A DNA stretch of 64,000 bases, taken from NCBI GenBank assembly GCA_009838035.1, contig VXSK01000030.1, positions 8,683-72,682 of the forward strand, written 5' to 3'. Source of the DNA: Gammaproteobacteria bacterium. Its GTDB lineage: Bacteria > Pseudomonadota > Gammaproteobacteria > Steroidobacterales > Foliamicaceae. Below the pieces are notes generated by a model. The model did not search any database. It worked only from the letters and a program-made list of their open reading frames with translations, and had not been told where the DNA came from. Position 1 is the first letter of the stretch. Each line of letters opens with the position of its first letter. The translations under genes and the position numbers were made by a program. Below are positions 1 to 64,000 of the stretch, piece after piece.

Positions 1-453
1 GGCGTGTTCTTCTTCTATTCGGGTCTCGGCCTGGGACAGACGCATGCCGGACTGATCCTTGCCCACGCGGCGCTGGGCGCGCCGTTCGTGGTGATCACCG
101 TTACCGCCACGCTGGCCGGGTTCGACCGCACGGTCCTGAGGGCGGCCGCCAGTCTCGGCGCCGGTCCCATGCGGCGCTTCTTCCGGATCCAGTTGCCGCT
201 CATCTCCCCGGGCGTCTTCTCCGGAGGCCTGTTCGCGTTCGCCGCATCGTTCGACGAGATCGTCGTCGTGCTTTTCCTTGGCGGACTGGAGCAGCGCACG
301 ATACCGCGCCAGATGTGGGCCGGCATACGCGAGCAGATCAGCCCCGCGATTCTGGCCCTGGCCGTTTTTCTGATCGCCTTCGCCGTCGTGGTCCTGCTGA
401 CGGTGGAATGGTTGCGGAATCGTACCGCTTCCGAGCAAAGATCGGTACATTAG
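1..453 (+). CDS. ABC transporter permease, C-terminal part (5' end lies outside the window)
   Basis: ORF 4..453 is open to the window edge. Hydrophobic multi-TM sequence with the conserved cytoplasmic loop of binding-protein-dependent permeases (AASLGAGPMRRFFRIQLPLISPG), PotB/PotC-like. Confidence 0.8.
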   Translation, partial: GVFFFYSGLGLGQTHAGLILAHAALGAPFVVITVTATLAGFDRTVLRAAASLGAGPMRRFFRIQLPLISPGVFSGGLFAFAASFDEIVVVLFLGGLEQRTIPRQMWAGIREQISPAILALAVFLIAFAVVVLLTVEWLRNRTASEQRSVH

Positions 454-476
454 TGCCTAGTGACCGAAGGCAACAC

Positions 477-1376
477 ATGAGACACATGAGTACGCGGGGC
501 ACGCTTTTGGCCGCCTCGGCCTACCCGATCGTCATGGCTCTGGCATGCGCGTCGTTCGCGGGCTTCTCCCGGCTGGGCCTGATCACCTCGCTGAGCGCAT
601 ACGCAGCCGTGCTGCTTGGAGCGATTCTGATCACCTGGCACGAGCTCAAGCTTCCGTACCGGCGCGACTGGAAGCCGGCCGCGCCGGAGGTAGGCGTTGA
701 CGCCATGTTTCTGGGCGCGGTGCAGATCGGCGTGCCCCTGCTCCTGAGCGTTACGCTGGTGGTGGAGCTGGCGGACTGGTTGCGCGCCCAGGGTCTCGTC
801 GCAGCGGATTTCTGGCCACATCAATGGCCGGTTTGGGCGCAGGCGGCGCTGATGATGCTGACGGCGGATTTCGGGCGCTACTGGCTGCATCGCGCTTTCC
901 ACAAGTTCTCACCGATGTGGCGGCTGCACGCCGTGCATCATTCGCCGCACCGCTTGTACTGGGTCAACGTCGGCCGGTTTCATCCGCTGGAGAAGGCCAT
1001 CCAGTACTGCCTGGACGCACTGCCGTTCGCGCTGGTCGGCGTTTCCGGCGAAGTCCTGGCGGCGTATTTCGTGTTCTACGCCGTCAACGGCTTCTATCAG
1101 CATTCCAACTGCCTGGTGCGGCTGGGTCCATTGAATTACCTGATAGCCGGGCCCGAGCTTCATCGCTGGCATCACTCCGAATTGCCGGAGGAATCCAACA
1201 ACAACTTCGGAAACAACCTCATCGTGTGGGACCTGCTGTTCGGCACCCGGTTCCTGCCCGAGGAACGAGAGGTCGGGCCGCTGGGCCTGGTGAACCGCGC
1301 ATATCCGATGGGGTTCTGGGCGCAGATGCGAACTCCCTTCATGCCGGACATTGAAAGCGCTGCCGGCGACCAGTGA
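477..1376 (+). CDS. fatty acid hydroxylase / sterol desaturase family membrane di-iron enzyme
   Basis: In-frame ATG at 477 within ORF 315..1376; the upstream part overlaps the permease. Three histidine boxes are present: HRAFH, HAVHH, HRWHH. TM helices at the N-terminus. Confidence 0.85.
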   Translation: MRHMSTRGTLLAASAYPIVMALACASFAGFSRLGLITSLSAYAAVLLGAILITWHELKLPYRRDWKPAAPEVGVDAMFLGAVQIGVPLLLSVTLVVELADWLRAQGLVAADFWPHQWPVWAQAALMMLTADFGRYWLHRAFHKFSPMWRLHAVHHSPHRLYWVNVGRFHPLEKAIQYCLDALPFALVGVSGEVLAAYFVFYAVNGFYQHSNCLVRLGPLNYLIAGPELHRWHHSELPEESNNNFGNNLIVWDLLFGTRFLPEEREVGPLGLVNRAYPMGFWAQMRTPFMPDIESAAGDQ

Positions 1377-3034
1377 CCAAAGAACGCCCGCCGCTCAAGT
1401 ACGCAGCGCTGCGCGCCGCCTTGTCGCTCCGGTTCGACGGCCGGTATCAGTCGCTGCTCAATGCCACCGGGAACCCGCGTAAAGCACAAGAGGCGCTGTT
1501 GCGCCGGATCCTGGTCACCAACGCCAACACGCATTTCGGAGCCCGCCACAATTTCAGGCAAATCCGGAACCCGGGGGCGTATCGGCGAGCGGTTCCCGCA
1601 AAGACCTACGAGGATCTGCGCAAGTACGTGGAGGTTCAGGACCGCACGGGAGAGCCGTACCTGACCGCCGACCGGCCGGTCTATTACCATCGCACCAGCG
1701 GCACTCTCGGATCGGCCAAGGACATTCCCGTAACCAGCGCCGGACTCGGGCGGGTCAAGGAGAACCAGCAGCTGTTCGCCTACTCGGTGGCCCGGGGGAC
1801 CCGGGCTTTCGAAGGTCGGGTGCTGGGGATCACGGGGCAGGCGGTGGAGGGACTGATGCCGTCCGGCGTGCCCTATGGCTCGGCTTCGGGCCTCTTGTAC
1901 AAGCGGATGTCGAAAATGGTGCGCAGGAAATACGTATTGCCTCCGGAAGTCGCGGACATTGAGGATTACGATCTGCGCTACTTCGCTACCGCGGCCTTTG
2001 CGCTTGCCGAGCGCAACGTGACCGGCATAGGGACGGCCAATCCCTCTACGCTGGTGCGTATCCTCGACCTGATCCAAAGCGAGCCGGAGGCACTGATCGA
2101 GGCAGTCCACGAGGGCCGACTGCCCGATGGCGCCGACCTGCCCGCCGAAATCACGCTGACTCCCGATCGCGGCAGGGCGCGCGAGCTGGAGGGCCTGCTC
2201 GCGGCCAACGGCGGGCTGGACTACGCGGCAATCTGGCCCAACCTCAAGGGGATCATGACCTGGACCGGCGGCAGTTGCGGTGTTCCCCTTCGCCGGCTGG
2301 CCGGTTCCATTCCGGCCGGGACTTCGATCATCGAACTGGGTTACATCGCCAGCGAATTCCAGGGCACGGTCAATATCGATGCGGCCGAAAATGTCTGTGT
2401 ACCGACCTTGCTGGACAACTTCTTCGAGTTTGTCGAGCGCGAGGCCCGGGAGGCGGGCGGCAGGGACTATCTTCTGCTCGACGAGTTGCAAGAGGGTTGC
2501 GAATACTACGTTTTCGTCACCACCCAGGACGGCCTGTACCGCTACGACATGAACGATATCGTGCAGGTCACGCGAATGATCAACGCAACGCCCTGCCTTG
2601 AGTTCGTGCAAAAAGGCAAAGGGGTGACCAGCATTACGGGCGAGAAACTCTACGAGAAGCAGGTGCTCGATACCGTGATGGCGGCGACGGCCCGTCTGGG
2701 CGTTTCGCCGAAGTTCTTCGTCATGCTGGCCGATCAGGAGGAGGCGGCGTACACGCTCTACCTGGAAGCCTCCAGGCGTGAGCCGTTTGATTCGTCGGGC
2801 CTGGCCAACGCGGTGGACCGCGGATTGCGCGAGGCGAATATCGAATACGACGGCAAGCGCGGCAGCGGCCGGCTGTCCCCGGTCGAAATCAAAAAGCTGC
2901 GCCCGGGAACCGGCGGGGAATTCCGCGCCGACCGGGTAGCCGCCGGACAGCGCGACTCGCAATTCAAGTACCTGCACCTGCAGTACGCGCACGAATGCCC
3001 GTTTGACTTCAGCGCGCACGCGGAACCGGGCTGA
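1373..3034 (+). CDS. GH3 family acyl-acid amido synthetase-like adenylating enzyme
   Basis: 553 aa. The GTG start overlaps the upstream stop (GTGA). The N-terminus matches the GH3 pattern (LLRRILVTNANTHFG..., YEDLRKYVE, YYHRTSGTLGSAKDIPVT). Confidence 0.85.
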   Translation: MTKERPPLKYAALRAALSLRFDGRYQSLLNATGNPRKAQEALLRRILVTNANTHFGARHNFRQIRNPGAYRRAVPAKTYEDLRKYVEVQDRTGEPYLTADRPVYYHRTSGTLGSAKDIPVTSAGLGRVKENQQLFAYSVARGTRAFEGRVLGITGQAVEGLMPSGVPYGSASGLLYKRMSKMVRRKYVLPPEVADIEDYDLRYFATAAFALAERNVTGIGTANPSTLVRILDLIQSEPEALIEAVHEGRLPDGADLPAEITLTPDRGRARELEGLLAANGGLDYAAIWPNLKGIMTWTGGSCGVPLRRLAGSIPAGTSIIELGYIASEFQGTVNIDAAENVCVPTLLDNFFEFVEREAREAGGRDYLLLDELQEGCEYYVFVTTQDGLYRYDMNDIVQVTRMINATPCLEFVQKGKGVTSITGEKLYEKQVLDTVMAATARLGVSPKFFVMLADQEEAAYTLYLEASRREPFDSSGLANAVDRGLREANIEYDGKRGSGRLSPVEIKKLRPGTGGEFRADRVAAGQRDSQFKYLHLQYAHECPFDFSAHAEPG

Positions 3035-3051
3035 AGGCCCGGCGGCCGTCC

Positions 3052-4170
3052 ATGCGTATCGAAAGCGTTGATGTCCGGCGCTTCCCCGTGCCGTTCAGGC
3101 TGGTCTTCCGGCACGCATCGGCAAGCCGCTCGAAAGCCGCCAACGTCATAGTTGCGGCCCGGGGAGCGGAAGGACAAACCGGCTACGGCGAAGGTTGCCC
3201 GCGCGAATACGTGACCGGCGAAACCGTAGAGTCCGCTGCCGCGTTCATCGAGAAGCACAAGCCGTCATTGATTCGGCAAGTTGAGGACCTTGAGGGGCTG
3301 TGCGCATGGATCCGAACACACGGCGATGAAATCGACGCGAACCCCGCCGCCTTCTGCGCGCTGGAGATCGCGGTCCTGGACTTGTTGGGCAAGATTGAGC
3401 AGCAGCCCGTCGAGGGATTGCTCGGCATTTCCCGCTTGAGCGGTACGTTCAGCTACTCGGCTGTCCTAGGCGATGCGTCACTTTCTTCCTTTCAGCAGCA
3501 GGCGGAACAGTACTGGCGAATGGGCTTTCGCGATTTCAAGGTCAAGGTTTCCGGCGACGCGGGGAAGGACCGACGCAAACTGGCGCTGCTGACCTGTCAC
3601 GGCGACCCCGATCTGCGGATTCGGCTTGACGCCAACAACCTGTGGCAGGACGCGGCCGACGCCGTCGGCTACCTGAAGTCCCTGGACGCGCCTGTCTTCG
3701 CCGTCGAAGAGCCGTTGCAGAGCGGAGACCTGGAAGGATTTCGACAGGTGGCCCGGGAATGCGCGGTCAGGATCATTCTGGACGAAAGCCTGGTTCGCGC
3801 CAGGCAGCTGAAGGCGCTGGACGATCCCGAATGCTGGATCGTCAATCTCCGCGTGTCCAAGATGGGCGGAATCACTCGGTCGCTGGAATTGGCGCAAGAG
3901 GCAACGCGGCGGGGGATCGGCCTTATCGTGGGCGCCCAGGTGGGCGAGACCAGCATCTTGACGCGCGCCTCGCTGGCGGTGATGAACGAGTATCGGCAAT
4001 CCCTTGTCGCCGCGGAAGGCGCCTTCGGCACACTTCTGCTGGAGCAGGACCTGACCGAGCCCTGCCTGATGTTCGGCGCCGGCGGAACACTGAACGCGGA
4101 AAACGACCTCGACATCACACGGTCCGGACTCGGGCTACGGATTAACGAAGCTCAACTCACCCCCGTCTGA
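3052..4170 (+). CDS. enolase superfamily enzyme, MLE subgroup (dipeptide epimerase / N-acylamino-acid racemase / OSBS-like)
   Basis: 372 aa. KxK motif (FKVKV), metal ligands in DANNLW, EEPL and LDES, and a second catalytic Lys in VSKMGG. Confidence 0.85.
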   Translation: MRIESVDVRRFPVPFRLVFRHASASRSKAANVIVAARGAEGQTGYGEGCPREYVTGETVESAAAFIEKHKPSLIRQVEDLEGLCAWIRTHGDEIDANPAAFCALEIAVLDLLGKIEQQPVEGLLGISRLSGTFSYSAVLGDASLSSFQQQAEQYWRMGFRDFKVKVSGDAGKDRRKLALLTCHGDPDLRIRLDANNLWQDAADAVGYLKSLDAPVFAVEEPLQSGDLEGFRQVARECAVRIILDESLVRARQLKALDDPECWIVNLRVSKMGGITRSLELAQEATRRGIGLIVGAQVGETSILTRASLAVMNEYRQSLVAAEGAFGTLLLEQDLTEPCLMFGAGGTLNAENDLDITRSGLGLRINEAQLTPV

Positions 4171-5758
4171 TCCTCCCGCGCTTCCTGAGGTCGCGCAGGA
4201 TCTCGCGCGCCGCGTTGCGCCCCGGGATGCCGCTTACGCCGCCGCCCGGATGCGCTCCGGCGCCGCAGTGATAAAGACCGGCGATCGGTCCGCGGTACGC
4301 GGCGTGGCCCATTACCGGGCGGTTGCTCCACAACTGGCCTGGCGTGTGGGCGCCATGAAAGATGTCGCCGCCGGGAAGGCGGAAGCGTTGTTCGAGATCG
4401 GCCGGCGTGAGTATCTGTCGGGCGATCACCGAACGGCTAAAGTTGGGGGCGACGCGGTCCACGGCGGCAAACACGGTATCGGCGGCTTCTTCGCGGCGCT
4501 GCTGCCAGTCCCGATGGCGGGGAAAGTGCTGGCAGAACAGGCTGGCTACATGCCTGCCCTCGGGCGCCAGCGTGCCGTCCACGGTCGATGGGATCAGCAG
4601 TTCGATCACCGGATGCTCGGACCAGTCTCCGCGCCGCGCATCCAGATACGCGTTCTCCATGTAGTCGAGGGTCGGGGCGATGACAATGCCGGCGCCGTGG
4701 TGGTCCTGGATTCCGGCGCCCGGCTTGCAGCTGAACTCGGGCAGTTCCGACAGGGCCACGTTCATGCGCAGCACGGCCGATTCCGTGCGGGTTCGTTCGA
4801 TCCGGCCGCGGAAATCGGCATCGAGTTCGCTGCTGTCGATCAGCTCCAGGTAGAGCAGTTTCGGCGCCAGATTGGCGGCGATCGATTTGGCGCGGCGGAC
4901 AGAGCCATCGGCGAGCACGGCGCCTTGTGCCTGGCCGGCCTCCACTATCACCTCCACGACTTCGGCGCCGGTCTCCACGATGACGCCCAGGTCACGCGCT
5001 TGTGCGAGCATGGCCTTGGTAATAGCGCCCGTTCCGCCGATCGCGTGTCCCCACACGCCCTTGCGGCCTGCGATTTCACCCAATGCATGGTGCAGCAGCC
5101 CGTAGGCGGTTCCCGGCTCGTGCAGCGAGGCGTGGTTGCCCACCACGGCGTCGAAGGCGAAAGCCGCCTGGATGTGCGGGTTCTCGAACCAACTCTGCAA
5201 CAGGTCTGCTATCGGCGTCAGGAAGAGATCCGCCAGTTGCCGCTGCCGGCGCATACTGAGTCGCGTGACGTCGTTGCCCGCCAGGGCGGCGCGGACCCAA
5301 TCGCGGAGGCCGCCGCCCACGTTCGGGGGCGGACGGTGCATCTGCCGGAGAACGATGTTGCCGATGTCCCGGATCATGGCGCGAAAGTCGGAGAGCGCTT
5401 CCGCATCGCGCGGCGAGAAGCGGGCGAATTCCCGCGCCGTTTCCGCGTCATCGTTGTCGATGGACAAGGATTCTCCGTTCGGCAAGGGCAGGAAGTTCGC
5501 CATCGGTCGCGGGACGATCCGCAGACCGTACTCGTGCAGCTTGAGGTCGCGGACAATCTGGGGGTCCAGCAATCCCACGGTGTAGCTCGCGGTCGAATTG
5601 CGGAAACCGGGATGGAATTCCTCGGTGACTGCCGCGCCGCCCACGATGCTCCGGCGCTCGACTATGCGCACGCGCTTTCCGGCGGCAGCCAGGTAGCAGG
5701 CGCAGACGAGACCGTTGTGGCCGCCACCCAGAATGAGAACGTCGTCTTGCGCGTTCAC
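4157..5758 (-). CDS. phytoene-desaturase-family (CrtI-like) NAD(P)/FAD-dependent oxidoreductase
   Basis: 533 aa. N-terminal dinucleotide fold VLILGGGHNGLVCACYLAAAGKRVRIVERRSIVGGAA. The GTG start overlaps the upstream stop (GTGA). The 3' end overlaps the convergent enolase gene by 14 nt. Confidence 0.85.
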   Translation of the reverse strand: MNAQDDVLILGGGHNGLVCACYLAAAGKRVRIVERRSIVGGAAVTEEFHPGFRNSTASYTVGLLDPQIVRDLKLHEYGLRIVPRPMANFLPLPNGESLSIDNDDAETAREFARFSPRDAEALSDFRAMIRDIGNIVLRQMHRPPPNVGGGLRDWVRAALAGNDVTRLSMRRQRQLADLFLTPIADLLQSWFENPHIQAAFAFDAVVGNHASLHEPGTAYGLLHHALGEIAGRKGVWGHAIGGTGAITKAMLAQARDLGVIVETGAEVVEVIVEAGQAQGAVLADGSVRRAKSIAANLAPKLLYLELIDSSELDADFRGRIERTRTESAVLRMNVALSELPEFSCKPGAGIQDHHGAGIVIAPTLDYMENAYLDARRGDWSEHPVIELLIPSTVDGTLAPEGRHVASLFCQHFPRHRDWQQRREEAADTVFAAVDRVAPNFSRSVIARQILTPADLEQRFRLPGGDIFHGAHTPGQLWSNRPVMGHAAYRGPIAGLYHCGAGAHPGGGVSGIPGRNAAREILRDLRKRGRIRRG

Positions 5759-6750
5759 CTGAAGGCGGGAATGACCTCCTCGCCCATTAGGCGAATCGCT
5801 TCTTCCGGATCCGGACCCAGGGGACCGCCCAGGTTCACCTCGTTGACGCCGGCGTCCGCCAGCTCATGGATCTGGTCGATGACTTCCGCAGGCGTTCCGG
5901 CAATACCGAGGCGCAGCATGTCCGGTGTGACACGCGCGCGCGCCGCCTCCATTTGCCCTGCGTCCACCAGCTCCCGCAACGGGGCGAAATCACTGGCTCC
6001 GAACCCGATCGTACGCAGCGCACGGTCCTCGAGATACGGCCCGAAATAAGCGGCCAGGTTCTTCATGACTTCCGAAGCCGCGGCCTTCTCCCTGGAGAGC
6101 GACAGCCAGCCACAGCCGGACACCACGTAGTCGGGCGCCGGATCTGCACGCGCAGCCAGTCCTTCGCGAATCGGCGCGATCATCTGCCTGGCCGACGCTG
6201 GAGGTGTGATCATCGGCAGGCTGCCGTCGCCGATTTCGCCGCTCAGGCGCAGGAAGTCCTCACCGAAGGCGGACAGGTAGATCGGAATGTCGGGGCGTAG
6301 CGGCTTGAACCGCAGATAGCACTCCGGGCCCCACTGAAACACCTCGCCGTCGTATTCCATGACCTCCCCGCGCCACAGGCCGCGGATCAGGTGCACGGCT
6401 TCGCGGTGGCGCTGCAGGTAATCGGTGGCGTCCACGCCGGCCCAGCCGATCATGTCCAGCGTGTGCAGGCCCATGCCGAGAATGAAACGCCCGCCGGAAA
6501 GCTCGTCCAGCGTCGCCGCGTACGTGGCGAGCTCCACGGGATGTGTGGTGTAAGGGTTTGTGCCGACCGATCCGATCCGGATGCGTTCGGTTGCAGCTGC
6601 GACCGCGGAAGTCGTCACCCAGGTGTGGCGCATGAAGGTGTCGTGCGGGAACCAGACGCTGTCGAAACCGGCCTTTTCTCCGGTGACGGCCAGCCGTACC
6701 AGCTCCGGTACCGGACCCAGGTACTCGATCAGTCGCAGGCCGAAACGCAT
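5755..6750 (-). CDS. LLM-class (luciferase-like) flavin/F420-dependent oxidoreductase
   Basis: 331 aa. Typical LLM N-terminus MRFGLRL...AGFDSVWFPHD and GGRFILGMGLH. Confidence 0.85.
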   Translation of the reverse strand: MRFGLRLIEYLGPVPELVRLAVTGEKAGFDSVWFPHDTFMRHTWVTTSAVAAATERIRIGSVGTNPYTTHPVELATYAATLDELSGGRFILGMGLHTLDMIGWAGVDATDYLQRHREAVHLIRGLWRGEVMEYDGEVFQWGPECYLRFKPLRPDIPIYLSAFGEDFLRLSGEIGDGSLPMITPPASARQMIAPIREGLAARADPAPDYVVSGCGWLSLSREKAAASEVMKNLAAYFGPYLEDRALRTIGFGASDFAPLRELVDAGQMEAARARVTPDMLRLGIAGTPAEVIDQIHELADAGVNEVNLGGPLGPDPEEAIRLMGEEVIPAFR

Positions 6751-6799
6751 GGTTCATTCCGGGCACGCGAACGTCGAAAGCTCTGGAGGAGCCGGGCGT

Positions 6800-7666
6800 C
6801 TAGTAATACGCGGCTTCGGATTCGACTTTCGGGGAGTAATCGGCCAATTCCGGCGGGAGCACCGGGTTCAGCTTGGCGTCCCAACTGAACAGGTGTTCGC
6901 CGGGCTGAAAGTCGGTTGACAGCGGTCCTCCCTGGGTGCGGAAGAACAGCAGGTTGCCGGTCTTGGAGCCGAACGGGCCGTGAGGCATGCCGGGCGGCCT
7001 CCAGAAATACGCGCCCGGTTTCATCAGGCCGGTATCGCCGGTCAGGTCGCCCGTGATCAGATACATCTCCTCCACCACGGGGTGAATCTCGATCACGTCA
7101 TTGCGCCACAGCGGGGGCGCCGAAAGCACCCACGTCTGGTCATGGGTATGCGGATCTTCGCGGCAGATGATGCGGGAAAACTTGCGGAACCCGTCGAGCA
7201 TCCCGTCGCCCTCGTCCACGTCAACGCCGAGCTCGCGCAGACTGGTGTCCAGCTTCGTGCCGAGCACGTCCACCTTCTCCACGAAACGCTCGTCGTCGTC
7301 GTCCGGCCCTTCGCCGGCCGAAGTCTCCGGCACGCCGGACACGAAAGTGAGAGCTACGGCGCCATTCCTGCTCGATGCGCTGTGCCGGGTGTGACCGGCC
7401 GGGATGTGGCCATAACAGAGTTCGCCGTACTCGACGCCGTTGATTTCGAGGTCCCCGTCCAGCACCAGCAACTCTTCATCGGTGCTTACGTGCTCGGTAG
7501 ATGTGCGCGACCAGCCTGCCGGGTAACGCACCATCGTGCTGGCCGCGCCGGTCTCGTCGTCCTCGCTCAGGATCTTTACTTCCGCTCCGTCAAACCGGCC
7601 GCTCCATAGGTCGTCGCGCCAGGGCACGGCCTGCGACTGGATAAATTCGATGTGGGGCCTTGCCAT
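6800..7666 (-). CDS. cupin-fold protein (two cupin-like halves), function unknown
   Basis: Internal ATG at 7666, preceded by GGGAGGA. The ORF track extends to 7726. Beta-rich sequence with cupin-like G-x5-H/P-x-G segments (RYPAGW..., WRPPGMPHGPF). Confidence 0.6.
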   Translation of the reverse strand: MARPHIEFIQSQAVPWRDDLWSGRFDGAEVKILSEDDETGAASTMVRYPAGWSRTSTEHVSTDEELLVLDGDLEINGVEYGELCYGHIPAGHTRHSASSRNGAVALTFVSGVPETSAGEGPDDDDERFVEKVDVLGTKLDTSLRELGVDVDEGDGMLDGFRKFSRIICREDPHTHDQTWVLSAPPLWRNDVIEIHPVVEEMYLITGDLTGDTGLMKPGAYFWRPPGMPHGPFGSKTGNLLFFRTQGGPLSTDFQPGEHLFSWDAKLNPVLPPELADYSPKVESEAAYY

Positions 7667-7714
7667 TGCGTCCTCCCGAAACTTCAGGAAAGCAAGAATG
7701 CCACAGATTTGCCC

Positions 7715-7734
7715 GCCGGGCAGCAATGCCCGGC
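7715..7734 (-). terminator. GC hairpin (8-bp stem, GCAA/TTGC loop) between the redoxin gene and the cupin gene
   Basis: gccgggca-gcaa-tgcccggc is perfectly self-complementary. No clear U-tract, so it may be only a stabiliser or a weak terminator. Confidence 0.3.
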
Positions 7735-7777
7735 GCCGCCGGATGATTGATCAGGAACCTGTTTCCAGGCTGGAGGA

Positions 7778-9937
7778 TTACTGGCCGATAACGGTAATGG
7801 CTGCCGTCACCGGTACGCGCTCCGGCGGATAGCAATAGTCGGCGTCGCAAACCTGAATGCGCAATTGACCCGATACGTCAAGCTTTCCGGGAACGGCATC
7901 TTCATCGACGCTCAGCCGAGCCTGGATCACGGCGCCATCCTCAAAAACCGGCAGCGGATCCACGGAGTACCACTCGATCACCTCGGTCGGCCGGGGGTAG
8001 ATCACCTGTTCCCACACTACGCCTTCAACCGAATCGGGGAAAAACGTCGTTGGAATCAACGCGGAATCCCTTGGCGAGTCCGAGTTTGCGTGCGTGCCGG
8101 GGACCAGTTCCAACTCGATCTTCATGAGGGCTTGCGCCCCGGCCGTCAACTTCCCGGGATTGACGGACGCGATTACGCCGGCATGACCGGGTGCTTCAAC
8201 TTCCGCCTGCTCGGGACCCGGCGACACAGCGTCCAAAACGAGCCCGCCTGCCGCGCTCTTTTCGGGCAACAGCGATTCGATCTGGAGTTCCAGTGTCCTG
8301 ACTTGCGTTCCCGCGATCGGCGGGAGTCTGAGGACTTTTCGGCCTTCGATATCGAGAAGGAAATTCGTCGGCATACCCCGGGCCTGAAACTCCGACTGGG
8401 CAAACTCCATATCGCTTCGCAACTGGATGAAATCGAATCCATTGCCGGTAGCGTAGGGCAGGACGAACTCGTCTTCTTCCGGGTGTACGTTGAGCGCAAG
8501 AATCTCGAACCCCTCGGGACCGTACTTCTCCAGGACCTTCTGCAGCTCAGGATTCTCGCCCCGACACGGCCCGCAGAATGGGTACCAGAAGTTCAGGAGC
8601 ACGACCTTGCCCTGGAAATCCGAAAGCGACACCCGCTCGCCGTTGTCGTACCGCTCAAAGGAGTAGTCCATGATTTCCTCCGCGTCCTCTTCCAGCACAT
8701 TTCTGATGTCTGCTCGGACGGTCTTTTCGTCTTTTTCGAGTTTCTCCGCGTAAAAGAATGCCGCCCCACGCACCCTTTCCGTCGGCTCCTTCGCCGCCAG
8801 CGGAAGCAGATACTCGTAGGCATCTACGGTTTGGCCTGCGCCGTCCAGCGCCCTGGCCCAGGTTTCATGGAACACGTTGGCATTGACGAATCGTGGAATC
8901 GTCGCGTCCTGCAGCAACTCCACGGCCTGCTGAAACTGTCCGTCGGCGATCAGTTCGTCGGCCTTCATCACGTTTTGCTGTAAGGCCAGCCGCTCGTTCC
9001 AGTGCGTCGCGCTCCAGCCATCCGGTTCTTCGGCCGTCGCCGCGACCATCTGCTCGGCCAGGGCGAGCGCCTTTTCCGGCTGCGACTCCGAGTACAGGTT
9101 CGCCAGCTGCGTCATTCCGGATCCGGACCAATCAAATTCTTCGGGCGGGTAGGTGGTGCGCAGGCGCTCATAAATGGAAATCCGCTCATCACGGTCCCCG
9201 GTACGGTAGGCGAGCCAGTAGAGCGACTGTGCGCCTCGCTCGCTCTCGGGAAACCGCTCGGCAACTTCAAGGGACTTTTCCCGCCACAACGCCGGGTCGG
9301 CCTGGTGCAGTGATGCCGCGTAGTAGAACGCCTTGTCGGGGCTGTCCGGCGCTGCTTCCACCGCCTTCTCCAACAACTCCAGTTCCAGTTCCTTGTCGCC
9401 GCTGACATCGGCTATAAGCGCCAGGGTGCTGTAGCCGTCGGAAAGGCCGGGATCCAGGGCGAGCGCTTCATTGGTGTACTGTCGGACCTTGTCGTAGTCC
9501 CGATACATGTAGAGTTGGCCGATTGCCCACTTGTAAGCGGCGGTATCGGACGAATCCCGTGACCACTCCTCGTAGAGAGCAAGCAGATTCTCAAAGGACT
9601 CGTCCGCGGTGGCTTTCAGTGCCGCATTGCGCTCTTCTTCATCCAGTTCGGCGCTGATCTCCGATCTGCCGAGGTCCTGAGACGCAAAGATGAACATCCG
9701 GTGCGCCTGGGTGTTGTTGGGGTCGAGTTCGATCGCGGTCCGGAAGTGTGTGACAGCGTCCGCGGCGTTGCGCTCCCGAAACGCGCGCTGGCCTTCTTCA
9801 TAGCTGGCCTTCGACGCTGCAACTGCTTCACTCGTGGGTCCGTCATTGGCGGCTTCCGGCGCGCAAGACGCCGCAGCCAGACACCCGCCCGCAATGATGA
9901 GAGTGGCGAAAATCGTTTTCCCGGTAAGCATTTCCAT
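7778..9937 (-). CDS. exported TPR-repeat / TlpA-like thioredoxin / DsbD-alpha-like fusion protein
   Basis: ORF 7778..9952, with start ambiguous among TTG 9952, ATG 9937 and ATG 9931. Signal/lipoprotein-like N-terminus (TIFATLIIAGGCLAAASC). The N-terminal half is TPR-like. Redoxin CxxC motif in WYPFCGPCRGENPEL. The C-terminus has the DsbD-N/ScsB-type motif IQVCDADYCYPP. Confidence 0.75.
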   Translation of the reverse strand: MEMLTGKTIFATLIIAGGCLAAASCAPEAANDGPTSEAVAASKASYEEGQRAFRERNAADAVTHFRTAIELDPNNTQAHRMFIFASQDLGRSEISAELDEEERNAALKATADESFENLLALYEEWSRDSSDTAAYKWAIGQLYMYRDYDKVRQYTNEALALDPGLSDGYSTLALIADVSGDKELELELLEKAVEAAPDSPDKAFYYAASLHQADPALWREKSLEVAERFPESERGAQSLYWLAYRTGDRDERISIYERLRTTYPPEEFDWSGSGMTQLANLYSESQPEKALALAEQMVAATAEEPDGWSATHWNERLALQQNVMKADELIADGQFQQAVELLQDATIPRFVNANVFHETWARALDGAGQTVDAYEYLLPLAAKEPTERVRGAAFFYAEKLEKDEKTVRADIRNVLEEDAEEIMDYSFERYDNGERVSLSDFQGKVVLLNFWYPFCGPCRGENPELQKVLEKYGPEGFEILALNVHPEEDEFVLPYATGNGFDFIQLRSDMEFAQSEFQARGMPTNFLLDIEGRKVLRLPPIAGTQVRTLELQIESLLPEKSAAGGLVLDAVSPGPEQAEVEAPGHAGVIASVNPGKLTAGAQALMKIELELVPGTHANSDSPRDSALIPTTFFPDSVEGVVWEQVIYPRPTEVIEWYSVDPLPVFEDGAVIQARLSVDEDAVPGKLDVSGQLRIQVCDADYCYPPERVPVTAAITVIGQ

Positions 9938-10105
9938 AATCCCCTGCGCCAATGCCGTCAGTCCCGCACAAGTAGTGTAACTCCCCCTCGATTACTTACC
10001 CAAAATCGCAGTTGAATTGTCATTAGCTAAAATCAAGAGGCGGGGCTCTATCGCGTTCGGTTTCACGGCTGACCGCGAGGTCACTCTGACAAATGGGGGC
10101 AAATC

Positions 10106-12883
10106 ATGCTGGATCACGTAGCAAACCGTCGCTTGGCGGTCCTTCTTCTCGTTCTCGCCGCACCGGCGGTTGGACTGGCGCAGCAGGAGGCGGATGACGC
10201 CTCGAACGAAGCAACTGCGGACGAGGCGCTTGAACTGGCGCCCCAGGTCGTAACCGGCAGCCGATTGCGCGGCGGCGTTAGCGCGTCGCCTGTATTCGTG
10301 CTTACCCGGGAGGAAATCGACCGACGGGGCCTGCAGGACATCGAGGACATCATCCGCTACATTCCGCAGAACTACTCGACGATGACCGCCGGGGGCAGCT
10401 TCGACTATCGTTCTCCGAGATTCGCGCAGGGGCTGGTAACGATCAACCTGCGGGGTCTGGGTGAAGGATCCACGCTGGTGCTTGTAAACGGCAACCGCAT
10501 CGCCGCTTCCCCGGCCGAAGACGGCACCTTCACCGACGTTTCCACGATCCCCTTCAGCGCTATCGAAAGGGTTGAAGTCCTGACGGACGGCGCCAGCGCC
10601 GTGTATGGCTCCGATGCCGTGGGCGGCGTGGTGAACTTTATTCTGAGAAGGGACTATCGGGGCGCGGAATCCACCGTGCGTTACGAGAACAGCAGTTCGG
10701 GAGGCCACCGCAAGGTGGTGGAACAGACCCTGGGGCTGACCTGGGACACGGGCTCGCTTACCGCATCGGCCAACTTCTGGGAGGAAGACGCGGTGCTGGC
10801 CGCCGATGCCGGCATTGACATCGACGGTGACTACCGCGAGCAAGGTGGAAGGCGTTTTGCCGCCACCTATGGCCAGCCCGCCCTGCTCCTCAGGTTTGGT
10901 CCATTCCCTCCCAACGCGCCGCCCGGGACCCGTGTGGGAGTTCTTCCTCCCGGGGACGGCACCAACATAAACATCGACGACATCGTCTATGTAAGCAATC
11001 AGGAATGGGAAACTCAATCCGGAAATTTTGAAAGAGTCCCCACCAGCCCGGCACTGCTGGGCCCCGACCAGGCCACCCCCTCCGGCGACCATCTGGCTAC
11101 GTATCTGAATTTCACGCAACAGTTGGGCGAAAACCTGTCCATTGACTTCAGCGGCATGTACAGCGAGCAGGACGACTCGCAGACTTCCCATGGGCAATCC
11201 TTCAGAGGCAACGTGCCCCCCAGCAACTACTACAACAACTTCGGCCAGACCGTTCACGCCGCCTACAGCCTGGCTCGCGAAATCTCCGAGGGCAAATTGC
11301 TTCCTTTCGTGCGCTACACCAAGTCAGACCGCCACGACCTGTCGGCCCGCATCAATTGGGATTTGCCGGTGCGCGACTGGCAGGCCCGGCTTGGCTACAG
11401 CACCGGCGAGCAAAGCCTTTACAACACCTACTTCAATACCTTCAACACCGACAGAAGGTCGCCGGAGGGATTGAAATTCCTGGAGGCGCTCGCCAGCCCG
11501 GATCAGGCTACGGCGTTCAACCCCTTTGGCGACGGCTCCGCGCAACTGGACAACCTCATGCAGTTTCAGGGAAGTGACGACCGGGGCAATCGCACGCAGT
11601 CCCAGGACGTAATTTCCCTGAACGCGGACGGCGCCTTGTTTGAACTGCCCGCCGGAGAGTTGCGATTTGCCGTGGGCGGCGAGATGCGAACCGACACGCT
11701 CGATTTTGAAGACTTCGGACTCAACCCCTTTACGTTCCGCTTCCCTGACGCGCCGGACATCGTTCCGGAATCGGACAACACGGCGTGGTTTGCCGAGTTT
11801 TCGATTCCGATCGCGCAGGGAAGACCCGGCATTCATCAGCTCAACCTGAACCTGAACGGGCGCTATGACAAATACGAGATTGACGGTCCGTTCGACGGTC
11901 CCCAAAATCCCAACAGAACCCGCACTTTCAGTGACTTCGTACCGAAAATCGGTCTGGTCTGGTATCCGGTGGAGTATCTGAAAATTCGCGGAACCTGGGG
12001 CGAAGCCTTTCAGGCGCCCACGCTGCAGTCACTGTTCAGCCCTCCCAGCTTTCTCAACCCGCCTCACACGCCGCCGTTTTTCAGGATTTTCGATCCGCTG
12101 AATCCGGATGGCCCTTTTGTTCCGGTTTTCCCGGTTATCGCATTGGGAGGCAATCCGAATCTGAATTCGCAGGTTTCCGACAACATCAGTTTCGGTTTCG
12201 AAGTTTCGCCGCCAAACGTGCCGGGGCTGTACCTGTCCGCGAACTACAACCGGACCGACTTCACCGACAAGATCGGCAGCATCTGGGACGCCCTGGGCTT
12301 CCCGGGAACTTTCGCGATCGAAAATGTGAATCTGTTCCCGGGGCTGGTCGAGCGCAATGCGGGCGGCGTACTGGTTTTGCTTTCGAATCAGGACGGCAAC
12401 CTGTCGGGCAGCCTCAACGAGTCCGTGGACGTGGAGGTGCGGATGAATTTCAGCACCAATTACGGAGAATTCGTGGCCGGTATGCAGGCAACGCGGACGC
12501 TTACGCTCGAGGAAACGGCCGCACCGGGACTGGAACCGCTGGCACGGCAGGGCACAGACCGGGGTCCGCCGGAACTGCGAGCCAATGTTTATCTGGACTG
12601 GGATTGGCGGAATTGGCAGGCGAGCGTGACCGTCCGACATTCTTCCGACTACGAGAACACCGACGAACAGGCGGTTCGCCGCGATGTAAGCAGCTACACC
12701 ACAGTGGATGTTCAGGGAACTTACCAACTGTACGACGCGGGCTGGCGCTTTACGCTGGGCGTCGAGAACGTCTTCGACAAGGATTTCCCGTTCTTTGACA
12801 GTTTCCAGGGCGTGGACTCCTCGCGGGTGGACTTCCGACGCCGCGTGTTTGTGTTCGACGTAGTCAAGGAGTTCGACTTGTAG
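10106..12883 (+). CDS. TonB-dependent receptor
   Basis: 925 aa. Signal peptide (LLLVLAAPAVGLAQQ), plug-domain motifs (VVTGSRL..., RGLGEGSTLVLVNGNR, IERVEVLTDGASAVYGSDAVGGVVNFIL), and a long beta-barrel region. Confidence 0.9.
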   Translation: MLDHVANRRLAVLLLVLAAPAVGLAQQEADDASNEATADEALELAPQVVTGSRLRGGVSASPVFVLTREEIDRRGLQDIEDIIRYIPQNYSTMTAGGSFDYRSPRFAQGLVTINLRGLGEGSTLVLVNGNRIAASPAEDGTFTDVSTIPFSAIERVEVLTDGASAVYGSDAVGGVVNFILRRDYRGAESTVRYENSSSGGHRKVVEQTLGLTWDTGSLTASANFWEEDAVLAADAGIDIDGDYREQGGRRFAATYGQPALLLRFGPFPPNAPPGTRVGVLPPGDGTNINIDDIVYVSNQEWETQSGNFERVPTSPALLGPDQATPSGDHLATYLNFTQQLGENLSIDFSGMYSEQDDSQTSHGQSFRGNVPPSNYYNNFGQTVHAAYSLAREISEGKLLPFVRYTKSDRHDLSARINWDLPVRDWQARLGYSTGEQSLYNTYFNTFNTDRRSPEGLKFLEALASPDQATAFNPFGDGSAQLDNLMQFQGSDDRGNRTQSQDVISLNADGALFELPAGELRFAVGGEMRTDTLDFEDFGLNPFTFRFPDAPDIVPESDNTAWFAEFSIPIAQGRPGIHQLNLNLNGRYDKYEIDGPFDGPQNPNRTRTFSDFVPKIGLVWYPVEYLKIRGTWGEAFQAPTLQSLFSPPSFLNPPHTPPFFRIFDPLNPDGPFVPVFPVIALGGNPNLNSQVSDNISFGFEVSPPNVPGLYLSANYNRTDFTDKIGSIWDALGFPGTFAIENVNLFPGLVERNAGGVLVLLSNQDGNLSGSLNESVDVEVRMNFSTNYGEFVAGMQATRTLTLEETAAPGLEPLARQGTDRGPPELRANVYLDWDWRNWQASVTVRHSSDYENTDEQAVRRDVSSYTTVDVQGTYQLYDAGWRFTLGVENVFDKDFPFFDSFQGVDSSRVDFRRRVFVFDVVKEFDL

Positions 12884-12916
12884 ATCCGGACGTGAGGCCG
12901 TCAATGCGGTACGGTA

Positions 12917-12944
12917 TTGACGACGGGTGGATTTCGCCTACAAT
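12917..12944 (+). promoter_or_regulatory. sigma70-type promoter candidate for the tRNA-23S-5S unit
   Basis: TTGACG (12917-12922), a 16-nt spacer, then TACAAT (12939-12944). It lies 34 nt after the TBDR stop and about 110 nt upstream of tRNA-Ile. Confidence 0.5.
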
Positions 12945-12980
12945 TGCAAATCCTCCGGCGTATGGGCACGTCGGGGATTT

Positions 12981-12993
12981 AGTTCTTTTACAA
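12981..12993 (+). promoter_or_regulatory. boxA-like rRNA antitermination element (leader)
   Basis: AGTTCTTTTACAA compared with E. coli boxA TGCTCTTTAACAA gives 10 of 13 matches. It sits between the promoter candidate and tRNA-Ile. Confidence 0.4.
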
Positions 12994-13054
12994 CGGCACG
13001 CAACTTGTGCGCGCCCGTCCTTGGCGGGCCGGCATATGAGCGTGCTTCGTGCGC

Positions 13055-13131
<77 letters not shown>

Positions 13132-13193
13132 GGCTGGGGCAGATCCAGATAATCGGAGTGGTCGGGCCTTCACGCGGCCTTTCCGCCGCCCCC

Positions 13194-13269
13194 GGGGCTG
13201 TAGCTCAGCCGGGAGAGCGTCTGCTTTGCAAGCAGAAGGTCGTCGGTTCGAACCCGATCAGCTCCACCA
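13194..13269 (+). tRNA. tRNA-Ala (anticodon UGC)
   Basis: 76 nt. Acceptor GGGGCTG/CAGCTCC with the G3:U70 identity pair, anticodon loop TTGCAAG, T-loop GGTTCGAAC, encoded CCA. Confidence 0.97.
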
Positions 13270-13300
13270 GATTCAAACGCGTGGCCTTATCGCCGCGCCG

Positions 13301-13312
13301 CACTTTTACAAA
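13301..13312 (+). promoter_or_regulatory. second boxA-like element in the tRNA-23S spacer
   Basis: CACTTTTACAAA shares the CTTTTACAA core with the leader element at 12984-12992. E. coli also has a spacer boxA. Confidence 0.35.
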
Positions 13313-13457
13313 CAGGATTGTTCCATTGCAAAACAAGGCGGGTCCGGCTCCCAATGGGCAGGATTCGCTTGCAATGTTGAACTTGTGGGAACTGCATTCG
13401 CGTGGTTATTTCAAGCGCCCCGAACAGTCTCCTTGAGGGGAATGTTTCGGGTGACGT

Positions 13458-16373
<2,916 letters not shown>

Positions 16374-16482
16374 GCGTCACACCGAAGCATTCCCACTTGA
16401 GAGGGCGTCCCGCCCTCCTGGAATCAACATTGCATGGAACAATCCTGGGCGCGTCCCCGATTGAGGGACGCGCCACCTTTTT

Positions 16483-16601
16483 CGCCTGGTGGCAATAGCG
16501 GACGGGTCCCACCCGATTCCATTCCGAACTCGGAAGTGAAAACGTCCAGCGCCGATGGTAGTTCGGGGTCTCCCCGCGCGAGAGTAGGTCACCGCCAGGC
16601 A
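16483..16601 (+). rRNA. rrf: 5S ribosomal RNA
   Basis: cgcctggtggc...cccacccgattccattccgaactcggaagtgaaa...gatggtagt...ggtctccccgcgcgagagtaggtcaccgccaggca is collinear with E. coli 5S. Confidence 0.95.
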
Positions 16602-16621
16602 TCTGATTCAAGCTGTTTGAA

Positions 16622-16642
16622 GCGAGGGCCCTGCGCCCTCGC
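16622..16642 (+). terminator. GC hairpin immediately after 5S (possible operon-end structure)
   Basis: gcgagggc-cctgc-gccctcgc forms a perfect 8-bp stem. There is no U-tract. Confidence 0.35.
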
Positions 16643-16671
16643 GCAACAGCGCGCATTAAGCGTCACCAAAG

Positions 16672-17667
16672 ATGATCATGCGTTTTCCGATTGTTGCCTC
16701 CCTGGCACTCGCGCTTGCACTGCCCGTTCAGGCGCAAACCTTCGGCAAGGCGGAACTGGAGAAACATCTTGCGCTGATCATGGAGTGGTGGCCCGGCGAA
16801 TACGATAATCACGAACAGATCGTCCGTCAGTCCGGCGGAGGATTTGCGGTTCCCATCTACGAGCCCGTTTTCCGCATTCATTCCCACTACGTTCGCCTGG
16901 ATCTGCCGGAACTGGGCGAGAACGTTCTCTACGTTGAGGAGTACCTCAACAACGACCCCTCCAACATCTCGCGCATCCGCGTCTATGCGCTTTCCGTCGA
17001 TGAGGAGGAACAGGCGGTGAGGGTAAAACTCCACGCTTTCAGTGACGGCCATGACCGCATGATCGGCGCCAGGCTCGATCCGGACCGGCTGGCAGCTATC
17101 GAAGCGGACGAGTTGCGCCCGTTTTCGGACGCATGCGATGTCTATATGCGATTCGACGGCGGCCAGTTCTCGGGCGGAATGAAACGGGAATCCTGCGGCG
17201 ACGAGGCCTGGTTCGAGTATCAGGTGGTGCTTGGCCCGAACCACTACTGGACTCGCGACCGGCAGATCAGCCGGGAGACGGGCGAGGTAACCTGGAACGA
17301 GACCGGGGGCGACCGGTACGACTGGATTCAGGCTACCAGGGCCCGCTGGTTCATCTGCACGGTCAACTACAACCTCGACGGCGACATGCTGAATACGGAG
17401 TTCCTCACCGAAATCGAACTTCACGATCAGGGCGGCTCGGCCGACATCGACTGGCCCGACGGCCGCACGCTGGAGTTCCAACTGCATACCCGTGAATTCG
17501 CCTCGCCGTCGGACCGTGTCTTCCCGTTGTTCCGCGTCCACGAAAAAGGAAACCATGTGCCCATCGCCTATGCCTGGGCGGTGGACGACGCCGACCGCTT
17601 CGGCATCAACCTGGGCTGGTTCTACGCGTTATGCCGGGCAAAGGAGCAGGGCGCGCCCCGTCCCTGA
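16672..17667 (+). CDS. exported protein with CpcT/CpeT-like (DUF1001) N-terminal signature; function unknown
   Basis: 331 aa. Signal peptide MIMRFPIVASLALALALPVQAQ. The motif EWWPGEYDNHEQ resembles the W-x-G-x-[FY]-x-N-x2-Q signature of the CpcT family. The assignment is from memory only. Confidence 0.5.
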   Translation: MIMRFPIVASLALALALPVQAQTFGKAELEKHLALIMEWWPGEYDNHEQIVRQSGGGFAVPIYEPVFRIHSHYVRLDLPELGENVLYVEEYLNNDPSNISRIRVYALSVDEEEQAVRVKLHAFSDGHDRMIGARLDPDRLAAIEADELRPFSDACDVYMRFDGGQFSGGMKRESCGDEAWFEYQVVLGPNHYWTRDRQISRETGEVTWNETGGDRYDWIQATRARWFICTVNYNLDGDMLNTEFLTEIELHDQGGSADIDWPDGRTLEFQLHTREFASPSDRVFPLFRVHEKGNHVPIAYAWAVDDADRFGINLGWFYALCRAKEQGAPRP

Positions 17668-17774
17668 TCACGGCGCTCGCTGGCTGATGCGCCGAATACA
17701 GCTATAATTTTTTTCCGACAGGCGCCGCTGGGGTAAGGCGCTTTTTCCATACAAGTCACAGGGGACTTGCCTTT

Positions 17775-20123
17775 ATGAAAAGAAAGACCACGCTGCTCGC
17801 GTCCGTGATGGGCGCGGCATTGATTGCCATTTCCTACGACTCCGCACCGGCTTTCGCCCAGGAACTCGCCCTCGAGGAGATCATCGTCACCGCCCGAAAA
17901 CGGGAAGAAAACCTGCAGGACCTTCCATTGACGGTGACGGCTCTGACCAACGACGACATCTACGAGCGGGGTGTCGATAACATCATTGACCTATCCGACT
18001 ATACGCCCGGCTTTTACACCGAGAACGTCGGCGGTCGCGATTCCAACCCGTATTTCCGCGGTCTGGTCGTGAACACTGCAGTGAAGGACCGTCAGAATTC
18101 TTCTGTCTTTGTGGACGGGTTCTTTGTCCTGGGAACGGCCGCCACCTTCGGCTTCAACAACATTGAACGGGTAGAAGTCCTCAAGGGGCCTCAATCGGCA
18201 CTGTTTGGCCGCGCGACTTTCGGCGGAGCCGTGAACTACATTACGAAGACGCCGGGAGACGAACTCGAAATAGATGCCGACTTCGATCTGGGCGAGCACA
18301 GCCGCTCCGATGTCGCCCTGACCGTTTCCGGTCCGCTGCTGGGCTCGGACACATTGAAGGCCATGGTGAGCGTCCGCTCCTACAGTTTCGGCGGCGAGTG
18401 GAAGAATACCGCCATGTTTGAAGATAACGCCACGATCGGCGACGAAAAGTCCAGGGCTATCTCCGGCAAGGTGGTTTGGGAGCCCGCGGAAAATCTCACC
18501 GTGACGCTGTTCGCATCCTATGCGGAAGATGATGACGGCGCACCGCCAACAACCAGCCTGCCCGATTCTCTGGACAACTGTCTGTTCTACAACTCCTCCA
18601 TCCCCCTGGGCTACATATGCGGGGAACTTCCGGACGATCTGGACACGGTCGCACAGAACAACAAGAGGGTCGAAGAGCGTTTCGGCGAGGCGGTCGGACA
18701 ATTCCAGATTACGCGCCGCTATACGGCCGAAGTGGATTTCGTAACCAGCAATGACTGGGAATTCGAATTGCGGGCCGGCACCAATCAGCAGACGGACACT
18801 ACCATTCAGGATGCCAGCTATTCCGAGAGCTTCGGCCTTTTCAATGGCCTTGGCGGTTTTAACGGCCTGATCTTCGGTTCGGTCGGCCAGCTCGAAGCAA
18901 ACAAGGCCTGGTCCGGCTACCAGGACAAGAGCCTGCAGCTGAAGGTCACCGCTCCGGGATCCGACAAGCTGTCGGTCTTTGCGGGCGCCTCGTATTACGA
19001 GCATGACATCCTCGCCGCCCAGAACCTGCGGTTGTCACGGTCGCGTCCTTACGGCCAGGCTGGCGGCTCCCGCCATATCGAAAATGTCTCCGTTTTCGGT
19101 AGCCTGACCTATAGCCTGACGGACCGGCTCGCTCTGGGTCTGGATGTTCGCTGGCAGAAGGACGATGTGCTCGAGGGCACCGCAACGTTCTTCCCGCAGA
19201 CGCAGGCCGAGGTTCCGCGTCTGGGTTCAAGCAAGAACTTGGAAGCGTACCGGTTCGACACAGCGAGTTTCAAGCGCACCCTGCCGCGTTTCATCGTGGA
19301 CTACAAGCCGAGTGAAGACGTCACCCTGTACGGTGTCGTATCGCAGGGCAACAAACCCGGGTACTTCAACAACCGTGCGGTCGCGGAAAGCCTCGGCATA
19401 GATCCCGCCGTGAAGGAAGAGACCATCTGGAACTACGAGGTTGGAGCCAAGACACTGTGGATGGACGGCCGCCTGCTGCTCAATGCAGCCGCGTACTACC
19501 TGGACTGGAAAAACCAGCAGATCCGCCAGACGTTCCTGAACGTCCAGGGCCAGGCCTCGACCATTGCCACCAACGCGGGCAAGACCGAGGTTTACGGTTT
19601 CGAGCTGGAGTCCAGCCTTGCCGTATCGGAGCGATGGGTCCTGTCCGGTTCCGTTGCGTTCGCGGACCCCGAGTACAAGTTCTTTGTGGAGGAAACCTTC
19701 GCCCCGCAACTTGGCACGGACTCAGATCTTGCCGGCAACGAGCCCTACCGGTATCCCGACTGGCAGCTCCAAGTTTCCGCGAACTACAACCAATCGGGCG
19801 TGCTTAACGACTGGGATTTCTTCGCCCGGACCGATCTGAACATGACCGGGGAGCGCTGGTCGGAAATCTACAACCTCTCGTACCTCGGATGGGAATACAA
19901 GTGGAACCTGCGTGGGGGCATTGCGAACGAGAACTGGAGACTGACGGCCTACGTCAACAACATTCTCGATGACCGGACGCTGGCGGGCTCATACCGCTTC
20001 CGCGACCTCCGCCGCTTCGCGCGCTTCGATCAGACCACGGGTTCATTCACCTTCCCGTACGCCCAACTGGCCAATCTAAGCCGCGGACGTCACTTCGGCG
20101 TGAACGTCAGTTACAGCTTCTAG
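17775..20123 (+). CDS. TonB-dependent receptor
   Basis: 782 aa. Signal peptide, plug motif LEEIIVTARKREENLQDLPLTVTAL, IERVEVLKGPQSALFGRATFGGAVNYITK, and a C-terminal aromatic residue (...VNVSYSF). Confidence 0.92.
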   Translation: MKRKTTLLASVMGAALIAISYDSAPAFAQELALEEIIVTARKREENLQDLPLTVTALTNDDIYERGVDNIIDLSDYTPGFYTENVGGRDSNPYFRGLVVNTAVKDRQNSSVFVDGFFVLGTAATFGFNNIERVEVLKGPQSALFGRATFGGAVNYITKTPGDELEIDADFDLGEHSRSDVALTVSGPLLGSDTLKAMVSVRSYSFGGEWKNTAMFEDNATIGDEKSRAISGKVVWEPAENLTVTLFASYAEDDDGAPPTTSLPDSLDNCLFYNSSIPLGYICGELPDDLDTVAQNNKRVEERFGEAVGQFQITRRYTAEVDFVTSNDWEFELRAGTNQQTDTTIQDASYSESFGLFNGLGGFNGLIFGSVGQLEANKAWSGYQDKSLQLKVTAPGSDKLSVFAGASYYEHDILAAQNLRLSRSRPYGQAGGSRHIENVSVFGSLTYSLTDRLALGLDVRWQKDDVLEGTATFFPQTQAEVPRLGSSKNLEAYRFDTASFKRTLPRFIVDYKPSEDVTLYGVVSQGNKPGYFNNRAVAESLGIDPAVKEETIWNYEVGAKTLWMDGRLLLNAAAYYLDWKNQQIRQTFLNVQGQASTIATNAGKTEVYGFELESSLAVSERWVLSGSVAFADPEYKFFVEETFAPQLGTDSDLAGNEPYRYPDWQLQVSANYNQSGVLNDWDFFARTDLNMTGERWSEIYNLSYLGWEYKWNLRGGIANENWRLTAYVNNILDDRTLAGSYRFRDLRRFARFDQTTGSFTFPYAQLANLSRGRHFGVNVSYSF

Positions 20124-20146
20124 TGGCTTTATGCCCTGATTCGTGA

Positions 20147-20180
20147 AAAAGCCCCGGCCGGTTCCGGGGCTTTTTCTTTT
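20147..20180 (+). terminator. rho-independent terminator
   Basis: aaaaa-GCCCCGG-ccggtt-CCGGGGC-tttttctttt lies directly after the TBDR stop. Confidence 0.8.
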
Positions 20181-20328
20181 GGGCCGCAACAACGATCCAT
20201 CGAACGCCGTACCCGCCCGTGCCGGGGGACCAGGGGTTTTGGGGCGCGTTTTTCACTTAAACTGACAGCACAGAAAACGATGCCGCCATCGGCGGTTTGG
20301 AACGGGGGGTTCCTGGCGAAATTACGTA

Positions 20329-23300
20329 ATGGCGACGCGCAAATCATCTTCTTCGGCCCGACCTGCCGTATCCGAAGTTCCCGGAACGGAATATCCCGGA
20401 TCCGGCGAACCGATCGCCGTGGTGGGCATGGCCTGCCGTTTTCCGGGCGCGCTGGATATTGGTTCCTTTTGGCAGCTGCTCAAGGATGGCGGCAACTCCA
20501 TAAGCGAATGGGTCCCTGGTTCGGGGCACGAACGCTTCAGCCAACTCTTTCCCGACGAGGCGGTGCGTAGCGAAGGCTGCCGCTTCGGCGCATTTGTTGA
20601 CGACATCGACCAGTTCGACGACTCGTTCTTCCGCATATCTCCGGTCGAAGCATCCCTGCTGGATCCGCAGCAGCGGATGATGCTGGAGACGAGCTGGCAG
20701 GCGCTCGAGGATGCCGGCATCGACCCCGACCGGCTCAGGGAGAGCCGAACCGGCGTCTATACCGGGATCAGCAACGACGAGTATCGAATGCTGGTCGTGG
20801 ACTCGAGCAAGCCCGCCGAAGCGGCCTCTTGCCTCTACGCCTTGAGCGGAACCAACCTGAACGGCGCCGCCGGCCGTGTTTCCTTCGTGCTGGGACTGAT
20901 GGGTCCGGCGAAGGCGGTTGACGCTGCCTGCGCCTCATCGCTGGTGTCGATACATGATGCGGTGGCCGATCTGCAGCAGGGCAGGGCGGACCTGGCCATT
21001 GCGGGCGGGGTGCAGGCGATCCTGAACGGCCGGATTTACGAATTGCGCGCCGACGCGATGATGCTGTCCCCCGAGGGGCAGTGCAAGACCTTCGATGCTT
21101 CGGCCGACGGCTATGTTCGCGGCGAAGGCTGCGGCGTCGTTATTCTGAAGCGGCTGAGCGAAGCGGAGGCGGACGGCGACCGGATCTGGGGTGTCATCCG
21201 CGGCTCTGCTGTGAACCACGGCGGCGCCAGCGTCGGCCTGACGGTCCCCAACACGCCGGCGCTGGAGAGGGTGATCGAAGAGGCCCTGTCGCAGGCAGGC
21301 GTCCAGGCTCTGGACGTCGATTACCTGGAAGCGCATGGAACCGGGACCACGGTCGGCGACCCGATCGAAATCGACGCCGTGGCTGCCGTCTACGGCCGGT
21401 CGCGCAAGCCCGACAATCCACTGCTGATCGGTTCGGTAAAGACCAACGTGGGCCACCTGGAGTCGGCGGCGGGGGTGGCGGGGCTGATCAAGGCCGTGCT
21501 GGTCGTGAATCAGGGCGTGATCCCGAAACACCTGCATTTGCGGGACCCCAATCCACGCGTTGACTGGGAAAGCCTGCCGCTGAAGATCACGACGGAAATG
21601 CAGGACTGGCCGGGCAATGGAAGCCGGCCGCGCCTGGCGGGCGTGAACTCCTTCGGGATTTCCGGCACCAATGCTCATCTTGTGGTGGAAGAACACCGGA
21701 GCCCGAACGGAAAGGGCACAGGAGGTCGCGACGGCCTCGCCCCCGGATTGACACGCGACATTGCCGATGTAGCCGGCCCCGCAAACGCGGTTGCCGTTTC
21801 GATGCCCGCAGGCGTTTCGAACCTGGCGGTCCCGGAAGAGCGGCCCACTTCGCGCCGCTCGCGGCTTCTGCCGCTCTCGGCCAAGTCTTCCGCCGCGCTT
21901 GGAGAACTCGCGGCGCGCTACCTGGATTGGATTGCGGAAAGGGAAAACGAGTTTTCTCCCGTCAATGCGGCCCCGGATCCGTTGCTTTCGGACATGGCCT
22001 GGACCGCGAGCGTGGGACGAAGCCACTTCGATGTTCGCGAAGGCGTCGTTTTTAAGGGCGCGGAATCCCTGCGGTCGCGACTGGAAGAGGTGGCCCAGGC
22101 TGATGAGAGACCGGCTGCGCGCGAATCGGCCGCGGTTGCCTTCGCCTACACGGGCCAGGGGAGCCAGTGGACCGGGATGGGGCTTGCGCTCTACGAGAGC
22201 GAGCCGGTTGCGAGGGCGGTATTCGACCGTTGCGAGGCGGTATTCGTCGAGGAGCGGGGCGCTTCCCTTCTGGATCTGATGTTCGGCCGCGATGGCGCGC
22301 AGGGGGACCTTGCCGACACGGCATGGGAGCAGCCGGCGCTCTATGCGCTGGAGTGCGCGCTTACGGCTCTCTGGGCAAGTATCGGTGTTCGGCCGGCCGT
22401 TGTGCTGGGTCACAGCGTCGGCGAACTGGCGGCCGCGCAGGCGGCGGGCGTGTTCAGCCTGGAGGATGGCATGCGCCTTGCCGAAGCGCGGGGCTCGCTG
22501 CTGTCGGCGACCGAACCGGGCGCCATGGCGGCGGTCTTTGCTCCGGCCGAAACGGTTGCCGCCGAGGTGGAATCCGCCAATGCCGCTTCCGGGGGCGTCG
22601 GCGTGAACATTTCCGCCTACAACGGCACGCACCAGGTGGTCAGCGGCGCGATAGCGGAAATCGAAGAGATATCCGGGCGTCTGGAGTCCCAGGGCGTGCG
22701 CGTGCGGCGCCTGAATACCTCCAGGGCCTTTCACAGCGCCCTGATGGAGTCGGCGCTGGATGACCTGGAAGCGGTGCTGGACCGCCTGTCGGTCGAGGAG
22801 CCTGTCGTGAATTTCGTCAGTAACCTGACCGGCCGCGCGCTCGGGGTGGACGAGCGGCTGGACGGCGCCTACTGGAGGCGGCACGCTCGCGAAGCCGTAG
22901 CGTTCGTGGATGGCGTTGACACGCTGGACGGCCTGGGAGTGGACCTGGTCATCGAGATCGGGCCGCGGTCGGTTCTGTCGTCAATGACCTTGTCGGCATG
23001 GCCGGAGTCGTCCAAGTCGCCCGTGCCGGCTGTCTTGGCAAGCCTGCGGCCGCCCGCGGACGGAGCATCACGAACGTCCGACGGCGGGGAATTCACGGAA
23101 GCGGCCGCAGCCGCCTATCAGGCTGGACTGCCGATTCAGTTTTCCGGACTGTTCGCGGGCGAGAACCGGCGCAGGATTTCCCTGCCGGGTTATCCGTTTC
23201 AACGACGCCGTCACTGGCTGGAGGCTCCGGCGAGACGACGAGGGAGCGCAGGCCATCCACTGCTCGGCGTGCGCCGCGAATCGGCGGGCGGCGAAATAAC

Positions 23301-26300
23301 ATTCGAAACCGAACTGTTCCCCTCCGACCCACCCTGGATGAGCGACCATCGGGTGTTCGGCCGCGTTGTGGCGCCGGGCGCGGTATATGGAGCGATGGTG
23401 GCATCGGCAGCGCTTGCGGAGGGCAGCCGGTCGGTGATCGTTGAAGACATGCAACTGCACAATGCGCTCGTGTTCGAGGAGGAGAACGAGGAAGACCCGA
23501 CCGCAGCCGCGAGGACAGTGCAGCTGGCGATCGATGAATCCGGGTCGGCGGCGTCCCGGGCCGTTCGAATCTTCAGCAAAGGCAACGAAGGTGTCTGGAG
23601 CCAGCATATCGAGGGCCGGCTGGCGTCAGCCTCGTCGGCGCCCGGCGAAGGCGAGTCGATCGATCTCGAACAACTCAGGGCCGATCTGAAGGCGGCGGAC
23701 GTTGACGCGTACTACCGGCACAGGGCAAGCACCGGCGTCAATCTCGGACCGTTCTTCCGCACGCTGAAGCAGGTCTGGTCCGGCCCCGGCGAGGCTCTGG
23801 GCGAGGTGTCGCTGCCGGAGGCTTTCGAACGGCACGGCTTGGACGTTCACCCTCTGGTGCTGGACGGTTGCTTCCAGGTGTTCGGCACCGCCCGAAAGTT
23901 CGCGGAGTCCGAGGGCGCCTCCGCCTATCTTCCCTTCGGTTGGGAGCAACTGTGGCTGGCGGGGCGGTTGCCGGACCGCGTGTACTGCCACGTGCGCCTG
24001 AGCGAGGCGTCGCGCGACGCGGATGCGGACCCCGACGCAATGCCGGAGACCCTGAACGGCGAACTTCGAATCTACGACCCGGACGGGTCTCTGCTGGGGC
24101 GACTTAGCGGTTACTCGATCAAGCGGGCGACGCGCGCGGCCCTGCTTTCGGCCATCGAAGGCGTAAACGATCTCCTGTACGAGGTGGAGTGGCGCGAGCA
24201 GCCGCTTCCCCCCGGGATCCTTTCCGCCGATTTCTTTCCCCGGCCCGCGGCTGTCGCAGCCGGCACGCAATTGTTCGCCGATTACCTGCGGGAGGCGGGA
24301 GTCGATCCCGAGGGCCGGAACGATCTGCTTGAGGACCTCGAACAATGGTCGCGTTCGCGCGCGCTTGCCACGCTCGAGGAATTGGGATGGCAGAGGAAGA
24401 CGGGCGACGTCGTCGACTCCGATCAATTGCGGCAGGAAATGGATGTCTTGCCCGAGCACTCGCGCCTGTTCCGCCGCATGTTCGAAATGCTCGCCAGGTC
24501 CGGGGTACTGGAAGAGACCGATGCGGGTTTCCGCGTGCTCCTGGGACCCGAAGATCCCCTGCCCGCCGAGATGCCCAGGGATCTGGATGAATGGGTCGAG
24601 CGGATGAGGGGAACCTATGCCCACGGTCTCACCGAAGTTGGCCTGTTCGAGCGGTCGGGCAAGGCCCTTGGTGACGTGCTTCGCGGCAAGGAGGATGCGC
24701 TTACCCTGCTGTTCAGCAGCGGCGAGCCGACGGCGGCCGACCTGTACCTGAAGGCGCCGGTGGCGCGCGCTGCAAACAGCCTGCTGGGCGAGGCGGTGCG
24801 TGCCCTGGTGGCCGCACTGCCCGGCGATCGGCGCCTGCGGGTGATCGAAGTCGGGGCGGGCACCGGCTCCGCCACCGCTTCGGTGTTGCCGGAGCTTCCC
24901 GAGGGCCGTTTCGATTACGTCTATACCGACATTTCCGCGGGATTCTTTGCCGAAGCGGAAGCGAGGTTCGGCGACGCCGGCGGTTGTATCCGGTATGCGC
25001 CGCTGGACATCGAGAAGGACCCGGTCGCGCAAGGTTACGACCCTCACGGTTACGACCTGATTATTGCCTCGAATGTTCTGCATGCAACGAGATATCTGGA
25101 AGATACACTGACACATTGCCGGGAACTTCTCGCTCCATCGGGGCAGTTGGTCGCGCTGGAGAACCTCACCGGGCTGGGCTGGATGGACCTGACCTTCGGG
25201 CAGCTGGACGGCTGGTGGCGGTTCGCCGACGATTACCGTCCCCACCACGCATTGGCCACTCCGGAGATCTGGAGGCAGGCGCTGGGCGATGCCGGTTTCG
25301 AGGCAGTGGAAGTGCTGGGCGTCAACGAGAACGACCCGAACCGGACCCTGGACAAGGGCGTCATCGTGGCCCAGGGACCCGCGAAGGTGAGCGAACCTCG
25401 GGGCGTTTGGGTGCTGGCCGCGGACGCAGGGGGAGTCGGGGCGGAACTGGCGAGCGACCTGGCCGCGCGCAATCAAACGGTGATGCTGGCCGGCGCGGAT
25501 GCGCCGGCGAACGGGATTCAACCGGGGAACGGACCGGGTGTGTTCGAGACTGCCGTGGAACCGGACGACCGGGATTCCTGGCGCTCGCTGATCGAGAATC
25601 TTCCCGGCGATGTGCCGCTCGGTGGAATCGTGCATCTCGCCGCACTCGACGGCAATGGTGAGCGGGCCCAGACCGAAGCCATGGCGGATGACGTGCGACG
25701 GGCGGGCGCAAGTGCGCTGGCGCTGGTCCAGGGCCTGATCGATTCGGACACGATGCCGGACAGGGGCCTGTGGTTCGTGACCCGCGGCGCGCAGGTCCTG
25801 GAGCGCGAGCGGGGCGGGGAACCCGCGGGCTCTGTACTCTGGGGTTTCGGCAAGGGCGTCGCTCGCGAAGCGCCGCACCTCAAGCCCAGGATGCTCGACC
25901 TCGATCCGGCCCCGGGCGCCGCGTCCGATCTCGTCAATGAACTCATGTATCCGGACCCGGAGGATCACATTGCGCATCGTCGCGGCCGCCGGCTTACGGC
26001 CCGTCTGGTTCGGGAGGGCGCCGGCGCAGAGCGGCTGGAACTGCCCGAGGAGCCGGACTGGGTGCTGGCGCCCGACCCGGACGGCGTTTTCGACAAACCC
26101 TTTGTTCAGACCTTGCCGGAGCGGCCCCTGGAGCCGGACGAGGTCCGGGTGCAGGTAGAGGCCGCCGGGCTCAACTTCTGGGACGTATTCCGGTCGCTCG
26201 GATTCATCGAGGAGGGCATGCTCGGCCGCGAAATGTGCGGTTACGTGCTGGACGTCGGCTCCGACGTGGCCCGCGTGAAGGCCGGCGACCATGTGGTTGG

Positions 26301-29300
26301 AATGGGCTTCGGCGCGTTCGGTGGGGAAATGATCACGCACGGGGAACTCGTCGCTCCTGCGCCGGACGGATTTACGGTGAGCGAACTTGCCACGATCCCC
26401 AGCGCCTACGTTTCGGCTGCGCTGTCCTTCGAGTTCACGGGACTGGAGGCTGGCGAACGGGTCCTGATTCACGCGGGCGCGGGCGGCGTGGGCCTGGCGG
26501 CCATCCAGTGGGTGCAGGCCGCAGGAGCAGAAGTGTTTGCCACCGCCAGTGCGCCCAAGCGGGACTATCTCCGGTCGCTGGGCGTGGAGCACGTCTTTGA
26601 CAGCCGCACGACGGCGTTCGGCGAAGAAATTCTCAAGGCCACCGGCGGCGAGGGCGTCGATGTGGTGCTGAACAGCCTGACGAGCGAAGGCTACATCGAT
26701 GCCAGTCTGGCGTGCCTCAAGCAGGGCGGCCGTTTCGTCGAGATGGCCCGGCGCGACATCCTGAGCGAGGAGGAGATGGCGGCCGTGCGGCCCGACGTGC
26801 CCTACCACATCCTTGAGCTGGACGTATTGAAGAAGACTGAGCCCGCCAGGGTGGGCAAGGTCCTGCGGGGCGTGATGGCGCGCGTTGCGGCGGGCGAGCT
26901 CAAGCCGATCATTCACAGCCGCTGGCCGCTGGCCGAAGCGGGCGCCGCGCTGAGCTTCATGCGCTCGGCCCGGCACCTCGGAAAGATCGTGGCGACAAAC
27001 CCGCCGGTCAAGGACGGCCGCTTGCGGCCGGATCGTACCTACCTGGTGACGGGCGGACTGGGAGGAATCGGTTGCGCGGTGGCGGACTGGCTCGCCGAAA
27101 GGGGCGCGGGGACGATCGTGCTGAACGGACGGCGCGCGCCCGACGAAGCCGCCGAGAAGACCATCGGCGCGCTCAGGGACCGCGGCGTGCGGGTGGAAGT
27201 GGAATTGGCGGATGTTACCGATACGGCGGCGATCGATCGGATGCTGGCCCGCATGGATGACGAACTGGCGCCCCTTGCGGGCGTGATCCACAGCGTGGGC
27301 GTGCTGTCGGACGGCGCGCTCACCAACCAGAGCTGGGAGCGCTTCGAGCAGGTGCTTTGGCCAAAGGTGCTGGGCGCCTGGCATTTGCATCGAGCGACGG
27401 TGGACCGCGATCTGGACATGTTCGTATTGTTCTCGAGCCGCGTGGGCGTGATGGGCAATCCCGGCCAGGCCAACCACGCCGCCGCCAATGCCTTCCTGGA
27501 TCAGCTTGCGGGCCATCGCCGGGCGCTGGGTCTCGCAGGCCAGGCCATCGCCTGGGGCGCCTGGTCGGAGATCGGCGAGGCGGCGGAGCAGCGCGAGCGC
27601 ATAGACAGCCAGCGCTCGGCGCTGGGCGGGCGCTGGTTCACTCCGCAACAGGGCATCAGGGCATTCGATCGTCTGGTGCGCCAGGACGCCACCCATTCCG
27701 TGGTGATGTCCATGGACTGGTCGGTCTTCGCGGAGGCCGTTGAAGAACCGCCGATCCTGGTGGAGGATCTGTTGTCCGCCGCTACCGAGGCGAAGGACGA
27801 TCCCGCGGCAGGGCTGGGCGATCTGCTGTCCATGCTGAGGAGCTCACCCGCTGCGGCTCATGAAGACCTGCTGGCTTCTTTTCTGCAAAACGAAGTGCAG
27901 GCAGTACTGAGACTGCCGTCGGCGCCAGCGCCCACGGTCGGGTTCTTCGATCTCGGGATGGACTCGCTGATGGCGGTGGAACTCCGCAACCGGGTGAACC
28001 GGGCGTTCGCCGGGGAGTACGTGGCGTCCAACACCGCGGTTTTCGACTATCCGGACATCACCCAATTTGCGGCTCATGTAGCCGAACAGCTCGGCGACCT
28101 GGGGACCGCACCCGCGCCCGCTCCGGCGGCTGCCTCGGCACCCGCTCCCGCACCCGCGCCTCAAGCCGAGCCGCAGCCGGAACCTCGCCGGCGAGCGGAG
28201 CCGGATCCGCAACCCGCAGCCACGGCGCCGCGCGAAGAAGAAGGCATTGCCATTGTGGGCATGGCCTGCCGTTTTCCGGGGGCGCCGGACCTTGCGGCAT
28301 TCTGGCGCCAGCTCGAAGGCGGCGGCACCGGAATTACCGACGGCCGAGCGGGTTCAGGTCCCTGGTCCGATAGCGCGCGAGATTTGCCGCGCGAGTTCGC
28401 TGCCTACCGCAAGGGCGGGTTCGTGGACGAGATCGACAAGTTCGACGCGAGGTTCTTCCGGATTGCGCCGATCGAGGCGCGCATGCTGGACCCGCGCCAG
28501 CGAATGCTGCTGGAGACGAGTTGGCAGGCCCTGGAAGATGCCGGAATGGACTCGGACCGCTTGCGGGGAAGCCGCACCGGGATCTACGTCGGACTGGCTT
28601 CGAGCGAGTACCGGGATCTGATGAAGTCCGGCGAAAGAGGCGTGAGCTACCTGGGCACCGCCACCAGCATGACGGTGGGCCGGGTTGCCTATCATCTGGG
28701 TCTGGAAGGCCCGGCGGTTCCGGTGGAACTGAACTGCGCGTCGTCGCTGATTGCCGCGCACCAGGCGGTTATGGCCCTGCGCTATGGCGAAGTGGACCAG
28801 GCCCTCGTGGGTGGCGTGAACACGCTGCTTTCGCCCGCCGTGACCCGGGAGATGGCGGAGCTGGGCATGTTGTCGCGCCACGGTCAATGCAAGGCCTTCG
28901 ATGCTTCCGCGGACGGTTTTGTAAGAAGCGAAGGCTGCGGCATGCTGGTTCTGAAACGGCTCGATGAAGCCGAGGCCGACGGCGACCGCATCTGGGGCGT
29001 GATCCGCGGCTCGGCGGTCAACCAAAACGGGGCCAGCGCAGGTCCCACAACGCCCAATGGCCAGGCCCAGCAACGGGTCATCGAGACGGCGCTTTCCAGG
29101 GCGAACATGGCGCCGTCGGCGGTGGACTACCTGGAGGCGCATGGAGCCGGCTCGGCCCTGGGAGACCCGATCGAAGTGCAGGCCGCGGCGGCGGTCTATG
29201 GAAGGGGACGCGAGTCCGACAGGCCGCTGCTGATCGGCTCGGTGAAAGCGAACATCGGCCATCTCGAAGCGGCTGCCGGCGTGGCCGGCCTGATCAAGGC

Positions 29301-30099
29301 CGTGCTGGCGATGCAGCGCGGGATGATTCCCCGCCAGTTGCACTTCAACACCCCGAATCCGAACCTCGAATGGGACGAGCTTCCGGTACGTGTCGTTTCA
29401 GGCGCGACGCCCTGGCCCGGCCATTCCGAACGGCCGCCCAGGTCGGGCGTGAGCGCATTCGGTATATCGGGAACGAACGCACATGTCGTGCTGGAGGGGC
29501 ACGCCGCCAACGGGACGGGTCCCGGCGGCGCGATCGATCCCGCGGGCGCCCCGATACGCGTGTCCGTTTCCGAGTCGGAGCGTTCGGGGGACCTCGAGCA
29601 GTCGCGCGGCGAAGGTCCCGACGACCGGATCGCCAGGATGCTTCCGCTTTCGGGCAAGTCGGAGGACGCCCTTCGGCAGTTGTCGGAGCGGTATCTCGAA
29701 TGGCTCGACCGGCGTTCGCAAGAGATCTCTTCCGACGTGGACATGGATGCCCTTCTGGCCGACATGGCATGGACGGCGGCCGTGGGACGGACTCATTTCG
29801 ATTGCCGGGCCGGCCTGGTATTCGAGGATGCCGAATCGTTGCGGCAGGAACTCAAGTCGCTCGCAAACGGCGGCGACCGGGGAGGACAACAAGCCGTTGG
29901 GGCGTCGCCGGCAACCGGAGTCGAGGCGGAAAACGCTCCCGACTCCGGGAATGGCCGCTCGATTGTCGAGACGGCTGCGAAGGCGTACGAGGACGGGCTG
30001 GCCGTTTCCTTCGAGAGCCTCTTTGCCGGAGAAGAGCGCCGCCGCATTTCGCTGCCGGGTTATCCTTTCCAGCGCCGAAGCTACTGGATCAATTCCTAG
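20329..30099 (+). CDS. type I polyketide synthase, KS-AT-DH-cMT-psiKR-ER-KR-ACP-KS-(AT-less linker)
   Basis: 3256 aa. Approximate domain coordinates read from motifs:
- KS1 20413-21693: Cys codon 20929 in DAACASSL; HGTGT; GHLESAAG.
- AT 22138-22990: GHSVG with Ser codon 22414; RAFHS at 22723.
- DH 23254-24140: HPLLG, HRVFGRVVAPG, LDGCFQ.
- C-methyltransferase about 24640-25375: VIEVGAGTGS.
- psiKR about 25390-26000.
- ER about 26100-27000: LIHAGAGGVGLAAIQ.
- KR about 27036-27620: YLVTGGLGGIGCAV.
- ACP 27880-28095: LGMDSLMAVEL, Ser codon 27964.
- Ala/Pro linker 28096-28236.
- KS2 28245-29500: Cys codon 28735; HGAGS; GHLEAAAG.
- KS-AT linker remnant with post-AT motif YPFQRRSYW, 29620-30096. 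Confidence 0.97.
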   Translation: MATRKSSSSARPAVSEVPGTEYPGSGEPIAVVGMACRFPGALDIGSFWQLLKDGGNSISEWVPGSGHERFSQLFPDEAVRSEGCRFGAFVDDIDQFDDSFFRISPVEASLLDPQQRMMLETSWQALEDAGIDPDRLRESRTGVYTGISNDEYRMLVVDSSKPAEAASCLYALSGTNLNGAAGRVSFVLGLMGPAKAVDAACASSLVSIHDAVADLQQGRADLAIAGGVQAILNGRIYELRADAMMLSPEGQCKTFDASADGYVRGEGCGVVILKRLSEAEADGDRIWGVIRGSAVNHGGASVGLTVPNTPALERVIEEALSQAGVQALDVDYLEAHGTGTTVGDPIEIDAVAAVYGRSRKPDNPLLIGSVKTNVGHLESAAGVAGLIKAVLVVNQGVIPKHLHLRDPNPRVDWESLPLKITTEMQDWPGNGSRPRLAGVNSFGISGTNAHLVVEEHRSPNGKGTGGRDGLAPGLTRDIADVAGPANAVAVSMPAGVSNLAVPEERPTSRRSRLLPLSAKSSAALGELAARYLDWIAERENEFSPVNAAPDPLLSDMAWTASVGRSHFDVREGVVFKGAESLRSRLEEVAQADERPAARESAAVAFAYTGQGSQWTGMGLALYESEPVARAVFDRCEAVFVEERGASLLDLMFGRDGAQGDLADTAWEQPALYALECALTALWASIGVRPAVVLGHSVGELAAAQAAGVFSLEDGMRLAEARGSLLSATEPGAMAAVFAPAETVAAEVESANAASGGVGVNISAYNGTHQVVSGAIAEIEEISGRLESQGVRVRRLNTSRAFHSALMESALDDLEAVLDRLSVEEPVVNFVSNLTGRALGVDERLDGAYWRRHAREAVAFVDGVDTLDGLGVDLVIEIGPRSVLSSMTLSAWPESSKSPVPAVLASLRPPADGASRTSDGGEFTEAAAAAYQAGLPIQFSGLFAGENRRRISLPGYPFQRRRHWLEAPARRRGSAGHPLLGVRRESAGGEITFETELFPSDPPWMSDHRVFGRVVAPGAVYGAMVASAALAEGSRSVIVEDMQLHNALVFEEENEEDPTAAARTVQLAIDESGSAASRAVRIFSKGNEGVWSQHIEGRLASASSAPGEGESIDLEQLRADLKAADVDAYYRHRASTGVNLGPFFRTLKQVWSGPGEALGEVSLPEAFERHGLDVHPLVLDGCFQVFGTARKFAESEGASAYLPFGWEQLWLAGRLPDRVYCHVRLSEASRDADADPDAMPETLNGELRIYDPDGSLLGRLSGYSIKRATRAALLSAIEGVNDLLYEVEWREQPLPPGILSADFFPRPAAVAAGTQLFADYLREAGVDPEGRNDLLEDLEQWSRSRALATLEELGWQRKTGDVVDSDQLRQEMDVLPEHSRLFRRMFEMLARSGVLEETDAGFRVLLGPEDPLPAEMPRDLDEWVERMRGTYAHGLTEVGLFERSGKALGDVLRGKEDALTLLFSSGEPTAADLYLKAPVARAANSLLGEAVRALVAALPGDRRLRVIEVGAGTGSATASVLPELPEGRFDYVYTDISAGFFAEAEARFGDAGGCIRYAPLDIEKDPVAQGYDPHGYDLIIASNVLHATRYLEDTLTHCRELLAPSGQLVALENLTGLGWMDLTFGQLDGWWRFADDYRPHHALATPEIWRQALGDAGFEAVEVLGVNENDPNRTLDKGVIVAQGPAKVSEPRGVWVLAADAGGVGAELASDLAARNQTVMLAGADAPANGIQPGNGPGVFETAVEPDDRDSWRSLIENLPGDVPLGGIVHLAALDGNGERAQTEAMADDVRRAGASALALVQGLIDSDTMPDRGLWFVTRGAQVLERERGGEPAGSVLWGFGKGVAREAPHLKPRMLDLDPAPGAASDLVNELMYPDPEDHIAHRRGRRLTARLVREGAGAERLELPEEPDWVLAPDPDGVFDKPFVQTLPERPLEPDEVRVQVEAAGLNFWDVFRSLGFIEEGMLGREMCGYVLDVGSDVARVKAGDHVVGMGFGAFGGEMITHGELVAPAPDGFTVSELATIPSAYVSAALSFEFTGLEAGERVLIHAGAGGVGLAAIQWVQAAGAEVFATASAPKRDYLRSLGVEHVFDSRTTAFGEEILKATGGEGVDVVLNSLTSEGYIDASLACLKQGGRFVEMARRDILSEEEMAAVRPDVPYHILELDVLKKTEPARVGKVLRGVMARVAAGELKPIIHSRWPLAEAGAALSFMRSARHLGKIVATNPPVKDGRLRPDRTYLVTGGLGGIGCAVADWLAERGAGTIVLNGRRAPDEAAEKTIGALRDRGVRVEVELADVTDTAAIDRMLARMDDELAPLAGVIHSVGVLSDGALTNQSWERFEQVLWPKVLGAWHLHRATVDRDLDMFVLFSSRVGVMGNPGQANHAAANAFLDQLAGHRRALGLAGQAIAWGAWSEIGEAAEQRERIDSQRSALGGRWFTPQQGIRAFDRLVRQDATHSVVMSMDWSVFAEAVEEPPILVEDLLSAATEAKDDPAAGLGDLLSMLRSSPAAAHEDLLASFLQNEVQAVLRLPSAPAPTVGFFDLGMDSLMAVELRNRVNRAFAGEYVASNTAVFDYPDITQFAAHVAEQLGDLGTAPAPAPAAASAPAPAPAPQAEPQPEPRRRAEPDPQPAATAPREEEGIAIVGMACRFPGAPDLAAFWRQLEGGGTGITDGRAGSGPWSDSARDLPREFAAYRKGGFVDEIDKFDARFFRIAPIEARMLDPRQRMLLETSWQALEDAGMDSDRLRGSRTGIYVGLASSEYRDLMKSGERGVSYLGTATSMTVGRVAYHLGLEGPAVPVELNCASSLIAAHQAVMALRYGEVDQALVGGVNTLLSPAVTREMAELGMLSRHGQCKAFDASADGFVRSEGCGMLVLKRLDEAEADGDRIWGVIRGSAVNQNGASAGPTTPNGQAQQRVIETALSRANMAPSAVDYLEAHGAGSALGDPIEVQAAAAVYGRGRESDRPLLIGSVKANIGHLEAAAGVAGLIKAVLAMQRGMIPRQLHFNTPNPNLEWDELPVRVVSGATPWPGHSERPPRSGVSAFGISGTNAHVVLEGHAANGTGPGGAIDPAGAPIRVSVSESERSGDLEQSRGEGPDDRIARMLPLSGKSEDALRQLSERYLEWLDRRSQEISSDVDMDALLADMAWTAAVGRTHFDCRAGLVFEDAESLRQELKSLANGGDRGGQQAVGASPATGVEAENAPDSGNGRSIVETAAKAYEDGLAVSFESLFAGEERRRISLPGYPFQRRSYWINS

Positions 30100-30176
30100 T
30101 ACCGCGCGGGTTGTGAGAATTCGAGTATGATTGCGCCCGCATCCGAAACAACTTTTGATTAGGGGGACCTATCACC

Positions 30177-30422
30177 ATGGCTTCAACTGCGGAAAGAATC
30201 AAGGCGCTGGTAGACGACAACATCGAGGTGGACGGCCAGGCGCTGGATATTCCGGACGACATGAACTTCAGCCTCGCGGCTGCCGGCGTTTCGTCCATGG
30301 ACCTGGTTGCTCTGGGCAAGCTGATTGCCAGCGAGTTCGGCATCACCTTTACGCTGGACGATTGCGCCGCACTCGACAACCTCACCAAGGTTGTTGCATT
30401 CGTAGACAGCAAGGCTGCGTAG
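30177..30422 (+). CDS. stand-alone acyl carrier protein
   Basis: 81 aa, acidic, four-helix ACP pattern with a phosphopantetheine Ser candidate in AAGVSSMDLVALGKLI. RBS AGGGGGA is 10 nt upstream. Confidence 0.85.
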   Translation: MASTAERIKALVDDNIEVDGQALDIPDDMNFSLAAAGVSSMDLVALGKLIASEFGITFTLDDCAALDNLTKVVAFVDSKAA

Positions 30423-30499
30423 CTGCCTGGAGAAAGACCGGCAGGACCAGACGTATTTCTTCCGTTCTGCCGGCAATTTAGCGCGGAGCCGGCGCGGCC

Positions 30500-31432
30500 T
30501 TGCCTGAGCAAGCCGACGGACTGACGCGCCTGTACAAGTCGCGCTGGGCGCTGCCCAGGCCGCATTCCACCCACAATGTGCAAGTGGACGATGACACGGT
30601 CATCGTCCTCAGGCGCCATGGCAATCCGGATGGCGCCCGGCTCATACTGACTCACGGCAACGGCCTTGCGATCGACTTGTACTATCCCTTCTGGTCGCTG
30701 CTTACCGATGAGTTCGATATCGTCGTCCATGACCTGAGGAACCACGGCTGGAATGAGGTCAGCGCGCCGGACAGGCACAACATGCCCACGCTGGCCGACG
30801 ATCAGGACCGCATTCTGGAAGCGGTCAACTCGACCTACGGAGAGAAACCCGCGGTTGGGATATTCCATTCCCTGGCGGCGCTGGCCGCGCTGCTGTCGCC
30901 CGCAAAGGGCCGGGACTACGCGGGCCTGGTGCTGTTCGATCCGCCGCTTTGCAAGGCCGGCCGCAGCTACTTCGACTTCGATGCCGCGGCGACGCAGAAC
31001 GCCGCCCAGGTCCGCCGGCGCACCGAGCACTTCGCCACGCTGCGGGAGTTTGACGAGTTGCTTGCGATCGTTCCCCTGTACCGGCAGGCGCTGCCCGGCG
31101 TCCACAGGCTGCTGGCCGACACGACGCTGCGTCGGCGCTCCGGCGGCGACGGCTACGAATTGCGCTGCCCGCGCGACTATGAAGCGCAGATCGTCGAATA
31201 TGCCTCGGTCTTTGCGGTGACCATCAATTTCGACTCATTCCATTGTCCGATCAAGGTGATCGGCGCGGACCCCACACTGCCCTACTCGTACCTGCCGAGC
31301 ATGGACCTGAGCCACATCCTGAGCGTGGACTACGACTTTATTCCGGACGCCACCCATTTCCTGCAGGTCGAAAAGCCGGACGAGTGCGTGGCCTCGATGC
31401 GCGGCTTCCTCAACGAGATTTCATTCGACTGA
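30500..31432 (+). CDS. alpha/beta-fold hydrolase (candidate thioesterase / release enzyme)
   Basis: 310 aa from a TTG start (start uncertain). HGNG oxyanion region, nucleophile elbow GIFHSLAA, Asp in LFDPP, His in DATHF. Confidence 0.75.
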   Translation: MPEQADGLTRLYKSRWALPRPHSTHNVQVDDDTVIVLRRHGNPDGARLILTHGNGLAIDLYYPFWSLLTDEFDIVVHDLRNHGWNEVSAPDRHNMPTLADDQDRILEAVNSTYGEKPAVGIFHSLAALAALLSPAKGRDYAGLVLFDPPLCKAGRSYFDFDAAATQNAAQVRRRTEHFATLREFDELLAIVPLYRQALPGVHRLLADTTLRRRSGGDGYELRCPRDYEAQIVEYASVFAVTINFDSFHCPIKVIGADPTLPYSYLPSMDLSHILSVDYDFIPDATHFLQVEKPDECVASMRGFLNEISFD

Positions 31433-32119
31433 AACTTCGTGCGCGACGGCCGCGGCGAATTCGGGGTTACCGATATTCTCCAGCCGCCAGCGCACCTCGG
31501 GCAGGTGCGGAAAGCGAAACTCGCACAGCCGCTTTCCATTGCACATGGCCGCAGGGATCTCGAATTCGGAAATGTGAAGCTGGAAGCCGGTGCCCAGCGC
31601 CTTGACCAGCGCTTCCTTCATCGTCCACAGGCGAAAGAAAAGCTGCCGCCTGCGGTTCGCGCCGGCGCCGGCCAGCCGCGACTGTTCCGCCGGAGTGAGC
31701 GTCTCGCCGATAAGCACGTCCAGGTTGCGGCGAGCGCTTCGCGGTTCCACGTCCACGCCCAGCCTGCCGCGCCCGGCCAGCGCAATCAGCCCATGGCGTC
31801 CGCTGTGACTGACGCTGAAACTGACGGAAGCCGGCTGCCCGCGCACGATCGCCGCCGGCTTCCCATGCTCCCCTTCCTCGAAAGTCAATTCCTCGTTCGG
31901 GCAAGCCAGCCGTTGGCAGAGGATCGCCCGAAGCGCGCCCCTGCATAGGGCAAACTCGCGCTGCGGCGCATCAGCGCGGAAGCGGCTCCAGCGGGCCTGC
32001 TCCTCTTCATCCAGCAACCGGAACGCCTGCCGCTCCCGCTCGGACCGAGGTGAAAGATCAACGTGTACGACATCCGCGTCCCCGGCCGCGCGAAAGGGAC
32101 GCCACCAGCGATTACTCAA
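31421..32119 (-). CDS. Sfp-type 4'-phosphopantetheinyl transferase
   Basis: Motifs GKPAA, FSVSHSG, GVDVE and WTMKEALVKALG. There is no ATG in the relevant region. TTG at 32119 gives 232 aa with the usual N-terminus (...VVHVDL...LLDEEEQARWSRF). The longer ORF to 32665 would run across the divergent gene. The 3' end overlaps the hydrolase gene by 12 nt. Confidence 0.8.
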   Translation of the reverse strand: MSNRWWRPFRAAGDADVVHVDLSPRSERERQAFRLLDEEEQARWSRFRADAPQREFALCRGALRAILCQRLACPNEELTFEEGEHGKPAAIVRGQPASVSFSVSHSGRHGLIALAGRGRLGVDVEPRSARRNLDVLIGETLTPAEQSRLAGAGANRRRQLFFRLWTMKEALVKALGTGFQLHISEFEIPAAMCNGKRLCEFRFPHLPEVRWRLENIGNPEFAAAVAHEVSVE

Positions 32120-32122
32120 TAT

Positions 32123-32139
32123 AATTGGCCGCGCCAATT
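32123..32139. promoter_or_regulatory. perfect 7-3-7 palindrome in the divergent PPTase / SnoaL promoter region (candidate operator)
   Basis: AATTGGC-cgc-GCCAATT lies between the PPTase start (32119) and the SnoaL gene start (32186). Confidence 0.3.
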
Positions 32140-32185
32140 CTAGTGTCGTGTCCCGCGTAAAGGACTGAATTCTACTGGAGCTCGC

Positions 32186-33184
32186 ATGAACGAGATCGCG
32201 AACGCCAAGGCCCTGGTATTGGGCTATTTCGACGAATTCGAGAAAGCCGGTGTGGACGGCATCGAGTCCGTCATAGCTCGCCGCAGCGCCGGGAACCTGC
32301 GCTTTCGGGGCGTGCATCCCTTCAACGAGATTCAGGGTGCGGGCGACATCGCCGAGAAGGTCTGGCGTCCCTTGCGGGAGGCGTTTCCCCGCATGCAGCG
32401 GCGCCAGGAGATTTTCATGGCGGGTCCCAACTGGATCGACGGGACCCTGTGGGTGTCCAGCATGGGGAAGTTTTTCGGCTTGTTCGACAATAACTGGCTG
32501 GGCATTCCTTCCACCGGCAAGATCGCCATGCTTCCGTATTGCGAGTTCTTTCGAATCGACGACGGCAGGATCGCGGAAACCGCGCTTTTCTGCGACATCG
32601 TCAGCGTGATGCAGCAAGCGGGCCTGAACCCGCTGCCGATACAGACCGGCTCCGGCATTCTCCATCCGCCGCCGCGCACGCAGGACGGCCTGCTGTTCGA
32701 ACCCCAGGCAGAAGAGGAATCGAAAAAGACCCTGGAGCTGATCCTGCGCATGTGCGACGACCTGGTCGTCAAGGACGGATGGCAGTCGCCGAATTCATCG
32801 CTGGCTTCCACCTGGCACGACGACATGATCTGGTTCGGACCGGCCGGCATCGGTTCGACCTATACGATCGAGCGCTACCAGGTGCAGCACCAGGGTCCGT
32901 TCCGGGCCGGCCTGGACGACATCGTGTTCAACGGCCACGTCCTGGAGCACGCCGAGGGCTGCTACGGCGGCTGGTTCGGATGGGCCAACCTGAGCCTAAA
33001 GCAGGGCGACGGATTTATGGGCTTGCCGGCGTCCGAGCGGCCGACCGAGATGCGCGTGGTCGATATGTACCGGCGCGAGGGAGACAAGCTCGCGGAGAAC
33101 TGGGTATTCATCGACATGCTCCACTACCTACTGCCGCTGGGCGTGGACCTGCTCGAGCGTTGCCGCTCCATCACCCGCACCTGA
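32186..33184 (+). CDS. double SnoaL-like (NTF2-fold polyketide/ester cyclase-like) protein
   Basis: 332 aa. Two SnoaL-type halves each end with the signature G-x-F-x-G-[IL]-P-x-[TS]-[GE]-[KR]...[FM]-x-R-x-x-[DG]-G-[RK]-[IL]-x-E-x-W...D. The halves are WLGIPSTGKIAMLPYCEFFRIDDGRIAE and FMGLPASERPTEMRVVDMYRREGDKLAENWVFID. Confidence 0.75.
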   Translation: MNEIANAKALVLGYFDEFEKAGVDGIESVIARRSAGNLRFRGVHPFNEIQGAGDIAEKVWRPLREAFPRMQRRQEIFMAGPNWIDGTLWVSSMGKFFGLFDNNWLGIPSTGKIAMLPYCEFFRIDDGRIAETALFCDIVSVMQQAGLNPLPIQTGSGILHPPPRTQDGLLFEPQAEEESKKTLELILRMCDDLVVKDGWQSPNSSLASTWHDDMIWFGPAGIGSTYTIERYQVQHQGPFRAGLDDIVFNGHVLEHAEGCYGGWFGWANLSLKQGDGFMGLPASERPTEMRVVDMYRREGDKLAENWVFIDMLHYLLPLGVDLLERCRSITRT

Positions 33185-34222
33185 ATGCGCATCGCCACCG
33201 AAACCACGCTGCGCAACAAGCAGCGTTACGCAGAGCTTGTCGCCGACTACGCGGATTGCGACTCCGCCCGCATTCGTTCAGCCCTGAAGGAGTTCCTGCA
33301 TCCCGATGTGGCGGTGAATGTCGTGCAGCCGATCAACAGGGTGGCGGGCGCTCAACAGTTCCTTGAACGGGTGATGGAACCGCTTCTGCATTCCTTCCGG
33401 CACCTGCACCGGCGCAGCGACATGCTGTTCGGCGGCGAACACGAGGGCGCCGAGTGGGTGGTCAGCCACGGCCACTACATAGGCGAATTCGTCGACGACT
33501 GGCTGGGCATTCCCGCGAATGGCCAGCCCGTCTGGCTGCATTACGCGGAATTCCACCGGATGGAGGCGGGCCGTTCGGTCGAGTGCTACCTCTATATCGA
33601 CATGCTGGATTTCCTGCGGCAGCTGGGAAGATGGCCTCTTCCTGCCAGTGTCGGACATGAAGGGTTCGTTCCGGGGCCTGCGACGGGCGATGGAATGCTG
33701 CTGTCGGCACAGGATCCGGAACGGTCACGCCTGAGCCTCAAGACGGTCGAGGACATGCTCGCCGAACTCTGGACCGAAGAAGAGGGCTGGCGACCCTACT
33801 GGCACCGCAACATGTGCTGGTACGGCCCTTCCGGCTACGGCAGTTACTTCGGCCTGGAGGGCTTCTGCCGGTTTCAGCAACCCTACGAAGGGATCTTCGA
33901 GCCCGGCCGGTTCTCCAGCGCCTTCCGCAAGTCCGGCGATGCGCGACTCGACGGACAAGTCAAAGGGCATTACGCCCGTTTCGCCGACGGCGCGTACGTG
34001 GCTTGCGGAGGCTGGCCATCGCACGGGGGCTTCATGGTCCGCCCCTGGCTGGGCGTCGAGGGCAAGGGACAGATGTTCACCGTTCGCCTCTGCGACTTAT
34101 GGCGCAGAAGCGGTAACGTGCTGGTCGAAAACTGGGTGCTCATCGACCTGATCGACATGCTCCTGCAACTCGACTTCGACGTATTCCGCGAGGCCGGCAT
34201 CGAACTTCAGATCAGATCGTAG
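33185..34222 (+). CDS. double SnoaL-like (NTF2-fold cyclase-like) protein, paralog of the preceding gene
   Basis: 345 aa. The ATG directly abuts the upstream TGA. Motifs WLGIPANGQPVWLHYAEFHRMEAGRSVE and WLGVEGKGQMFTVRLCDLWRRSGNVLVENWVLID. Confidence 0.75.
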   Translation: MRIATETTLRNKQRYAELVADYADCDSARIRSALKEFLHPDVAVNVVQPINRVAGAQQFLERVMEPLLHSFRHLHRRSDMLFGGEHEGAEWVVSHGHYIGEFVDDWLGIPANGQPVWLHYAEFHRMEAGRSVECYLYIDMLDFLRQLGRWPLPASVGHEGFVPGPATGDGMLLSAQDPERSRLSLKTVEDMLAELWTEEEGWRPYWHRNMCWYGPSGYGSYFGLEGFCRFQQPYEGIFEPGRFSSAFRKSGDARLDGQVKGHYARFADGAYVACGGWPSHGGFMVRPWLGVEGKGQMFTVRLCDLWRRSGNVLVENWVLIDLIDMLLQLDFDVFREAGIELQIRS

Positions 34223-35817
34223 AAGACCGCCAGCGCCACGACGCACAACACGAAATAGACCAGCAGGTACCAGCTCGAACGGTCGATCTTTCCGGGAATC
34301 ACGTACCAGCCGTCGCGCTTCTCCGGCAGCCCCTTGCGCGCGAACTCCTCCTTCTGCCCCTGCACGGTCCATAGCGAGTAATGCTTCTGGCGCCCGTCGA
34401 GCACGAAGCTGGCCGCCAACGACACGCCGATGCTCACGACGCCTCCGAGCACCGCATACCACGGCCAAGCCACGTCCATGTAGGTCTCGACGTACCAAAG
34501 GGCGACAAAGCCCGCAGCGACGCCCGCAAGCACGCCTCTTTGGGTCGTGTGTTTGGAGTAGAATCCCAGGCCGAACATCGCGAGCTTGGAACCAACCAGG
34601 AAAACGCCCACCTTGCTGAGTATCTCCAGCACCGAGGTGTCCGCCCTCTGCGCAACGATGATGGCGGGCACGACCGTCAGGACCCCCCACATCAGCGTGA
34701 ACCAGCGCGACGCCCGCAGGTAGTGCTGCGGCGAGCGGCCTTTCCTGAAGAACTTCTCGTAGAAATCCAGCGTCGTGACCGTCGCCATCGAGTTCAGGCT
34801 GGAATCCAGGCTGGACATGGCCGCGGCGACGATGGCCGCCGTGATCACGCCCATGAGCCCAGGGAGTCCGATCGTGGCCACGAAGTCCAGCACGATCCGG
34901 TTGTCGTTGTCGAAGTCCTTTCCGCCGTAGTAGCTGTAGAGCAGGATGCCGATCAGGAAGAACACAACATAGACCAGAAAAGCCGCGTATCCCATGAAGG
35001 CATAGGCCTTCTTCGCGTCGCCCAGGGTCTTGGCCGCGAGCGTGCGCTGAATCATCATCTGGTTCACGCCGTACACGACGACGTGATAGACCGACATCGC
35101 GATCACGCCGGTCCAGATCGTGGCGACCACGGACGGATCGAAGGTGTACTCGAACGGATTGGCCCGGCCGATCTCCTTCAGCCCCTGCAGCGAACCCAGG
35201 AACCCGTCCGGCAGGTCGGCGATCAGCATGACGGCGACGATCGCCGCGCCGATGAACAGGATGGCGCTCTGGATCAGGTCGGTCCAGATTACCGCGGAGA
35301 TCCCGCCCAGCATCGTGTACGTGACGGCGACCACGGCGATGATGAGGATGGCGTTGACGACGTCCATCCCGGTGATGAGTTGCAGCACCAGCGCGGTCGT
35401 GTAGAGCATGATTCCCGAGTAGGCGATATTTCCGAACAGGAACACGGCCGACATCAGCGTGCGCGACGCCAGCCCGAACCGGCGCTCCAGGTAGTCGAAG
35501 ATCGACGCGACGCCGGTGTTGTAGAAGAACGGCAGGAACAGCGCGTTGACGATGAAGATGACGATCGGGTAGTTGATGTGGATGAAGATGACCGCGAAGC
35601 CGTCCTTGTACGACCACGCCGGTCCGCCCAGGAACGTGATCGCGCCGAAATAGGTCGCCACCACCGACACACCGATGACCCACCAGGGCGTCGTGCGCTG
35701 CCCCAGGTAGTAGTGCTGTGCGGTTCGGACGCGCTTGCTCAGGAAGTAGCCGAGCACCAGCGTGCCCGCCAGGTAAGCGACGACGATCGTCCAGTTCAGC
35801 GTGCCGAAGTCGGTCAT
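34207..35817 (-). CDS. sodium:solute symporter (SSS) family transporter
   Basis: 536 aa, about 13 TM segments. N-terminus LNWTIVVAYLAGTLVLGYFLSKR...YYLGQRTTPWWVIGVSVVATYFGAITFLG is typical of SSS. The 3' end overlaps the convergent SnoaL gene by 16 nt. Confidence 0.9.
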   Translation of the reverse strand: MTDFGTLNWTIVVAYLAGTLVLGYFLSKRVRTAQHYYLGQRTTPWWVIGVSVVATYFGAITFLGGPAWSYKDGFAVIFIHINYPIVIFIVNALFLPFFYNTGVASIFDYLERRFGLASRTLMSAVFLFGNIAYSGIMLYTTALVLQLITGMDVVNAILIIAVVAVTYTMLGGISAVIWTDLIQSAILFIGAAIVAVMLIADLPDGFLGSLQGLKEIGRANPFEYTFDPSVVATIWTGVIAMSVYHVVVYGVNQMMIQRTLAAKTLGDAKKAYAFMGYAAFLVYVVFFLIGILLYSYYGGKDFDNDNRIVLDFVATIGLPGLMGVITAAIVAAAMSSLDSSLNSMATVTTLDFYEKFFRKGRSPQHYLRASRWFTLMWGVLTVVPAIIVAQRADTSVLEILSKVGVFLVGSKLAMFGLGFYSKHTTQRGVLAGVAAGFVALWYVETYMDVAWPWYAVLGGVVSIGVSLAASFVLDGRQKHYSLWTVQGQKEEFARKGLPEKRDGWYVIPGKIDRSSWYLLVYFVLCVVALAVFYDLI

Positions 35818-35830
35818 GCCCTATGCGCCA

Positions 35831-35867
35831 TAAAAAAGACCGGGCTCCGCCATCGCAGAACCCGGCC
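35831..35867 (-). terminator. rho-independent terminator downstream of the TBDR gene (minus strand)
   Basis: On the minus strand, GGCCGGGTTCTG-cgatgg-CGGAGCCCGGTC is followed by TTTTTTAT. Confidence 0.65.
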
Positions 35868-35888
35868 TTTCCGCAAGAATGATGCGAT

Positions 35889-38228
35889 CTAGTAGCGGTA
35901 GCCTACGGTCAGGCCCCACATACGCGGGTTGGCGTAGTCCGTTACCGCAACGTCGCCGCCGAAACGCGTGGCCTTCAGCAGGGTGGCCTCGTCTTCCAGG
36001 TTGGCCACCCAGAAGCGCGCGGTCCAGTCCTGGTTGACCGACATCCAGGCAACGCTCAGGTCCGTCTTGGTATAGGCGTCCTGGTTGCCGAAGAACCAAT
36101 TGGAGTCGTCCACGCGGTAGTCCGAGGAATAATAGAGCGTGATCGACGGGATCAGCGTGCCCGAACCGCCCAGGTCCACCAGGTAGCTGCCGAGCAGCGT
36201 AGCCGTGAAATCGGGGGAGTTCTGAACCTGGAGCCCATCCAGCTGGAACTGATTGGCAATTCCACTGATTGTTTCTCCACCCTCCTGGAATACGTTGGGT
36301 AGCGCAAAGTCACCGTACTCCGCCTGCTGCATACTGGCTCGGGCGCCCAATTGCAATTGATCGGTAACCGCCCAGTCCAGTTCGACTTCCAGCCCCATCG
36401 CGTCGATCTCGCCGGCGTTGTCCGTGAACGCCAGCGTGGTGATCCCGGTATCGACGAAACGCGTTGCGAGCAGATCCTCGAACTGGTTTACATAAAAGGC
36501 CGCGTTCAGGCGTACGCTGCCGTCAGCCAGCAAGCTCTTGCTGCCGAGTTCAAAGGCCGTCACGGTCTGCTCGTCATAGGAATTGGTGCCATTGAAAGCT
36601 CCCTGCTGGTTACCTGCCAGGAAGCCCGTCGATACTGTGGCATACAGCATGGTGTCTTCGCTCATGTCGAACTCCACGCCGGTCTTCCAGGTAACTTCGC
36701 TCCAGTCACCCTCGCCATCTGCCGTATTCAATACCGTGAACGAATATGTCGAACGGTTGTTGGGATCCTGACCGTAAATCTCCCAATCGCGCTGATCATT
36801 GGTATAGCGCACTCCGGCAAGCACACGCGTGGTATCCGTGAGAGCGTAGGATGCTTGGCCGTATCCCGCCACAGAGCTGGTGTCGACCCGAATCTGGAGG
36901 GTCCAGCCGGCGTGCATATTGATGTCCGGCGGGCTGACCGGCGTGTTGTCCACGGTGGAAGCATGATCTTCCCAAAGGAAGGCATTGGTCAGATCTTCCT
37001 GCAGCAGGAACACGCCGACGACCCACTCAAGCGGACCGTCGGAATTGGAAGTGAGCTGGAATTCCTGCATATTGGTCTCCGACGTGATGTCGTTGCCGCA
37101 GGAGGCCGTCAGGTAGGCTGACATATCGCAGTCGGCCCAGCGATACTCTTCGTAGTCCATGTACGCAACGGTGGCTTTAAGGTCGGCGAAATCCGTGGAC
37201 CAATTGAGTTCGCCGGCCAGGGTCAGATCGGACAAGTCCCGCTCGGGGGCGGTATCCTGCTCGATCTTGTAGGGATCGCCGGTGGTCAGCGCTACGGTAT
37301 CCGGCCCGGGCGTGGCGGCGAAGTCAAATCCGGCGCCATAGCGCCCGCAGGTGCCGGCGCACTCGTCGGAACGTCCGATGCGAGGCCTCATGGTGCCGGA
37401 GACACCGTTGGTCAGACCCGTGCCCAGATTGACCGGAATGCCTTCAACGTAGTAGCCGAAGTGGCCGTTGCCGTTGGAATCGTCCTGCCAGCTCTCCACT
37501 CGAAGCGTGAGGTCCAGGGTGTCGCTGGGTGCGAACAGCAATTGCCCCCGGAAGTAGGTCATGTCCGCATCCTTCAGGCCGCCGTCATCGCCGAGAGTGA
37601 TGTTCTCGACGTACGGATCGCGGGTCTCGGTCTTGAGCGCAAACCGGACGGCGGAAGTATCACTCAATGGTGCGTTGAAGAAACCGTCGAAGCCCGCCAG
37701 CGCATAGTCGCCGCCCGAAACCGCGAAACCGTAGTCCGTCTCGGAGGGATCGGGCTTGTTGCTGATGACGTGAATCAGGCCGCCGAATGAATTACGACCG
37801 AACAGCGTCCCCTGCGGACCGCGAAGCACTTCGACCCGATCCACGTCCACGAAACCGGCAAGGGCCTGGCCGTGGCGCGGCCGATACAGGCCATCGGTGT
37901 AGAAGGAGATCGCCACGTCGTTGGCCTCCACCTGCTGGGTCCGCGCGCCGCGCAGGGCGGGCCGCGGATCGGCGCCGGACATCCCGAGCTGCAGGCCGGG
38001 CGCCAGGATTTCAAGACGGAAAGCGTCGGTAATCCCCAGTGCCTTGAGTTCGTCGCCGGACACGGCGGTAACGGCCACCGAAACGTCCTGCAGACTCTGG
38101 TCGCGCTTCTGCGCGGTAACCACGATTTCTTCCAGCGCGCCCTGCGCCTGTGCCCCGCCTGCCGCTCCCAGAACGGCGAGCGCGACAATCGGAATGGCGG
38201 CGCGGGTCAACGTGCCTCTGAGATTCAT
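35889..38228 (-). CDS. TonB-dependent receptor
   Basis: ATG at 38228, preceded by AGGGGA; the ORF track extends to 38345. Signal peptide (AIPIVALAVLGAAGGAQAQ), plug motif LEEIVVTAQKRDQSLQDV, VDRVEVLRGPQGTLFGRNSFGGLIHVI, C-terminal ...LTVGYRY. Confidence 0.92.
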   Translation of the reverse strand: MNLRGTLTRAAIPIVALAVLGAAGGAQAQGALEEIVVTAQKRDQSLQDVSVAVTAVSGDELKALGITDAFRLEILAPGLQLGMSGADPRPALRGARTQQVEANDVAISFYTDGLYRPRHGQALAGFVDVDRVEVLRGPQGTLFGRNSFGGLIHVISNKPDPSETDYGFAVSGGDYALAGFDGFFNAPLSDTSAVRFALKTETRDPYVENITLGDDGGLKDADMTYFRGQLLFAPSDTLDLTLRVESWQDDSNGNGHFGYYVEGIPVNLGTGLTNGVSGTMRPRIGRSDECAGTCGRYGAGFDFAATPGPDTVALTTGDPYKIEQDTAPERDLSDLTLAGELNWSTDFADLKATVAYMDYEEYRWADCDMSAYLTASCGNDITSETNMQEFQLTSNSDGPLEWVVGVFLLQEDLTNAFLWEDHASTVDNTPVSPPDINMHAGWTLQIRVDTSSVAGYGQASYALTDTTRVLAGVRYTNDQRDWEIYGQDPNNRSTYSFTVLNTADGEGDWSEVTWKTGVEFDMSEDTMLYATVSTGFLAGNQQGAFNGTNSYDEQTVTAFELGSKSLLADGSVRLNAAFYVNQFEDLLATRFVDTGITTLAFTDNAGEIDAMGLEVELDWAVTDQLQLGARASMQQAEYGDFALPNVFQEGGETISGIANQFQLDGLQVQNSPDFTATLLGSYLVDLGGSGTLIPSITLYYSSDYRVDDSNWFFGNQDAYTKTDLSVAWMSVNQDWTARFWVANLEDEATLLKATRFGGDVAVTDYANPRMWGLTVGYRY

Positions 38229-38343
38229 AAGCTGTCCCCTAGGATTCCCAAGAAAATGCAAGGGCGTACTATACCTAGCCGCTTGCATAAAGCAAAATAA
38301 ACGCCGGTATTTTGGACAGCTGTTTACGAGAGAGGGGACCAGC

Positions 38344-39504
38344 ATGACGAAGGACGTGGAAAGCGGCTTGCCGCAACTAACCCGGGCGCATATGCCGGCC
38401 GACTACTCCATATCGCTGGCGCAATACACGCGGGGCGGCACCGACCGGTTTCTCGCCGAAGGGCGCGACGACATGCCGGCGCAGTCCATGCGCGGTTTCG
38501 AGGACCAGTACCGCAACATCATCGACTACATCGTCCGCATCACGCACCGGATCTGGGAAGAGAAGGACATCGGCTACATCTACGACACCTACGCGCACAA
38601 CAGCCGGGTGTACGACGACTACGGGCTGCAGTACGGGCGCGACAAGATCGTGGCCGACACCACCCACACCATCAACGCCTTCCCGAACATCCGCCTGGTG
38701 GCCGACGAGATCATCTGGGCCGGCGACGAGGACGTCGGGTTCTACACTTCGCATCGCACGATCATTCAGGGCGACAACACCGGCTACAGTCGCTACGGCC
38801 CGCCCACCGGAAAGCGGGTGTCGCTGTGGTGCATCGCCAACTGCGTGTCGCGCGAAAACGAGATCTTCCTGGAGCACGTGCTCTACAACACCTCGGCGAT
38901 GCTCCGCCAGATGGGCCTCGATCTCGTCGACGTGGCGCGGCAGATGGCCGAGTCGGGCGGGGCCGCGCTGCCCGACGACTACACCGCCGGCGAACCGGCC
39001 CGCCAGCAAGGACAGGCCAAGCCGGCCTATCCCCTGGTTCCCGAAGCCTCGGGAGAGCTGGACGTGGAAGACTACATCCGCAGCCTCTACCAATGCGTCT
39101 GGAACCGGCGGATGCTCGGCACCCTGCAGGGCCGTTACGCTGACAACCTGGTATTTAACGGCCCCACCGATCGCGCCTTCAGCGGCCTCGGTCCGTACCA
39201 GGCATTTGTACTGTCGCTGCTCGCGCAATTCCCGGACCTGGCGCTGGACGTGGACGAGGTCTACTGGATGGGCAATCCGGACGAGGGCTACCTGGTCTCC
39301 ACTCGCTGGAACGCCTACGGCGCGCACCGCGGCAACGGCGTGTTCGGGCCGCCCACGGGGCGCGAGGCGCGGATACGTGGCATCACCCAGCATCGCATCG
39401 AGGACGGGCGCATCACCGAGGAATGGATGCTGTTCAACGAGCTCGACGTCATGATGCAACTCCTCGGCGCCCCGTACGAGGAATCTCCTGAAAGCGCGGA
39501 ATAG
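38344..39504 (+). CDS. double SnoaL-like (NTF2-fold cyclase-like) protein, second subfamily
   Basis: ATG at 38344 after GAGAGGGGA; the ORF track starts at 37921 inside the divergent TBDR. Halves: [24 protein letters not shown]...[31 protein letters not shown] and [13 protein letters not shown]...[31 protein letters not shown]. Confidence 0.8.
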
Positions 39505-39515
39505 AGAAAGACAAG

Positions 39516-40790
39516 ATGATTCGATACATGAAGAAGGGCATGGCCGCCGGGCAGCAGGATGAGCGCGATGCGCGCATCCAGTCGGCGGTCGAGGGCATAT
39601 TGGGCGACATTACGGAGAACGGCGACGAGGCGGTTCGCCGGTATTCGCAGCAGTTCGACCGCTGGTCGCCGGATTCGTTCCGCCTGAGCCGTGAGGAGAT
39701 CGACGACTGCCAAAACCGCCTGGACCCGCAGGACATCGCCGACATCCGCTTCGCCCAGGAACAGATTCGCAACTTCGCACGGATTCAGCTTGAAGCGCTG
39801 AACGACGTGGAAGTCGAAACCCGTCCCGGCGTGGTGCTCGGGCACCGCAACATCCCGGTCAGCAGCGTCGGCTGCTACGTGCCCGGCGGCAAGTATCCGC
39901 TGGTGGCCTCCGCGCACATGAGCGTGGTCACGGCCAGGGTGGCCGGAGTGGAGCGCGTGATCGCCGCCTCGCCGCCGTTTGAGGGCGCACCCAATCCGGC
40001 GGTCGTGACGGCCCTGGACCTGGCCGGCGCCGACGACATCTACTGCCTGGGCGGGGTCCAGGCGATCGGTGCGATGGCCCTGGGGACCGGCACGATTCCC
40101 TCCGTGGACATGATCGTGGGGCCCGGCAACGCCTTTGTGGCCGAGGCCAAGCGGCAGCTTTTCGGGCGGGTGGGCATCGACCTGCTGGCCGGCCCCACGG
40201 AAACTCTGGTCATCGCCGACGATTCGGTGGACGGCGAACTATGCGCGGCGGACCTCCTCGGTCAGGCCGAGCACGGCCCCGACTCCCCGGCCATCCTGCT
40301 GACAAATTCCGAGGAGCTGGCGCAAGCCACGATGGCCGAGGTGGAGCGCCAGCTTACCGTTCTGCCCACGGCGGCGATTGCGGGGCAGGCGTGGCAGGAC
40401 TACGGCCAGGTGATCGTTTGCGACGATTACGATGAAATGCTGGAGAAGGCCGACGAGATCGGCTCCGAACACGTCCAGGTCATGACCCGCGACCCGCAAT
40501 ATTTCCTCGACAACATGCGCAACTACGGGGCCCTGTTCCTGGGTCCGGAAACCAACGTGTCGTACGGCGACAAGGTCATCGGCACCAACCACACCCTGCC
40601 GACCCGCAAGGCGTCGCGTTATACCGGCGGCCTGTGGGTGGGCAAGTTCATCAAGACCTGCACCTACCAGCGCATCACCGAAGAAGCGTCGGTGGAGATC
40701 GGCGAATATTGCTCGCGGCTCTGCGCCCTGGAAGGCTTTGCCGGTCACAAGGAGCAGGCCGACATCCGGCTGCGCCGCTACGCCGGCTGA
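39516..40790 (+). CDS. histidinol dehydrogenase family (HisD-like) NAD-dependent dehydrogenase, probably a non-histidine paralog
   Basis: 424 aa. HisD-type motifs ([36 protein letters not shown]). The context is catabolic, not a his operon. Confidence 0.8.
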
Positions 40791-40803
40791 ATCAGGGGGC
40801 ATC

Positions 40804-41946
40804 ATGCTGCATTCCACCGAGCGGATACTCACTACCCACGTCGGCAGCCTTCCCCGCTCGGAAGCCGTAACGGAAATGGTGTTCGCCGAGGAGAAAGGCG
40901 AGCGGATGGAGCCGTCGGCGCGGCATGCCTTGCTGGCCGATGCCGTGGACGCGGTCGTGGCGAAACAGTGCGAGGCCGGCGTGGACGTGGTCAGCGACGG
41001 CGAAATGAGCAAGATCAGCTACGCCACCTACATCAAGGACCGCATCACGGGATTCGAGGGCGACAGTCCGCGGCAGCCTCCTTCCGACCTGGAGGAGTAT
41101 CCGGGATTTCTCCAACGCCTGGCCGCCAGCGGCGGCACGCCCACCTATCGCAGGCCCCAGTGCGTCGGTGAGATCCGGGTGAAGGACACGGCTCCGCTTG
41201 AGGAGGACCTGGCGAATTTTCGCGCGGCGGTAGATCGGCACAAACCCACGGAAGGCTTCATGAATGCGGCCTCGCCCGGGGTTATCGCCCTGTTTCAGCC
41301 GAACCAGCACTATCCGGACCACGAGTCCTACCTCTACGCGCTGGCGGATGCCATGCGCCCGGAATACGAAGCCATCGTCGCGGCCGGATTCCTGCTGCAA
41401 CTGGATTCGCCCGACCTGGGACTGGGCAGGCACATGATGTTCAAGGGACAGCCCGACAGCGAGTACCGGCGTCAGGCCGAGCTGCACGTCGAGGCGCTGA
41501 ACCACGCCTTGCGCAACGTCCCTGCGGACCGGGTGCGCCTGCACGTCTGCTGGGGGAACTACGAGGGCCCCCATATCCACGACGCGCCGATGGAGATGGT
41601 CCTGCCCATCGCGCTCAAGGCCAGGCCGCAGGCGCTGCTGTTCGAGTCCTCCAATCCCCGTCACGCACACGAGTGGACCGTCTTTGCCGAAGCGCAACTG
41701 CCCGACGACAAGGTCCTGGTGCCCGGGGTCCTCGACTCCACGACCAACTTCGTCGAGCATCCGCGGCTGGTGGCCGAACGCATCTGCCGTTTTGCCGATA
41801 TCGTCGGACGCGAGCGGGTGATCGCCGGAACGGACTGCGGGTTCTCGACTTTCGCCGGATTCGGGGCCGTCGATCCGGACATCACCTACGCCAAGCTGGC
41901 CGCCATGGCCGAAGGCGCGGCGATCGCCAGCAAGCGCCTCTGGTAA
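40804..41946 (+). CDS. cobalamin-independent methionine synthase II (MetE C-terminal domain-like) family Zn enzyme
   Basis: ATG at 40804; the ORF track starts at 40738. ILTTHVGSLPRS N-terminus. Zn ligand motifs LHVCWGN and GTDCGFS. Confidence 0.8.
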   Translation: MLHSTERILTTHVGSLPRSEAVTEMVFAEEKGERMEPSARHALLADAVDAVVAKQCEAGVDVVSDGEMSKISYATYIKDRITGFEGDSPRQPPSDLEEYPGFLQRLAASGGTPTYRRPQCVGEIRVKDTAPLEEDLANFRAAVDRHKPTEGFMNAASPGVIALFQPNQHYPDHESYLYALADAMRPEYEAIVAAGFLLQLDSPDLGLGRHMMFKGQPDSEYRRQAELHVEALNHALRNVPADRVRLHVCWGNYEGPHIHDAPMEMVLPIALKARPQALLFESSNPRHAHEWTVFAEAQLPDDKVLVPGVLDSTTNFVEHPRLVAERICRFADIVGRERVIAGTDCGFSTFAGFGAVDPDITYAKLAAMAEGAAIASKRLW

Positions 41947-41952
41947 ACGCCC

Positions 41953-42918
41953 TTATACGGTAAGGATGATCTTGCCGAAGTGGTTGCGCTCGTCCACGAG
42001 CTGATGCGCTCTGACAACCTCCGATAGCGGGAGGACGGTGCCGACGGGAGCCTTGAAGGTGCCGTCAGCGAACAGGGGCAGGGCCACGTCGCGGAAGCGG
42101 GACATGGTGTGGGTCATGAAGCGCTCGCTCGTCGAAATGCTCATGCTCATCAGCGACAGGTTGCGAACGCCGATGTTCAGGTTGAAGCACACTTGGCGCC
42201 CGCCGGTGCTTCCGTACATCACGATCTTCCCGTCCATGCCCATGCAGGCGATCAGCGATTCGGCGGTTTCCTCGCCTATCGTCATGAGCCCGATGTCGAT
42301 TCCGCGACCATCCGTGTCGCGTTTCACCAGTGCCGGCACGTCGTCCCGCTTGTAGTTGTAGATGGCGTCGCAGCCCCATTCGCGGGCGATTTCCAGCTTG
42401 GGGTCCCGGCTCGCGGTTCCGGCCACCCAGCAACCGCGCCACTTCGCGATCTGCAAAGCCGCGCTTCCAACGCCCGAGGCGATCGCCTCGATCAGAATCC
42501 GCTGGCCTTGCCTGTATCCGGCCACCGCATCCAGCGCATGCCAGGCGGTCAGCCAGCTCACCGGGATCGCGGCGCCCTCAACGAACGAAAGCCCGTCGGG
42601 AAGCGGCATCAGGTGACCGGCTTCGAACAGGACCGCTTCGGCATGCGAGCCGCGTGCCCGACCGAAAACACGGTCGCCGGGCTTGAACTCGCCGACTTCG
42701 TCACCGCATTCGGCCACCACCCCGGCGCCCTCCATGCCCATCACGAAGGGCAGCTCCTGTCCCGAATAGGTCCCCGCACGCATGCGTGTCTCGGCGAAGT
42801 TGACTCCGGATGCTCTTACCTCAACGAGCACCTGCCGCGGACCCGGTTCCAGACGCCCCAGTTCGCGCCACTGCATGACTTCCGTGCCGCCGAACTGCTC
42901 GACCAGGAAACCGTGCAT
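41953..42918 (-). CDS. MDR-family NADPH:quinone oxidoreductase / zinc-type alcohol dehydrogenase-like protein
   Basis: 321 aa. VLVEVRASGVNFAETRMRAGTY and the GxGxxG-like IEAIASGVGSAALQIAK. Confidence 0.85.
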   Translation of the reverse strand: MHGFLVEQFGGTEVMQWRELGRLEPGPRQVLVEVRASGVNFAETRMRAGTYSGQELPFVMGMEGAGVVAECGDEVGEFKPGDRVFGRARGSHAEAVLFEAGHLMPLPDGLSFVEGAAIPVSWLTAWHALDAVAGYRQGQRILIEAIASGVGSAALQIAKWRGCWVAGTASRDPKLEIAREWGCDAIYNYKRDDVPALVKRDTDGRGIDIGLMTIGEETAESLIACMGMDGKIVMYGSTGGRQVCFNLNIGVRNLSLMSMSISTSERFMTHTMSRFRDVALPLFADGTFKAPVGTVLPLSEVVRAHQLVDERNHFGKIILTV

Positions 42919-42959
42919 GGCGGATAGCGAGGATTGCGGGTGCGCGCTGAGGGGGTTGA

Positions 42960-43790
42960 TCAGGGCGCTGGCTTATCCAGCCACAGCCGCATCTCGCGCG
43001 CGAACTGCTTCCAGGCAAGGTCCAGAATGTTTACCTGGACTTCGGGAATCTCGACGTAATGCGCCCGTGGCAGCAACTCGGCATGCGCCAGACGGGTTTC
43101 GTCGAGCAGAGGTTCATGCGTCTGCAGGATCGCGACCGGGTGAGGGAGCTGCGGCAGACGCTCTTCCAGCGGATAATTCCAGACGGCGTCGTAGGCATAC
43201 CAGTGCTTGTCCAGTGGACGAATAGCCTCCGCGAAGACCCGCGCCGCACGCTCCAGCGGCACGTCCTTCGACCGGTCGGCCACGAGCACCTTCCAGCGGT
43301 CCTTGATCCAGGCTCCGTCCTCGGTCAGCTTCCGGTCGCGGGGCAGCGACTCGAGAATTTCCCTGCGCCTTTCCGGCGAACGGTAGGGAACGCCGCTCAT
43401 TACGATACGGCGCACCAGGTCCGGCCGCGTCAGCGCCAGTTCGGTGGCGATCAGCACCCCCGTGTGCAGGCCGAACACGTCGACCGCGCCCTTGCCGCCG
43501 GCGCCAAAGCCGAGGCCGTCCAGCGCATCGGCCATCGAGCCGGCAAAGTCTGCCATCGTCGGCACGTCGGGAGGGCCGTCCGAGCTGCCGTAGCCGGGCG
43601 TATCGAAGGCCAGCGCCTCCCTGTCGCGGCCCATTTCCCTGAGCAGCATGTCGTATTCGAATGCCGACTTGTGGTTCTGGTGAAAGAACGCCAGCGGCGT
43701 CTTGCCGCTGCCTTCGGCATCCGGCCAGGCCCGGTGGTAGTGAATCTGTCCGAAGCGGCCATTCACGTAGCCGCGCTGATAGTTCGACAT
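42960..43790 (-). CDS. alpha/beta-fold protein with non-canonical nucleophile elbow (G-L-H-T-G)
   Basis: 276 aa. Alpha/beta-hydrolase layout (PLAFFHQN..., FDTPGYGSSD, VDVFGLHTGVLIATELA). His occupies the usual Ser/Asp nucleophile position (codon 43464-43466). Confidence 0.7.
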   Translation of the reverse strand: MSNYQRGYVNGRFGQIHYHRAWPDAEGSGKTPLAFFHQNHKSAFEYDMLLREMGRDREALAFDTPGYGSSDGPPDVPTMADFAGSMADALDGLGFGAGGKGAVDVFGLHTGVLIATELALTRPDLVRRIVMSGVPYRSPERRREILESLPRDRKLTEDGAWIKDRWKVLVADRSKDVPLERAARVFAEAIRPLDKHWYAYDAVWNYPLEERLPQLPHPVAILQTHEPLLDETRLAHAELLPRAHYVEIPEVQVNILDLAWKQFAREMRLWLDKPAP

Positions 43791-43855
43791 CGCTGACTAT
43801 TTCACCCCGGGAAATGCCGGCCCGGCGAGCACCGGGCGGCTGTTCCTGATCTTCA

Positions 43856-43892
43856 TGAAAGAAAAGCTCCGGCCGATCTGTCGGCCGGAGCT
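43856..43892 (-). terminator. rho-independent terminator after the TBDR gene (minus strand)
   Basis: AGCTCCGGCCGA-caga-TCGGCCGGAGCT is followed by TTTTCTTTC on the minus strand. Confidence 0.8.
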
Positions 43893-43905
43893 TTTTCGAA
43901 TGATG

Positions 43906-46473
43906 CTAGAAGTCGTAAACGACCCTGAGGCCGATGGTGCGCTTCTCGGCGGGGGTGACCGCCACGCCCTGGCTGTACAGGAACGCGAACAGGAAGGTGC
44001 CGGAGAAATCGGACCAGCGGGCGCCCGCCAGGTAGTTGTCGTCGTCGAGCAGGTTCTTGACGTATCCCTCGATGCGAAGGTCGTCCCGTTCGAAACCGCC
44101 ACGCAGGTTGAAACGCCAGAAGTCGCCCATCGTGGAGAAGTTGGCTTCCTCGTTGTACGCCTCGCCGAAGTACTCGCCGTCCACGCGCACGTAGTAGTCC
44201 CAGTTGCCGCTCGCGAAGCTGTCGGTCCAGGTGCCGGAGATGGCGCCCTGCCATTCCGGATAACGCGCGGGCCGGCTGCCGGAGCAGTCGCGGGGGCCGA
44301 ACGTGGCGCCGGGCGTGATGGGCGGCTTGAATGGCGAGAAGCCGCAGGTTAGCGTGCCGTACTCGCCGTCGGCGTAATTCAGCATGAACGTGCCGGAGAA
44401 GTTCTCTCCCAGCGAGAAGCCGCCTTCCAGCTCCAGACCCTCCAGTTCCGCGTCGCCGGCATTGAGCTGGAGATTGAGCGTGCGCTGGACACCCAGCTCG
44501 TTCGTCAAGGTAACACCCTGGCGAGTCTTGAGATTGGTCCAGTCCAGCATGTAGAAGACCGCCGAGAAGTAGAAGTTCTCGAACTCCTGCTTGAAGCCGA
44601 CTTCCATGTTCTCAAGCTCCTCTTCCTCGTTGAACAGCGAAAGCCCGGGGATCACCGACCTTACCTGCTCCCTGTCCGCTTGGCTCAGGGAGCCGAAGTC
44701 CGTATTGAAGAAGCCGGGCAGCGTGCCTTCGGAATACGTGACCCAACTGGTTCCCCGGTCGCCGACATCGTAGGACAGCGTGACCCGCGGCAGGAAACTG
44801 TTGAATGACTCCTCGTTGTAGGTCGCGTTCACGACACCGCCGCCCGGATTCGGCACGCCCGCGTTACTCGGACTTGACAGTGAAATATCGTCCGACTGGT
44901 AGCGCCACTCCACGTCCAGGGTCAGGTCATCATTGAAGTCGTAGGCAAAGGACCCGAATATTCCGGTGGTGTCGTTGCCCTCGGTGGGCGGAATGGCGTT
45001 CATGAAGAAGTGCGGACCCGGGAGCGTTACCGGCTCGGGCAGGGGCGTTCCGTCGGGCGCAGCCACCACTCGCTGGCTCACGCCCCCGTCGGAACCCCAG
45101 ATCGTCTGACCTCCGTTGCCCACGGTGACGTTATCCGCGGTGAAGTAATTCGCCCCGATCGAATAGCGCAGCCTGCGGTCCTGCGGCGAACTCAGGTTCA
45201 GTTCCACCGTCAGATCATCGGCAACGACCGGATCCTGCGACAGGAAATTCTGCGCGGCGGTAAGGTCGAAATCACGAACCCAGCCGGCCCGCATCGCGCT
45301 CCATCCGACCACGGAATCCAGGCTGTGCCCGTCCAGCATGCCGCTGTCGAAGTCATAGTTGAGCAACAGCGCGGCCCTTTGCTGGTAGCGGGTCAGACCG
45401 GACGTGGACCTGAGCGGCGCGCCGGGCAGCTTGGGCCGGCAGATGCCGTCGCGCGGGTCGCAGATCACGTTGCTGCGAAAGGCGGCCTGATCGACGGCGC
45501 TGATCGCCGTGTTCGGAGCGATGAAGGAATCCACGTCAACCTTCGGCAGCGAACCGCAGAAGTAATCGGACGGCGTGTCGGAGCCCGCGCCCCCTGAAGT
45601 AATGCCGTCGCTGTAGCAGTTGGGCCCGGCGTTGGCCGGGACGCCGGCCCCGCCGAAGCGGGCCGAGAAGGCCGTACCCAGCAACATGCCGGCGGCCGGT
45701 CCGTCGTCGTCGTGGGACCACAGGTAGCGGAACTTGGCCGAGAAGTTCTCGGTGGGCGTCCAGCTGATCACGGCCTGTATGGTTTGTGTGCTCTCCTCGC
45801 CCAGGGCGCCGCCATCGGCATTGGACTTGTACTGACCGTCGGTTCCGTACAGTCGCGCCGAAACGCGGTAGGTCAGCTGGTCGTCCACCAGCGGTCCTTC
45901 GTGCGAAAGTGTCACGTCGCGCCCGCCCCACTCCGAAACGTCGGCGATGACGCGGCCTGCGTATTCATTGCCCGGTGTCCTGGTCACGTAGTTGACCGCT
46001 CCGGCGAAGGTGGACCGGCCAAATGTGGCCGACTGGGGCCCCTTGATGACTTCGACGCGCTCGATATTGGAAAAGTCGATGCTCGTAACTCCATCGGAAA
46101 TGTAAACGCCGTCCAGGAACACCGTACCCACCTGCTGTGAAGGGGGGTTGGCGTTACTGTTCATCCCGCGAAAGCGCACCCTGCTGCTGAAGCGGCCCGG
46201 AATCTGGCCGCCCTGCTTGTGGAAGTGCATGCCGGCGGTCGCGAACGAAAGGTCCTGCAGGGTGGTGTACCCGCCGCGGATCAATTGCTCCGCCGAGAAG
46301 GCGGTTATCGCTATCGGAATGTCCGCCAGCGCTTCTTCGCGTTTCCGCGCCGTGACGACGATCTCTTCAAGTGCCGATGCCTCTTGCGCGCCGGCCTGCG
46401 GAGCCGTGCCCCAGGCAACGGCGCCCACGGCCACGGCCAGGGCAATCGAAAATGTCCAATGAAGTCGGTGCAT
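43906..46473 (-). CDS. TonB-dependent receptor
   Basis: ATG at 46473 after GGGAGG; the ORF track extends to 46644. Signal peptide (FSIALAVAVGAVAWGTAPQAGAQ), LEEIVVTARKREEALADIPIAITAF, IERVEVIKGPQSATFGRSTFAGAVNYVT, C-terminal ...RVVYDF. Confidence 0.92.
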   Translation of the reverse strand: MHRLHWTFSIALAVAVGAVAWGTAPQAGAQEASALEEIVVTARKREEALADIPIAITAFSAEQLIRGGYTTLQDLSFATAGMHFHKQGGQIPGRFSSRVRFRGMNSNANPPSQQVGTVFLDGVYISDGVTSIDFSNIERVEVIKGPQSATFGRSTFAGAVNYVTRTPGNEYAGRVIADVSEWGGRDVTLSHEGPLVDDQLTYRVSARLYGTDGQYKSNADGGALGEESTQTIQAVISWTPTENFSAKFRYLWSHDDDGPAAGMLLGTAFSARFGGAGVPANAGPNCYSDGITSGGAGSDTPSDYFCGSLPKVDVDSFIAPNTAISAVDQAAFRSNVICDPRDGICRPKLPGAPLRSTSGLTRYQQRAALLLNYDFDSGMLDGHSLDSVVGWSAMRAGWVRDFDLTAAQNFLSQDPVVADDLTVELNLSSPQDRRLRYSIGANYFTADNVTVGNGGQTIWGSDGGVSQRVVAAPDGTPLPEPVTLPGPHFFMNAIPPTEGNDTTGIFGSFAYDFNDDLTLDVEWRYQSDDISLSSPSNAGVPNPGGGVVNATYNEESFNSFLPRVTLSYDVGDRGTSWVTYSEGTLPGFFNTDFGSLSQADREQVRSVIPGLSLFNEEEELENMEVGFKQEFENFYFSAVFYMLDWTNLKTRQGVTLTNELGVQRTLNLQLNAGDAELEGLELEGGFSLGENFSGTFMLNYADGEYGTLTCGFSPFKPPITPGATFGPRDCSGSRPARYPEWQGAISGTWTDSFASGNWDYYVRVDGEYFGEAYNEEANFSTMGDFWRFNLRGGFERDDLRIEGYVKNLLDDDNYLAGARWSDFSGTFLFAFLYSQGVAVTPAEKRTIGLRVVYDF

Positions 46474-46651
46474 GTTTGTCCTCCCAATAGGATTTAGCAG
46501 CTGCCGAATACCTGCCTGTCCGTCCACTTGGCGTCCGCCCCCGAACGTTTGCAGGATTCGTGGTACCGGAGAATAGTTGCAAACGCAGGCTCGTGCAACT
46601 GCTTGTTTGCGCCGCCCTCGCCCCCCGGGGCGGACTCGGCGCAATACGGCG

Positions 46652-47647
46652 CTAGGGGGCTTTCCGCTGGCGCAGGATCTGCTCCATTAGCGCGAGGCGG
46701 TCGAATACCGTCCATTCGCGAGCCACGCGTCCGCCGGTCAGCCACCAGTGGCTGATGCCCATGAGGAACAACGGGCCTTGCGCCGCCGGCAGCCCCTCGA
46801 AATCCTGCGAGTGTTCCGCTGCCGCCGTCCAGCGCGCCGCGAGCGTCCATCCGTCGCCACGGGCCTGCAGTCCGGCATGATCTACGCTGAGCCGGAGCAC
46901 CTTCAGGCTCTCCCGCAAGGCAGCGTAGTGGCCGAGGATATCGCTCGCTCCGGCCACTTCCCGGTCTGAATCGCTCAAGACAGCGTAGGGTGCGTAGGCG
47001 GCTTCGCAAGACTCCGACGGGTTCTGCCACTGGCCGAGCAGGATCTCGCGGGCAAAGCTGAGCGGGTCCCGCTGGGGGTCCGGCGGTGAAGCCGGGCCCG
47101 AAGGGGGCGGGGGAGCGTCCAGAACGCGCCTGCGTTCGCCGGCAAGCCACCGCGAGTGTTCCTCCGGATGCATTCGGGCAGCCTCTCGCCGCGCCACCTC
47201 GTGCGGATCCAGGCCCAGTTGCCGCACCAGGCTCAGGTTGTCGCGCACCAGCCATTCCTTCTCGATCAGTCCGTTCCGGACCACGCAGTCGGCCATTACG
47301 TGGGTCGTTACTTTTTTGCCGGTGGTCGGGCCGTAGGCGTTGTCTCCTTTGCTGGTCATCGGACTGCGGATGCGGTGCGAGGACAGCCACGCGCCGCCGT
47401 CCAGCGGACTGCACACCACGCCCTCCCCGATCACAAGCCGGTCGGGGAAAGCGGCCTGCATGGCGCGCGTATTCTCGGTGACCGCCGCCGCACCCTGCAT
47501 GATCCCGCCCAGGGCGTGGATGCGCGCTTCCGGCCCGTAGTAGCGCATCACCAGATCCGGGTTGCGGTCTTCCCAGATTTCGCGCGTTATGCGCAGGATG
47601 TAATCGACGATTTCTTCGGAGTTCGAATAGTCGGTCATAGGATTCAT
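46652..47647 (-). CDS. double SnoaL-like (NTF2-fold cyclase-like) protein, same subfamily as 38344..39504
   Basis: 331 aa. IVDYILRITREIWEDRNPDLVMRYY...GPTTGKKVTTHVMADCVVRNGLIEKEWLVRD, plus a second half ending ...WWLTGGRVAREWTVFD. Confidence 0.8.
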   Translation of the reverse strand: MNPMTDYSNSEEIVDYILRITREIWEDRNPDLVMRYYGPEARIHALGGIMQGAAAVTENTRAMQAAFPDRLVIGEGVVCSPLDGGAWLSSHRIRSPMTSKGDNAYGPTTGKKVTTHVMADCVVRNGLIEKEWLVRDNLSLVRQLGLDPHEVARREAARMHPEEHSRWLAGERRRVLDAPPPPSGPASPPDPQRDPLSFAREILLGQWQNPSESCEAAYAPYAVLSDSDREVAGASDILGHYAALRESLKVLRLSVDHAGLQARGDGWTLAARWTAAAEHSQDFEGLPAAQGPLFLMGISHWWLTGGRVAREWTVFDRLALMEQILRQRKAP

Positions 47648-47733
47648 ATGCCGGTCAGGGCGCCCCGCCGGTTATGTGCAGGTATATTCGGCTGCGGCTA
47701 GTATATGGGCCGCACCGAATCCGGGGAGGCGGC

Positions 47734-48768
47734 ATGCTGGCAGCCAGTCAGGTCACACGGGAACAGATGCGGGCGCGGCTGGTCCGTTACGGCGAGCTGG
47801 TGCCCTGCCGCACCGCGTTTATCGACACGCGCACGCCGGGCAGCGAGTCGAAGGAGAACTTCACGATCATCGGCCCGGGCGTCGCCGAGAACCCGGACCA
47901 GCACGTGCACATTCGCGAGCCGCACGGCTTCAATATCGGGGCCGCGCGCCAGCCGCCCGGATGCGTCAACTCCCAGCACAGCCACGAGACCGCCGAGGTC
48001 TTCTGGATCCACTCGGGCCGCTGGCGCTTCATGACCGGCGAACACGGCGAAGACGGCGAGGTCGTGCTTGAGCGCGGCGACACCATCTCCATTCCGATTC
48101 ACGTGTTCCGCGGATTCGAGAACGTAGGCGGCAGCGAAGGATTCATGTTCGCCGCGCTGGGCGGCGACGATCCGGGTCGCGTGACCTGGGCCCCGTACGT
48201 GTTCGATGACGCGCGCAGGTACGGCCTGGTGCTGCTGGAGAGCGGCCGGTTGATCGACACCGCGGCCGGCGAGGCCGTCCCCGACGACGAACCCGTCATG
48301 CCCGCGACGACCGCCGGCCAGGTTGCCGAACTGACGCGCCTGGACAGCGCCGCCCTGCAATCATGCGTGGCGCGCTATCGCGCTACCAACGGCGCCGCCG
48401 ATTCAATCCTGGCCCAGAACGCTTCGGACGGCCGGGTCATCGAGCAACCCATCATCGGCCAATCCAATCTACAAGAGGGCGTCCAGCAAGCCCCTCTCTC
48501 CTGGCAGCACGGCTTCCACCTGCGCCGCCTCACATTCGGTCCCGGCGCCCGTTTGCCGGCGCATTCCCGCGCGGAAGAGGAAGTGTGGACGGTCCACGAA
48601 GGCCGCCTTCGCATCGCCTGGGGACACGAGTCCCTGGACCTCGCCCCCGGCGACGTACTCACCGTCCCCATCGAACTCGAACGCACAATCCAAAACCCCG
48701 GCGCTGACCCCGCAGAGGCCTTCGTCGTCCGCGGCAGCGATTCCCCCGCCGCCCCCAAGTGGGTCTGA
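47734..48768 (+). CDS. bicupin-like protein, function unknown
   Basis: ATG at 47734 after GGGGAGG. There are two cupin-like modules: NSQHSHETAEVFWIHSGRW...GDTISIPIHVFRGFEN and ARLPAHSRAEEEVWTVHEGRLRI...GDVLTVP. Confidence 0.65.
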   Translation: MLAASQVTREQMRARLVRYGELVPCRTAFIDTRTPGSESKENFTIIGPGVAENPDQHVHIREPHGFNIGAARQPPGCVNSQHSHETAEVFWIHSGRWRFMTGEHGEDGEVVLERGDTISIPIHVFRGFENVGGSEGFMFAALGGDDPGRVTWAPYVFDDARRYGLVLLESGRLIDTAAGEAVPDDEPVMPATTAGQVAELTRLDSAALQSCVARYRATNGAADSILAQNASDGRVIEQPIIGQSNLQEGVQQAPLSWQHGFHLRRLTFGPGARLPAHSRAEEEVWTVHEGRLRIAWGHESLDLAPGDVLTVPIELERTIQNPGADPAEAFVVRGSDSPAAPKWV

Positions 48769-48793
48769 CCTGCGCCAGACCTTGAGCCTGTTG

Positions 48794-48896
48794 TTCACCC
48801 ACCCCTGTGGAGAGCGTTGGAGCCAGGATGGCGGAACCGAGCCAGTGGGCGCCGATGACCCGGCGCCCACAGCGCCTCTCAACAGGGGTGGGTGAA
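48794..48896. repeat. long imperfect palindromic intergenic element (copy A of a repeat family)
   Basis: 15-bp arms TTCACCCACCCCTGT / ACAGGGGTGGGTGAA, extended by GGAGAG/CTCTCA. An apical hairpin GTGGGCGCC-n8-GGCGCCCAC is also present. It lies between the convergent bicupin and uvrA genes. Confidence 0.8.
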
Positions 48897-48924
48897 TAAC
48901 GGGCGAGGGCCGGCACCAAGCGAG

Positions 48925-51780
48925 TCAGGCAGCGTCCCGTTTACGCACGGCCGGTGGGTGGCGGCGCAGCATTCCGGCTAGGTAGCGGCCGGTGTGAGAG
49001 CGCTTGACGCGCGCCACTTCTTCCGGCGGCCCCGCCGCCAGTAAATCGCCGCCCGCTTCTCCGCCTTCCGGCCCCAGGTCGATGATCCAGTCCGCAGTCT
49101 TGATGACGTCCAGGTTGTGCTCGATTACCACGACCGTATTGCCGCCGTCGCGCAGCCGGTGCAGCACGGTCAGGAGCTGCGCGACATCGTGGAAGTGCAG
49201 TCCGGTCGTCGGCTCGTCGAGCACGTAGAGGGTGCGCCCGGTCGAGCGCTTGGCCAGTTCCCGGGACAGTTTCACGCGCTGCGCTTCGCCGCCGGACAGG
49301 GTCGTGGCGCTCTGGCCCAGCCGGATGTAGCCCAGCCCCACGTCCAGCAGCGTCGCCAGCTTCTGCGCCACCTTGGGCACGTTGGCGAACACGTCGGCCG
49401 CCTGTTCCACGCTCAACTCCAGCACTTCGTGGATGTTCAGTCCGCGGTAGCGGATCTCCAGCGCCTCGCGTCCGTAGCGCCGCCCCTCGCACACGTCGCA
49501 GGGCACGTAGACGTCCGGCAGGAAGTGCATTTCCACCTTGATCAGCCCGCCGCCCTGGCAGGCTTCGCAGCGTCCGCCCTTGACGTTGAAGCTGAAACGG
49601 CCGGGCTTGTAGCCGCGCGCCCGTGCCTCGGGCGTCAGCGCGAACATTTCGCGGATCGGCGTGAACACGCCGGTGTAGGTCGCGGGGTTGGAGCGCGGCG
49701 TGCGCCCGATCGGAGCCTGGCTGATCTCTATCACACGGTCCAGTCGTTCGGTTCCGCGCAGCGCCCTGAACTTCGCACCGGGACAGGGTTTTCGTTCGAT
49801 CGACGCGGTGACGCCGGGCAGCAGCGTTTCGTTCACCAGCGAGGACTTCCCGGAACCGGAGACGCCGGTAATGCAGGTCATCAGGCCCAGCGGCAGCGTT
49901 ATGTCCAACTCCCTCAGGTTGTTCGCGCAGGCGCCCTCGATATGCAGTTCGCGGCCGGATTGGGGCGGCTGGCGCAAGGCGGGTACGGGAATGCTGCGCA
50001 CGCCGCTCAAGTACTGACCGGTCAAGGACGCCGTTTCCCGCTTGATCGCGTCGGGGGGGCCTTCCGCCACCACCTGGCCGCCGTGATCGCCGGCCCCCGG
50101 CCCCAGGTCCACGACGTGATCGGCGCTGCAGATCGCCTCCTCGTCGTGTTCGACCATCAGGACCGTATTGCCGAGATCGCGCAGCCTCGCCAGCGTGGCC
50201 AGCAGGCGCTTGTTGTCGCGCTGGTGCAGGCCGATGCTCGGTTCGTCCAGCACGTACATCACGCCCACCAGCCCCGAGCCGATCTGGCTCGCCAGCCGTA
50301 TGCGTTGCGCTTCGCCGCCGGAAAGGGTCTCGGCGCTACGGTCCAGGTTCAGGTAGCCGAGGCCCACGTCGGCCATGAAACGCAATCTCTCCGCCAGTTC
50401 GCGCACGATGCGCTCGGCGATTTCCTGGCGCCAGCCCTTCAGGCGCAGAGTGGTGAAGAATTTGAGCGCCGTTTCGACGCTCATTGCGCTCAACTCGGCG
50501 ATCGAGCGCTTCGATACCAGCACGTTTCGGGCCGCCTCGTTCAACCGCGCCCCGCCGCAGTCGGGGCAGGGCGTGGAGCCGAGGTAGCGGGACAGTTCCT
50601 CGCGCACCCGCGCCGATTCCGTTTCGCGGTAGCGCCGTTCCATGTTGGGAAGAACGCCCTCGAACGGCCGCGTGCGGGAGAACCGGCGGCCGGTCTGGAA
50701 GCGGAAGGTGAACCTGATCCGGGTCCGTCCGCTGCCGTACAGCACGGCCTGACGGATCTTCGCGGGAAGCGATTCGAAGGGCGCCTCCGGGTCGAACCCG
50801 TAGTGCCGCGCCAGGCTTTCCAGGATGGAGTAGTACCAGACGTTGCGGCGGTCCCAGCCGCGTACGGCGCCACCGGCAAGGCTGAGGTGGGGACGGACGA
50901 CCCTTTCCGGATCGAAGAACCGCTTGGAGCCCAGGCCCGCGCAAGACTCGCAAGCGCCGGCGGGGTTATTGAACGAAAAGAGCCTGGGCTCCATTTCCGG
51001 AATCGCGAAGTCGCACATCGGGCAGGCGAAGCGGCTCGAGAACAGGACGTCCGGCCGCGCCTTGTCATCGATGAAGCCGACCAGGGCGACTCCGCCGGTC
51101 AGGGTCAGCGCGGTCTCGAAGGACTCGGCCAGCCGCTGGCGCAATTCCTCGCGCACCCGCAGCCGGTCCACGACCACTTCGATCGTGTGGTTGCGCCGGA
51201 GATCGAGTTCCGGCGGATCGTCCATTTCGCACACGTCGCCGTCCACGCGGGCGCGAACGAAGCCGCGCGCCACGAGGTCGGCAAACAGCTTGCGGTGTTC
51301 TCCCTTGCGGTTGCGCACCACGGGCGCCATCAGGTTGATGGCCGTGCCCTCGGGGAGCCGGAGCACTTCATCGACCATTTCGCTGATCGTCTGCGCAGCC
51401 AGCTCGCGCTTGTGGACCGGACAGCGCGGCACGCCGGCGCGCGCGAACAAAAGGCGCATGTAGTCGTAGATTTCGGTGACCGTCGCCACGGTCGAGCGCG
51501 GGTTGTGGGAAGCCGAGCGCTGCTCGATGGCGATGGCCGGCGATAGCCCTTCGATGTGATCGACGTCGGGCTTGCTCATGACGCTCAGGAACTGCCGGGC
51601 GTAGGCCGACAGGGATTCCACGTAGCGCCGCTGGCCCTCGGCGTAGATCGTGTCGAATGCCAGCGAGGACTTGCCGGAGCCGGACAGTCCGGTAATCACG
51701 ATCAATCGATCGCGCGGCAGCGACAGGTCGATCCCCTTGAGGTTGTGCGTGCGCGCCGAACGGATGCGGATGTCACTCAT
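48925..51780 (-). CDS. uvrA: excinuclease ABC subunit A
   Basis: ATG at 51780 ([65 protein letters not shown]). Two ABC ATPase modules and zinc-finger Cys clusters; about 951 aa. Confidence 0.97.
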
Positions 51781-52005
51781 GGCAGCCCACCAATATAACC
51801 CTGTCCGGCCGACCGGCGAAACCCGCGGTTTGGAAGGCAAACTTCAGGCAAAGTCCGCGCGTTTGCTCCATTCGCGCGCGCTAGGGCATTTTTCTTCGAA
51901 TGCGCGGCAAATTTCGGCTGCGTTCGCCGCGAGGTTTCCGGCGAGTAATGGCACAATAGTTCAATTCCGCAGCGAGAAACGCGGAATAGCTTGGGAGAGT
52001 GACAA

Positions 52006-52452
52006 ATGCGCGGCGTAAACAAGGTAATACTGGTCGGCAACCTGGGGCACGATGTGGAAGTCCGCCAGATGACCAACGGAAACCCGGTGGCGAACATACG
52101 GATCGCCACGAACGAGCGATGGACCCGGCGGGACACCGGCCAGGTCCAGGAGCATACGGAATGGCACAACGTGGTGCTTTTCGGGCGCCGCGCCGAACTG
52201 GCGCAGCAGTACCTGCAGAAGGGATCGCGGATCTACGTCGAGGGGCGCTTGCGCACGCGCTCCTGGCAGGACCGCGAGGGACAGGAACGGCGCAGCACCG
52301 AAGTCGTGGCCGATGACATGCAGTTCCTCGACCGGCGCGGCGGCGACGGCGACTACGACCAGCGGCGCTCCTCGCAGCCGTCCGGCAACGCCCAGCGAAG
52401 CAACCCCGGAGGCGCGGACTCCGGCGTCATGGACGACGAGGTCCCCTTCTGA
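52006..52452 (+). CDS. ssb: single-stranded DNA-binding protein
   Basis: 148 aa. OB-fold N-terminus [20 protein letters not shown]..., Gly/Pro/Gln-rich linker, acidic tail DDEVPF. Divergent from uvrA, as in E. coli. Confidence 0.95.
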
Positions 52453-52488
52453 ACCCGCCTCTCCCTCCGGGACTCGGCACACCGTGAG

Positions 52489-52644
52489 CCCTACATTTAC
52501 CCCCTTCGTCAGGGAGTGTTGGAGGCAGGGATGCCGGAACCAAGCTCCATGGATGGATTTATGCGTCTCCCGGACGAAGGGGGTAAATGTAGGGCGTGAT
52601 CGAAGCGTCTCCCGGAAGAAGGGGGCAATGAAAGGGCGTGATCA
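52489..52644. repeat. palindromic intergenic element (copy B) plus a 42-bp tandem duplication of its right arm
   Basis: A perfect 22-bp inverted repeat, CCCTACATTTACCCCCTTCGTC (52489-52510) / GACGAAGGGGGTAAATGTAGGG (52573-52594). The right-arm unit 52563-52604 is repeated at 52605-52644 (about 35 of 42 identical), ending at the miaB ATG. Confidence 0.85.
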
Positions 52645-53985
52645 ATGAGCGGCAAACTCTTCATACGGACCTTCGGGTGCCAGATGAACGAGTACGACTC
52701 CGCTCGCATGGCGGACGTGCTGCGCGAAAGCCGCGGGTACACGCTTACCGACAAACCCGAGGAAGCCGACCTCGTACTGATCAACACCTGCTCGGTCCGC
52801 GAGAAACCCCAGGAGAAACTGTTCTCCGAACTCGGCCGCTACAAGGCCCTCAAACGCAAGCGGCCGGAAATGAAGATCGGCGTGGGCGGTTGCGTCGCAA
52901 GCCAGGAAGGCGACGCCATAGGCAAGCGCGCGCCCTACGTGGACATCATTTTCGGACCGCAAACGCTGCACCGGCTGCCCGGCCTGCTTCAGCAGTCGGC
53001 GGACTCTTCCGGACCGGTAGTGGATATCGCATTTCCCGCTGAAGAAAAATTCGCCGAATTACCGGCGCCGAAGACCGCCTCGCCCGTGGCCCACCTGTCG
53101 GTCATGGAGGGCTGTAGCAAGTATTGCTCGTTTTGCGTCGTGCCGTATACGCGCGGCGAGGAGATCTCCAGGCCGGTCGCGGACGTAATGGCCGAGGCGA
53201 TCCAATTGGAGCGCCAGGGCGTGCGCGAAATCAACCTGCTGGGCCAGAACGTCAACGGCTATCGCGGAGTTGCGCCGTCGGGCGGACTCGAGGACCTCGC
53301 CGGGCTGATCCGCTACGTGTCGAAACTGAAGGGCATCGGCAGGTTACGCTTCACGACGTCGCACCCCATGGAATTCGACGGCCGGCTGATCGACGCCTAC
53401 GCTCGCTTCGACAAGCTGCCCTCCTACCTGCACCTGCCGGTGCAGAGCGGCTCGGACAGCGTGCTGGCCCGCATGAAGCGCGGCTACACGGCGGACGAGT
53501 ATCGGGACAAGATCGCCCGGCTGCGGCGCGCCCGCCCCGGAATCAGCGTGGCTTCCGACTTCATCGTGGGCTTTCCCGGCGAGACAGAAGAGGAATTCGC
53601 CGACACGCTGGCGCTGGTCGAGGACATCGGTTTCGACCAGTCCTTCAGCTTCATGTACAGCCCGCGTCCGGGCACGCCCGCCGAACGGATGGAAGAGCAG
53701 GTGCCGCAGGACGTCAAGCTCAGGCGGTTGCAGCGGCTGCAGGCCTTGATTACCGGCCAGGCGCGCCGGATATCCGCGCAAATGGTCAACACTACACAGC
53801 GGATTCTCGTCGAGCGCCCGGCACGCCGCGGCGAAGGCCTGCTGGCGGGACGCACGGGCAACAATCGCTGGGTAAACTTTGACGGGCCGCCCGCGTTGAT
53901 CGGGCGGTTTGTTGACGTTGCGATTACCGAAGCATTGCCGAATTCACTGCGCGGCCGGCTGCTGCCGGAATCCCTTGCGGCCTGA
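52645..53985 (+). CDS. miaB: tRNA-i6A37 methylthiotransferase
   Basis: 446 aa. [19 protein letters not shown]..., radical-SAM [16 protein letters not shown]-terminal TRAM region. Confidence 0.95.
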
Positions 53986-53999
53986 GGCTTTCCCTCGCC

Positions 54000-55013
54000 C
54001 TGAATAGCCAGGCACACACCAGGGAGGTCGTCCTCCGACCCGCGGACAATGGCGCGCTGGCCAACCTGTGCGGGGAATTCGACAGGCACCTGCGCCAGAT
54101 CGAACAGGGCCTGGACGTGCGGATATCAAGCCGGGGCAACCGGTTCCGCGTGCGCGGCTCTAAACAAGCCATCAGCGCGGGCGCCATGGCGCTGACCGAG
54201 CTGTATCGCATGGCCGCGGAGGAATCGCTGGACGCGGCACGCATCCAGGCCTGCCTGGCGGAATGCGCCGAAGGCGTCGGCAGCGATCCGGCGACCAACG
54301 GCAGCGGCGCCGATGGCGATCTGCCCGGCAGCCGGGACCGCGGCGAGGACGAACAACCGGTGGTCGTCACGCCCCGGATCCGCGTTCGTCCGCGCGGCGC
54401 CAATCAGCGCCGCTACGTGAAGGAGATTCGTTCGCGCGATCTGACCTTTGGCATCGGGCCCGCCGGCACCGGCAAAACCTGGCTGGCGGTGGCCTGCGCG
54501 CTTGAATCGCACAGCGCCGGACACGTGCAGCGCATCGTTCTGGTGCGTCCGGCCGTGGAGGCCGGCGAGCGGCTGGGTTTCCTGCCCGGCGACCTGGCCA
54601 GCAAGGTCGATCCCTACCTGCGGCCGGTTTACGATGCGCTCTACGCGATGCTGGGGCCGGAACGGGTCGCCCGCTGGCTGGAACGCGGCGTGATCGAAGT
54701 GGCGCCGCTGGCCTACATGCGCGGCCGATCGCTCAACAGCAGCTTTGTCATACTGGACGAAGGACAGAACACCACGCCGGAGCAGATGAAGATGTTCCTG
54801 ACCCGGTTCGGCGCCGATTCCCGCGCCGTCGTCACGGGGGACATCACGCAGGTGGACCTGCCCTCCGATCGCGAGAGCGGCATGCGCCACGCGCTGAGGA
54901 TACTCAAGTCCGTCCCGGGTATTGCGACCGTCTATTTCACCGCGCGCGACGTGGTCCGTCACGCTCTGGTGAAGAAAATTCTCGAGGCCTACGGCGCGAC
55001 GGAAAAGTCATGA
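54000..55013 (+). CDS. ybeZ: PhoH-like ATPase (YbeZ)
   Basis: Walker A GPAGTGKT and ILDEGQN. Homology to E. coli YbeZ begins at ...TREVVLRPADN, upstream of the first ATG (54117). The best in-frame candidate start is CTG at 54000 with GAGG 11 nt upstream, so the start is uncertain. Confidence 0.8.
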   Translation: MNSQAHTREVVLRPADNGALANLCGEFDRHLRQIEQGLDVRISSRGNRFRVRGSKQAISAGAMALTELYRMAAEESLDAARIQACLAECAEGVGSDPATNGSGADGDLPGSRDRGEDEQPVVVTPRIRVRPRGANQRRYVKEIRSRDLTFGIGPAGTGKTWLAVACALESHSAGHVQRIVLVRPAVEAGERLGFLPGDLASKVDPYLRPVYDALYAMLGPERVARWLERGVIEVAPLAYMRGRSLNSSFVILDEGQNTTPEQMKMFLTRFGADSRAVVTGDITQVDLPSDRESGMRHALRILKSVPGIATVYFTARDVVRHALVKKILEAYGATEKS

Positions 55014-55462
55014 TTGAGGTTGCGATCCAGGACGCCTCGGACCTTGTACCGGAAGCCGAGCTGTCCGGCGCGGGGATACGGGAACTGGTGCGGAACAGCC
55101 TGACGCACTTCGCGCGCGAGGGCGCGGTGACGGTGCGGCTGGTCGAGGAAGCCGAGAGCCGCGAACTGAACCGGAGGTGGCGCGGCGTCGACCGGCCCAC
55201 CAACGTGCTGGCCTTTCCGTCGGACCGCGAACTGGGCGAAATCGGCGACATCGTGATCTGCATCCCGCTGGTGCGCTCGGAATCCGGCGGCCGCGGCGCC
55301 ACGCCGGCCGCGCACCTGGCCCACCTCGTCGTGCACGGATCGCTGCACCTGGCGGGGCTTGACCACCACGATCCGGAGCAGGCCCGGGCGATGGAAACGC
55401 TCGAATCGGAACTGCTGACGCAGGCCGGATGGCCGGACCCCTGGGCGGTGGAGCGCGAGTGA
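55010..55462 (+). CDS. ybeY: rRNA maturation endoribonuclease YbeY
   Basis: 150 aa. Zn motif HLVVHGSLHLAGLDH. ATGA overlap with ybeZ. Confidence 0.93.
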   Translation: MIEVAIQDASDLVPEAELSGAGIRELVRNSLTHFAREGAVTVRLVEEAESRELNRRWRGVDRPTNVLAFPSDRELGEIGDIVICIPLVRSESGGRGATPAAHLAHLVVHGSLHLAGLDHHDPEQARAMETLESELLTQAGWPDPWAVERE

Positions 55463-56265
55463 GCGGCGCCCGGGAATTCCTGGGGCGGCTTGCAGGACGC
55501 GGGCGGCTCACCCGCGATGGTTTGCTGGGACTGCTGGCGGATCTGGCGGGCGTCAAGGAGATCACGCCGGGCGAGAAGGCGATGATAGAAGGCGTCTTGG
55601 AGGTCTCCCGGCGCGAAGTCCACGAAGTGATGGTGCAGCGTTCCAGCATGGTGGTCCTGCGCCTGGACGACAGCCGCGAGAAGCTCCTGTCCACGATCAT
55701 CAGTTCCGGCCATTCGCGTTTCCCGGTCATCGGCGAGAACCGCGACGAGGTCGTCGGGAGTCTGCTGGCCAAGGACGTGCTGCGCGCCCTTACGGATTCG
55801 CCGGAAGACACGCTGGAAATCAGGCCATTGCTAAGGCCCGTCACGCTGATTCCCGAAACCAAGCGCCTGGACGCCCTGCTGGACGAGTTTCTGCGCGGGC
55901 GCAATCATCTCGCCGTGGTCGTGGACGAATACGGCGGGACCGCCGGGCTACTCACGATTGAAGACGTCCTGGAGCAGATCGTGGGCGAGATCGGCGACGA
56001 ACACGATCCCGAGCAGGCGCCGGAACTGGTGCGGCAGGACGACGGCAGCTTCCTGGTCAGCGCCAAGATGCGCATCGAGGAGTTTGACGAGGAGATCGGC
56101 TCGGAGCTGGATACCGGCGAGTTCGATACGGTGGGCGGGCTGGTCATTCACCGCCTGGGCCGATTGCCCCGGCGTGGCGACTCCGTGGAAGCTGGAGGAT
56201 GGCGCTTCGAGGTCGTCTCAGCCGACCGGCGGAGGGTCAAGCGGCTCCGCGTCAGCCCGATCTGA
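55429..56265 (+). CDS. corC: CorC/HlyC family Mg/Co efflux-associated protein (CBS pair + CorC_HlyC domain)
   Basis: MIEGVLEVSRREVHEVMVQRSSMV..., HSRFPVIGENRDEVVG, AVVVDEYGGTAGLLTIEDVLEQIVGEI. The start is either ATG 55429 or GTG 55459, the latter forming a GTGA overlap with the ybeY stop. Confidence 0.9.
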   Translation: MAGPLGGGARVSGAREFLGRLAGRGRLTRDGLLGLLADLAGVKEITPGEKAMIEGVLEVSRREVHEVMVQRSSMVVLRLDDSREKLLSTIISSGHSRFPVIGENRDEVVGSLLAKDVLRALTDSPEDTLEIRPLLRPVTLIPETKRLDALLDEFLRGRNHLAVVVDEYGGTAGLLTIEDVLEQIVGEIGDEHDPEQAPELVRQDDGSFLVSAKMRIEEFDEEIGSELDTGEFDTVGGLVIHRLGRLPRRGDSVEAGGWRFEVVSADRRRVKRLRVSPI

Positions 56266-56299
56266 GCCGAAAGGGGGCGGCGCGCCCCTGGGAGCGAGA

Positions 56300-56399
56300 G
56301 CACGTCCCTCGCGGCATCCCGCCCTTCCACCCGGGAAACGAGGACGTTCCGTCCTCTAAAAACCTCGGGTGGAAGGGCGGGATGCCGCGAGGGACGTGC
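56300..56399. repeat. perfect 34-bp inverted repeat element (copy C, related to A/B core)
   Basis: GCACGTCCCTCGCGGCATCCCGCCCTTCCACCCG (56300-56333) and its exact reverse complement (56366-56399). The 32-nt spacer itself contains GAGGAC-gttcc-GTCCTC. It lies between the convergent corC and cytochrome c genes. Confidence 0.9.
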
Positions 56400-56407
56400 C
56401 CTCCCTT

Positions 56408-56851
56408 CTAGAGCGTATTCAGGTAGGCGATAAGGGCCCGGCGGAGTTCTTCCCCGGGAAGACCCGCAAAGCTCATGCTCGTGCCGGGAACCATTTCCGC
56501 CGGCCGCTGCAGCCAAAGGTCCAGGTTTTCCTCGCTCCAGACGAATTCCTGGGCCCGCAAGGCATCGGAATAGACCGATCCCTCCGCGCTCGCCACCGGC
56601 CGATCGACGATTCCCGCAAGGTGCGGACCGATCTTATCGCCGGGATCCGCCTCCGTTGCGTGGCACGCCTGACACAGAATGTAAAGGCGTTTGCCCTGCG
56701 CCAGCAGCCGGGGGTCCGGAGTTTCGTCGGCCGCGGCGTCCTGTCGCGCGGGGACATCCTGATCGGCCAGCGACAGGGCGGCGGTTCCGCAGAGCAGGGC
56801 CGCGCACAGAGTGCCTGCCGCGATCGGCCCCGTGTTGCCCGGAATTCTCAT
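56408..56851 (-). CDS. periplasmic monohaem class I cytochrome c (c2-like)
   Basis: 147 aa from the ATG at 56851. Signal peptide, haem motif CQACH, Met-ligand region PGTSMSFAG. The start overlaps the upstream stop (ATGA). The rest of ORF 56408..58033 was rejected. Confidence 0.88.
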   Translation of the reverse strand: MRIPGNTGPIAAGTLCAALLCGTAALSLADQDVPARQDAAADETPDPRLLAQGKRLYILCQACHATEADPGDKIGPHLAGIVDRPVASAEGSVYSDALRAQEFVWSEENLDLWLQRPAEMVPGTSMSFAGLPGEELRRALIAYLNTL

Positions 56852-58335
56852 GCGCGCTGAAGAATTTCGAATGCCGCCCGCTCGCCGCTTTCCAGCGCGG
56901 CCTCCATCCCGAAGTCCATGCGCCGGGTGTGTTCTCCCGCGAAATGCAGGCGGTGGTGCGGCACGATCATTTCCCTGGCGAACCTGGAGATCTGGCCGGG
57001 ACCGAACAAGTGTCGGCACCCCTGTATCAGGGGATTCTTGCGCCAGCCGTACAGGTCCACGAAGCGCATCCTGCCCTTCGTCGAGGGCCGGATCCGGGCG
57101 ATTTCCGATTCGATCAGGGCGAGGGCCTGGTCGTCGGGCATCTGGTCGATCCGCGCTGCGGAAGGGCCGGTGAAAATGACCGAACACCGGTGCGTGTCCT
57201 CTCCGGGCAGCTTGTCCAGCACCACCAGCGTCTGAATGGTTTCGTCGGTGAAAAACGACGGCTCCAGCCCGTCGTCTTCCCAGTACGGTTCCTCCACGAC
57301 CCCCCAGGCGCGCGTCGTGCCGCGGTAGCCCAGCGTCAGCACCGCTTCGGCCTGGCGACCCGAGAATCCCGGCGAAACCGAGATATTGCGCAAGGTCGTG
57401 AACGGCATGGCGGAGACCACGAAATCGGCGCTGTAGCGGCTGCCGTCCAGGCAGCGGATTTCCGCGTCCGACCCGGACATGTCGATTTCCGCGACCACCT
57501 TGCCCAGCCGGACCCGGTCGCCCAGCGCGGCGGCCATCGCTTCCGGCAGTCTCGACGTGCCGCCCTCGATCGTTCTGACCGGAAAGGTTTCCTCGCCTTC
57601 CTCGCGCGTGGCCGCCAGACCGAACGGCGTGTCCGCGGCCTGGGTCTGCGTACGTCCGAAATTCGCGTCGAACAGGGTCCGCGTTCGCTCCTGCATCATG
57701 CCGAGGCTGGAGGTCACGCGGAGATCCAGGGGGACCCCGGCCAGCCGCAGGGCAGCCTCCGAGACGCCGTTGTTCAGGAACAGTTCGCGCATCGAGATGT
57801 CGTAGGCAGCGAATTCGGGGGACAGCCAGTCGTCCAGGTTTATCAGCGGGTTCAGCCGCGACAACAGGCCCATGCCGACCATGAGCGGCGGAAGTTCGCG
57901 CTCGTTGTCGGCCATCCTGTTGACCGGGGAATCGGCCCAGTCCCCGGACCTCACCCAGGTTCCTTCCACGTAGTTGGACATCGGCAGCAGGCTGCGGATG
58001 TCCGGGAGGAGCCTGATGTCGAGCCGGGAGCACAGGTCGATGGCCCGCGCATACGAACGGCCCACCTCGCTGGCGCCGTATTCCGGGCGCGTTTCCACGT
58101 CATCGGCCGTGTGGGCGCGTCCGCCGACGCGGTCCGACCCCTCCAGCAGGATCACGTCGATCCCGAAATCCGAAAGAAGCAGCGCGCAATTGAGCCCGGA
58201 CAGGCCGCCTCCGATCACGACGGCCGTGGTCTTTTCGGCGGCGAATCCGGCCGCGGGCTTCAGCAACGGGTAGGAAAGAGAGAGGGCGGAAAGAGAGAGC
58301 GCTCCCTTGAGGACCTGTCGTCTTTTTACACTCAT
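56848..58335 (-). CDS. Tat-exported flavin-containing amine oxidase family oxidoreductase
   Basis: 495 aa. Twin-arginine signal MSVKRRQVLKGALSLSALS. FAD fold AVVIGGGLSGLNCALLL...LLEGSDRVGGRAHT. The start overlaps the lnt stop (ATGA). Confidence 0.88.
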   Translation of the reverse strand: MSVKRRQVLKGALSLSALSLSYPLLKPAAGFAAEKTTAVVIGGGLSGLNCALLLSDFGIDVILLEGSDRVGGRAHTADDVETRPEYGASEVGRSYARAIDLCSRLDIRLLPDIRSLLPMSNYVEGTWVRSGDWADSPVNRMADNERELPPLMVGMGLLSRLNPLINLDDWLSPEFAAYDISMRELFLNNGVSEAALRLAGVPLDLRVTSSLGMMQERTRTLFDANFGRTQTQAADTPFGLAATREEGEETFPVRTIEGGTSRLPEAMAAALGDRVRLGKVVAEIDMSGSDAEIRCLDGSRYSADFVVSAMPFTTLRNISVSPGFSGRQAEAVLTLGYRGTTRAWGVVEEPYWEDDGLEPSFFTDETIQTLVVLDKLPGEDTHRCSVIFTGPSAARIDQMPDDQALALIESEIARIRPSTKGRMRFVDLYGWRKNPLIQGCRHLFGPGQISRFAREMIVPHHRLHFAGEHTRRMDFGMEAALESGERAAFEILQRA

Positions 58336-59921
58336 TCGCGCTCCTCCGAAGCCGTGAACGCCGCCCGCCCAACCTTCGGCCGGGAGCCCCCCTCGCGGAT
58401 TCTAACTGCTGCCGGAAGCGCGATTCCGAGCAAGATGCACAGGACAACCACGGGCCATTCTCCGTAGCGCACGTAGGGCGTCGCGCCCACCAGCCGCGGT
58501 ACGCTTACGTCCAGGAAACCGGGTCCGTACTTCGGGAGCCGGTCGATGATGCGGCCGCCGGGATCGACCGCCGCGGTAATGCCGGTGCCGGTTGCGCGCA
58601 GCAGATAGCGCCCGGTTTCCATGGCCCGCACGCGCGCCATGTCCAGATGCTGCTCGAGGGCGACGGTGTCGCCGAACCAGCCGTCGTTGCTGACGTTGAT
58701 GAGAACCTCCGCCGTCGGCACCCATCTTCGCTGCTCCGAACCGAAAGCCGCCTCGTAACAGATGCTCACGCCGCACACCGCCTCACCGGCCGTGAGCGGC
58801 GCCTGGCCGCTCGGTCCCGGCACGAGGTCGCTGGCGGGAAGGTTCATGCCCAGCAGCCAGTCCCTTATCGCATCGGGCACGGGAAAGAACTCCCCGAAGG
58901 GCACCAGGTGGTGCTTGTGGTAGGTCCCCTGGCCGTCGCCCAGCACGATCAGGGAATTGTATCGGCCGGCGTCGGTTTGGGTGAGAATCCCAAGCGCAAG
59001 GGCGCCCCGACGCGCGCGCAACAGACGGTCCATATCATCCAGATACTCGCGGACGAAGTCCTGCGTCTTGGGGACCGCGACTTCCGGCCAGATGATCAGC
59101 GCCGGGTCCGCAGAGGCGCCCGCCACGGGTTGTCCGAAGCTCAGCCGTTCGTAGCGGTCAAGGGTCGGCACAAACTCCTCTTCCAGCCACTTCCTCTCCT
59201 GGGGAATGCCGCCCTGCACGAGCCTCGCTTGCAGTTGGCCCCGCGATTGGCCATCCTGCGCCGGAAGCGCAATCTGCCCCAGCCCCGCGGCGCCGCCAAG
59301 CAGCAGGAGCAGGCCCACAGCCCGCGTTGCCGGGCCTGGTGCGATGCGCCAGACAAGCAGACATGCGCCAGCCAGCCATGCCGTCGTCAGTCCCACCAGG
59401 TACATTCCGCCCAGGGAAGCCAGCATTGCCGGGATCCGGCCGGCGAATACGGGGGCCGTGAGGTATCCGGCGCTCAACCACGGGAATCCGGTGAAAACCC
59501 ACCCCCTGAGCCACTCGGTCAGCACCAGGACGCAGGGCAGCACAAAAAGCAGAGCCATCCAGGGCCGTTTCGGCTGCATGCGCGCCGCCCAGTAGCCGCC
59601 CAGCGCGTACCAGCATCCCATCACGGCCGCGAGCAGTACGACCAGCGCGATGGCCAGCGCAACCGGCCCCCCGTTGACGATGCGCACGCTGTGATAAATC
59701 CAGTAGCAGCCGGCCGAGAAGGCGCACAGCCCGAAGGCGAAGCTTCCGGCCGCGGCCGCCCTCGGGTTCCTGAAGGCCCGCTCGCCCGACCACAGCGACA
59801 GGAGCAGGATCAATCCGGTCATGCCGATGAACCACCGGACCAGCGTCCACTCCGGGTAGAAGCAGAACGCCGCCGCCCACAACAGTCCGGCCAACAAGCC
59901 TGTGGGAATCGTCCTGCTCAT
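58332..59921 (-). CDS. lnt: apolipoprotein N-acyltransferase
   Basis: ATG at 59921 (MSRTIPTGLLAGLLWAAAF...). The N-terminal half is multi-TM. The C-terminal half is a CN-hydrolase domain with ...WPE...K...LVPFGEF...VSICYEAAF. Confidence 0.9.
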   Translation of the reverse strand: MSRTIPTGLLAGLLWAAAFCFYPEWTLVRWFIGMTGLILLLSLWSGERAFRNPRAAAAGSFAFGLCAFSAGCYWIYHSVRIVNGGPVALAIALVVLLAAVMGCWYALGGYWAARMQPKRPWMALLFVLPCVLVLTEWLRGWVFTGFPWLSAGYLTAPVFAGRIPAMLASLGGMYLVGLTTAWLAGACLLVWRIAPGPATRAVGLLLLLGGAAGLGQIALPAQDGQSRGQLQARLVQGGIPQERKWLEEEFVPTLDRYERLSFGQPVAGASADPALIIWPEVAVPKTQDFVREYLDDMDRLLRARRGALALGILTQTDAGRYNSLIVLGDGQGTYHKHHLVPFGEFFPVPDAIRDWLLGMNLPASDLVPGPSGQAPLTAGEAVCGVSICYEAAFGSEQRRWVPTAEVLINVSNDGWFGDTVALEQHLDMARVRAMETGRYLLRATGTGITAAVDPGGRIIDRLPKYGPGFLDVSVPRLVGATPYVRYGEWPVVVLCILLGIALPAAVRIREGGSRPKVGRAAFTASEERE

Positions 59922-59989
59922 CGCCGGCAGCGTGCTATGCTCAAAGCGCAAAGCGGGATTTCTTCCCGGGAAGATGGGGGCATTGGCAC

Positions 59990-60415
59990 ATGTTGAAGAA
60001 AATCTGCGGCTTGTATCTCTTTGCGGTTGCCGTACTGGTGGCCGTCCACACGGTTGTCGAGCCCTTGTACCATGCATCGGAACCCGGCCAGCCCTACAGT
60101 CCATTCTGGACCATAGTGAACCCGTTGACCGCGCTGGCCATTGTATTGGGCACGGTTTTCAGCTACACGCGCAAGACGGGCGCGGGAGGCGAAACGGTCA
60201 CTCGCGAGTTCCTGGTGGCCAACACGCTGTTCTACGGATTCCTGTTCGTGGGAATCATGTTTTTCTGGAACTGGTTCAATCTGATGAACCCCGCCTTCAC
60301 CGCCATAGGAGACGACACGGTTTCGCTGGTATGGATCGTCGTCGACGCCGGCGTGCCTCTGCTGGCGGGCGTCACCGGGATTCACTTGCTGCGGAGCGGC
60401 GCCGAAGGCGGATAG
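59990..60415 (+). CDS. small integral membrane protein (about 4 TM), function unknown
   Basis: 141 aa. Hydrophobic segments LYLFAVAVLVAVH, LTALAIVLGTVF, LFYGFLFVGIMFFW, LVWIVVDAGVPLLAGV. The stop abuts the next gene. Confidence 0.6.
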   Translation: MLKKICGLYLFAVAVLVAVHTVVEPLYHASEPGQPYSPFWTIVNPLTALAIVLGTVFSYTRKTGAGGETVTREFLVANTLFYGFLFVGIMFFWNWFNLMNPAFTAIGDDTVSLVWIVVDAGVPLLAGVTGIHLLRSGAEGG

Positions 60416-60417
60416 CC

Positions 60418-61191
60418 GTGCGGGCCCTTGCGCGCGCGGCGGCAATCGGACTGCTGCTTCCCGCCTGCGCTCCATCAGGCCATGCGTTGGAGTGGAGCGA
60501 TACCGAACTGCACCTGCAGTACGGGCAGCTCGACGTTCCTTCCTTCGCCGGCGGCGGCAAGGCGAAACATCTGATCACCACCGGGCAGCACGCGCACGGC
60601 TGGAAATACGGCGACAACTTCGTCTTTCTGGACATGCTTGACTCGCGGGAGTCCGGCTTCCAGGATTTCGATCTTTACGGCGAGTGGTACTCCAATTTCA
60701 GCCTGTCGAAGATTGCGGGCAGAAAAATCGGCGGCGGCCTCATCGCGGACATCGGCCTGGTCTTCGGAATCAACTGGGCCGACGACGCCAACGTCGTCAA
60801 GTACCTTCCGGGAATCCGCCTGTCGCTGGACCTGAACGGATTCGCGTTCGCCAACCTGGACATCACCGGGTACATCGACGACAGCAAGGGCGTCGCATCG
60901 GGCGGCGCGCCAAGAGAAAGCGATTCGTTCATGGTGGACCTGAGTTTCGCGCGTCCTTTCACGCTGGGCGGACAGGATTTCAGCCTGGAGGGCCACATCG
61001 AATACATTGGCAGCCGGGAGAACCGGTTCGGCGACAATGTCGACGGCTGGCTGCTTGCGCAGCCTCAACTACGCTGGAGGGTCACTGAACGATTATGGAT
61101 GGGAATCGAATATCAATACTGGATGAACAAGCTCGGCGACGGGGCGACCGACGAGAACACCGTGCAGGCCCTGCTGGTATGGCAGTTCTAG
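60418..61191 (+). CDS. Tsx/OmpK-like outer-membrane channel protein
   Basis: GTG at 60418, 2 nt after the upstream stop. Signal peptide VRALARAAAIGLLLPACA. Alternating beta-strand pattern with LHLQYGQ..., DFDLYGEWYSNFSL, and C-terminal ...ALLVWQF. Confidence 0.6.
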   Translation: MRALARAAAIGLLLPACAPSGHALEWSDTELHLQYGQLDVPSFAGGGKAKHLITTGQHAHGWKYGDNFVFLDMLDSRESGFQDFDLYGEWYSNFSLSKIAGRKIGGGLIADIGLVFGINWADDANVVKYLPGIRLSLDLNGFAFANLDITGYIDDSKGVASGGAPRESDSFMVDLSFARPFTLGGQDFSLEGHIEYIGSRENRFGDNVDGWLLAQPQLRWRVTERLWMGIEYQYWMNKLGDGATDENTVQALLVWQF

Positions 61192-62099
61192 CCGCAACGG
61201 CGACAATACTGCTGGGGCTGGCCGGTCTTCCGGCGCAGGCCGCGGAGTCCGAAGCGCCGCGGGTCTTTCAGGACTGCGATGTCTGTCCCGTGATGGTCGA
61301 GGTGCCTCCGGGAGAGTTCATCATGGGCGCGGAGGGCGGGGAGGAAGGCCGTCCGGACGGTCCGCCGCACGAGGTCAGCATCGCCACAGCCTTCGCGATC
61401 GGACGGTTTGAAGTCACCAACCGGGAATTCGCCGCATTCGTGGACGCGACCGGATACGAGACCGCACCGCCCTGCGCGGTTCGGGTCGGCGACGAATGGT
61501 TGCTGCATCCCGAGGCGCTCTGGACCGACCTCAAGACCGGCCAGGAGTGGGAAGCGGACCACCCGGTGGCCTGCGTCAATTGGCTGGACGCGCGCGCCTA
61601 CGTCGCCTGGCTGGCGGAGACGAGCGGCCAGCCGTACCGGCTGCCCAGCGAAGCGGAATGGGAGTACGCGGCGCGCGGCGCCGTGAGCGGCGATTTTCCC
61701 TGGGGATCGGAACCGGACGAGGCGTGCGGCCAGGCCAATGTGTATGACTCGAGCGCGCAAGCCATGCATGGCTACAGTTGGCAGCCCGCGCTTTGCGATG
61801 ACGGTTTTCCGATGCTGGCTCCAGTCGGACGCCTGCAACCGAACAGGTTCGGCCTGCACGACGTGGCCGGCAACCTCTGGGAGTGGGTAGAGGACTGCTA
61901 CGTAGCGCCCTATCCGGCCGACATTCCCACGGACGGCAGCGCATACGGCCCGCCGCCCGGCCAGTGCGATCGGCGCAGCGTTCGCGGCGGCAGCTGGACT
62001 TCGCGGATCAGCCGCCAGCGGCTCGCGTTCCGCGGCCGCGATCCCGAGGACCTGCGCTACTCGATCTTCGGCTTCCGCGTCGCCCGCTCCCTCCACTGA
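61179..62099 (+). CDS. periplasmic FGE-sulfatase-fold (SUMF1/EgtB/PvdO family) protein, copy 1
   Basis: ATG at 61179; the ORF track starts at 61095. Signal peptide. Motifs FQDCDVCPVMVEVPPGEFIMG, EVTNREF, HPVACVNWLDARAYVAWL, YRLPSEAEWEYAARG, GNLWEWVEDC, RGGSW. Confidence 0.85.
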   Translation: MAVLAATATILLGLAGLPAQAAESEAPRVFQDCDVCPVMVEVPPGEFIMGAEGGEEGRPDGPPHEVSIATAFAIGRFEVTNREFAAFVDATGYETAPPCAVRVGDEWLLHPEALWTDLKTGQEWEADHPVACVNWLDARAYVAWLAETSGQPYRLPSEAEWEYAARGAVSGDFPWGSEPDEACGQANVYDSSAQAMHGYSWQPALCDDGFPMLAPVGRLQPNRFGLHDVAGNLWEWVEDCYVAPYPADIPTDGSAYGPPPGQCDRRSVRGGSWTSRISRQRLAFRGRDPEDLRYSIFGFRVARSLH

Positions 62100-62120
62100 C
62101 CCCTGGGCGAGCGCGCTAGA

Positions 62121-63056
62121 ATGCGCGGCATGAACAGATATGCACCAGCAATGGCCGTGCTGATCGGCCTCACGTTCGCAGCGTCGCCCGCGGCCGCCGA
62201 GGACGCGCAGCCCGAAACCTTCCGCGATTGCGAGCAGTGTCCCGAGATGGTCGTGGTTCCGGGCGGCAGCTTCGTCATGGGAAGCGAGGAAGCCGTGAGC
62301 GAACGCCCGATGGGCCCGCCGCACGAAGTGACGATTGCCGGGCCCTTCGCGCTGGGCAAGTACGAAATCACCAACCGGCAATACCGGGAATTCGTGGAGG
62401 CGACCGGCCACGAGATGTCGAAAGGATGTCGCGGCAACATCGATCAGGAGTGGAAAAACGACCCCGAAGCGCACTGGACCGATTTGCGGCTGGGGCAGGA
62501 GTCCGACCCCGAGCATCCGGTGGCCTGCGTGAGCTGGCTGGATGCCCGGGCCTATCTCGACTGGTTGTCCGGGATCAGCGGCCAGGACTATCGTCTGCCC
62601 AGTGAAGCGGAGTGGGAGTACGCGGCGCGCGCCGGCGCCGGCGACTGGTACTACTGGGGGGAAGACCCCGACGAGGGCTGCAAGCACGCCAACATGTACG
62701 ACACGAGCGCGCACGCCGTGCACGACTTCATCTGGCCCTGGATCGACTGCGACGACGGCCATACGACCCTGGCGCCGGTCGGCAGTTTCCAGCCGAACCC
62801 GTTCGGTCTGCATGACATGACCGGCAATCTCTGGGAATGGGTCGAGGATTGCTACGAAGTGCTTTATCCGGAAGACACGCCGACCGACGGTTCGGCCTAC
62901 GGTCCGCCGCCCGGCCAGTGCGAGAACCGCAGCGTGCGGGGCGGCAGCTGGCTGACCAACCCCGACTGGCAGCGCACCACGTTCCGCGGTCGCGATCCCG
63001 AAGAGGTGCGCTACAGCTTCTTCGGCTTCCGCGTCGCCCGCTCCCTGACGGAATAA
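62121..63056 (+). CDS. periplasmic FGE-sulfatase-fold protein, copy 2
   Basis: 311 aa with the same motif set (FRDCEQCPEMVVVPGGSFVMG, HPVACVSWLDARAYLDWL, YRLPSEAEWEYAARAG, RGGSW). The start could also be ATG 62130 or 62151. Confidence 0.85.
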   Translation: MRGMNRYAPAMAVLIGLTFAASPAAAEDAQPETFRDCEQCPEMVVVPGGSFVMGSEEAVSERPMGPPHEVTIAGPFALGKYEITNRQYREFVEATGHEMSKGCRGNIDQEWKNDPEAHWTDLRLGQESDPEHPVACVSWLDARAYLDWLSGISGQDYRLPSEAEWEYAARAGAGDWYYWGEDPDEGCKHANMYDTSAHAVHDFIWPWIDCDDGHTTLAPVGSFQPNPFGLHDMTGNLWEWVEDCYEVLYPEDTPTDGSAYGPPPGQCENRSVRGGSWLTNPDWQRTTFRGRDPEEVRYSFFGFRVARSLTE

Positions 63057-63060
63057 CACT

Positions 63061-63969
63061 TTGCGCCTTTTGTTCGCTGTGTTCGGCCTGGCGGCCGGGG
63101 CGATCGCTGCGGACGGCGTTCCGGAGGCCTCTTTCCGCGACTGCGACGGGTGTCCGGAGATGCTGGTCGTGCCGGGCGGGAATTTCGTGATGGGAGCGCA
63201 CGGCGGCGAGGAGGGCCGCCCGGAGGGACCGCCGCGCGAAATGCGCGTGGAACGCGATTTTGCGCTGGGCAGGTACGAAGTAACGAATGCCCAGTTCGAA
63301 GCTTTCGTCTCCGCCACGGGATACCAGGTGGAGAAAGGCTGTCGTGGAAAATTCGATGGCGAGTGGGAGAACCATCCGGAATCGAACTGGACCGACCTGA
63401 TGCTCGGGCAGGAACAGCGGCCGGATCATCCCGTAACCTGCGTCAGTTGGCTGGATGCGCGCGCCTACGTGGAATGGCTTGCGGAGATGAGCGGCCAGCC
63501 GTACCGCCTGCCCACCGAGGCGGAGTGGGAATACGCGGCGCGTGCCGGCGCCGTGGGCCGCTTCACTTGGGGCGACGACCCCGAGGCGGCATGCGCTTTT
63601 GCCAATGTGTATGACTCAAGCGCGGATCCTGTGCATGATTTCGGCTGGCAGGCGGCGGATTGCGACGACGGCTACCCGACTCTCGCACCGGTCGGCATGT
63701 ACAAACCGAACGCCTTCGGTCTGTACGACGTGGCGGGCAATGTCTGGGAATGGGTGGAAGACTGCTACGTCGAGCCCTATTCGGCGGAGTTGCCGACCGA
63801 CGGTTCGGCGCTTGACGTCCCGCCGGGCCAGTGCGAGCGGCGCGGCGTGCGCGGCGGCAGCTGGATTACGCGCCCGGACCGCCAGCGCCTCACGTTCCGC
63901 GGCCGCGACCCGGAGGACATCCACTACACCTTCTTCGGCCTGCGCGTCGCCCGCTCCCTGCCGGATTAG
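63061..63969 (+). CDS. periplasmic FGE-sulfatase-fold protein, copy 3
   Basis: 302 aa from a TTG start, with the same motif set (FRDCDGCPEMLVVPGGNFVMG, HPVTCVSWLDARAYVEWL, YRLPTEAEWEYAARAG, RGGSW). Confidence 0.82.
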   Translation: MRLLFAVFGLAAGAIAADGVPEASFRDCDGCPEMLVVPGGNFVMGAHGGEEGRPEGPPREMRVERDFALGRYEVTNAQFEAFVSATGYQVEKGCRGKFDGEWENHPESNWTDLMLGQEQRPDHPVTCVSWLDARAYVEWLAEMSGQPYRLPTEAEWEYAARAGAVGRFTWGDDPEAACAFANVYDSSADPVHDFGWQAADCDDGYPTLAPVGMYKPNAFGLYDVAGNVWEWVEDCYVEPYSAELPTDGSALDVPPGQCERRGVRGGSWITRPDRQRLTFRGRDPEDIHYTFFGLRVARSLPD

Positions 63970-64000
63970 CGGCAGTAATTGATCAGGCGGCTTCGGAGTA

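Follow-up and report, generated by a model that had tools for sequence, protein, structure and literature searches.

What kind of polyketide synthase (PKS) locus lies between positions 20329 and 34222 of the window, i.e., the whole 64,000-nucleotide stretch of gammaproteobacterial DNA analysed here, where does it end, and how might it work? The original prediction took the region for one orphan cluster, not a described bacterial pathway, whose megasynthase was mammalian-FAS/fungal-HR-PKS-like and ended in an extra KS. On balance, we favour a different reading: from 20329 to ~32137, the window would hold a sup-type cluster of a sponge-associated gammaproteobacterium, working in the steps proposed in the last section.

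Domain content of the synthase and its characterised relatives

The gene at 20329..30099 on the plus strand encodes a supA-type monomodular type I PKS of 3256 aa with the order KS1-AT-DH-cMT-(psiKR)-ER-KR-ACP-KS2, closed by an AT-less linker. The earlier domain calls were all borne out, including those of the cMT, the ER and KS2, as Pfam profiles and motifs support each of them. Two ketoacyl-synt/Ketoacyl-synt_C pairs were found by Pfam, the first starting at aa 27 and the second ending at aa 3006. KS1 (aa 27-450; 20407..21678) has the catalytic residues Cys201, His336 and His376, shared by 55-56 of 56 homologues, and since it begins at aa 27 there is no loading module, as had been predicted. 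The AT (aa 605-912; 22141..23064; Pfam Acyl_transf_1) was rightly read as malonyl-type, with GHSVG and RAFH motifs; neither Ser696 nor the His in xAFH varies among the homologues. It is followed by a DH (aa 976-1272; 23254..24144; Pfam PKS_DH_N/PS-DH) with His1007 in HxxxGxxxxP and Asp1179 in DxxxQ, and by a SAM-dependent C-methyltransferase (cMT; aa 1489-1661; 24793..25311; Pfam Methyltransf_12/23) that is intact, as first described, with VIEVGAGTG, His1585 (NVLHAT) and Glu1611. The ER (aa 1936-2221; 26134..26991; Pfam ADH_N/ADH_zinc_N) has the NADPH motif HAGAGGVG, and the integrated ACP (aa 2519-2584; 27883..28080; Pfam PP-binding) has Ser2546. Across the 56 homologues, the catalytic residues are conserved with the exception of the KR Tyr, and conservation is highest in the MT, ER and KR (0.82-0.84 mean pairwise identity; 0.83 for the cMT).

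In the KR (aa 2237-2414; 27037..27570; Pfam KR), Lys2346, Ser2370 and Asn2387 are present and His2383 (nt 27475-27477) replaces the catalytic Tyr. His2383 aligned with the catalytic Tyr of the MAS and AmphB KRs (KRs of solved structure), and His occupies this position in all 56 full-length homologues and in 24 of 24 fragments. Judged by its sequence, the KR is not canonical, and full reduction is therefore not assured. It could thus be argued from this invariant His, together with a second condensing stage that has no reductive domains, that the KR has no activity or serves a different purpose; an alpha-methyl-beta-keto chain would then lead, after KS2, to a 1,3-dicarbonyl or triketide-type compound, which the hydrolase would free in the form of a methyl ketone, a pyrone or a comparable small polyketide, and the product would not be a fatty acid. 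We regard this as unlikely, as no other domain is conserved as well as the KR (0.84), whose NADPH motif, Lys, Ser and Asn are all present, and as the catalytic residues of DH and ER, which would be pointless without ketoreduction, are invariant.

When PDB entries were ranked by sequence, the best-scoring solved structure was MAS (1e-248; PDB 9d2y, 9d2z, 5bp4), followed by the CurL KS-AT (7.5e-204), LovB (4e-178; PDB 7cpx) and animal FAS (2e-145; PDB 2vz8). The comparison with mammalian FAS and fungal HR-PKSs was thus not supported, as the sequence is closer to bacterial PKSs (MAS, CurL). LovB and animal FAS do share the order of condensing and modifying domains, and LovB has its cMT between DH and ER, but their similarity is lower than that of the bacterial PKSs, and where the present protein closes with a second KS, LovB has a condensation-like domain at its C-terminus and animal FAS a thioesterase. 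A fungal HR-PKS or animal FAS affinity was rejected on these two grounds and because the homologues all come from bacterial MAGs. Bacterial cis-AT modules ordinarily have the order KS-AT-DH-cMT-ER-KR-ACP, e.g., in the curacin and jamaicamide synthases, and the KS-AT didomain is close to that of CurL; those modules are, however, part of long assembly lines, whereas here a lone module is joined to an AT-less KS. MAS, which builds methyl-branched fatty acids iteratively from a fatty-acyl primer, has the fully reducing string KS-AT-DH-ER-KR-ACP in common with the present protein. In contrast to it, MAS takes the methyl group from methylmalonyl-CoA, has no SAM-dependent MT, terminal KS or partner ACP, and keeps the KR Tyr. 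A MAS-like iterative PKS was rejected in view of the malonyl-type GHS[VI]G and [KR]AFH motifs, the MT, His2383 and the extra KS.

Directly after the integrated ACP and behind an Ala/Pro-rich linker comes KS2 (aa ~2637-3060; 28237..29508; Pfam and motifs), ~55% identical to KS1. With Cys2803, His2938 and His2978, it is the second Cys-His-His KS that had been predicted, catalytically complete by its residues and without an AT body, and the Cys-His-His residues are kept family-wide. In the remainder (29509..30096), KS-AT linker and post-AT linker are both present but the AT body between them is deleted, as seen from Pfam (KAsynt_C_assoc, CurL-like_PKS_C, RhiE-like_linker) and a C-terminal alignment; at the end of the PKS, the post-AT linker reads 'LPGYPFQRRSYWINS*'. 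Most other lineages have a decayed AT behind KS2, from which the small subdomain and the active-site Ser are missing; this remnant is what has been deleted here. A second active AT after KS2, prompted by tblastn 'AT' matches downstream, was considered and rejected: the GHSxG serine and the small subdomain are missing, and the region is absent in the window. A homology search with the KS2 region returned only proteins of at most 1145 aa, with no useful names.

Partner genes and the end of the locus

After the PKS gene come, as predicted, genes for a free ACP, an alpha/beta hydrolase and an Sfp-type PPTase, with the correction that the PPTase gene is on the minus strand. The free-standing, supB-like ACP (30177..30422, plus strand; 81 aa) has its Ser in GVSSMD, and this Ser is conserved in homologues; its PP-binding and AcpP/acyl-carrier-protein NCBIfam matches are weak, and it is found beside the PKS in many phyla. 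The supD-like hydrolase (30500..31432, plus strand; 310 aa; Pfam Abhydrolase_6) has a generic hydrolase fold with invariant Ser124, Asp257 and His286, and more than 2400 homologues at 60-95% identity. Sequence comparison with PDB and NCBIfam gave weak generic matches and no close characterised relative. Its AlphaFold model was mediocre (pLDDT 62.6), and its Foldseek matches were generic alpha/beta hydrolases, among which the curacin thioesterase came in sixth place; a thioesterase would be compatible with this model, which is not diagnostic. The supC-like gene (31421..32137, minus strand), also found beside the PKS in other phyla, encodes an Sfp/HetI-type 4'-phosphopantetheinyl transferase (Pfam ACPS, AASDHPPT_N; NCBIfam HetI, AcpT). 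It probably starts with the TTG at 32119 or 32137 and is convergent with the hydrolase gene, with a 12-bp overlap.

To define recurring neighbours, the ORFs of 80 related loci and of the window were clustered. The hydrolase recurs beside the PKS across phyla in 51 of these 81 sources, the permease in 39 and the PPTase in 22, and the small ACP recurs likewise; beyond these four, no further partner gene was conserved across phyla in the 80 loci and the window. A PhyH gene, near two loci, was dismissed as a partner, as it did not recur in this set. The permease gene lies between supA and the ACP gene in the sister MAGs L012, L013 and L082, and no permease homologue was found within the window. 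It is therefore an accessory gene, usual but variable, and the present copy either lost it or never acquired it.

Two tandem ORFs follow the PPTase gene (32186-33184 and 33185-34222), and each yields two SnoaL stretches with Pfam, in agreement with their description as double-SnoaL genes. They had also been taken for the cyclases of an undescribed pathway, in which they would act on the beta-keto product of KS2 and 20329-34222 would form one cluster. Their position is suggestive, as they directly adjoin the PPTase gene, with ~50-70 bp between the divergent starts, and they are its neighbours in the sister MAGs L012-L015 and L082 as well. Comparative context, however, largely refutes such a role. 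Homologues of the SnoaL pair (48-71% identity) sit in loci without PKS, ACP, hydrolase or PPTase, always in the company of SSF, TonB-receptor or ABC transporters, a third SnoaL, and histidinol-dehydrogenase-like and MetE-like genes. The SnoaL/transporter block also runs on downstream in the window to ~48 kb, and no SnoaL gene adjoins the PKS in the other 75 loci, i.e., outside the gammaproteobacterial lineage of the window. As the PKS family is, moreover, already described as sup, we consider one cyclising cluster very improbable. The double-SnoaL genes are bystanders and not part of the PKS cluster. Because they belong to a neighbouring locus, the limits were set at ~20329-32137, and the predicted extent to 34222 was given up.

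Probable assignment to the sup family, and distribution

The locus thus comprises supA, the free ACP, the hydrolase and the PPTase. A sup cluster with SupA-E was reportedly described from uncultivated sponge symbionts by Fieseler et al. in 2007 (said to be in Appl Environ Microbiol 73:2144). The published SupA string is reportedly KS-AT-DH-MT-ER-KR-ACP with an extra KS, and SupB-D are said to be the ACP, PPTase and hydrolase genes adjoining supA. In three later papers, sup stands for "sponge symbiont ubiquitous PKS" and is credited to Fieseler et al. 2007, and sup genes, which encode small monomodular PKSs, predominate among the KS amplicons of high-microbial-abundance sponges (PMC3908369, PMC4245539, PMC9864124). 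SupE is a permease (PMC3908369), and methyl-branched (mid-chain-branched) fatty acids are the proposed, undemonstrated Sup product (PMC4245539, PMC9864124).

The window agrees with this description in its single-module type I PKS with a methyltransferase, the string KS-AT-DH-MT-ER-KR-ACP-KS being found in every complete locus, and in the ACP, PPTase and hydrolase genes beside supA, the same three that recur across phyla. KS1 carries DPQQR and HGTGT, motifs used as primer targets for amplifying sup genes, and the family is very common in many sponge-associated lineages. This copy is unlike sup in that it has no permease, has lost the decayed AT behind KS2, has the PPTase gene after the hydrolase gene on the opposite strand, and belongs to a gammaproteobacterial host. 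The locus fits sup by domain string, neighbours and distribution, an assignment by description and not by sequence comparison with SupA-E. It can therefore no longer be called undescribed, as it fits a cluster that is among the commonest PKS loci in sponge microbiomes. "Orphan" still applies insofar as the literature searched held no report of a product demonstrated by experiment (nor a published SupA domain string), but not to the PKS family, which is already named. GenBank gave no 'SupB/D/E' names: in 90% clusters, the exact ACP, hydrolase and permease sequences of SB06xx bins had generic MAG annotations only.

The swf family is similar in that it consists of monomodular FAS-like type I PKSs widespread in sponge symbionts. 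SwfA is KS-AT-DH-ER-KR-ACP, without MT or terminal KS, and has the KS motifs DPQ[I/V]R and HATGT; its partners are swfB, a reductase plus sulfotransferase, and swfC, a radical SAM gene (PMC3908369). Membership of swf was rejected, as the MT is present, KS1 has DPQQR and HGTGT, and no swfB/swfC-like genes were seen among the Pfam-scanned neighbours.

Relatives of the MT region are encoded in 425 species-level genomes. Among the best 80 of these, the homologues are all from bacterial MAGs, which belong to at least 10 phyla and come in many cases from sponge projects; over more than 3,200 aa, identity averages ~71%. They include Gammaproteobacteria, Alphaproteobacteria, Gemmatimonadota (Ca. Palauibacter irciniicola, rhopaloidicola), Latescibacterota, Acidobacteriota, Chloroflexota, Rhodothermales, Opitutales, Nitrospira, Acidimicrobiia and Ca. 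Poriferisodalis. Such identity across at least 10 phyla points to horizontal transfer. A sponge-associated origin is indicated by the relatives' names (RHO, COS, APA, SB06xx, Ca. Palauibacter irciniicola and rhopaloidicola, Ca. Poriferisodalis) and by one window protein that is encoded exactly on a sponge-metagenome contig labelled ENGE20-1. In the MT region, the gammaproteobacterial MAGs RHO1_bin_71, COS2_bin_9 and CO36388bin_2 come closest (94-95%), and the SB06xx-bin MAGs are presumably from Aplysina aerophoba. The bin names RHO and COS fit Rhopaloeides odorabile and Coscinoderma matthewsi, sponge hosts sampled in PMC8163846, if the labels indeed go back to that study.

The copy might alternatively be a decaying, non-functional relic of horizontal transfer: the GC content of the PKS region is above that of its flanks, the AT remnant and the permease are lost, and the PPTase gene is inverted in this lineage. 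An intact 9.8-kb ORF, conserved catalytic residues and a whole PKS 89-94% identical to those of four sister MAGs make this scarcely credible.

A possible working and its meaning

We infer every step of the working proposed for this sup-type cluster from the presence and conservation of catalytic residues only. The PPTase would convert both carrier proteins to their holo forms. Because there is no loading module, KS1 would accept its primer, an acyl thioester of primary metabolism, directly, and the single AT would load malonate. The cMT would methylate the alpha-carbon with SAM, and KR, DH and ER would fully reduce the unit, once or iteratively, to give a methyl-branched saturated acyl-ACP. 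KS2, its own AT lost, would take over this chain and extend it by condensation with the malonyl unit of the free ACP, which AT1 or FabD would charge in trans, in a stage without reductive domains. The resulting beta-ketoacyl-ACP may be released by the hydrolase or handed over to type II fatty-acid synthesis; the latter would put the methyl branch mid-chain, as in the Sup product proposed in the literature. Much the same logic had been put forward originally. Its reduced, SAM-methylated chain, KS2 extension on the free ACP and hydrolase release fit the conservation in the 56 homologues and stay conditional, and SnoaL cyclisation has to be dropped.

The two stages might also act in reverse, as gene and domain order need not match reaction order. 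KS2 and the free ACP would then prime a starter (e.g., from acyl-CoA and malonyl-ACP), KS1 would elongate it iteratively with methylation and reduction, and the hydrolase would free a multi-methyl-branched, mycocerosic-acid-like acid from the integrated ACP. The missing loading module, the iterative MAS as closest solved structure and the lower conservation of KS2 than of KS1 (0.69 vs 0.80 in the 56 homologues) are in line with this order. We nevertheless think it improbable, as KS2 behind an ACP and an Ala/Pro-rich linker is the usual layout of a downstream module, and as module 1 would have to reduce, in trans, a beta-keto starter carried by another ACP.

The locus is of a known kind, and this copy adds nothing categorically new: a striking-looking "orphan" belongs to an already named family, and the adjacent "cyclases" are bystanders. 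Its compact form (four genes, no permease, no AT remnant) could be convenient for heterologous expression. Few biosynthetic loci are as common in sponge microbiomes as Sup-type clusters, whose product is proposed and not demonstrated (PMC4245539, PMC9864124), and the His-for-Tyr exchange in the KR, the decayed second AT and the ~71% identity over at least 10 phyla are handles for testing it. We tentatively raise the possibility that Sup synthases are not simple methyl-branched fatty-acid synthases, and that the invariant KR His and the second condensing stage kept throughout the family (KS2, its AT dead or deleted, and the free ACP) reflect unrecognised chemistry in a cluster shared exceptionally widely among sponge microbiomes. 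If so, the KR might reduce with the help of its His, the module might pass a methylated primer on to the type II fatty-acid pathway, or the end product might be a beta-keto compound or a methyl ketone.

Architecture and identity of the polyketide synthase cluster

The PKS is encoded by an intact ORF on the plus strand (20329-30099, 3256 aa), to which Pfam assigned the domain order KS-AT-DH-MT-ER-KR-ACP-KS. Motif inspection revealed a Cys-His-His catalytic triad in the first ketosynthase (KS1) alongside DPQQR and HGTGT motifs, an AT of the malonyl type (GHSVG and RAFH), HxxxGxxxxP and DxxxQ in the DH, VIEVGAGTG, the histidine of NVLHAT and a conserved Glu in the cMT, GGVG in the ER, the Ser of the integrated ACP, and Cys2803, His2938 and His2978 in the second ketosynthase (KS2). 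The residue-level claims of the original prediction were thus confirmed, and Pfam, as a check with domain HMMs, supported its methyltransferase, ER and second KS. No loading module was found in the PKS ORF, which the prediction had also stated correctly.

Downstream of the PKS are a free ACP of 81 aa (30177-30422, plus strand), an alpha/beta hydrolase (30500-31432, plus strand), an Sfp/HetI-type PPTase (31421 to ~32119/32137) and, beyond it, two ORFs each with paired SnoaL-like domains (32186-33184 and 33185-34222). All of these genes had been predicted, and the strand of the PPTase had to be corrected: it lies on the minus strand, with a 12-bp overlap at the hydrolase stop.

Of the sup (sponge symbiont ubiquitous PKS) gene products, SupA is reportedly a KS-AT-DH-MT-ER-KR-ACP protein with an extra KS, SupB an ACP, SupC a PPTase and SupD a hydrolase. 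Partner genes were defined here by unbiased clustering of every flanking ORF in 80 related loci and the window. The only partners recurring across phyla were the hydrolase (51 sources), a permease (39), the PPTase (22) and the small ACP, and a five-gene set was thereby recovered independently. The pathway had been regarded as undescribed, but the locus matches sup genes already in the literature (Fieseler et al. 2007). These encode type I PKSs of a single module and unusually small size, dominate KS amplicons from high-microbial-abundance sponges, are accompanied by the permease SupE and are proposed to produce mid-chain methyl-branched fatty acids (PMC3908369, PMC4245539, PMC9864124). In swf, the second PKS family found across sponges, SwfA lacks an MT, has a KS with DPQ[I/V]R and HATGT, and is partnered by a reductase/sulfotransferase and a radical SAM protein (PMC3908369). 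A swf cluster was ruled out, as the window PKS has an MT and its KS1 carries DPQQR and HGTGT. Given the literature match, the recurring partner set and the exclusion of swf, the locus is very probably a sup-type cluster. The sup family is known and named, with a biochemically unproven product, and the window provides a further member.

The PKS had also been described as resembling mammalian FAS and fungal highly reducing PKSs. The domain order is indeed common to fungal and animal synthases, but by sequence the protein is closer to bacterial enzymes: among solved structures, it matched MAS (1e-248) and the KS-AT of CurL (7.5e-204) better than LovB (4e-178) and animal FAS (2e-145), and its homologues are bacterial throughout.

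The hydrolase residues Ser124, Asp257 and His286 are invariant. No close characterised relative of this protein was found, and its structural model, of mediocre quality, matched generic alpha/beta hydrolases only, with the curacin thioesterase among these. One hydrolase homologue (P0157, 541 aa) combines PPTase and alpha/beta hydrolase domains in a single protein, which argues for the two genes being functionally linked. The permease is absent from the window copy, where the gap between the PKS and ACP genes is just 77 bp (30100-30176), as in the sister MAG loci L014 and L015. Three other loci of this lineage carry a SupE-like permease at that position (L012, 11237-12937; L013, 15466-17166; L082, 13589-15289). 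The gene order in the window is also unlike that of most copies, with the hydrolase before the PPTase and the PPTase inverted.

Distribution among sponge-associated bacteria

More than 2400 hydrolase homologues (~60-95% identity) are annotated from Gammaproteobacteria, Chloroflexi and Acidobacteriota. In loci from these groups the hydrolase was always found within a cassette of PKS, 81-aa ACP, PPTase and hydrolase, followed on the opposite strand by a xanthine/uracil-family permease; the PKS of these cassettes (~3430 aa) has a Pfam string identical to that of the window PKS.

Scanning an MT-region alignment against one genome per GTDB species gave 425 relatives, the best 80 of which are MAGs without exception. 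These 80 come from Gammaproteobacteria, Alphaproteobacteria, Gemmatimonadota (including Ca. Palauibacter irciniicola and rhopaloidicola), Latescibacterota, Acidobacteriota, Chloroflexota, Rhodothermales, Opitutales, Nitrospira, Acidimicrobiia and Ca. Poriferisodalis. Bin names with RHO, COS, APA and SB06xx are frequent among them and fit sponge MAG projects; the sponge hosts sampled in PMC8163846 include Rhopaloeides, Coscinoderma, Aplysina and Ircinia. Between phyla of the best 80, MT-region identity was 77-95%, and whole PKS proteins (> 3,200 aa, at least 10 phyla, loci L012-L091) shared 61-94% identity (mean 71%). Members of six phyla or classes shared one similarity cluster of PKS proteins, and three lineages of Gammaproteobacteria each fell into a different cluster. 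Such clustering, partly against taxonomy, indicates that the PKS was transferred horizontally more than once among sponge symbionts. The second SnoaL protein of the window has an exact coding match on ENA contig ENGE20-1_SAMN12347678_METAG-scaffold_309, a label presumably referring to the Engelberts 2020 sponge study.

The SnoaL-rich block and other neighbours

The SnoaL genes had been predicted to act as pathway cyclases, and this role was abandoned. Homologues of the pair at 71%, 63% and 48% identity are not accompanied by a PKS, ACP, hydrolase or PPTase gene; their neighbours are an SSF symporter, a TonB-dependent receptor or ABC transporter, further SnoaL genes, and histidinol-dehydrogenase-like and MetE-like genes. 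The window contains the same SnoaL-rich block (32186 to ~48800), in which four double- or single-SnoaL genes are interspersed among those for an SSF symporter and two TonB-dependent receptors and among histidinol-dehydrogenase-like, MetE-like, zinc-ADH, hydrolase and bicupin genes. Synteny with its core extends to marine genomes lacking the PKS and to a Tara Oceans contig (L003-L007), some of which have an ABC transporter. Only in the lineage of the window (L012-L015, L082) are SnoaL genes neighbours of the PKS. Judged from gene context, the block resembles a locus for substrate uptake or catabolism, and we consider its SnoaL genes bystanders to the PKS cluster; the sup-type feature therefore ends at the PPTase.

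Upstream, positions 13055-16600 hold tRNA-Ile, tRNA-Ala, a full 23S rRNA and a 5S rRNA, which account for a low-GC, high-skew stretch. There is no 16S rRNA gene upstream, and the end of a TonB-dependent receptor gene lies 170 bp before tRNA-Ile; the arrangement reflects an unlinked rRNA operon or else a join made in assembly. A fatty-acid-hydroxylase-family gene adjoins a gene of the GH3 family (acyl-adenylate-forming amido synthetase) at 315-3034, ~17 kb upstream of the PKS, and no link between this pair and the cluster was seen.

The second condensing stage and the ketoreductase

KS2 is present in every homologue, with its Cys conserved in 56/56, the first His in 53/56 and the second in 56/56. 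It is ~55% identical to KS1 and less conserved (0.69 vs 0.80). In most lineages it is followed by an AT-sized region (for example in L010, L016, L017, L026, L034, L050, L057, L064 and L085), which has other residues in place of the GHSxG serine (GQGVG, GHDVG, GHGSG and others) and has lost the small subdomain. In L037 and the lineage of the window this remnant has disappeared: at window positions 29509-30096, nothing is left but the KS-AT linker and the post-AT linker 'LPGYPFQRRSYWINS*'. Because the AT behind KS2 is decayed or deleted, KS2 and the free ACP resemble what is left of a second, non-reducing module, one dependent on an acyltransferase from elsewhere.

In the scheme that we infer, the PPTase would activate the integrated and free carrier proteins, and KS1 would be primed with an acyl thioester from primary metabolism. 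Malonate would enter via AT1, the single AT behind KS1, and a SAM-derived methyl via the cMT, with the chain reduced by KR, DH and ER. KS2 would then carry out a single extension, placing the chain on the free ACP, and the beta-ketoacyl-ACP could be hydrolysed or handed over to type II fatty-acid synthesis, which would place the methyl branch mid-chain. The scheme agrees with the published proposal for the sup product and comes close to the logic originally predicted, with the cyclases dropped. A priming role, in which KS2 and the free ACP would act ahead of KS1, is improbable.

Of all domains, conservation is highest in the KR (0.84), whose NADPH motif, Lys, Ser and Asn are kept. His2383 (window 27475-27477) lies exactly at the position of the catalytic Tyr of the MAS and AmphB KRs, and in the motif G-Q-x-x-Y-A-A-A-N His replaces Tyr in all 56 full-length homologues and all 24 fragments checked (loci L008-L091). 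The catalytic residues of DH and ER are likewise invariant. That the locus is a relic is very unlikely in view of its conservation. We also doubt that the product is something other than a fatty acid, with a KR that is not a normal reductase. The KR histidine and the AT-less second condensing stage are the main points of interest in the locus.

Follow-up and report, generated by a model that had tools for sequence, protein, structure and literature searches.

How can a polyketide synthase (PKS) module keep its ketosynthase (KS) when its acyltransferase (AT) is gone, and what would then load its carrier protein? This question is raised by a type I PKS in the window, which is the whole stretch of 64,000 nucleotides analyzed here. 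The host of the cluster is an uncultured sponge-associated gammaproteobacterium. The reading favored here, to which a probability of roughly three in four is given, is that of a Sup-type PKS/fatty-acid synthase whose second AT (AT2) decayed and was then excised, and whose second KS (KS2) works with an acyl carrier protein (ACP) loaded in trans.

The synthase gene and its first module

The synthase is encoded by one long gene, and its translation and Pfam matches give the domain order KS1-AT1-DH-cMT-ER-KR-ACP1-KS2-flanking subdomain-junction-post-AT linker. Homologues of 3151-3468 aa have an identical Pfam set. The features of the gene and of module 1 are the following:

20329..30099, forward strand: type I PKS gene (SupA-like), 3256 aa (single ORF, translation, Pfam domains)
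20407..21693, forward strand: KS1, aa 27-455, with Cys201, His336, and His376 (Pfam; residues checked)
22129..23073, forward strand: AT1, aa 601-915, the sole AT in the PKS protein (Pfam PF00698 at aa 605-912; motif positions)
23074..23226, forward strand: post-AT1 linker, aa 916-966, ending ...LPGYPFQRRRHWLE (31/57 aligned with the last 57 aa of the PKS)
27883..28080, forward strand: ACP1, aa 2519-2584 (Pfam PP-binding)

The active-site motif of AT1 is GHSVG (aa 694-698, Ser696), and its motif positions also include RAFHS, in which the Phe is of the malonyl type; the meaning of the xFHS motif for specificity follows PMC11775670. In one congener, G005, there is a gap in AT1.

A second module that ends without an acyltransferase

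The second module consists of four parts:

28240..29499, forward strand: KS2, aa 2638-3057, with Cys2803, His2938, and His2978 intact (Pfam; residues checked)
29500..29868, forward strand: flanking subdomain of KS2, the former KS-AT linker, aa 3058-3180 (Pfam RhiE-like_linker and CurL-like_PKS_C; AlphaFold2 model; Foldseek matches)
29869..29955, forward strand: junction left by AT excision, 29 low-complexity residues GGDRGGQQAVGASPATGVEAENAPDSGNG, aa 3181-3209
29956..30096, forward strand: post-AT2 linker, aa 3210-3256, ending ...LPGYPFQRRSYWINS (BLASTP, alignment, dN/dS, model)

Downstream of KS2, Pfam matches solely KAsynt_C_assoc, CurL-like_PKS_C, and RhiE-like_linker, to about aa 3181. The stop codon (30097-30099) directly follows the post-AT2 linker, and the post-AT motif before it is YPFQRRSYWINS. 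A preliminary description of this DNA had claimed that the segments flanking the AT of module 1 recur after KS2. This was confirmed by BLASTP of aa 2601-3256 against aa 1-1000, which aligned in two pieces: the KS and pre-AT linker at 50% identity over 609 aa, and the post-AT linkers at 31/57 (E 3e-16), with aa 625-909 of module 1 skipped. Both ends of the junction align with the loops bordering AT1. The replacement of the AT by low-complexity residues, put at about 35 in the same description, is real, and the count of 29 is close to that figure.

A motif scan found no GxSxG motif in the tail after KS2, and neither the scan nor the family alignment found AT-derived sequence between the two module-2 linkers. 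The absence of the AT, for which a GHSxG active site was the suggested check, stands. Six further assemblies of the genus, one of them a 2.83-Mb chromosome on a single contig, have the same PKS end, so an assembly artefact was rejected, all seven assemblies agreeing on the AT-less end. Seven species, and two more AT-less lineages, keep the AT-less reading frame intact.

Relationship of the two ketosynthases

Both KS domains of 13-28 family members, which belong to several phyla, were placed in trees. All KS1 fall into one clade and all KS2 into another, and these two clades are sisters (UFBoot 99 / SH-aLRT 94), so the duplication is older than the dispersal of the family across several phyla. 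In the window gene, the two domains share 50-56% protein identity and 66.6% DNA identity over 1109 nt, and the latter is a usual value between KS paralogues when the genome is GC-rich. By raw identity, some KS of other PKSs are nearer to KS2 (58-63.5%) than KS1 is (56%), so it is the tree that carries the case for duplication.

One could consider module 2 to be a young copy of module 1, made within the gene or the genus, from which the AT was excised in one clean step. The recurrence after KS2 of the linkers on both sides of AT1 would agree with this, as would short stretches of DNA that are 85-89% identical once in register. These stretches had been called near-identical and taken as a trace of the duplication. 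However, the quoted pairs were out of register by 1-2 nt (13/38 and 13/46 identical as written), and after shifting they turn out to be short conserved-motif stretches, IAIVGMACRFPGA and DGDRIWGVIRGSAVN, roughly 85-89% identical by hand count, that encode universally conserved KS motifs. Gene conversion between KS1 and KS2 was rejected on the same ground. Also, an identity of just 50% in protein and 66.6% in DNA is low for a recent duplication, which the KS tree contradicts by splitting KS1 and KS2 into two clades before the radiation of the family; as for a single excision, stub-bearing intermediates show a loss in two steps. A young copy is extremely improbable. What survives of the statement that module 2 is a copy of module 1 is an ancient duplication, visible in the sister clades, and not a local or recent one.

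Decay and repeated deletion of AT2

Among the homologues listed, about 90, from several phyla, have the same protein end and keep a dead AT2 stub of 165-240 aa; in all family members listed, the protein stops within a few residues of ...YPFQRxxxW. The post-KS tail of the stub-bearing homologues is 375-450 aa long, and GHSxG and xAFHS are missing in nearly all of the ~90. In the stub alignment, the small subdomain is lost and the Ser positions are mutated (e.g., GQGIG, GCGAG, GSGAG, ADSHD). By BLAST, the stubs are somewhat closer to the AT1 of the family (58-77% over ~110-140 aa) than to other ATs, while the tree of AT1, AT2 stubs, and outgroup ATs gave no resolution.

Within the genus, the congeners G004 and G021 carry an AT2 stub between the same two linkers. 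The closest stub-bearing relative is P0113/L031, with its PKS in the same syntenic locus (gene order in L031: CpeT-TBDR-PKS-permease-ACP-hydrolase-PPTase-SnoaLx2-SSF). At the DNA level, positions 29844-29976 of the window have no counterpart in L031, which has 16946-17750, the AT2 stub of ~805 bp, instead. The earlier claim of AT loss from module 2 is thus borne out by relatives that hold a truncated, mostly Ser-less AT2 between the same linkers. The AT was lost in two steps, an old, family-wide inactivation and truncation followed by a recent deletion of the stub in the window lineage. The AT loss ends a long decay inside a known enzyme family; no new kind of system is involved. Compared with P0113, module 2 has about double the synonymous divergence of module 1, so recombination may blur the lineage from stub to deletion.

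The three AT-less lineages have different deletion borders and unrelated genomic contexts (family alignment, loci), and all three retain the PKS, the ACP, and the hydrolase. The stub was deleted at least three times, with different borders each time. This number of origins is based on the three deletion borders instead of the FastTree KS trees, which gave a noisy 4-5 changes of the AT-less state. Stub-bearing and stub-free alleles occupy the same locus within one genus, and there are two more independent excisions elsewhere, which means that the AT remnant can be dispensed with, unlike the KS, the flanking subdomain, and the post-AT linker. This narrows the models for KS2 and the free ACP, since loading would be in trans.

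The course of events can be traced. The founder of the family arose via duplication of a KS(-AT) unit. AT2 then lost its small subdomain and catalytic His, and in most members the catalytic Ser as well, persisting as a stub of ~200 aa under moderate constraint. In the window lineage, a deletion that begins at the first AT strand and runs through the last AT helix removed the stub, fusing both flanking loops. The remainder is a KS, a flanking subdomain, and a post-AT linker, arranged as in the KS of trans-AT PKSs.

Constraint and predicted structure of KS2 and its tail

The dN/dS is 0.08-0.13 for KS2 within the AT-less clade, 0.34-0.57 for the linker domain, and 0.13-0.30 for the post-AT2 linker (over aa 3216-3256). 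It rises to an almost neutral 0.6-1.4 at aa 3187-3215, slightly offset from the junction, and is 0.22-0.44 for the AT2 stub where this is retained. KS2 looks functional, as suggested by a Cys-His-His triad that is kept (its positions are nearly invariant in the alignment) and a dN/dS of ~0.1.

The structure prediction of the KS2-linker region proposed in the preliminary description gave a confident fold. With a 50-sequence alignment as input, the AlphaFold2 model of KS2 and its tail has a pLDDT of 87.5 and a pTM of 0.91, with disorder limited to the junction (pLDDT <50 at model residues 550-572) and two loops. The flanking subdomain is modeled as beta-alpha-alpha-beta-alpha, mostly at high pLDDT, and the loop just after KS2 is poorly modeled. 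The best whole-chain Foldseek matches are trans-AT KS with flanking subdomain (4NA1-3, 5E5N, 4QYR), at TM 0.80-0.89 over both lengths. The sequence of KS2 and its tail aligns end to end with the "AT-less PKS" chains 4QYR, 4ZDN, and 4TKT; its identity is 38-43% to cis-AT KS-AT didomains and 31-35% to trans-AT KS.

These data bear on two other explanations. Module 2 could be a decaying, non-functional appendage, with the AT deletion as one step of pseudogenisation, and the almost neutral junction, the loss of the neighboring permease gene in the window genome, and the AT1 gap of G005 are what such decay might leave. However, KS2 and the post-AT linker are held at dN/dS values of 0.08-0.13 and 0.13-0.30, KS2 is 93-99% and the flanking subdomain ~80-89% identical among the AT-less congeners, the frame is open in the seven species and both further lineages, and the fold is confidently predicted, all of which make pseudogenisation very unlikely. 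Module 2 could also be a true trans-AT PKS module that was acquired and fused to a cis-AT module. Its overall fold and length do best match the trans-AT structures, but its sequence identity is higher to the cis-AT didomains, relatives hold an AT stub at the same place, and the 96%-complete genome has no trans-AT gene. The position of KS2 in the KS tree, as sister to KS1 among cis-AT KS and distant from PksN-like KS, contradicts such an acquisition, which can hardly be credited.

Neighboring genes and proposed loading of the free carrier protein

The genes next to the PKS include the presumed partners of KS2:

30177..30422, forward strand: free-standing ACP (SupB-like), 81 aa (Pfam PP-binding; weak AcpP-type NCBIfam matches)
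30500..31432, forward strand: alpha/beta hydrolase, 310 aa (Pfam Abhydrolase_6)
31421..32137, reverse strand: Sfp-type phosphopantetheinyl transferase (PPTase; Pfam ACPS and AASDHPPT_N)

The free ACP has a probable phosphopantetheine serine in GVSSMD, and BLASTP did not match it to ACP1. Presumably it serves as the partner of KS2. It lies next to the PKS in every lineage considered apart from G004, in which tblastn found no free ACP gene. The hydrolase is a conserved core partner of the PKS and ACP, present in L031, L075, L076, and the congeners, and is presumed to be the release enzyme. The start of the PPTase is uncertain (TTG at 32137 or 32119), the maximal ORF of 414 aa overlapping the next gene; in L031 the gene is called at 265 aa. 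A permease gene lies between the PKS and the ACP in congeners. It is present in L031, G003, G005, G021, and L076 and is missing from the cluster of the window genome, where it was lost. Two double-SnoaL genes are attached in this genus alone, among the lineages compared.

The 96%-complete genome encodes just two PF00698 ATs, AT1 and a FabD-like gene on another contig that matches the fabD model at 241 bits. No dedicated free-standing trans-AT was found in the cluster or elsewhere in that genome, although a third AT may lie on the DNA that the assembly lacks. It can reasonably be inferred that the free ACP is loaded in trans by AT1 or another AT, as had been suggested. With a discrete ACP that is open to loading in trans, AT2 would be redundant, and this redundancy would explain the early death and the repeated complete loss of AT2.

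Could KS2 instead be a non-elongating KS, transferring or off-loading the chain from ACP1 to the free ACP or the hydrolase? Malonyl loading would then be unneeded, hence the loss of the AT. Such a role would suit a module 2 without reductive domains, an AT lost repeatedly with no dedicated trans-AT gained, and a hydrolase and free ACP that are always kept. On the other hand, Cys2803, His2938, and His2978 are kept at nearly invariant positions, and both AT1 and the FabD-like enzyme are available for loading. The non-elongating KS0 of trans-AT PKSs usually lack the first His, which also counts against this role, and it is considered unlikely.

With an elongating KS2 and a trans-loaded ACP, the reading preferred here, biosynthesis may proceed as follows. 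Module 1 would add a malonyl unit, C-methylate it, and reduce it fully. KS2 would take the chain from ACP1 and condense it with malonate on the free 81-aa ACP, itself malonylated in trans by AT1 or the FabD-like enzyme. The alpha/beta hydrolase would then release the product, or the acyl-ACP would pass to type II fatty-acid enzymes. This scheme is a proposal as regards the product, how often module 1 iterates, what loads the ACP, and what the hydrolase does.

Implications

The Sup family might be considered, tentatively, an experiment of nature, run in replicate, on how a cis-AT module becomes AT-less. It would comprise a long-constrained dead stub and at least three independent clean excisions that kept the flanking subdomain and the post-AT linker, with no trans-AT gained and the ACP served by the AT of the neighboring module or by FabD. 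If this is true, the deletion borders have already been tested by evolution and are usable for engineering AT-less modules, and one route from cis-AT ancestors to a trans-AT-like architecture is at hand. For anyone wishing to take the AT out of a cis-AT module, the family gives natural domain borders. Few PKS genes of sponge microbiomes are as abundant as those of the Sup synthases.

Comparison with known systems

The cluster agrees with the PKS of sponge symbionts known as "Sup" ("sponge symbiont ubiquitous"), whose cluster, SupA-SupE, was reportedly described in 2007 (Fieseler et al., AEM 73:2144) and 2010 (Hochmuth et al.). The Sup architecture is a single C-methylating, fully reducing module, then a second KS that lacks a cis ACP and a TE and is followed by a degenerate, truncated AT (AT0), as in most homologues here. 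SupA and the window PKS share one KS-AT-DH-cMT-ER-KR-ACP module in a polypeptide of ~3200-3500 aa and a C-terminal second KS with no cis ACP, TE, or R, ending after the post-AT linker. A discrete ACP, a hydrolase, and a PPTase adjoin the window PKS, which would agree with the Sup neighborhood; the permease is seen in congeners and not in the window. Unlike the majority of the Sup family, the window has no dead AT stub after KS2. Its cluster also differs from Sup in having no permease and in the two double-SnoaL genes attached in its genus. The relatives come almost solely from sponge MAGs and sponge metagenomes, by their source names, and we take the COS, RHO, SB, and CO isolates and the MKWU and LXNI/LXNJ contigs to be from sponge-microbiome studies.

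The likeness is to the described features of Sup. The names in the protein collection for ten family clusters are generic, with no "Sup" label, and no paper giving the domain order of SupA was found in the open literature. The SupA-SupE cluster is cited in passages of PMC3908369, PMC4245539, and PMC9864124; a passage of the first has SupE as a permease, and one of the second has methyl-branched fatty acids as the proposed product class.

The trans-AT KS (bacillaene PksJ KS2, 4NA1-4NA3; isomigrastatin MgsE KS3, 4QYR) resemble the window in having a KS and an alpha/beta flanking subdomain with no AT, and a C-terminal stretch running back along the KS. Such KS typically hold a "remnant of the KS-AT linker region" (PMC11775670). 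In contrast, the window KS2 is of cis-AT ancestry, being sister to KS1 and having a stub in relatives; no dedicated trans-acting AT is encoded with the PKS, and the carrier is a separate small protein and not a domain of the next module. The cis-AT didomains (CurL, 4MZ0; DEBS module 5, 2HG4, and module 3, 2QO3) are highest in identity (38-43%) and superpose on the KS and linker with the lowest rmsd, and they share the post-AT motif LPxYPFQRxRxW with the window PKS. Unlike them, the window PKS lacks ~300 aa of AT after KS2, and about half of those chains is covered (TMt ~0.5).

In type II PKS and FAS, a discrete carrier without an AT of its own can be malonylated by the housekeeping malonyl-CoA:ACP transacylase (FabD cross-talk). 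The window differs from these systems in that its condensing enzyme is a domain of a type I megasynthase, and AT1, on the same polypeptide, would be as plausible a loader as the FabD-like enzyme. The window PKS is thus best seen as a variant inside a family that is already known.

Architecture of the second module

The polyketide synthase (PKS) of the window ends in a module that has a ketosynthase (KS2) and lacks an acyltransferase (AT).

Features of the PKS gene, from the open reading frame and its translation
20329-30099, + strand: type I PKS, single ORF, 3256 aa
29869-29955 (aa 3181-3209): junction, 29 low-complexity residues filling the AT gap

The Pfam order is KS, AT (aa 605-912), DH, C-methyltransferase (cMT), ER, KR, ACP (aa 2519-2584), and a second KS, and 3' of KS2 the Pfam matches are to KS-AT linker families only (KAsynt_C_assoc, CurL-like_PKS_C, and RhiE-like_linker), reaching about aa 3181. 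When the last 656 aa are aligned with the first 1000, the KS and pre-AT linker match at 50% identity over 609 aa, the two post-AT linkers match as a separate piece (31/57), and the approximately 300-aa AT1 of module 1 has no counterpart. The stop directly follows ...LPGYPFQRRSYWINS. The preliminary description, which had module 2 without an AT core and the protein ending after the post-AT linker, is thereby confirmed as an observation: the alignment skips AT1, a motif search found no GxSxG in the tail after KS2, and the single GHSxG of the protein, a motif that in the tail would count against this description, belongs to AT1 (Ser696).

The AT1 motif reads RAFHS. The Phe in the xFHS motif denotes malonyl specificity (PMC11775670), so the cMT domain is the expected source of the methyl branch. 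In the KR, the motif GQANHAAAN (window 27472-27480) places a His at the catalytic Tyr position, as had been pointed out before; the congeners G004 and G021 share it, and the substitution seems to belong to the whole family and not to reflect decay in one lineage.

Loss of the acyltransferase

The PKS was found in 8 of the 21 congeners searched. The AT-less end is common to six, one of them a single-contig chromosome, and their KS2 tails are 87-95% identical over the full length. The PKS proteins of G004 and G021 are 200-230 aa longer and carry a degenerate AT, or stub, between the same two linkers. In this stub the hydrolase core can be recognized in its N-terminal half, with GSGAG or ADSHD at the GHSxG position; the small subdomain, which would bear the xAFHS histidine, is gone, and the C-terminal portion of the core comes next. 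The nearest stub-bearing relative, P0113, lies on a metagenome contig (locus L031) with the gene order of the window: CpeT-like, TonB receptor, PKS, permease, ACP, hydrolase, PPTase, two SnoaL pairs, and SSF symporter. At the DNA level, window 29844-29976 replaces L031 16946-17750, a net deletion of some 670 bp. The AT loss proposed earlier was therefore right, and stub-bearing relatives now document its decay series.

The 3' end of the PKS gene may be mosaic through recombination. Between the window (28100-30096) and L031, module 2 has a dS of 1.15-1.3, about twice that of module 1 (0.45-0.8), and protein identity falls from 85-96% in module 1 to 59-81% in module 2. In one congener, the 66%-complete MAG G005 (locus L026), an in-frame gap of about 190 aa (window aa ~530-697) takes out the last part of the linker between KS1 and AT1 together with the GHS of AT1. 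This gap could be an assembly artefact; if real, that PKS is left without any active AT.

A homologue search of a large protein collection returned hundreds of proteins. Among the 120 matches listed, about 105 are family members of 3150-3470 aa, from Gemmatimonadota, Nitrospira, Acidobacteriota, and delta- and gammaproteobacterial MAGs, and nearly all end directly after the post-AT motif. A full AT would make the span from KS to the end about 525 aa; in about 90 of the listed members it is 375-450 aa, and these stubs have lost the AT serine and histidine motifs, with two exceptions that still read GHSLG. The two (P0066 and P0100, at least one labelled Nitrospira) hold it at the AT serine position, and the small subdomain is gone in both. 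In 24 sequences, with spans of 203-225 aa, the AT is wholly absent, and an alignment separates the AT-less ones into three groups, each with deletion borders of its own.

AT-less groups
Group 1: the window's clade
Group 2: P0060/72/78/82/95, first AT strand VAFAYTGQ retained
Group 3: P0093

These different borders mean that the stub was removed at least three times. Groups 2 and 3 have unrelated genomic contexts, and there too the PKS has as neighbours an ACP (about 80 aa) and an Abhydrolase_6 protein (about 300 aa), in one case also a permease. Every AT-less lineage keeps the KS, flanking subdomain, post-AT linker, free ACP, and hydrolase. In the closest multimodular outgroup PKSs, some modules span just 639-716 aa from KS to post-AT motif (L073:6573-8489; L070:3351-5480, 8127-10274), which implies a missing or strongly shortened AT; this PKS clade may in general tend to reduce its ATs.

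Selection and predicted structure

dN/dS by region within the AT-less clade
KS2: 0.08-0.13
Flanking subdomain (former KS-AT linker): 0.34-0.57, like the KS1-AT1 linker
Junction: 0.6-1.4
Post-AT linker: 0.13-0.30

Where retained, the stub has a dN/dS of 0.22-0.44; it is constrained yet not essential.

An AlphaFold2 model of aa 2636-3256 (50-sequence alignment) has a pLDDT of 87.5 and a pTM of 0.91, and its only uncertain parts are the junction (model residues 550-572) and two loops. The best Foldseek matches are the KS plus flanking subdomain of trans-AT PKSs (4NA1-3, 5E5N, 4QYR, and 4TKT; TM 0.80-0.89 normalized on either chain). Cis-AT KS-AT didomains are higher in sequence identity (38-43%) yet half covered, and by sequence KS2 and its tail match "AT-less PKS" chains (615-639 aa) over the full length. 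A "remnant of the KS-AT linker region" is the norm for trans-AT KS (PMC11775670). The window PKS shares this layout but is not a trans-AT PKS: no dedicated AT was found in the 96%-complete genome, and the KS is of cis-AT descent.

Age of the duplication

The preliminary description also proposed an internal duplication, and this stands only as an ancient event. A 107-domain KS tree places the KS1 and KS2 clades of the family as sisters (SH-aLRT 96), and a careful tree of 57 KS, with distant KS and the returned KS most similar to KS2 as outgroups, gives the same split (UFBoot 99/SH-aLRT 94; 200/200 bootstrap trees). The KS sequences thus point to a real duplication at the family base, older than its spread over several phyla. 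Judged by the similarity criterion set in the preliminary description, a recent copy does not fit, as KS2 is 56% identical to KS1 and up to 63.5% to some foreign KS. The KS1/KS2 DNA pairs described as near-identical were quoted 1-2 nt out of register and correspond to conserved KS motifs; across KS1 and KS2 overall, DNA identity amounts to 66.6%. The earlier interpretation as a whole is partly supported. The AT tree gave no resolution; by BLAST, the stubs resemble family AT1 somewhat more than they resemble other ATs.

Gene neighbourhood and loading of the free ACP

The genes downstream of the PKS encode an 81-aa ACP, an alpha/beta hydrolase (310 aa), an Sfp-type PPTase in convergent orientation, and two double-SnoaL proteins. 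The double-SnoaL genes (window 32186-34222) adjoin the PKS in this genus only, other AT-less lineages (L075, L076) having PKS, ACP, and hydrolase with or without permease, and are probably outside the conserved core. In L031, G003, G005, and G021, an NCS2/xanthine-uracil permease gene (SupE-like; L031:17938-19668) sits between PKS and ACP; in L076 it follows the PKS. The gene is absent in the window (30100-30176), G013, G016, G006, and G014, and paralogues elsewhere in the window's genome are only 46-57% identical.

A six-frame PF00698 search of the window's own genome (2.92 Mb, 96% complete) gave AT1, a free AT on another contig, and no further AT. The free AT carries GHSLG and GAFH and scores 241 bits against the fabD model, just below the cut-off of 260.9. 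It is the sole free-standing AT of the genome (L002:1246-2286, contig C2), FabD-like and outside any fab operon, and its neighbours, read from translations, seem to be an aminotransferase and a protein of MeaB/glyoxalase-like type. The free ACP weakly resembles AcpP-type carriers and has no BLASTP similarity to ACP1. With AT1 and the FabD-like enzyme as the only ATs found, the economical and plausible inference is that AT1 or the FabD-like enzyme would load the free ACP in trans. No malonate would be needed if KS2 were non-elongating, but this is unlikely because its catalytic histidines are intact (Cys2803, His2938, and His2978 are all retained).

Comparison with the Sup PKS

The cluster fits the Sup ("sponge symbiont ubiquitous") PKS of sponge symbionts. 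Membership is argued from what we take to be the Sup architecture, from the gene neighbourhood, and from isolate and contig names of relatives that presumably belong to sponge microbiome studies. The replicated natural removals of the AT are of use in PKS engineering and in modelling how Sup works. In published accounts, Sup is small, monomodular, and extremely abundant in high-microbial-abundance sponges, with mid-chain methyl-branched fatty acids as its proposed product (PMC4245539, PMC3908369), and SupE is a permease (PMC3908369), in agreement with the permease gene that congeners have between PKS and ACP. The window PKS is probably a stub-free variant of this known, uncharacterized family and is not a new kind of system.

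Follow-up and report, generated by a model that had tools for sequence, protein, structure and literature searches.

The analysed window, i.e. the whole stretch of 64,000 nucleotides, was found to contain three minus-strand genes that are chained by ATGA overlaps, as read directly from the sequence. The source bacterium is a sponge symbiont. The features of the locus are the following:

58332-59921, minus strand: lnt, apolipoprotein N-acyltransferase, 529 aa, first gene of the unit (TIGR00546; LNT_N and CN_hydrolase domains)
58332-58335, minus strand: ATGA overlap, lnt stop / FAO start (sequence)
56848-58335, minus strand: FAO, flavin amine oxidoreductase, MAO-like, 495 aa (PF01593 over its full length)
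58237-58335, minus strand: predicted twin-arginine signal peptide of FAO, residues 1-33 (KRRQVLKG, h-region and GFA/AE in the translation)
56848-56851, minus strand: ATGA overlap, FAO stop / cytochrome c start (sequence)
56408-56851, minus strand: monohaem class I cytochrome c, 147 aa, with a Sec-type signal (PF00034)
56660-56674, minus strand: haem-binding CQACH, cytochrome c residues 60-64 (translation)
56300-56399, no strand assigned: perfect hairpin of 100 nt between the cytochrome c stop and the convergent corC (RNA fold)
55429-56265, plus strand: corC, last gene of the miaB-phoH-ybeY-corC block, convergent with the lnt unit (ORFs)

A sequence-only reading of this DNA had proposed the same three genes with the same two junctions, namely lnt, a flavin amine oxidase family protein with the twin-arginine motif KRRQVLKG, and a periplasmic c2-type cytochrome with CQACH and PGTSMSFAG. 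Both overlaps were confirmed from the sequence, and the gene identities were borne out by the domain matches and translations given above and below, the third gene being a class I cytochrome c.

There is zero intergenic space within the unit. No promoter-like site was detected inside it, in a scan that is weak at 64% GC. The three head-to-tail genes probably form one transcription unit. The hairpin that follows the cytochrome c gene (ΔG -110 kcal/mol, z-score -15 by RNA folding) is probably a two-way terminator or a REP-like element. On the other side of it, the plus-strand miaB-phoH-ybeY-corC block is preceded by ssb, as judged from the ORFs. Since phoH and ybeY in the same window also share an ATGA overlap (55010-55013), such a junction is by itself nothing special; it is its conservation that exceeds chance. 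The FAO/cytochrome junction is repeated throughout the genus in both of two paralogous copies of the pair, the lnt-linked copy A and a second copy B. Of 9 related loci compared at the lnt/FAO junction, 6 show an overlap of 4 nt, two a gap of 19-20 nt and one an overlap of 28 nt.

The product of the first gene scored 266.7 bits against TIGR00546 (cut-off 132.9) and carries both the LNT_N and the CN_hydrolase domain. Its start at 59921 matches the position where its orthologues begin, and phmmer found no second copy in the genome. WPE, YHKHHLVPFGE and ICYE, which were picked out by eye in the translation and not from an alignment, are taken by us to resemble the contexts of the Glu/Lys/Cys triad of E. 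coli Lnt.

FAO matched PF01593 from end to end (1.5e-48, residues 45-492). Its N-terminus, MSVKRRQVLKG...GFA/AEK, is directly followed by the Rossmann motif GGGLSG at residues 42-47. In the AF2 model the mean pLDDT was 81, with values below 50 for residues 1-30. The protein is predicted to be exported by the Tat pathway and hence periplasmic; this call rests on the sequence motif and is supported by the presence of the RR motif in 85 of 97 FAO family members and of TatC in the genome. The closest solved structures, by sequence as well as by structure, were MAO-B, MAO-A, a bacterial MAO from Thermoanaerobacterales (8p84) and putrescine oxidase (2yg3). They gave the best full-length matches, with TM-scores of 0.70-0.75 (normalised to the query) and 21-24% identity. 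In a profile search, MAO-B was hit at 1.5e-50, against 6e-25 for Pnao and 1.6e-23 for NicA2. The last two ranked well below MAO, LAAO and putrescine oxidase in the PDB, and NicA2 was not among the best 50 structural matches. A plasmid tblastn search (E 1e-8) brought up no record with the annotation 6HLNO or NctB. These comparisons suggest that FAO may belong to a separate MAO-like lineage.

FAO Cys440 (QGCRH) was aligned by HMM on MAO-B Cys397 (SGGCY), the position of the 8-alpha-S-cysteinyl-FAD, where a cysteine is found in 88 of the 97 family members. The FAD is probably bound covalently through Cys440, as in MAO. NicA2, in contrast, binds its FAD non-covalently. The lysine next to flavin N5 (Lys296 in MAO-B, Lys340 in NicA2), which almost every flavin amine oxidoreductase carries, is replaced by Arg342. 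Over the 97 family members this position is occupied by arginine in 65, by glutamine in 25 and by lysine in one. As for the aromatic cage, MAO-B Tyr398 aligns with FAO Arg441, and no FAO residue stands opposite MAO-B Tyr435, which falls next to DFG of FAO. Because neither the cage nor the N5 lysine is kept, FAO is MAO-like in fold and not a MAO orthologue. It further differs from MAO and putrescine oxidase in its predicted Tat export, in its pairing with a cytochrome c and in having no C-terminal membrane anchor.

The third gene product displays the traits of a class I cytochrome c, namely a single CxxCH near the mature N-terminus, a distal methionine and a domain of about 100 residues. The CQACH motif was invariant in the alignment of homologues, and Met126, within PGTSMSFAG, is the presumed axial ligand. 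The best solved relatives were P. denitrificans c552, cytochrome cy and mitochondrial cytochrome c (2e-19 to 1e-17). The NCBIfam CycA model matched below its cut-off. This protein is the presumed electron acceptor of FAO.

The principle of a flavoenzyme and a cytochrome acting together as an amine dehydrogenase is already known, such respiratory pairs having been described between 2021 and 2025 (PMC12224317, PMC9396064). Akram et al. (2025) proposed that a Tat-exported FAO with an adjacent cytochrome c gene is the signature of cytochrome-c-dependent amine dehydrogenases such as NicA2 and Pnao, with more than 100 predicted cases. The rule was confirmed kinetically for about a dozen enzymes, the adjacent cytochrome being the stronger predictor (PMC12224317). 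The locus described here shares the FAO fold, the twin-arginine leader and the operonic cytochrome c with a Sec signal with those enzymes and with NicA2/Pnao and CycN of Pseudomonas putida S16, and the predicted electron flow is also the same, from the substrate to FAD, to two cytochrome c molecules and to the respiratory chain. The fold, the leader and the cytochrome gene make up all the predictors at sequence level that the literature applies to a NicA2/CycN-type dehydrogenase (criteria of PMC12224317). Unlike in those systems, the pair here forms part of an lnt operon. Among the neighbouring genes that were inspected, none was recognisable as belonging to a nicotine pathway. Thus, of the NicA2/CycN-like pairing that had been suggested at first, the architecture held, whereas on sequence grounds the likeness is one of logic and not of close kinship, which lies nearer to MAO and putrescine oxidase.

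The order lnt-FAO-cytochrome c could have been a peculiarity of a single genome, which would have spoken against the sequence-only reading. However, the lnt-linked copy A pair was found in the genomes of at least 11 further species of the genus, which several records call Candidatus Foliamicus, and the FAO-cytochrome pair extends across most of that genus. Copy B, in the same genome, shows 76% / 59% identity. Outside the genus, orthologues in Halieaceae and Alteromonas lipolytica (57-63%) also have a cytochrome c directly downstream of FAO, and the clusters around them are catabolic, containing TonB receptors, a flavin monooxygenase, hydrolases and DUF1838. Wherever resolved, the trees of FAO and of the cytochrome were congruent, and the pairing was kept through speciation and one duplication. 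Members of the family are widespread among Gamma- and Alphaproteobacteria of marine and fresh waters. The small genome of the source organism alone encodes eight paralogues, three of which have a cytochrome c gene adjoining or one gene away.

Which oxidant is preferred is acknowledged not to be predictable from sequence (PMC12224317). FAO may be a true periplasmic oxidase that converts O2 to H2O2, with the cytochrome c serving another role, e.g. feeding a peroxidase, or acting as a minor acceptor. The nearest solved relatives (MAO-A/B, putrescine oxidase and LAAO) have indeed been characterised as oxidases, and Akram et al. saw a fast reaction with O2 in those of their tested FAOs that have a Tat signal only (PMC12224317). 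Moreover, one clade of the genus (L029-L031) has kept the lnt-linked FAO and lost its cytochrome c, with copy B still present in those genomes; a cytochrome of its own is therefore not needed for FAO to be retained. Among the remoter family members that were fetched (≤ 52% identity), the majority also lack a neighbouring cytochrome c. Against this stand the neighbouring cytochrome gene, which was the strongest sign of a dehydrogenase in all the cases tested (PMC12224317), and the retention of an ATGA-fused cytochrome, with a congruent tree, through a duplication and many speciations. In addition, the flavin-N5 lysine, implicated in O2 activation (PMC12224317), is missing from FAO, although an arginine at that position might still support this chemistry, and no peroxidase was present among the neighbours scanned. 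On balance an oxidase is considered unlikely, and cytochrome c rather than O2 is inferred to be the oxidant. This oxidant, like the covalent FAD and the co-transcription, is proposed by analogy with NicA2, Pnao and the enzymes of Akram et al. The genome also holds the parts that such a route would need: TatC, a Ccm-type motif and one aa3-type cytochrome c oxidase with its CuA subunit. The reading favoured here is that the exported FAO and its cytochrome c form a respiratory amine dehydrogenase module which came to lie behind lnt by a lineage-specific fusion, and it is considered likely as a whole. The initial suggestion of a dehydrogenase feeding the respiratory chain has thus gained support from the sequence-level predictors, the conserved pairing, the congruent trees and these respiratory components.

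The link to lnt was evaluated by comparing gene order. The genome has all five genes of the canonical gammaproteobacterial cluster miaB-ybeZ(phoH)-ybeY-corC(ybeX)-lnt, and its lnt is a genuine equivalog in single copy. In contrast to that cluster, lnt is inverted here and convergent with corC, which marks the broken synteny, and it is the first gene of a separate unit in which FAO and cytochrome c are the 3' cargo. In four other families of the order corC and lnt are co-directional, as in the canonical order, while lnt was inverted in every examined member of the genus. The cargo behind the inverted gene varies within the genus: FAO with cytochrome c, FAO alone or, in members without an lnt-linked FAO, an unrelated Bcr-type MFS transporter in the same slot. 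The lnt and FAO trees recovered the same three genus clades. Given the co-directional genes of the other families, the inversion in the genus and the variable cargo, the position behind lnt looks like a lineage-specific operon fusion, a gene-order quirk of one genus. The tight and unexpected coupling to lnt noted earlier is real and recurrent in the genus, but it has the appearance of such a fusion, and nothing in the genomic comparisons indicated that it is functionally tied to lipoprotein maturation or acylation.

The context of copy B brings in two further explanations. There the order is DUF1838 (Tat), MFS_2, a 689-aa protein with a double CN_hydrolase domain, FAO and cytochrome c, and it is conserved in four other genomes. 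Both FAO copies hence lie directly behind a gene with a CN_hydrolase domain, lnt at copy A and the double nitrilase-family protein at copy B, and at a distant alphaproteobacterial locus (L077) homologues of the 689-aa hydrolase again stand next to an FAO. One explanation is that the coupling is functional, i.e. that the pair acts on a product related to Lnt or the envelope, such as an amine head-group from phospholipid or lipoprotein turnover, and that stoichiometric co-expression was selected. Ever since the ancestor of the genus the arrangement, in which stop codons overlap start codons, has stayed stable, and the hydrolase of copy B and of L077 belongs to the catalytic superfamily of the Lnt domain. 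Nevertheless, adjacency to lnt was found in a single genus among the loci compared, with none in the diverse taxa outside it, and lnt was retained where one clade lost the cytochrome and part of that clade also lost FAO. The transporter that fills the slot in other members and the catabolic clusters around the Halieaceae and Alteromonas orthologues point the same way, and beyond the common superfamily no significant sequence similarity links lnt to the 689-aa hydrolase. A functional coupling is accordingly regarded as very improbable.

The other explanation takes the upstream nitrilase-superfamily gene as the route to the substrate: an amidase would free the amine for FAO, and the lnt-linked copy would derive from a duplicated hydrolase-FAO-cytochrome module that ended up next to lnt through chance or illegitimate recombination. 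The conserved context of copy B and its recurrence at L077 agree with this, as do the best NCBIfam matches of the 689-aa hydrolase, all of amidase type (formamidase, N-carbamoylputrescine amidase and aliphatic amidase) and all below cut-off. However, this protein carries no signal peptide while FAO is predicted to be exported, the outgroup orthologues in Halieaceae and Alteromonas stand without it, and no remnant of it was detectable in or beside lnt. This explanation, too, is held to be improbable, and the shared CN_hydrolase neighbour was treated as a probable coincidence.

Under the favoured reading, that of a respiratory dehydrogenase module, FAO would fold and take up its FAD in the cytoplasm before being exported by Tat. 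In the periplasm it would oxidise the C-N bond of an amine, and its flavin would be re-oxidised by two one-electron transfers to the co-encoded, Sec-exported cytochrome c, which would hand the electrons to the aa3-type cytochrome c oxidase. Amine oxidation would in this way yield respiratory energy instead of H2O2. As for the origin of the unit, lnt would have been inverted out of the miaB-phoH-ybeY-corC-lnt block in the genus ancestor, and one copy of the duplicated FAO-cytochrome pair would have come to sit 3' of it, where the lnt promoter probably drives the pair.

If confirmed, the pair adds a MAO-like branch, probably with a covalent flavin and without the N5 lysine, to the cytochrome-c-dependent "oxidases that are dehydrogenases", and this branch would be a natural test case for the residues that tune flavin-O2 reactivity, a question left open by PMC12224317. 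The lnt linkage serves mainly as a caution: a gene may be tightly coupled in translation to an essential one and yet not share its function. More tentatively, the Tat-exported MAO-like FAO family could possibly be an additional, independent line of respiratory amine dehydrogenases that falls outside the three published clades and is marked by covalent FAD and the family-wide change of the N5 lysine to Arg or Gln. If that were true, many members without an adjacent cytochrome c may also be dehydrogenases, and the lnt-operon copy in the sponge symbionts would be constitutively expressed. At the level of the organism the pair fits a pattern, since the number of FAO paralogues in this genome, some with a cytochrome c nearby, would point to a lifestyle in which host-derived amines are oxidised in the periplasm for energy.

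The arrangement proposed in the sequence-only reading, three minus-strand genes (56408-59921) joined by ATGA overlaps, was confirmed in the sequence, both at 58332-58335 (between lnt and the flavin amine oxidoreductase, FAO) and at 56848-56851 (between FAO and the cytochrome c). The identities assigned to the genes, namely lnt, a flavin amine oxidase family protein with a twin-arginine signal and an exported c-type cytochrome, were also borne out.

Genes of the lnt-FAO-cytochrome c unit
58332-59921, minus strand: lnt, 529 aa; 266.7 bits on the equivalog model TIGR00546 (cut-off 132.9); LNT_N and CN_hydrolase domains
56848-58335, minus strand: FAO, 495 aa; PF01593 match end to end (1.5e-48)
56408-56851, minus strand: monohaem class I cytochrome c, 147 aa; signal peptide; CQACH at residues 60-64; PGTSMSFAG (Met126)

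The translation of lnt contained motifs resembling the surroundings of the catalytic Glu, Lys and Cys in E. coli Lnt. The N-terminus of the FAO (MSVKRRQVLKG...GFA/AEK) is a twin-arginine leader that includes KRRQVLKG, and the Rossmann motif GGGLSG follows directly after it. The best solved relatives of the cytochrome c were Paracoccus c552, cytochrome cy and mitochondrial cytochrome c. A lipoprotein nature of this cytochrome, a possible tie to Lnt, was rejected, since the two Cys residues of its signal peptide lie outside a lipobox context and are unconserved outside the genus (Candidatus Foliamicus in several record titles). ATGA overlaps on their own are routine, and phoH and ybeY in the same window share one too (55010-55013). 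The lnt/FAO junction was compared at nine loci: six have a 4-nt overlap, two a gap of 19-20 nt and one an overlap of 28 nt. A scan of the interior of the unit turned up no sigma-70-like promoter, a result that carries little weight at high GC content.

The amine dehydrogenases NicA2 and Pnao, which depend on the cytochrome c CycN, each carry a Tat leader, with a cytochrome c gene in the same operon (PMC12224317, PMC9396064). More than 100 further FAOs carry these two marks, of which the adjacent cytochrome gene is the better predictor, and for about 12 such enzymes a preference for their own cytochrome c over O2 was shown kinetically (PMC12224317). The underlying principle is already published. 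The FAO-cytochrome c pair shows every sequence-level feature of this NicA2-type rule, and TatC, a Ccm-type haem-handling motif and just one haem-copper oxidase are encoded in the genome; the CuA site on subunit II of the oxidase marks it as a cytochrome c oxidase. Taken together, these features argue that the pair probably works in the periplasm as an amine dehydrogenase that delivers electrons to the respiratory chain, as had been suggested from the sequence. We infer that cytochrome c is the preferred oxidant, that the flavin is covalently bound and that the genes are co-transcribed.

The source genome (G000) is a 2.9-Mb draft with 64% GC, and related records are gammaproteobacterial MAGs from sponges, several of them named Candidatus Foliamicus. 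It contains eight paralogues of this FAO family and a single copy of lnt. The nearest paralogue (copy B, on contig C13) is 76% identical to the lnt-linked FAO (copy A) and is likewise ATGA-coupled to a cytochrome c, which is 59% identical. Upstream of copy B lie a 689-aa double CN_hydrolase protein, an MFS_2 transporter and a Tat-signal DUF1838 protein. The surrounding region (C13:187000-207000, L100) is an "amine oxidase island" with three FAO paralogues and the copy B pair. The 689-aa protein, two DUF1838 Tat proteins, several MFS transporters, a Tat-signal M24/creatinase-like peptidase and a metallo-beta-lactamase-fold protein are also encoded there. A third, tightly packed unit was observed on contig C31 (16690-21383; L102:6690-11383), where FAO, a CpeT/CpcT-family (DUF1001) barrel protein and a cytochrome c follow one another; a second FAO stands divergently to this set.

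The conservation of the arrangement was evaluated among relatives. Eleven further species of the genus keep the lnt-FAO-cytochrome c order in their genomes, with identities down to 72% (lnt) and 80% (FAO), so it is not unique to this genome; more public records also show it. Three species (L029-L031) have lnt-FAO without the cytochrome c. In the clade without cytochrome c no remnant of its gene was detected at E below 1e-4, and a convergent ORF of 1036 aa directly adjoins the stop codon of FAO. The FAO orthologue was absent from four species of the genus, in three of which a Bcr-type MFS gene follows lnt directly, with no gap. Outside the genus, in Halieaceae (62-63% identity) and Alteromonas lipolytica (57%), a homologous cytochrome c gene lies directly downstream of FAO, and lnt is not part of the locus. 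The neighbours there encode TonB-dependent receptors, DUF1838, a flavin monooxygenase, an Asp/Glu-racemase-superfamily protein, a PuuE-like deacetylase and a serine hydrolase. Homologues of at most 52% identity, mostly alphaproteobacterial, have a Tat leader in nearly all cases, and the adjacent cytochrome c is usually absent. No substrate could be assigned from the gene neighbours, whose contexts vary between taxa.

In the maximum-likelihood tree of FAO, the cytochrome-associated proteins formed one clade (SH-aLRT 98). The genus sequences were monophyletic (100), and copy B (100) branched as sister to the lnt-linked copies as a whole (97). A long stem (0.26 substitutions per site) led to the lineage without cytochrome c, which is clade 3 of the genus (L029-L031, L112, L113); its lnt-linked FAO lacks the cytochrome c, and other relatives there have lost FAO wholly. 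The loss of the cytochrome c and the long branch suggest that the function of the clade 3 FAO was relaxed or shifted. The cytochrome c tree placed Alteromonas first, then Halieaceae, then the genus copies; it did not conflict with the FAO tree and left the order of copies A and B open. The lnt tree recovered the same three genus clades, and the species without FAO grouped with the clade that lost cytochrome c (SH-aLRT 89). The canonical co-directional order miaB-phoH-ybeY-corC-lnt was found in four other families of Steroidobacterales, and lnt was inverted in every genus member examined. The simplest history would have three steps: lnt would have been inverted in the ancestor of the genus, one copy of the duplicated FAO-cytochrome pair would have been fixed at the 3' end of lnt, and in one clade the cytochrome c and afterwards the FAO would have been lost.

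The inversion breakpoint coincides exactly with a 100-nt perfect hairpin (56300-56399; dG -110 kcal/mol, z -15 by RNA folding) directly 3' of the cytochrome c stop. Beyond it lies convergent corC, which closes a plus-strand block (miaB-phoH-ybeY-corC) situated after ssb. On the other side, a 141-aa membrane protein (59990-60415, plus strand) is encoded divergently from lnt with only 68 bp between, and the next plus-strand gene (about 60560-61191) encodes an outer-membrane-like protein ending in ...LLVWQF. Neither product had a Pfam match; both are kept beside lnt in L020 (96% and 77% identity, respectively) and L024 (81% and 49%). Three tandem FGE-sulfatase/SUMF1-like paralogues follow (61095-63969, plus strand), each with a signal-like N-terminus, the first matching PF03781 at 4.9e-58. 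Homologues of these lie beside lnt in other genus genomes (L020, L024, L029, L112, L113).

The synteny of lnt with the pair looks incidental. A functional tie is disfavoured because the adjacency was found only in the genus, the cargo of the slot 3' of lnt varies between species, FAO and cytochrome c were lost in some lineages that retained lnt, and orthologues elsewhere sit in catabolic clusters. Both paralogous FAO copies stand directly behind a CN_hydrolase-superfamily gene, lnt for copy A and the 689-aa protein for copy B, and homologues of the latter again occur with FAO at a distant alphaproteobacterial locus (L077). Recombination between lnt and the gene of the 689-aa protein was rejected, as no significant similarity was detected beyond the superfamily. 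For lnt the upstream position is treated as coincidence; at copy B the CN_hydrolase is a possible clue to the substrate, with amidase action followed by amine oxidation. In a species without FAO, the Bcr-type MFS protein after lnt (L104:4654-5982) and an MFS protein at C13:186174-187424, about 8 kb from copy B, have nearly identical N-termini, a hint that genes may have been exchanged between the C13 island and the slot 3' of lnt.

The proposed likeness to NicA2/CycN holds for the Tat-exported FAO with its operonic cytochrome c, whereas the closest solved kin of the enzyme are of the MAO type. MAO-B ranked first in the sequence profile (1.5e-50), with MAO-A, bacterial MAO 8p84, LAAOs and putrescine oxidase also nearest; Pnao (6e-25) and NicA2 (1.6e-23) came far lower. 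The Foldseek ranking of an AlphaFold model (pLDDT 81) agreed, with NicA2 outside the top 50. Placement relative to the published clades was gauged by E-value and Foldseek ranking. In a tblastn search of the plasmid collection for NicA2, Pnao, NctB and 6HLNO, the only matches were Novosphingobium homologues and distant FAOs, and no record bore a nicotine-enzyme annotation. PDB 7eme, a 447-aa "NAD(P)/FAD-dependent oxidoreductase" on which no publication was found, matched profile positions 1-147, beginning at the Tat leader (3e-30); among solved bacterial proteins it may be the nearest to the N-terminal half.

In the HMM alignment with MAO-B, Cys440, a residue that 88 of the 97 family members share, aligned with Cys397, the covalent FAD site; the FAD is probably covalently bound. 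Arg441 stood opposite Tyr398 of the MAO aromatic cage, and Arg342 (nt 57310-57312) opposite Lys296, the flavin-N5 lysine. This lysine was missing across the Tat-FAO family, with or without an adjacent cytochrome c gene (97 members: R 65, Q 25, F 3, H 2, N 1, K 1). It has been called nearly universal in FAOs, and its replacement by Glu was tied to the lowest O2 reactivity measured (Akram et al., PMC12224317). Its absence here is suggestive and falls short of proof. The probable covalent FAD and the missing N5 lysine are two features that deserve a biochemist's attention.
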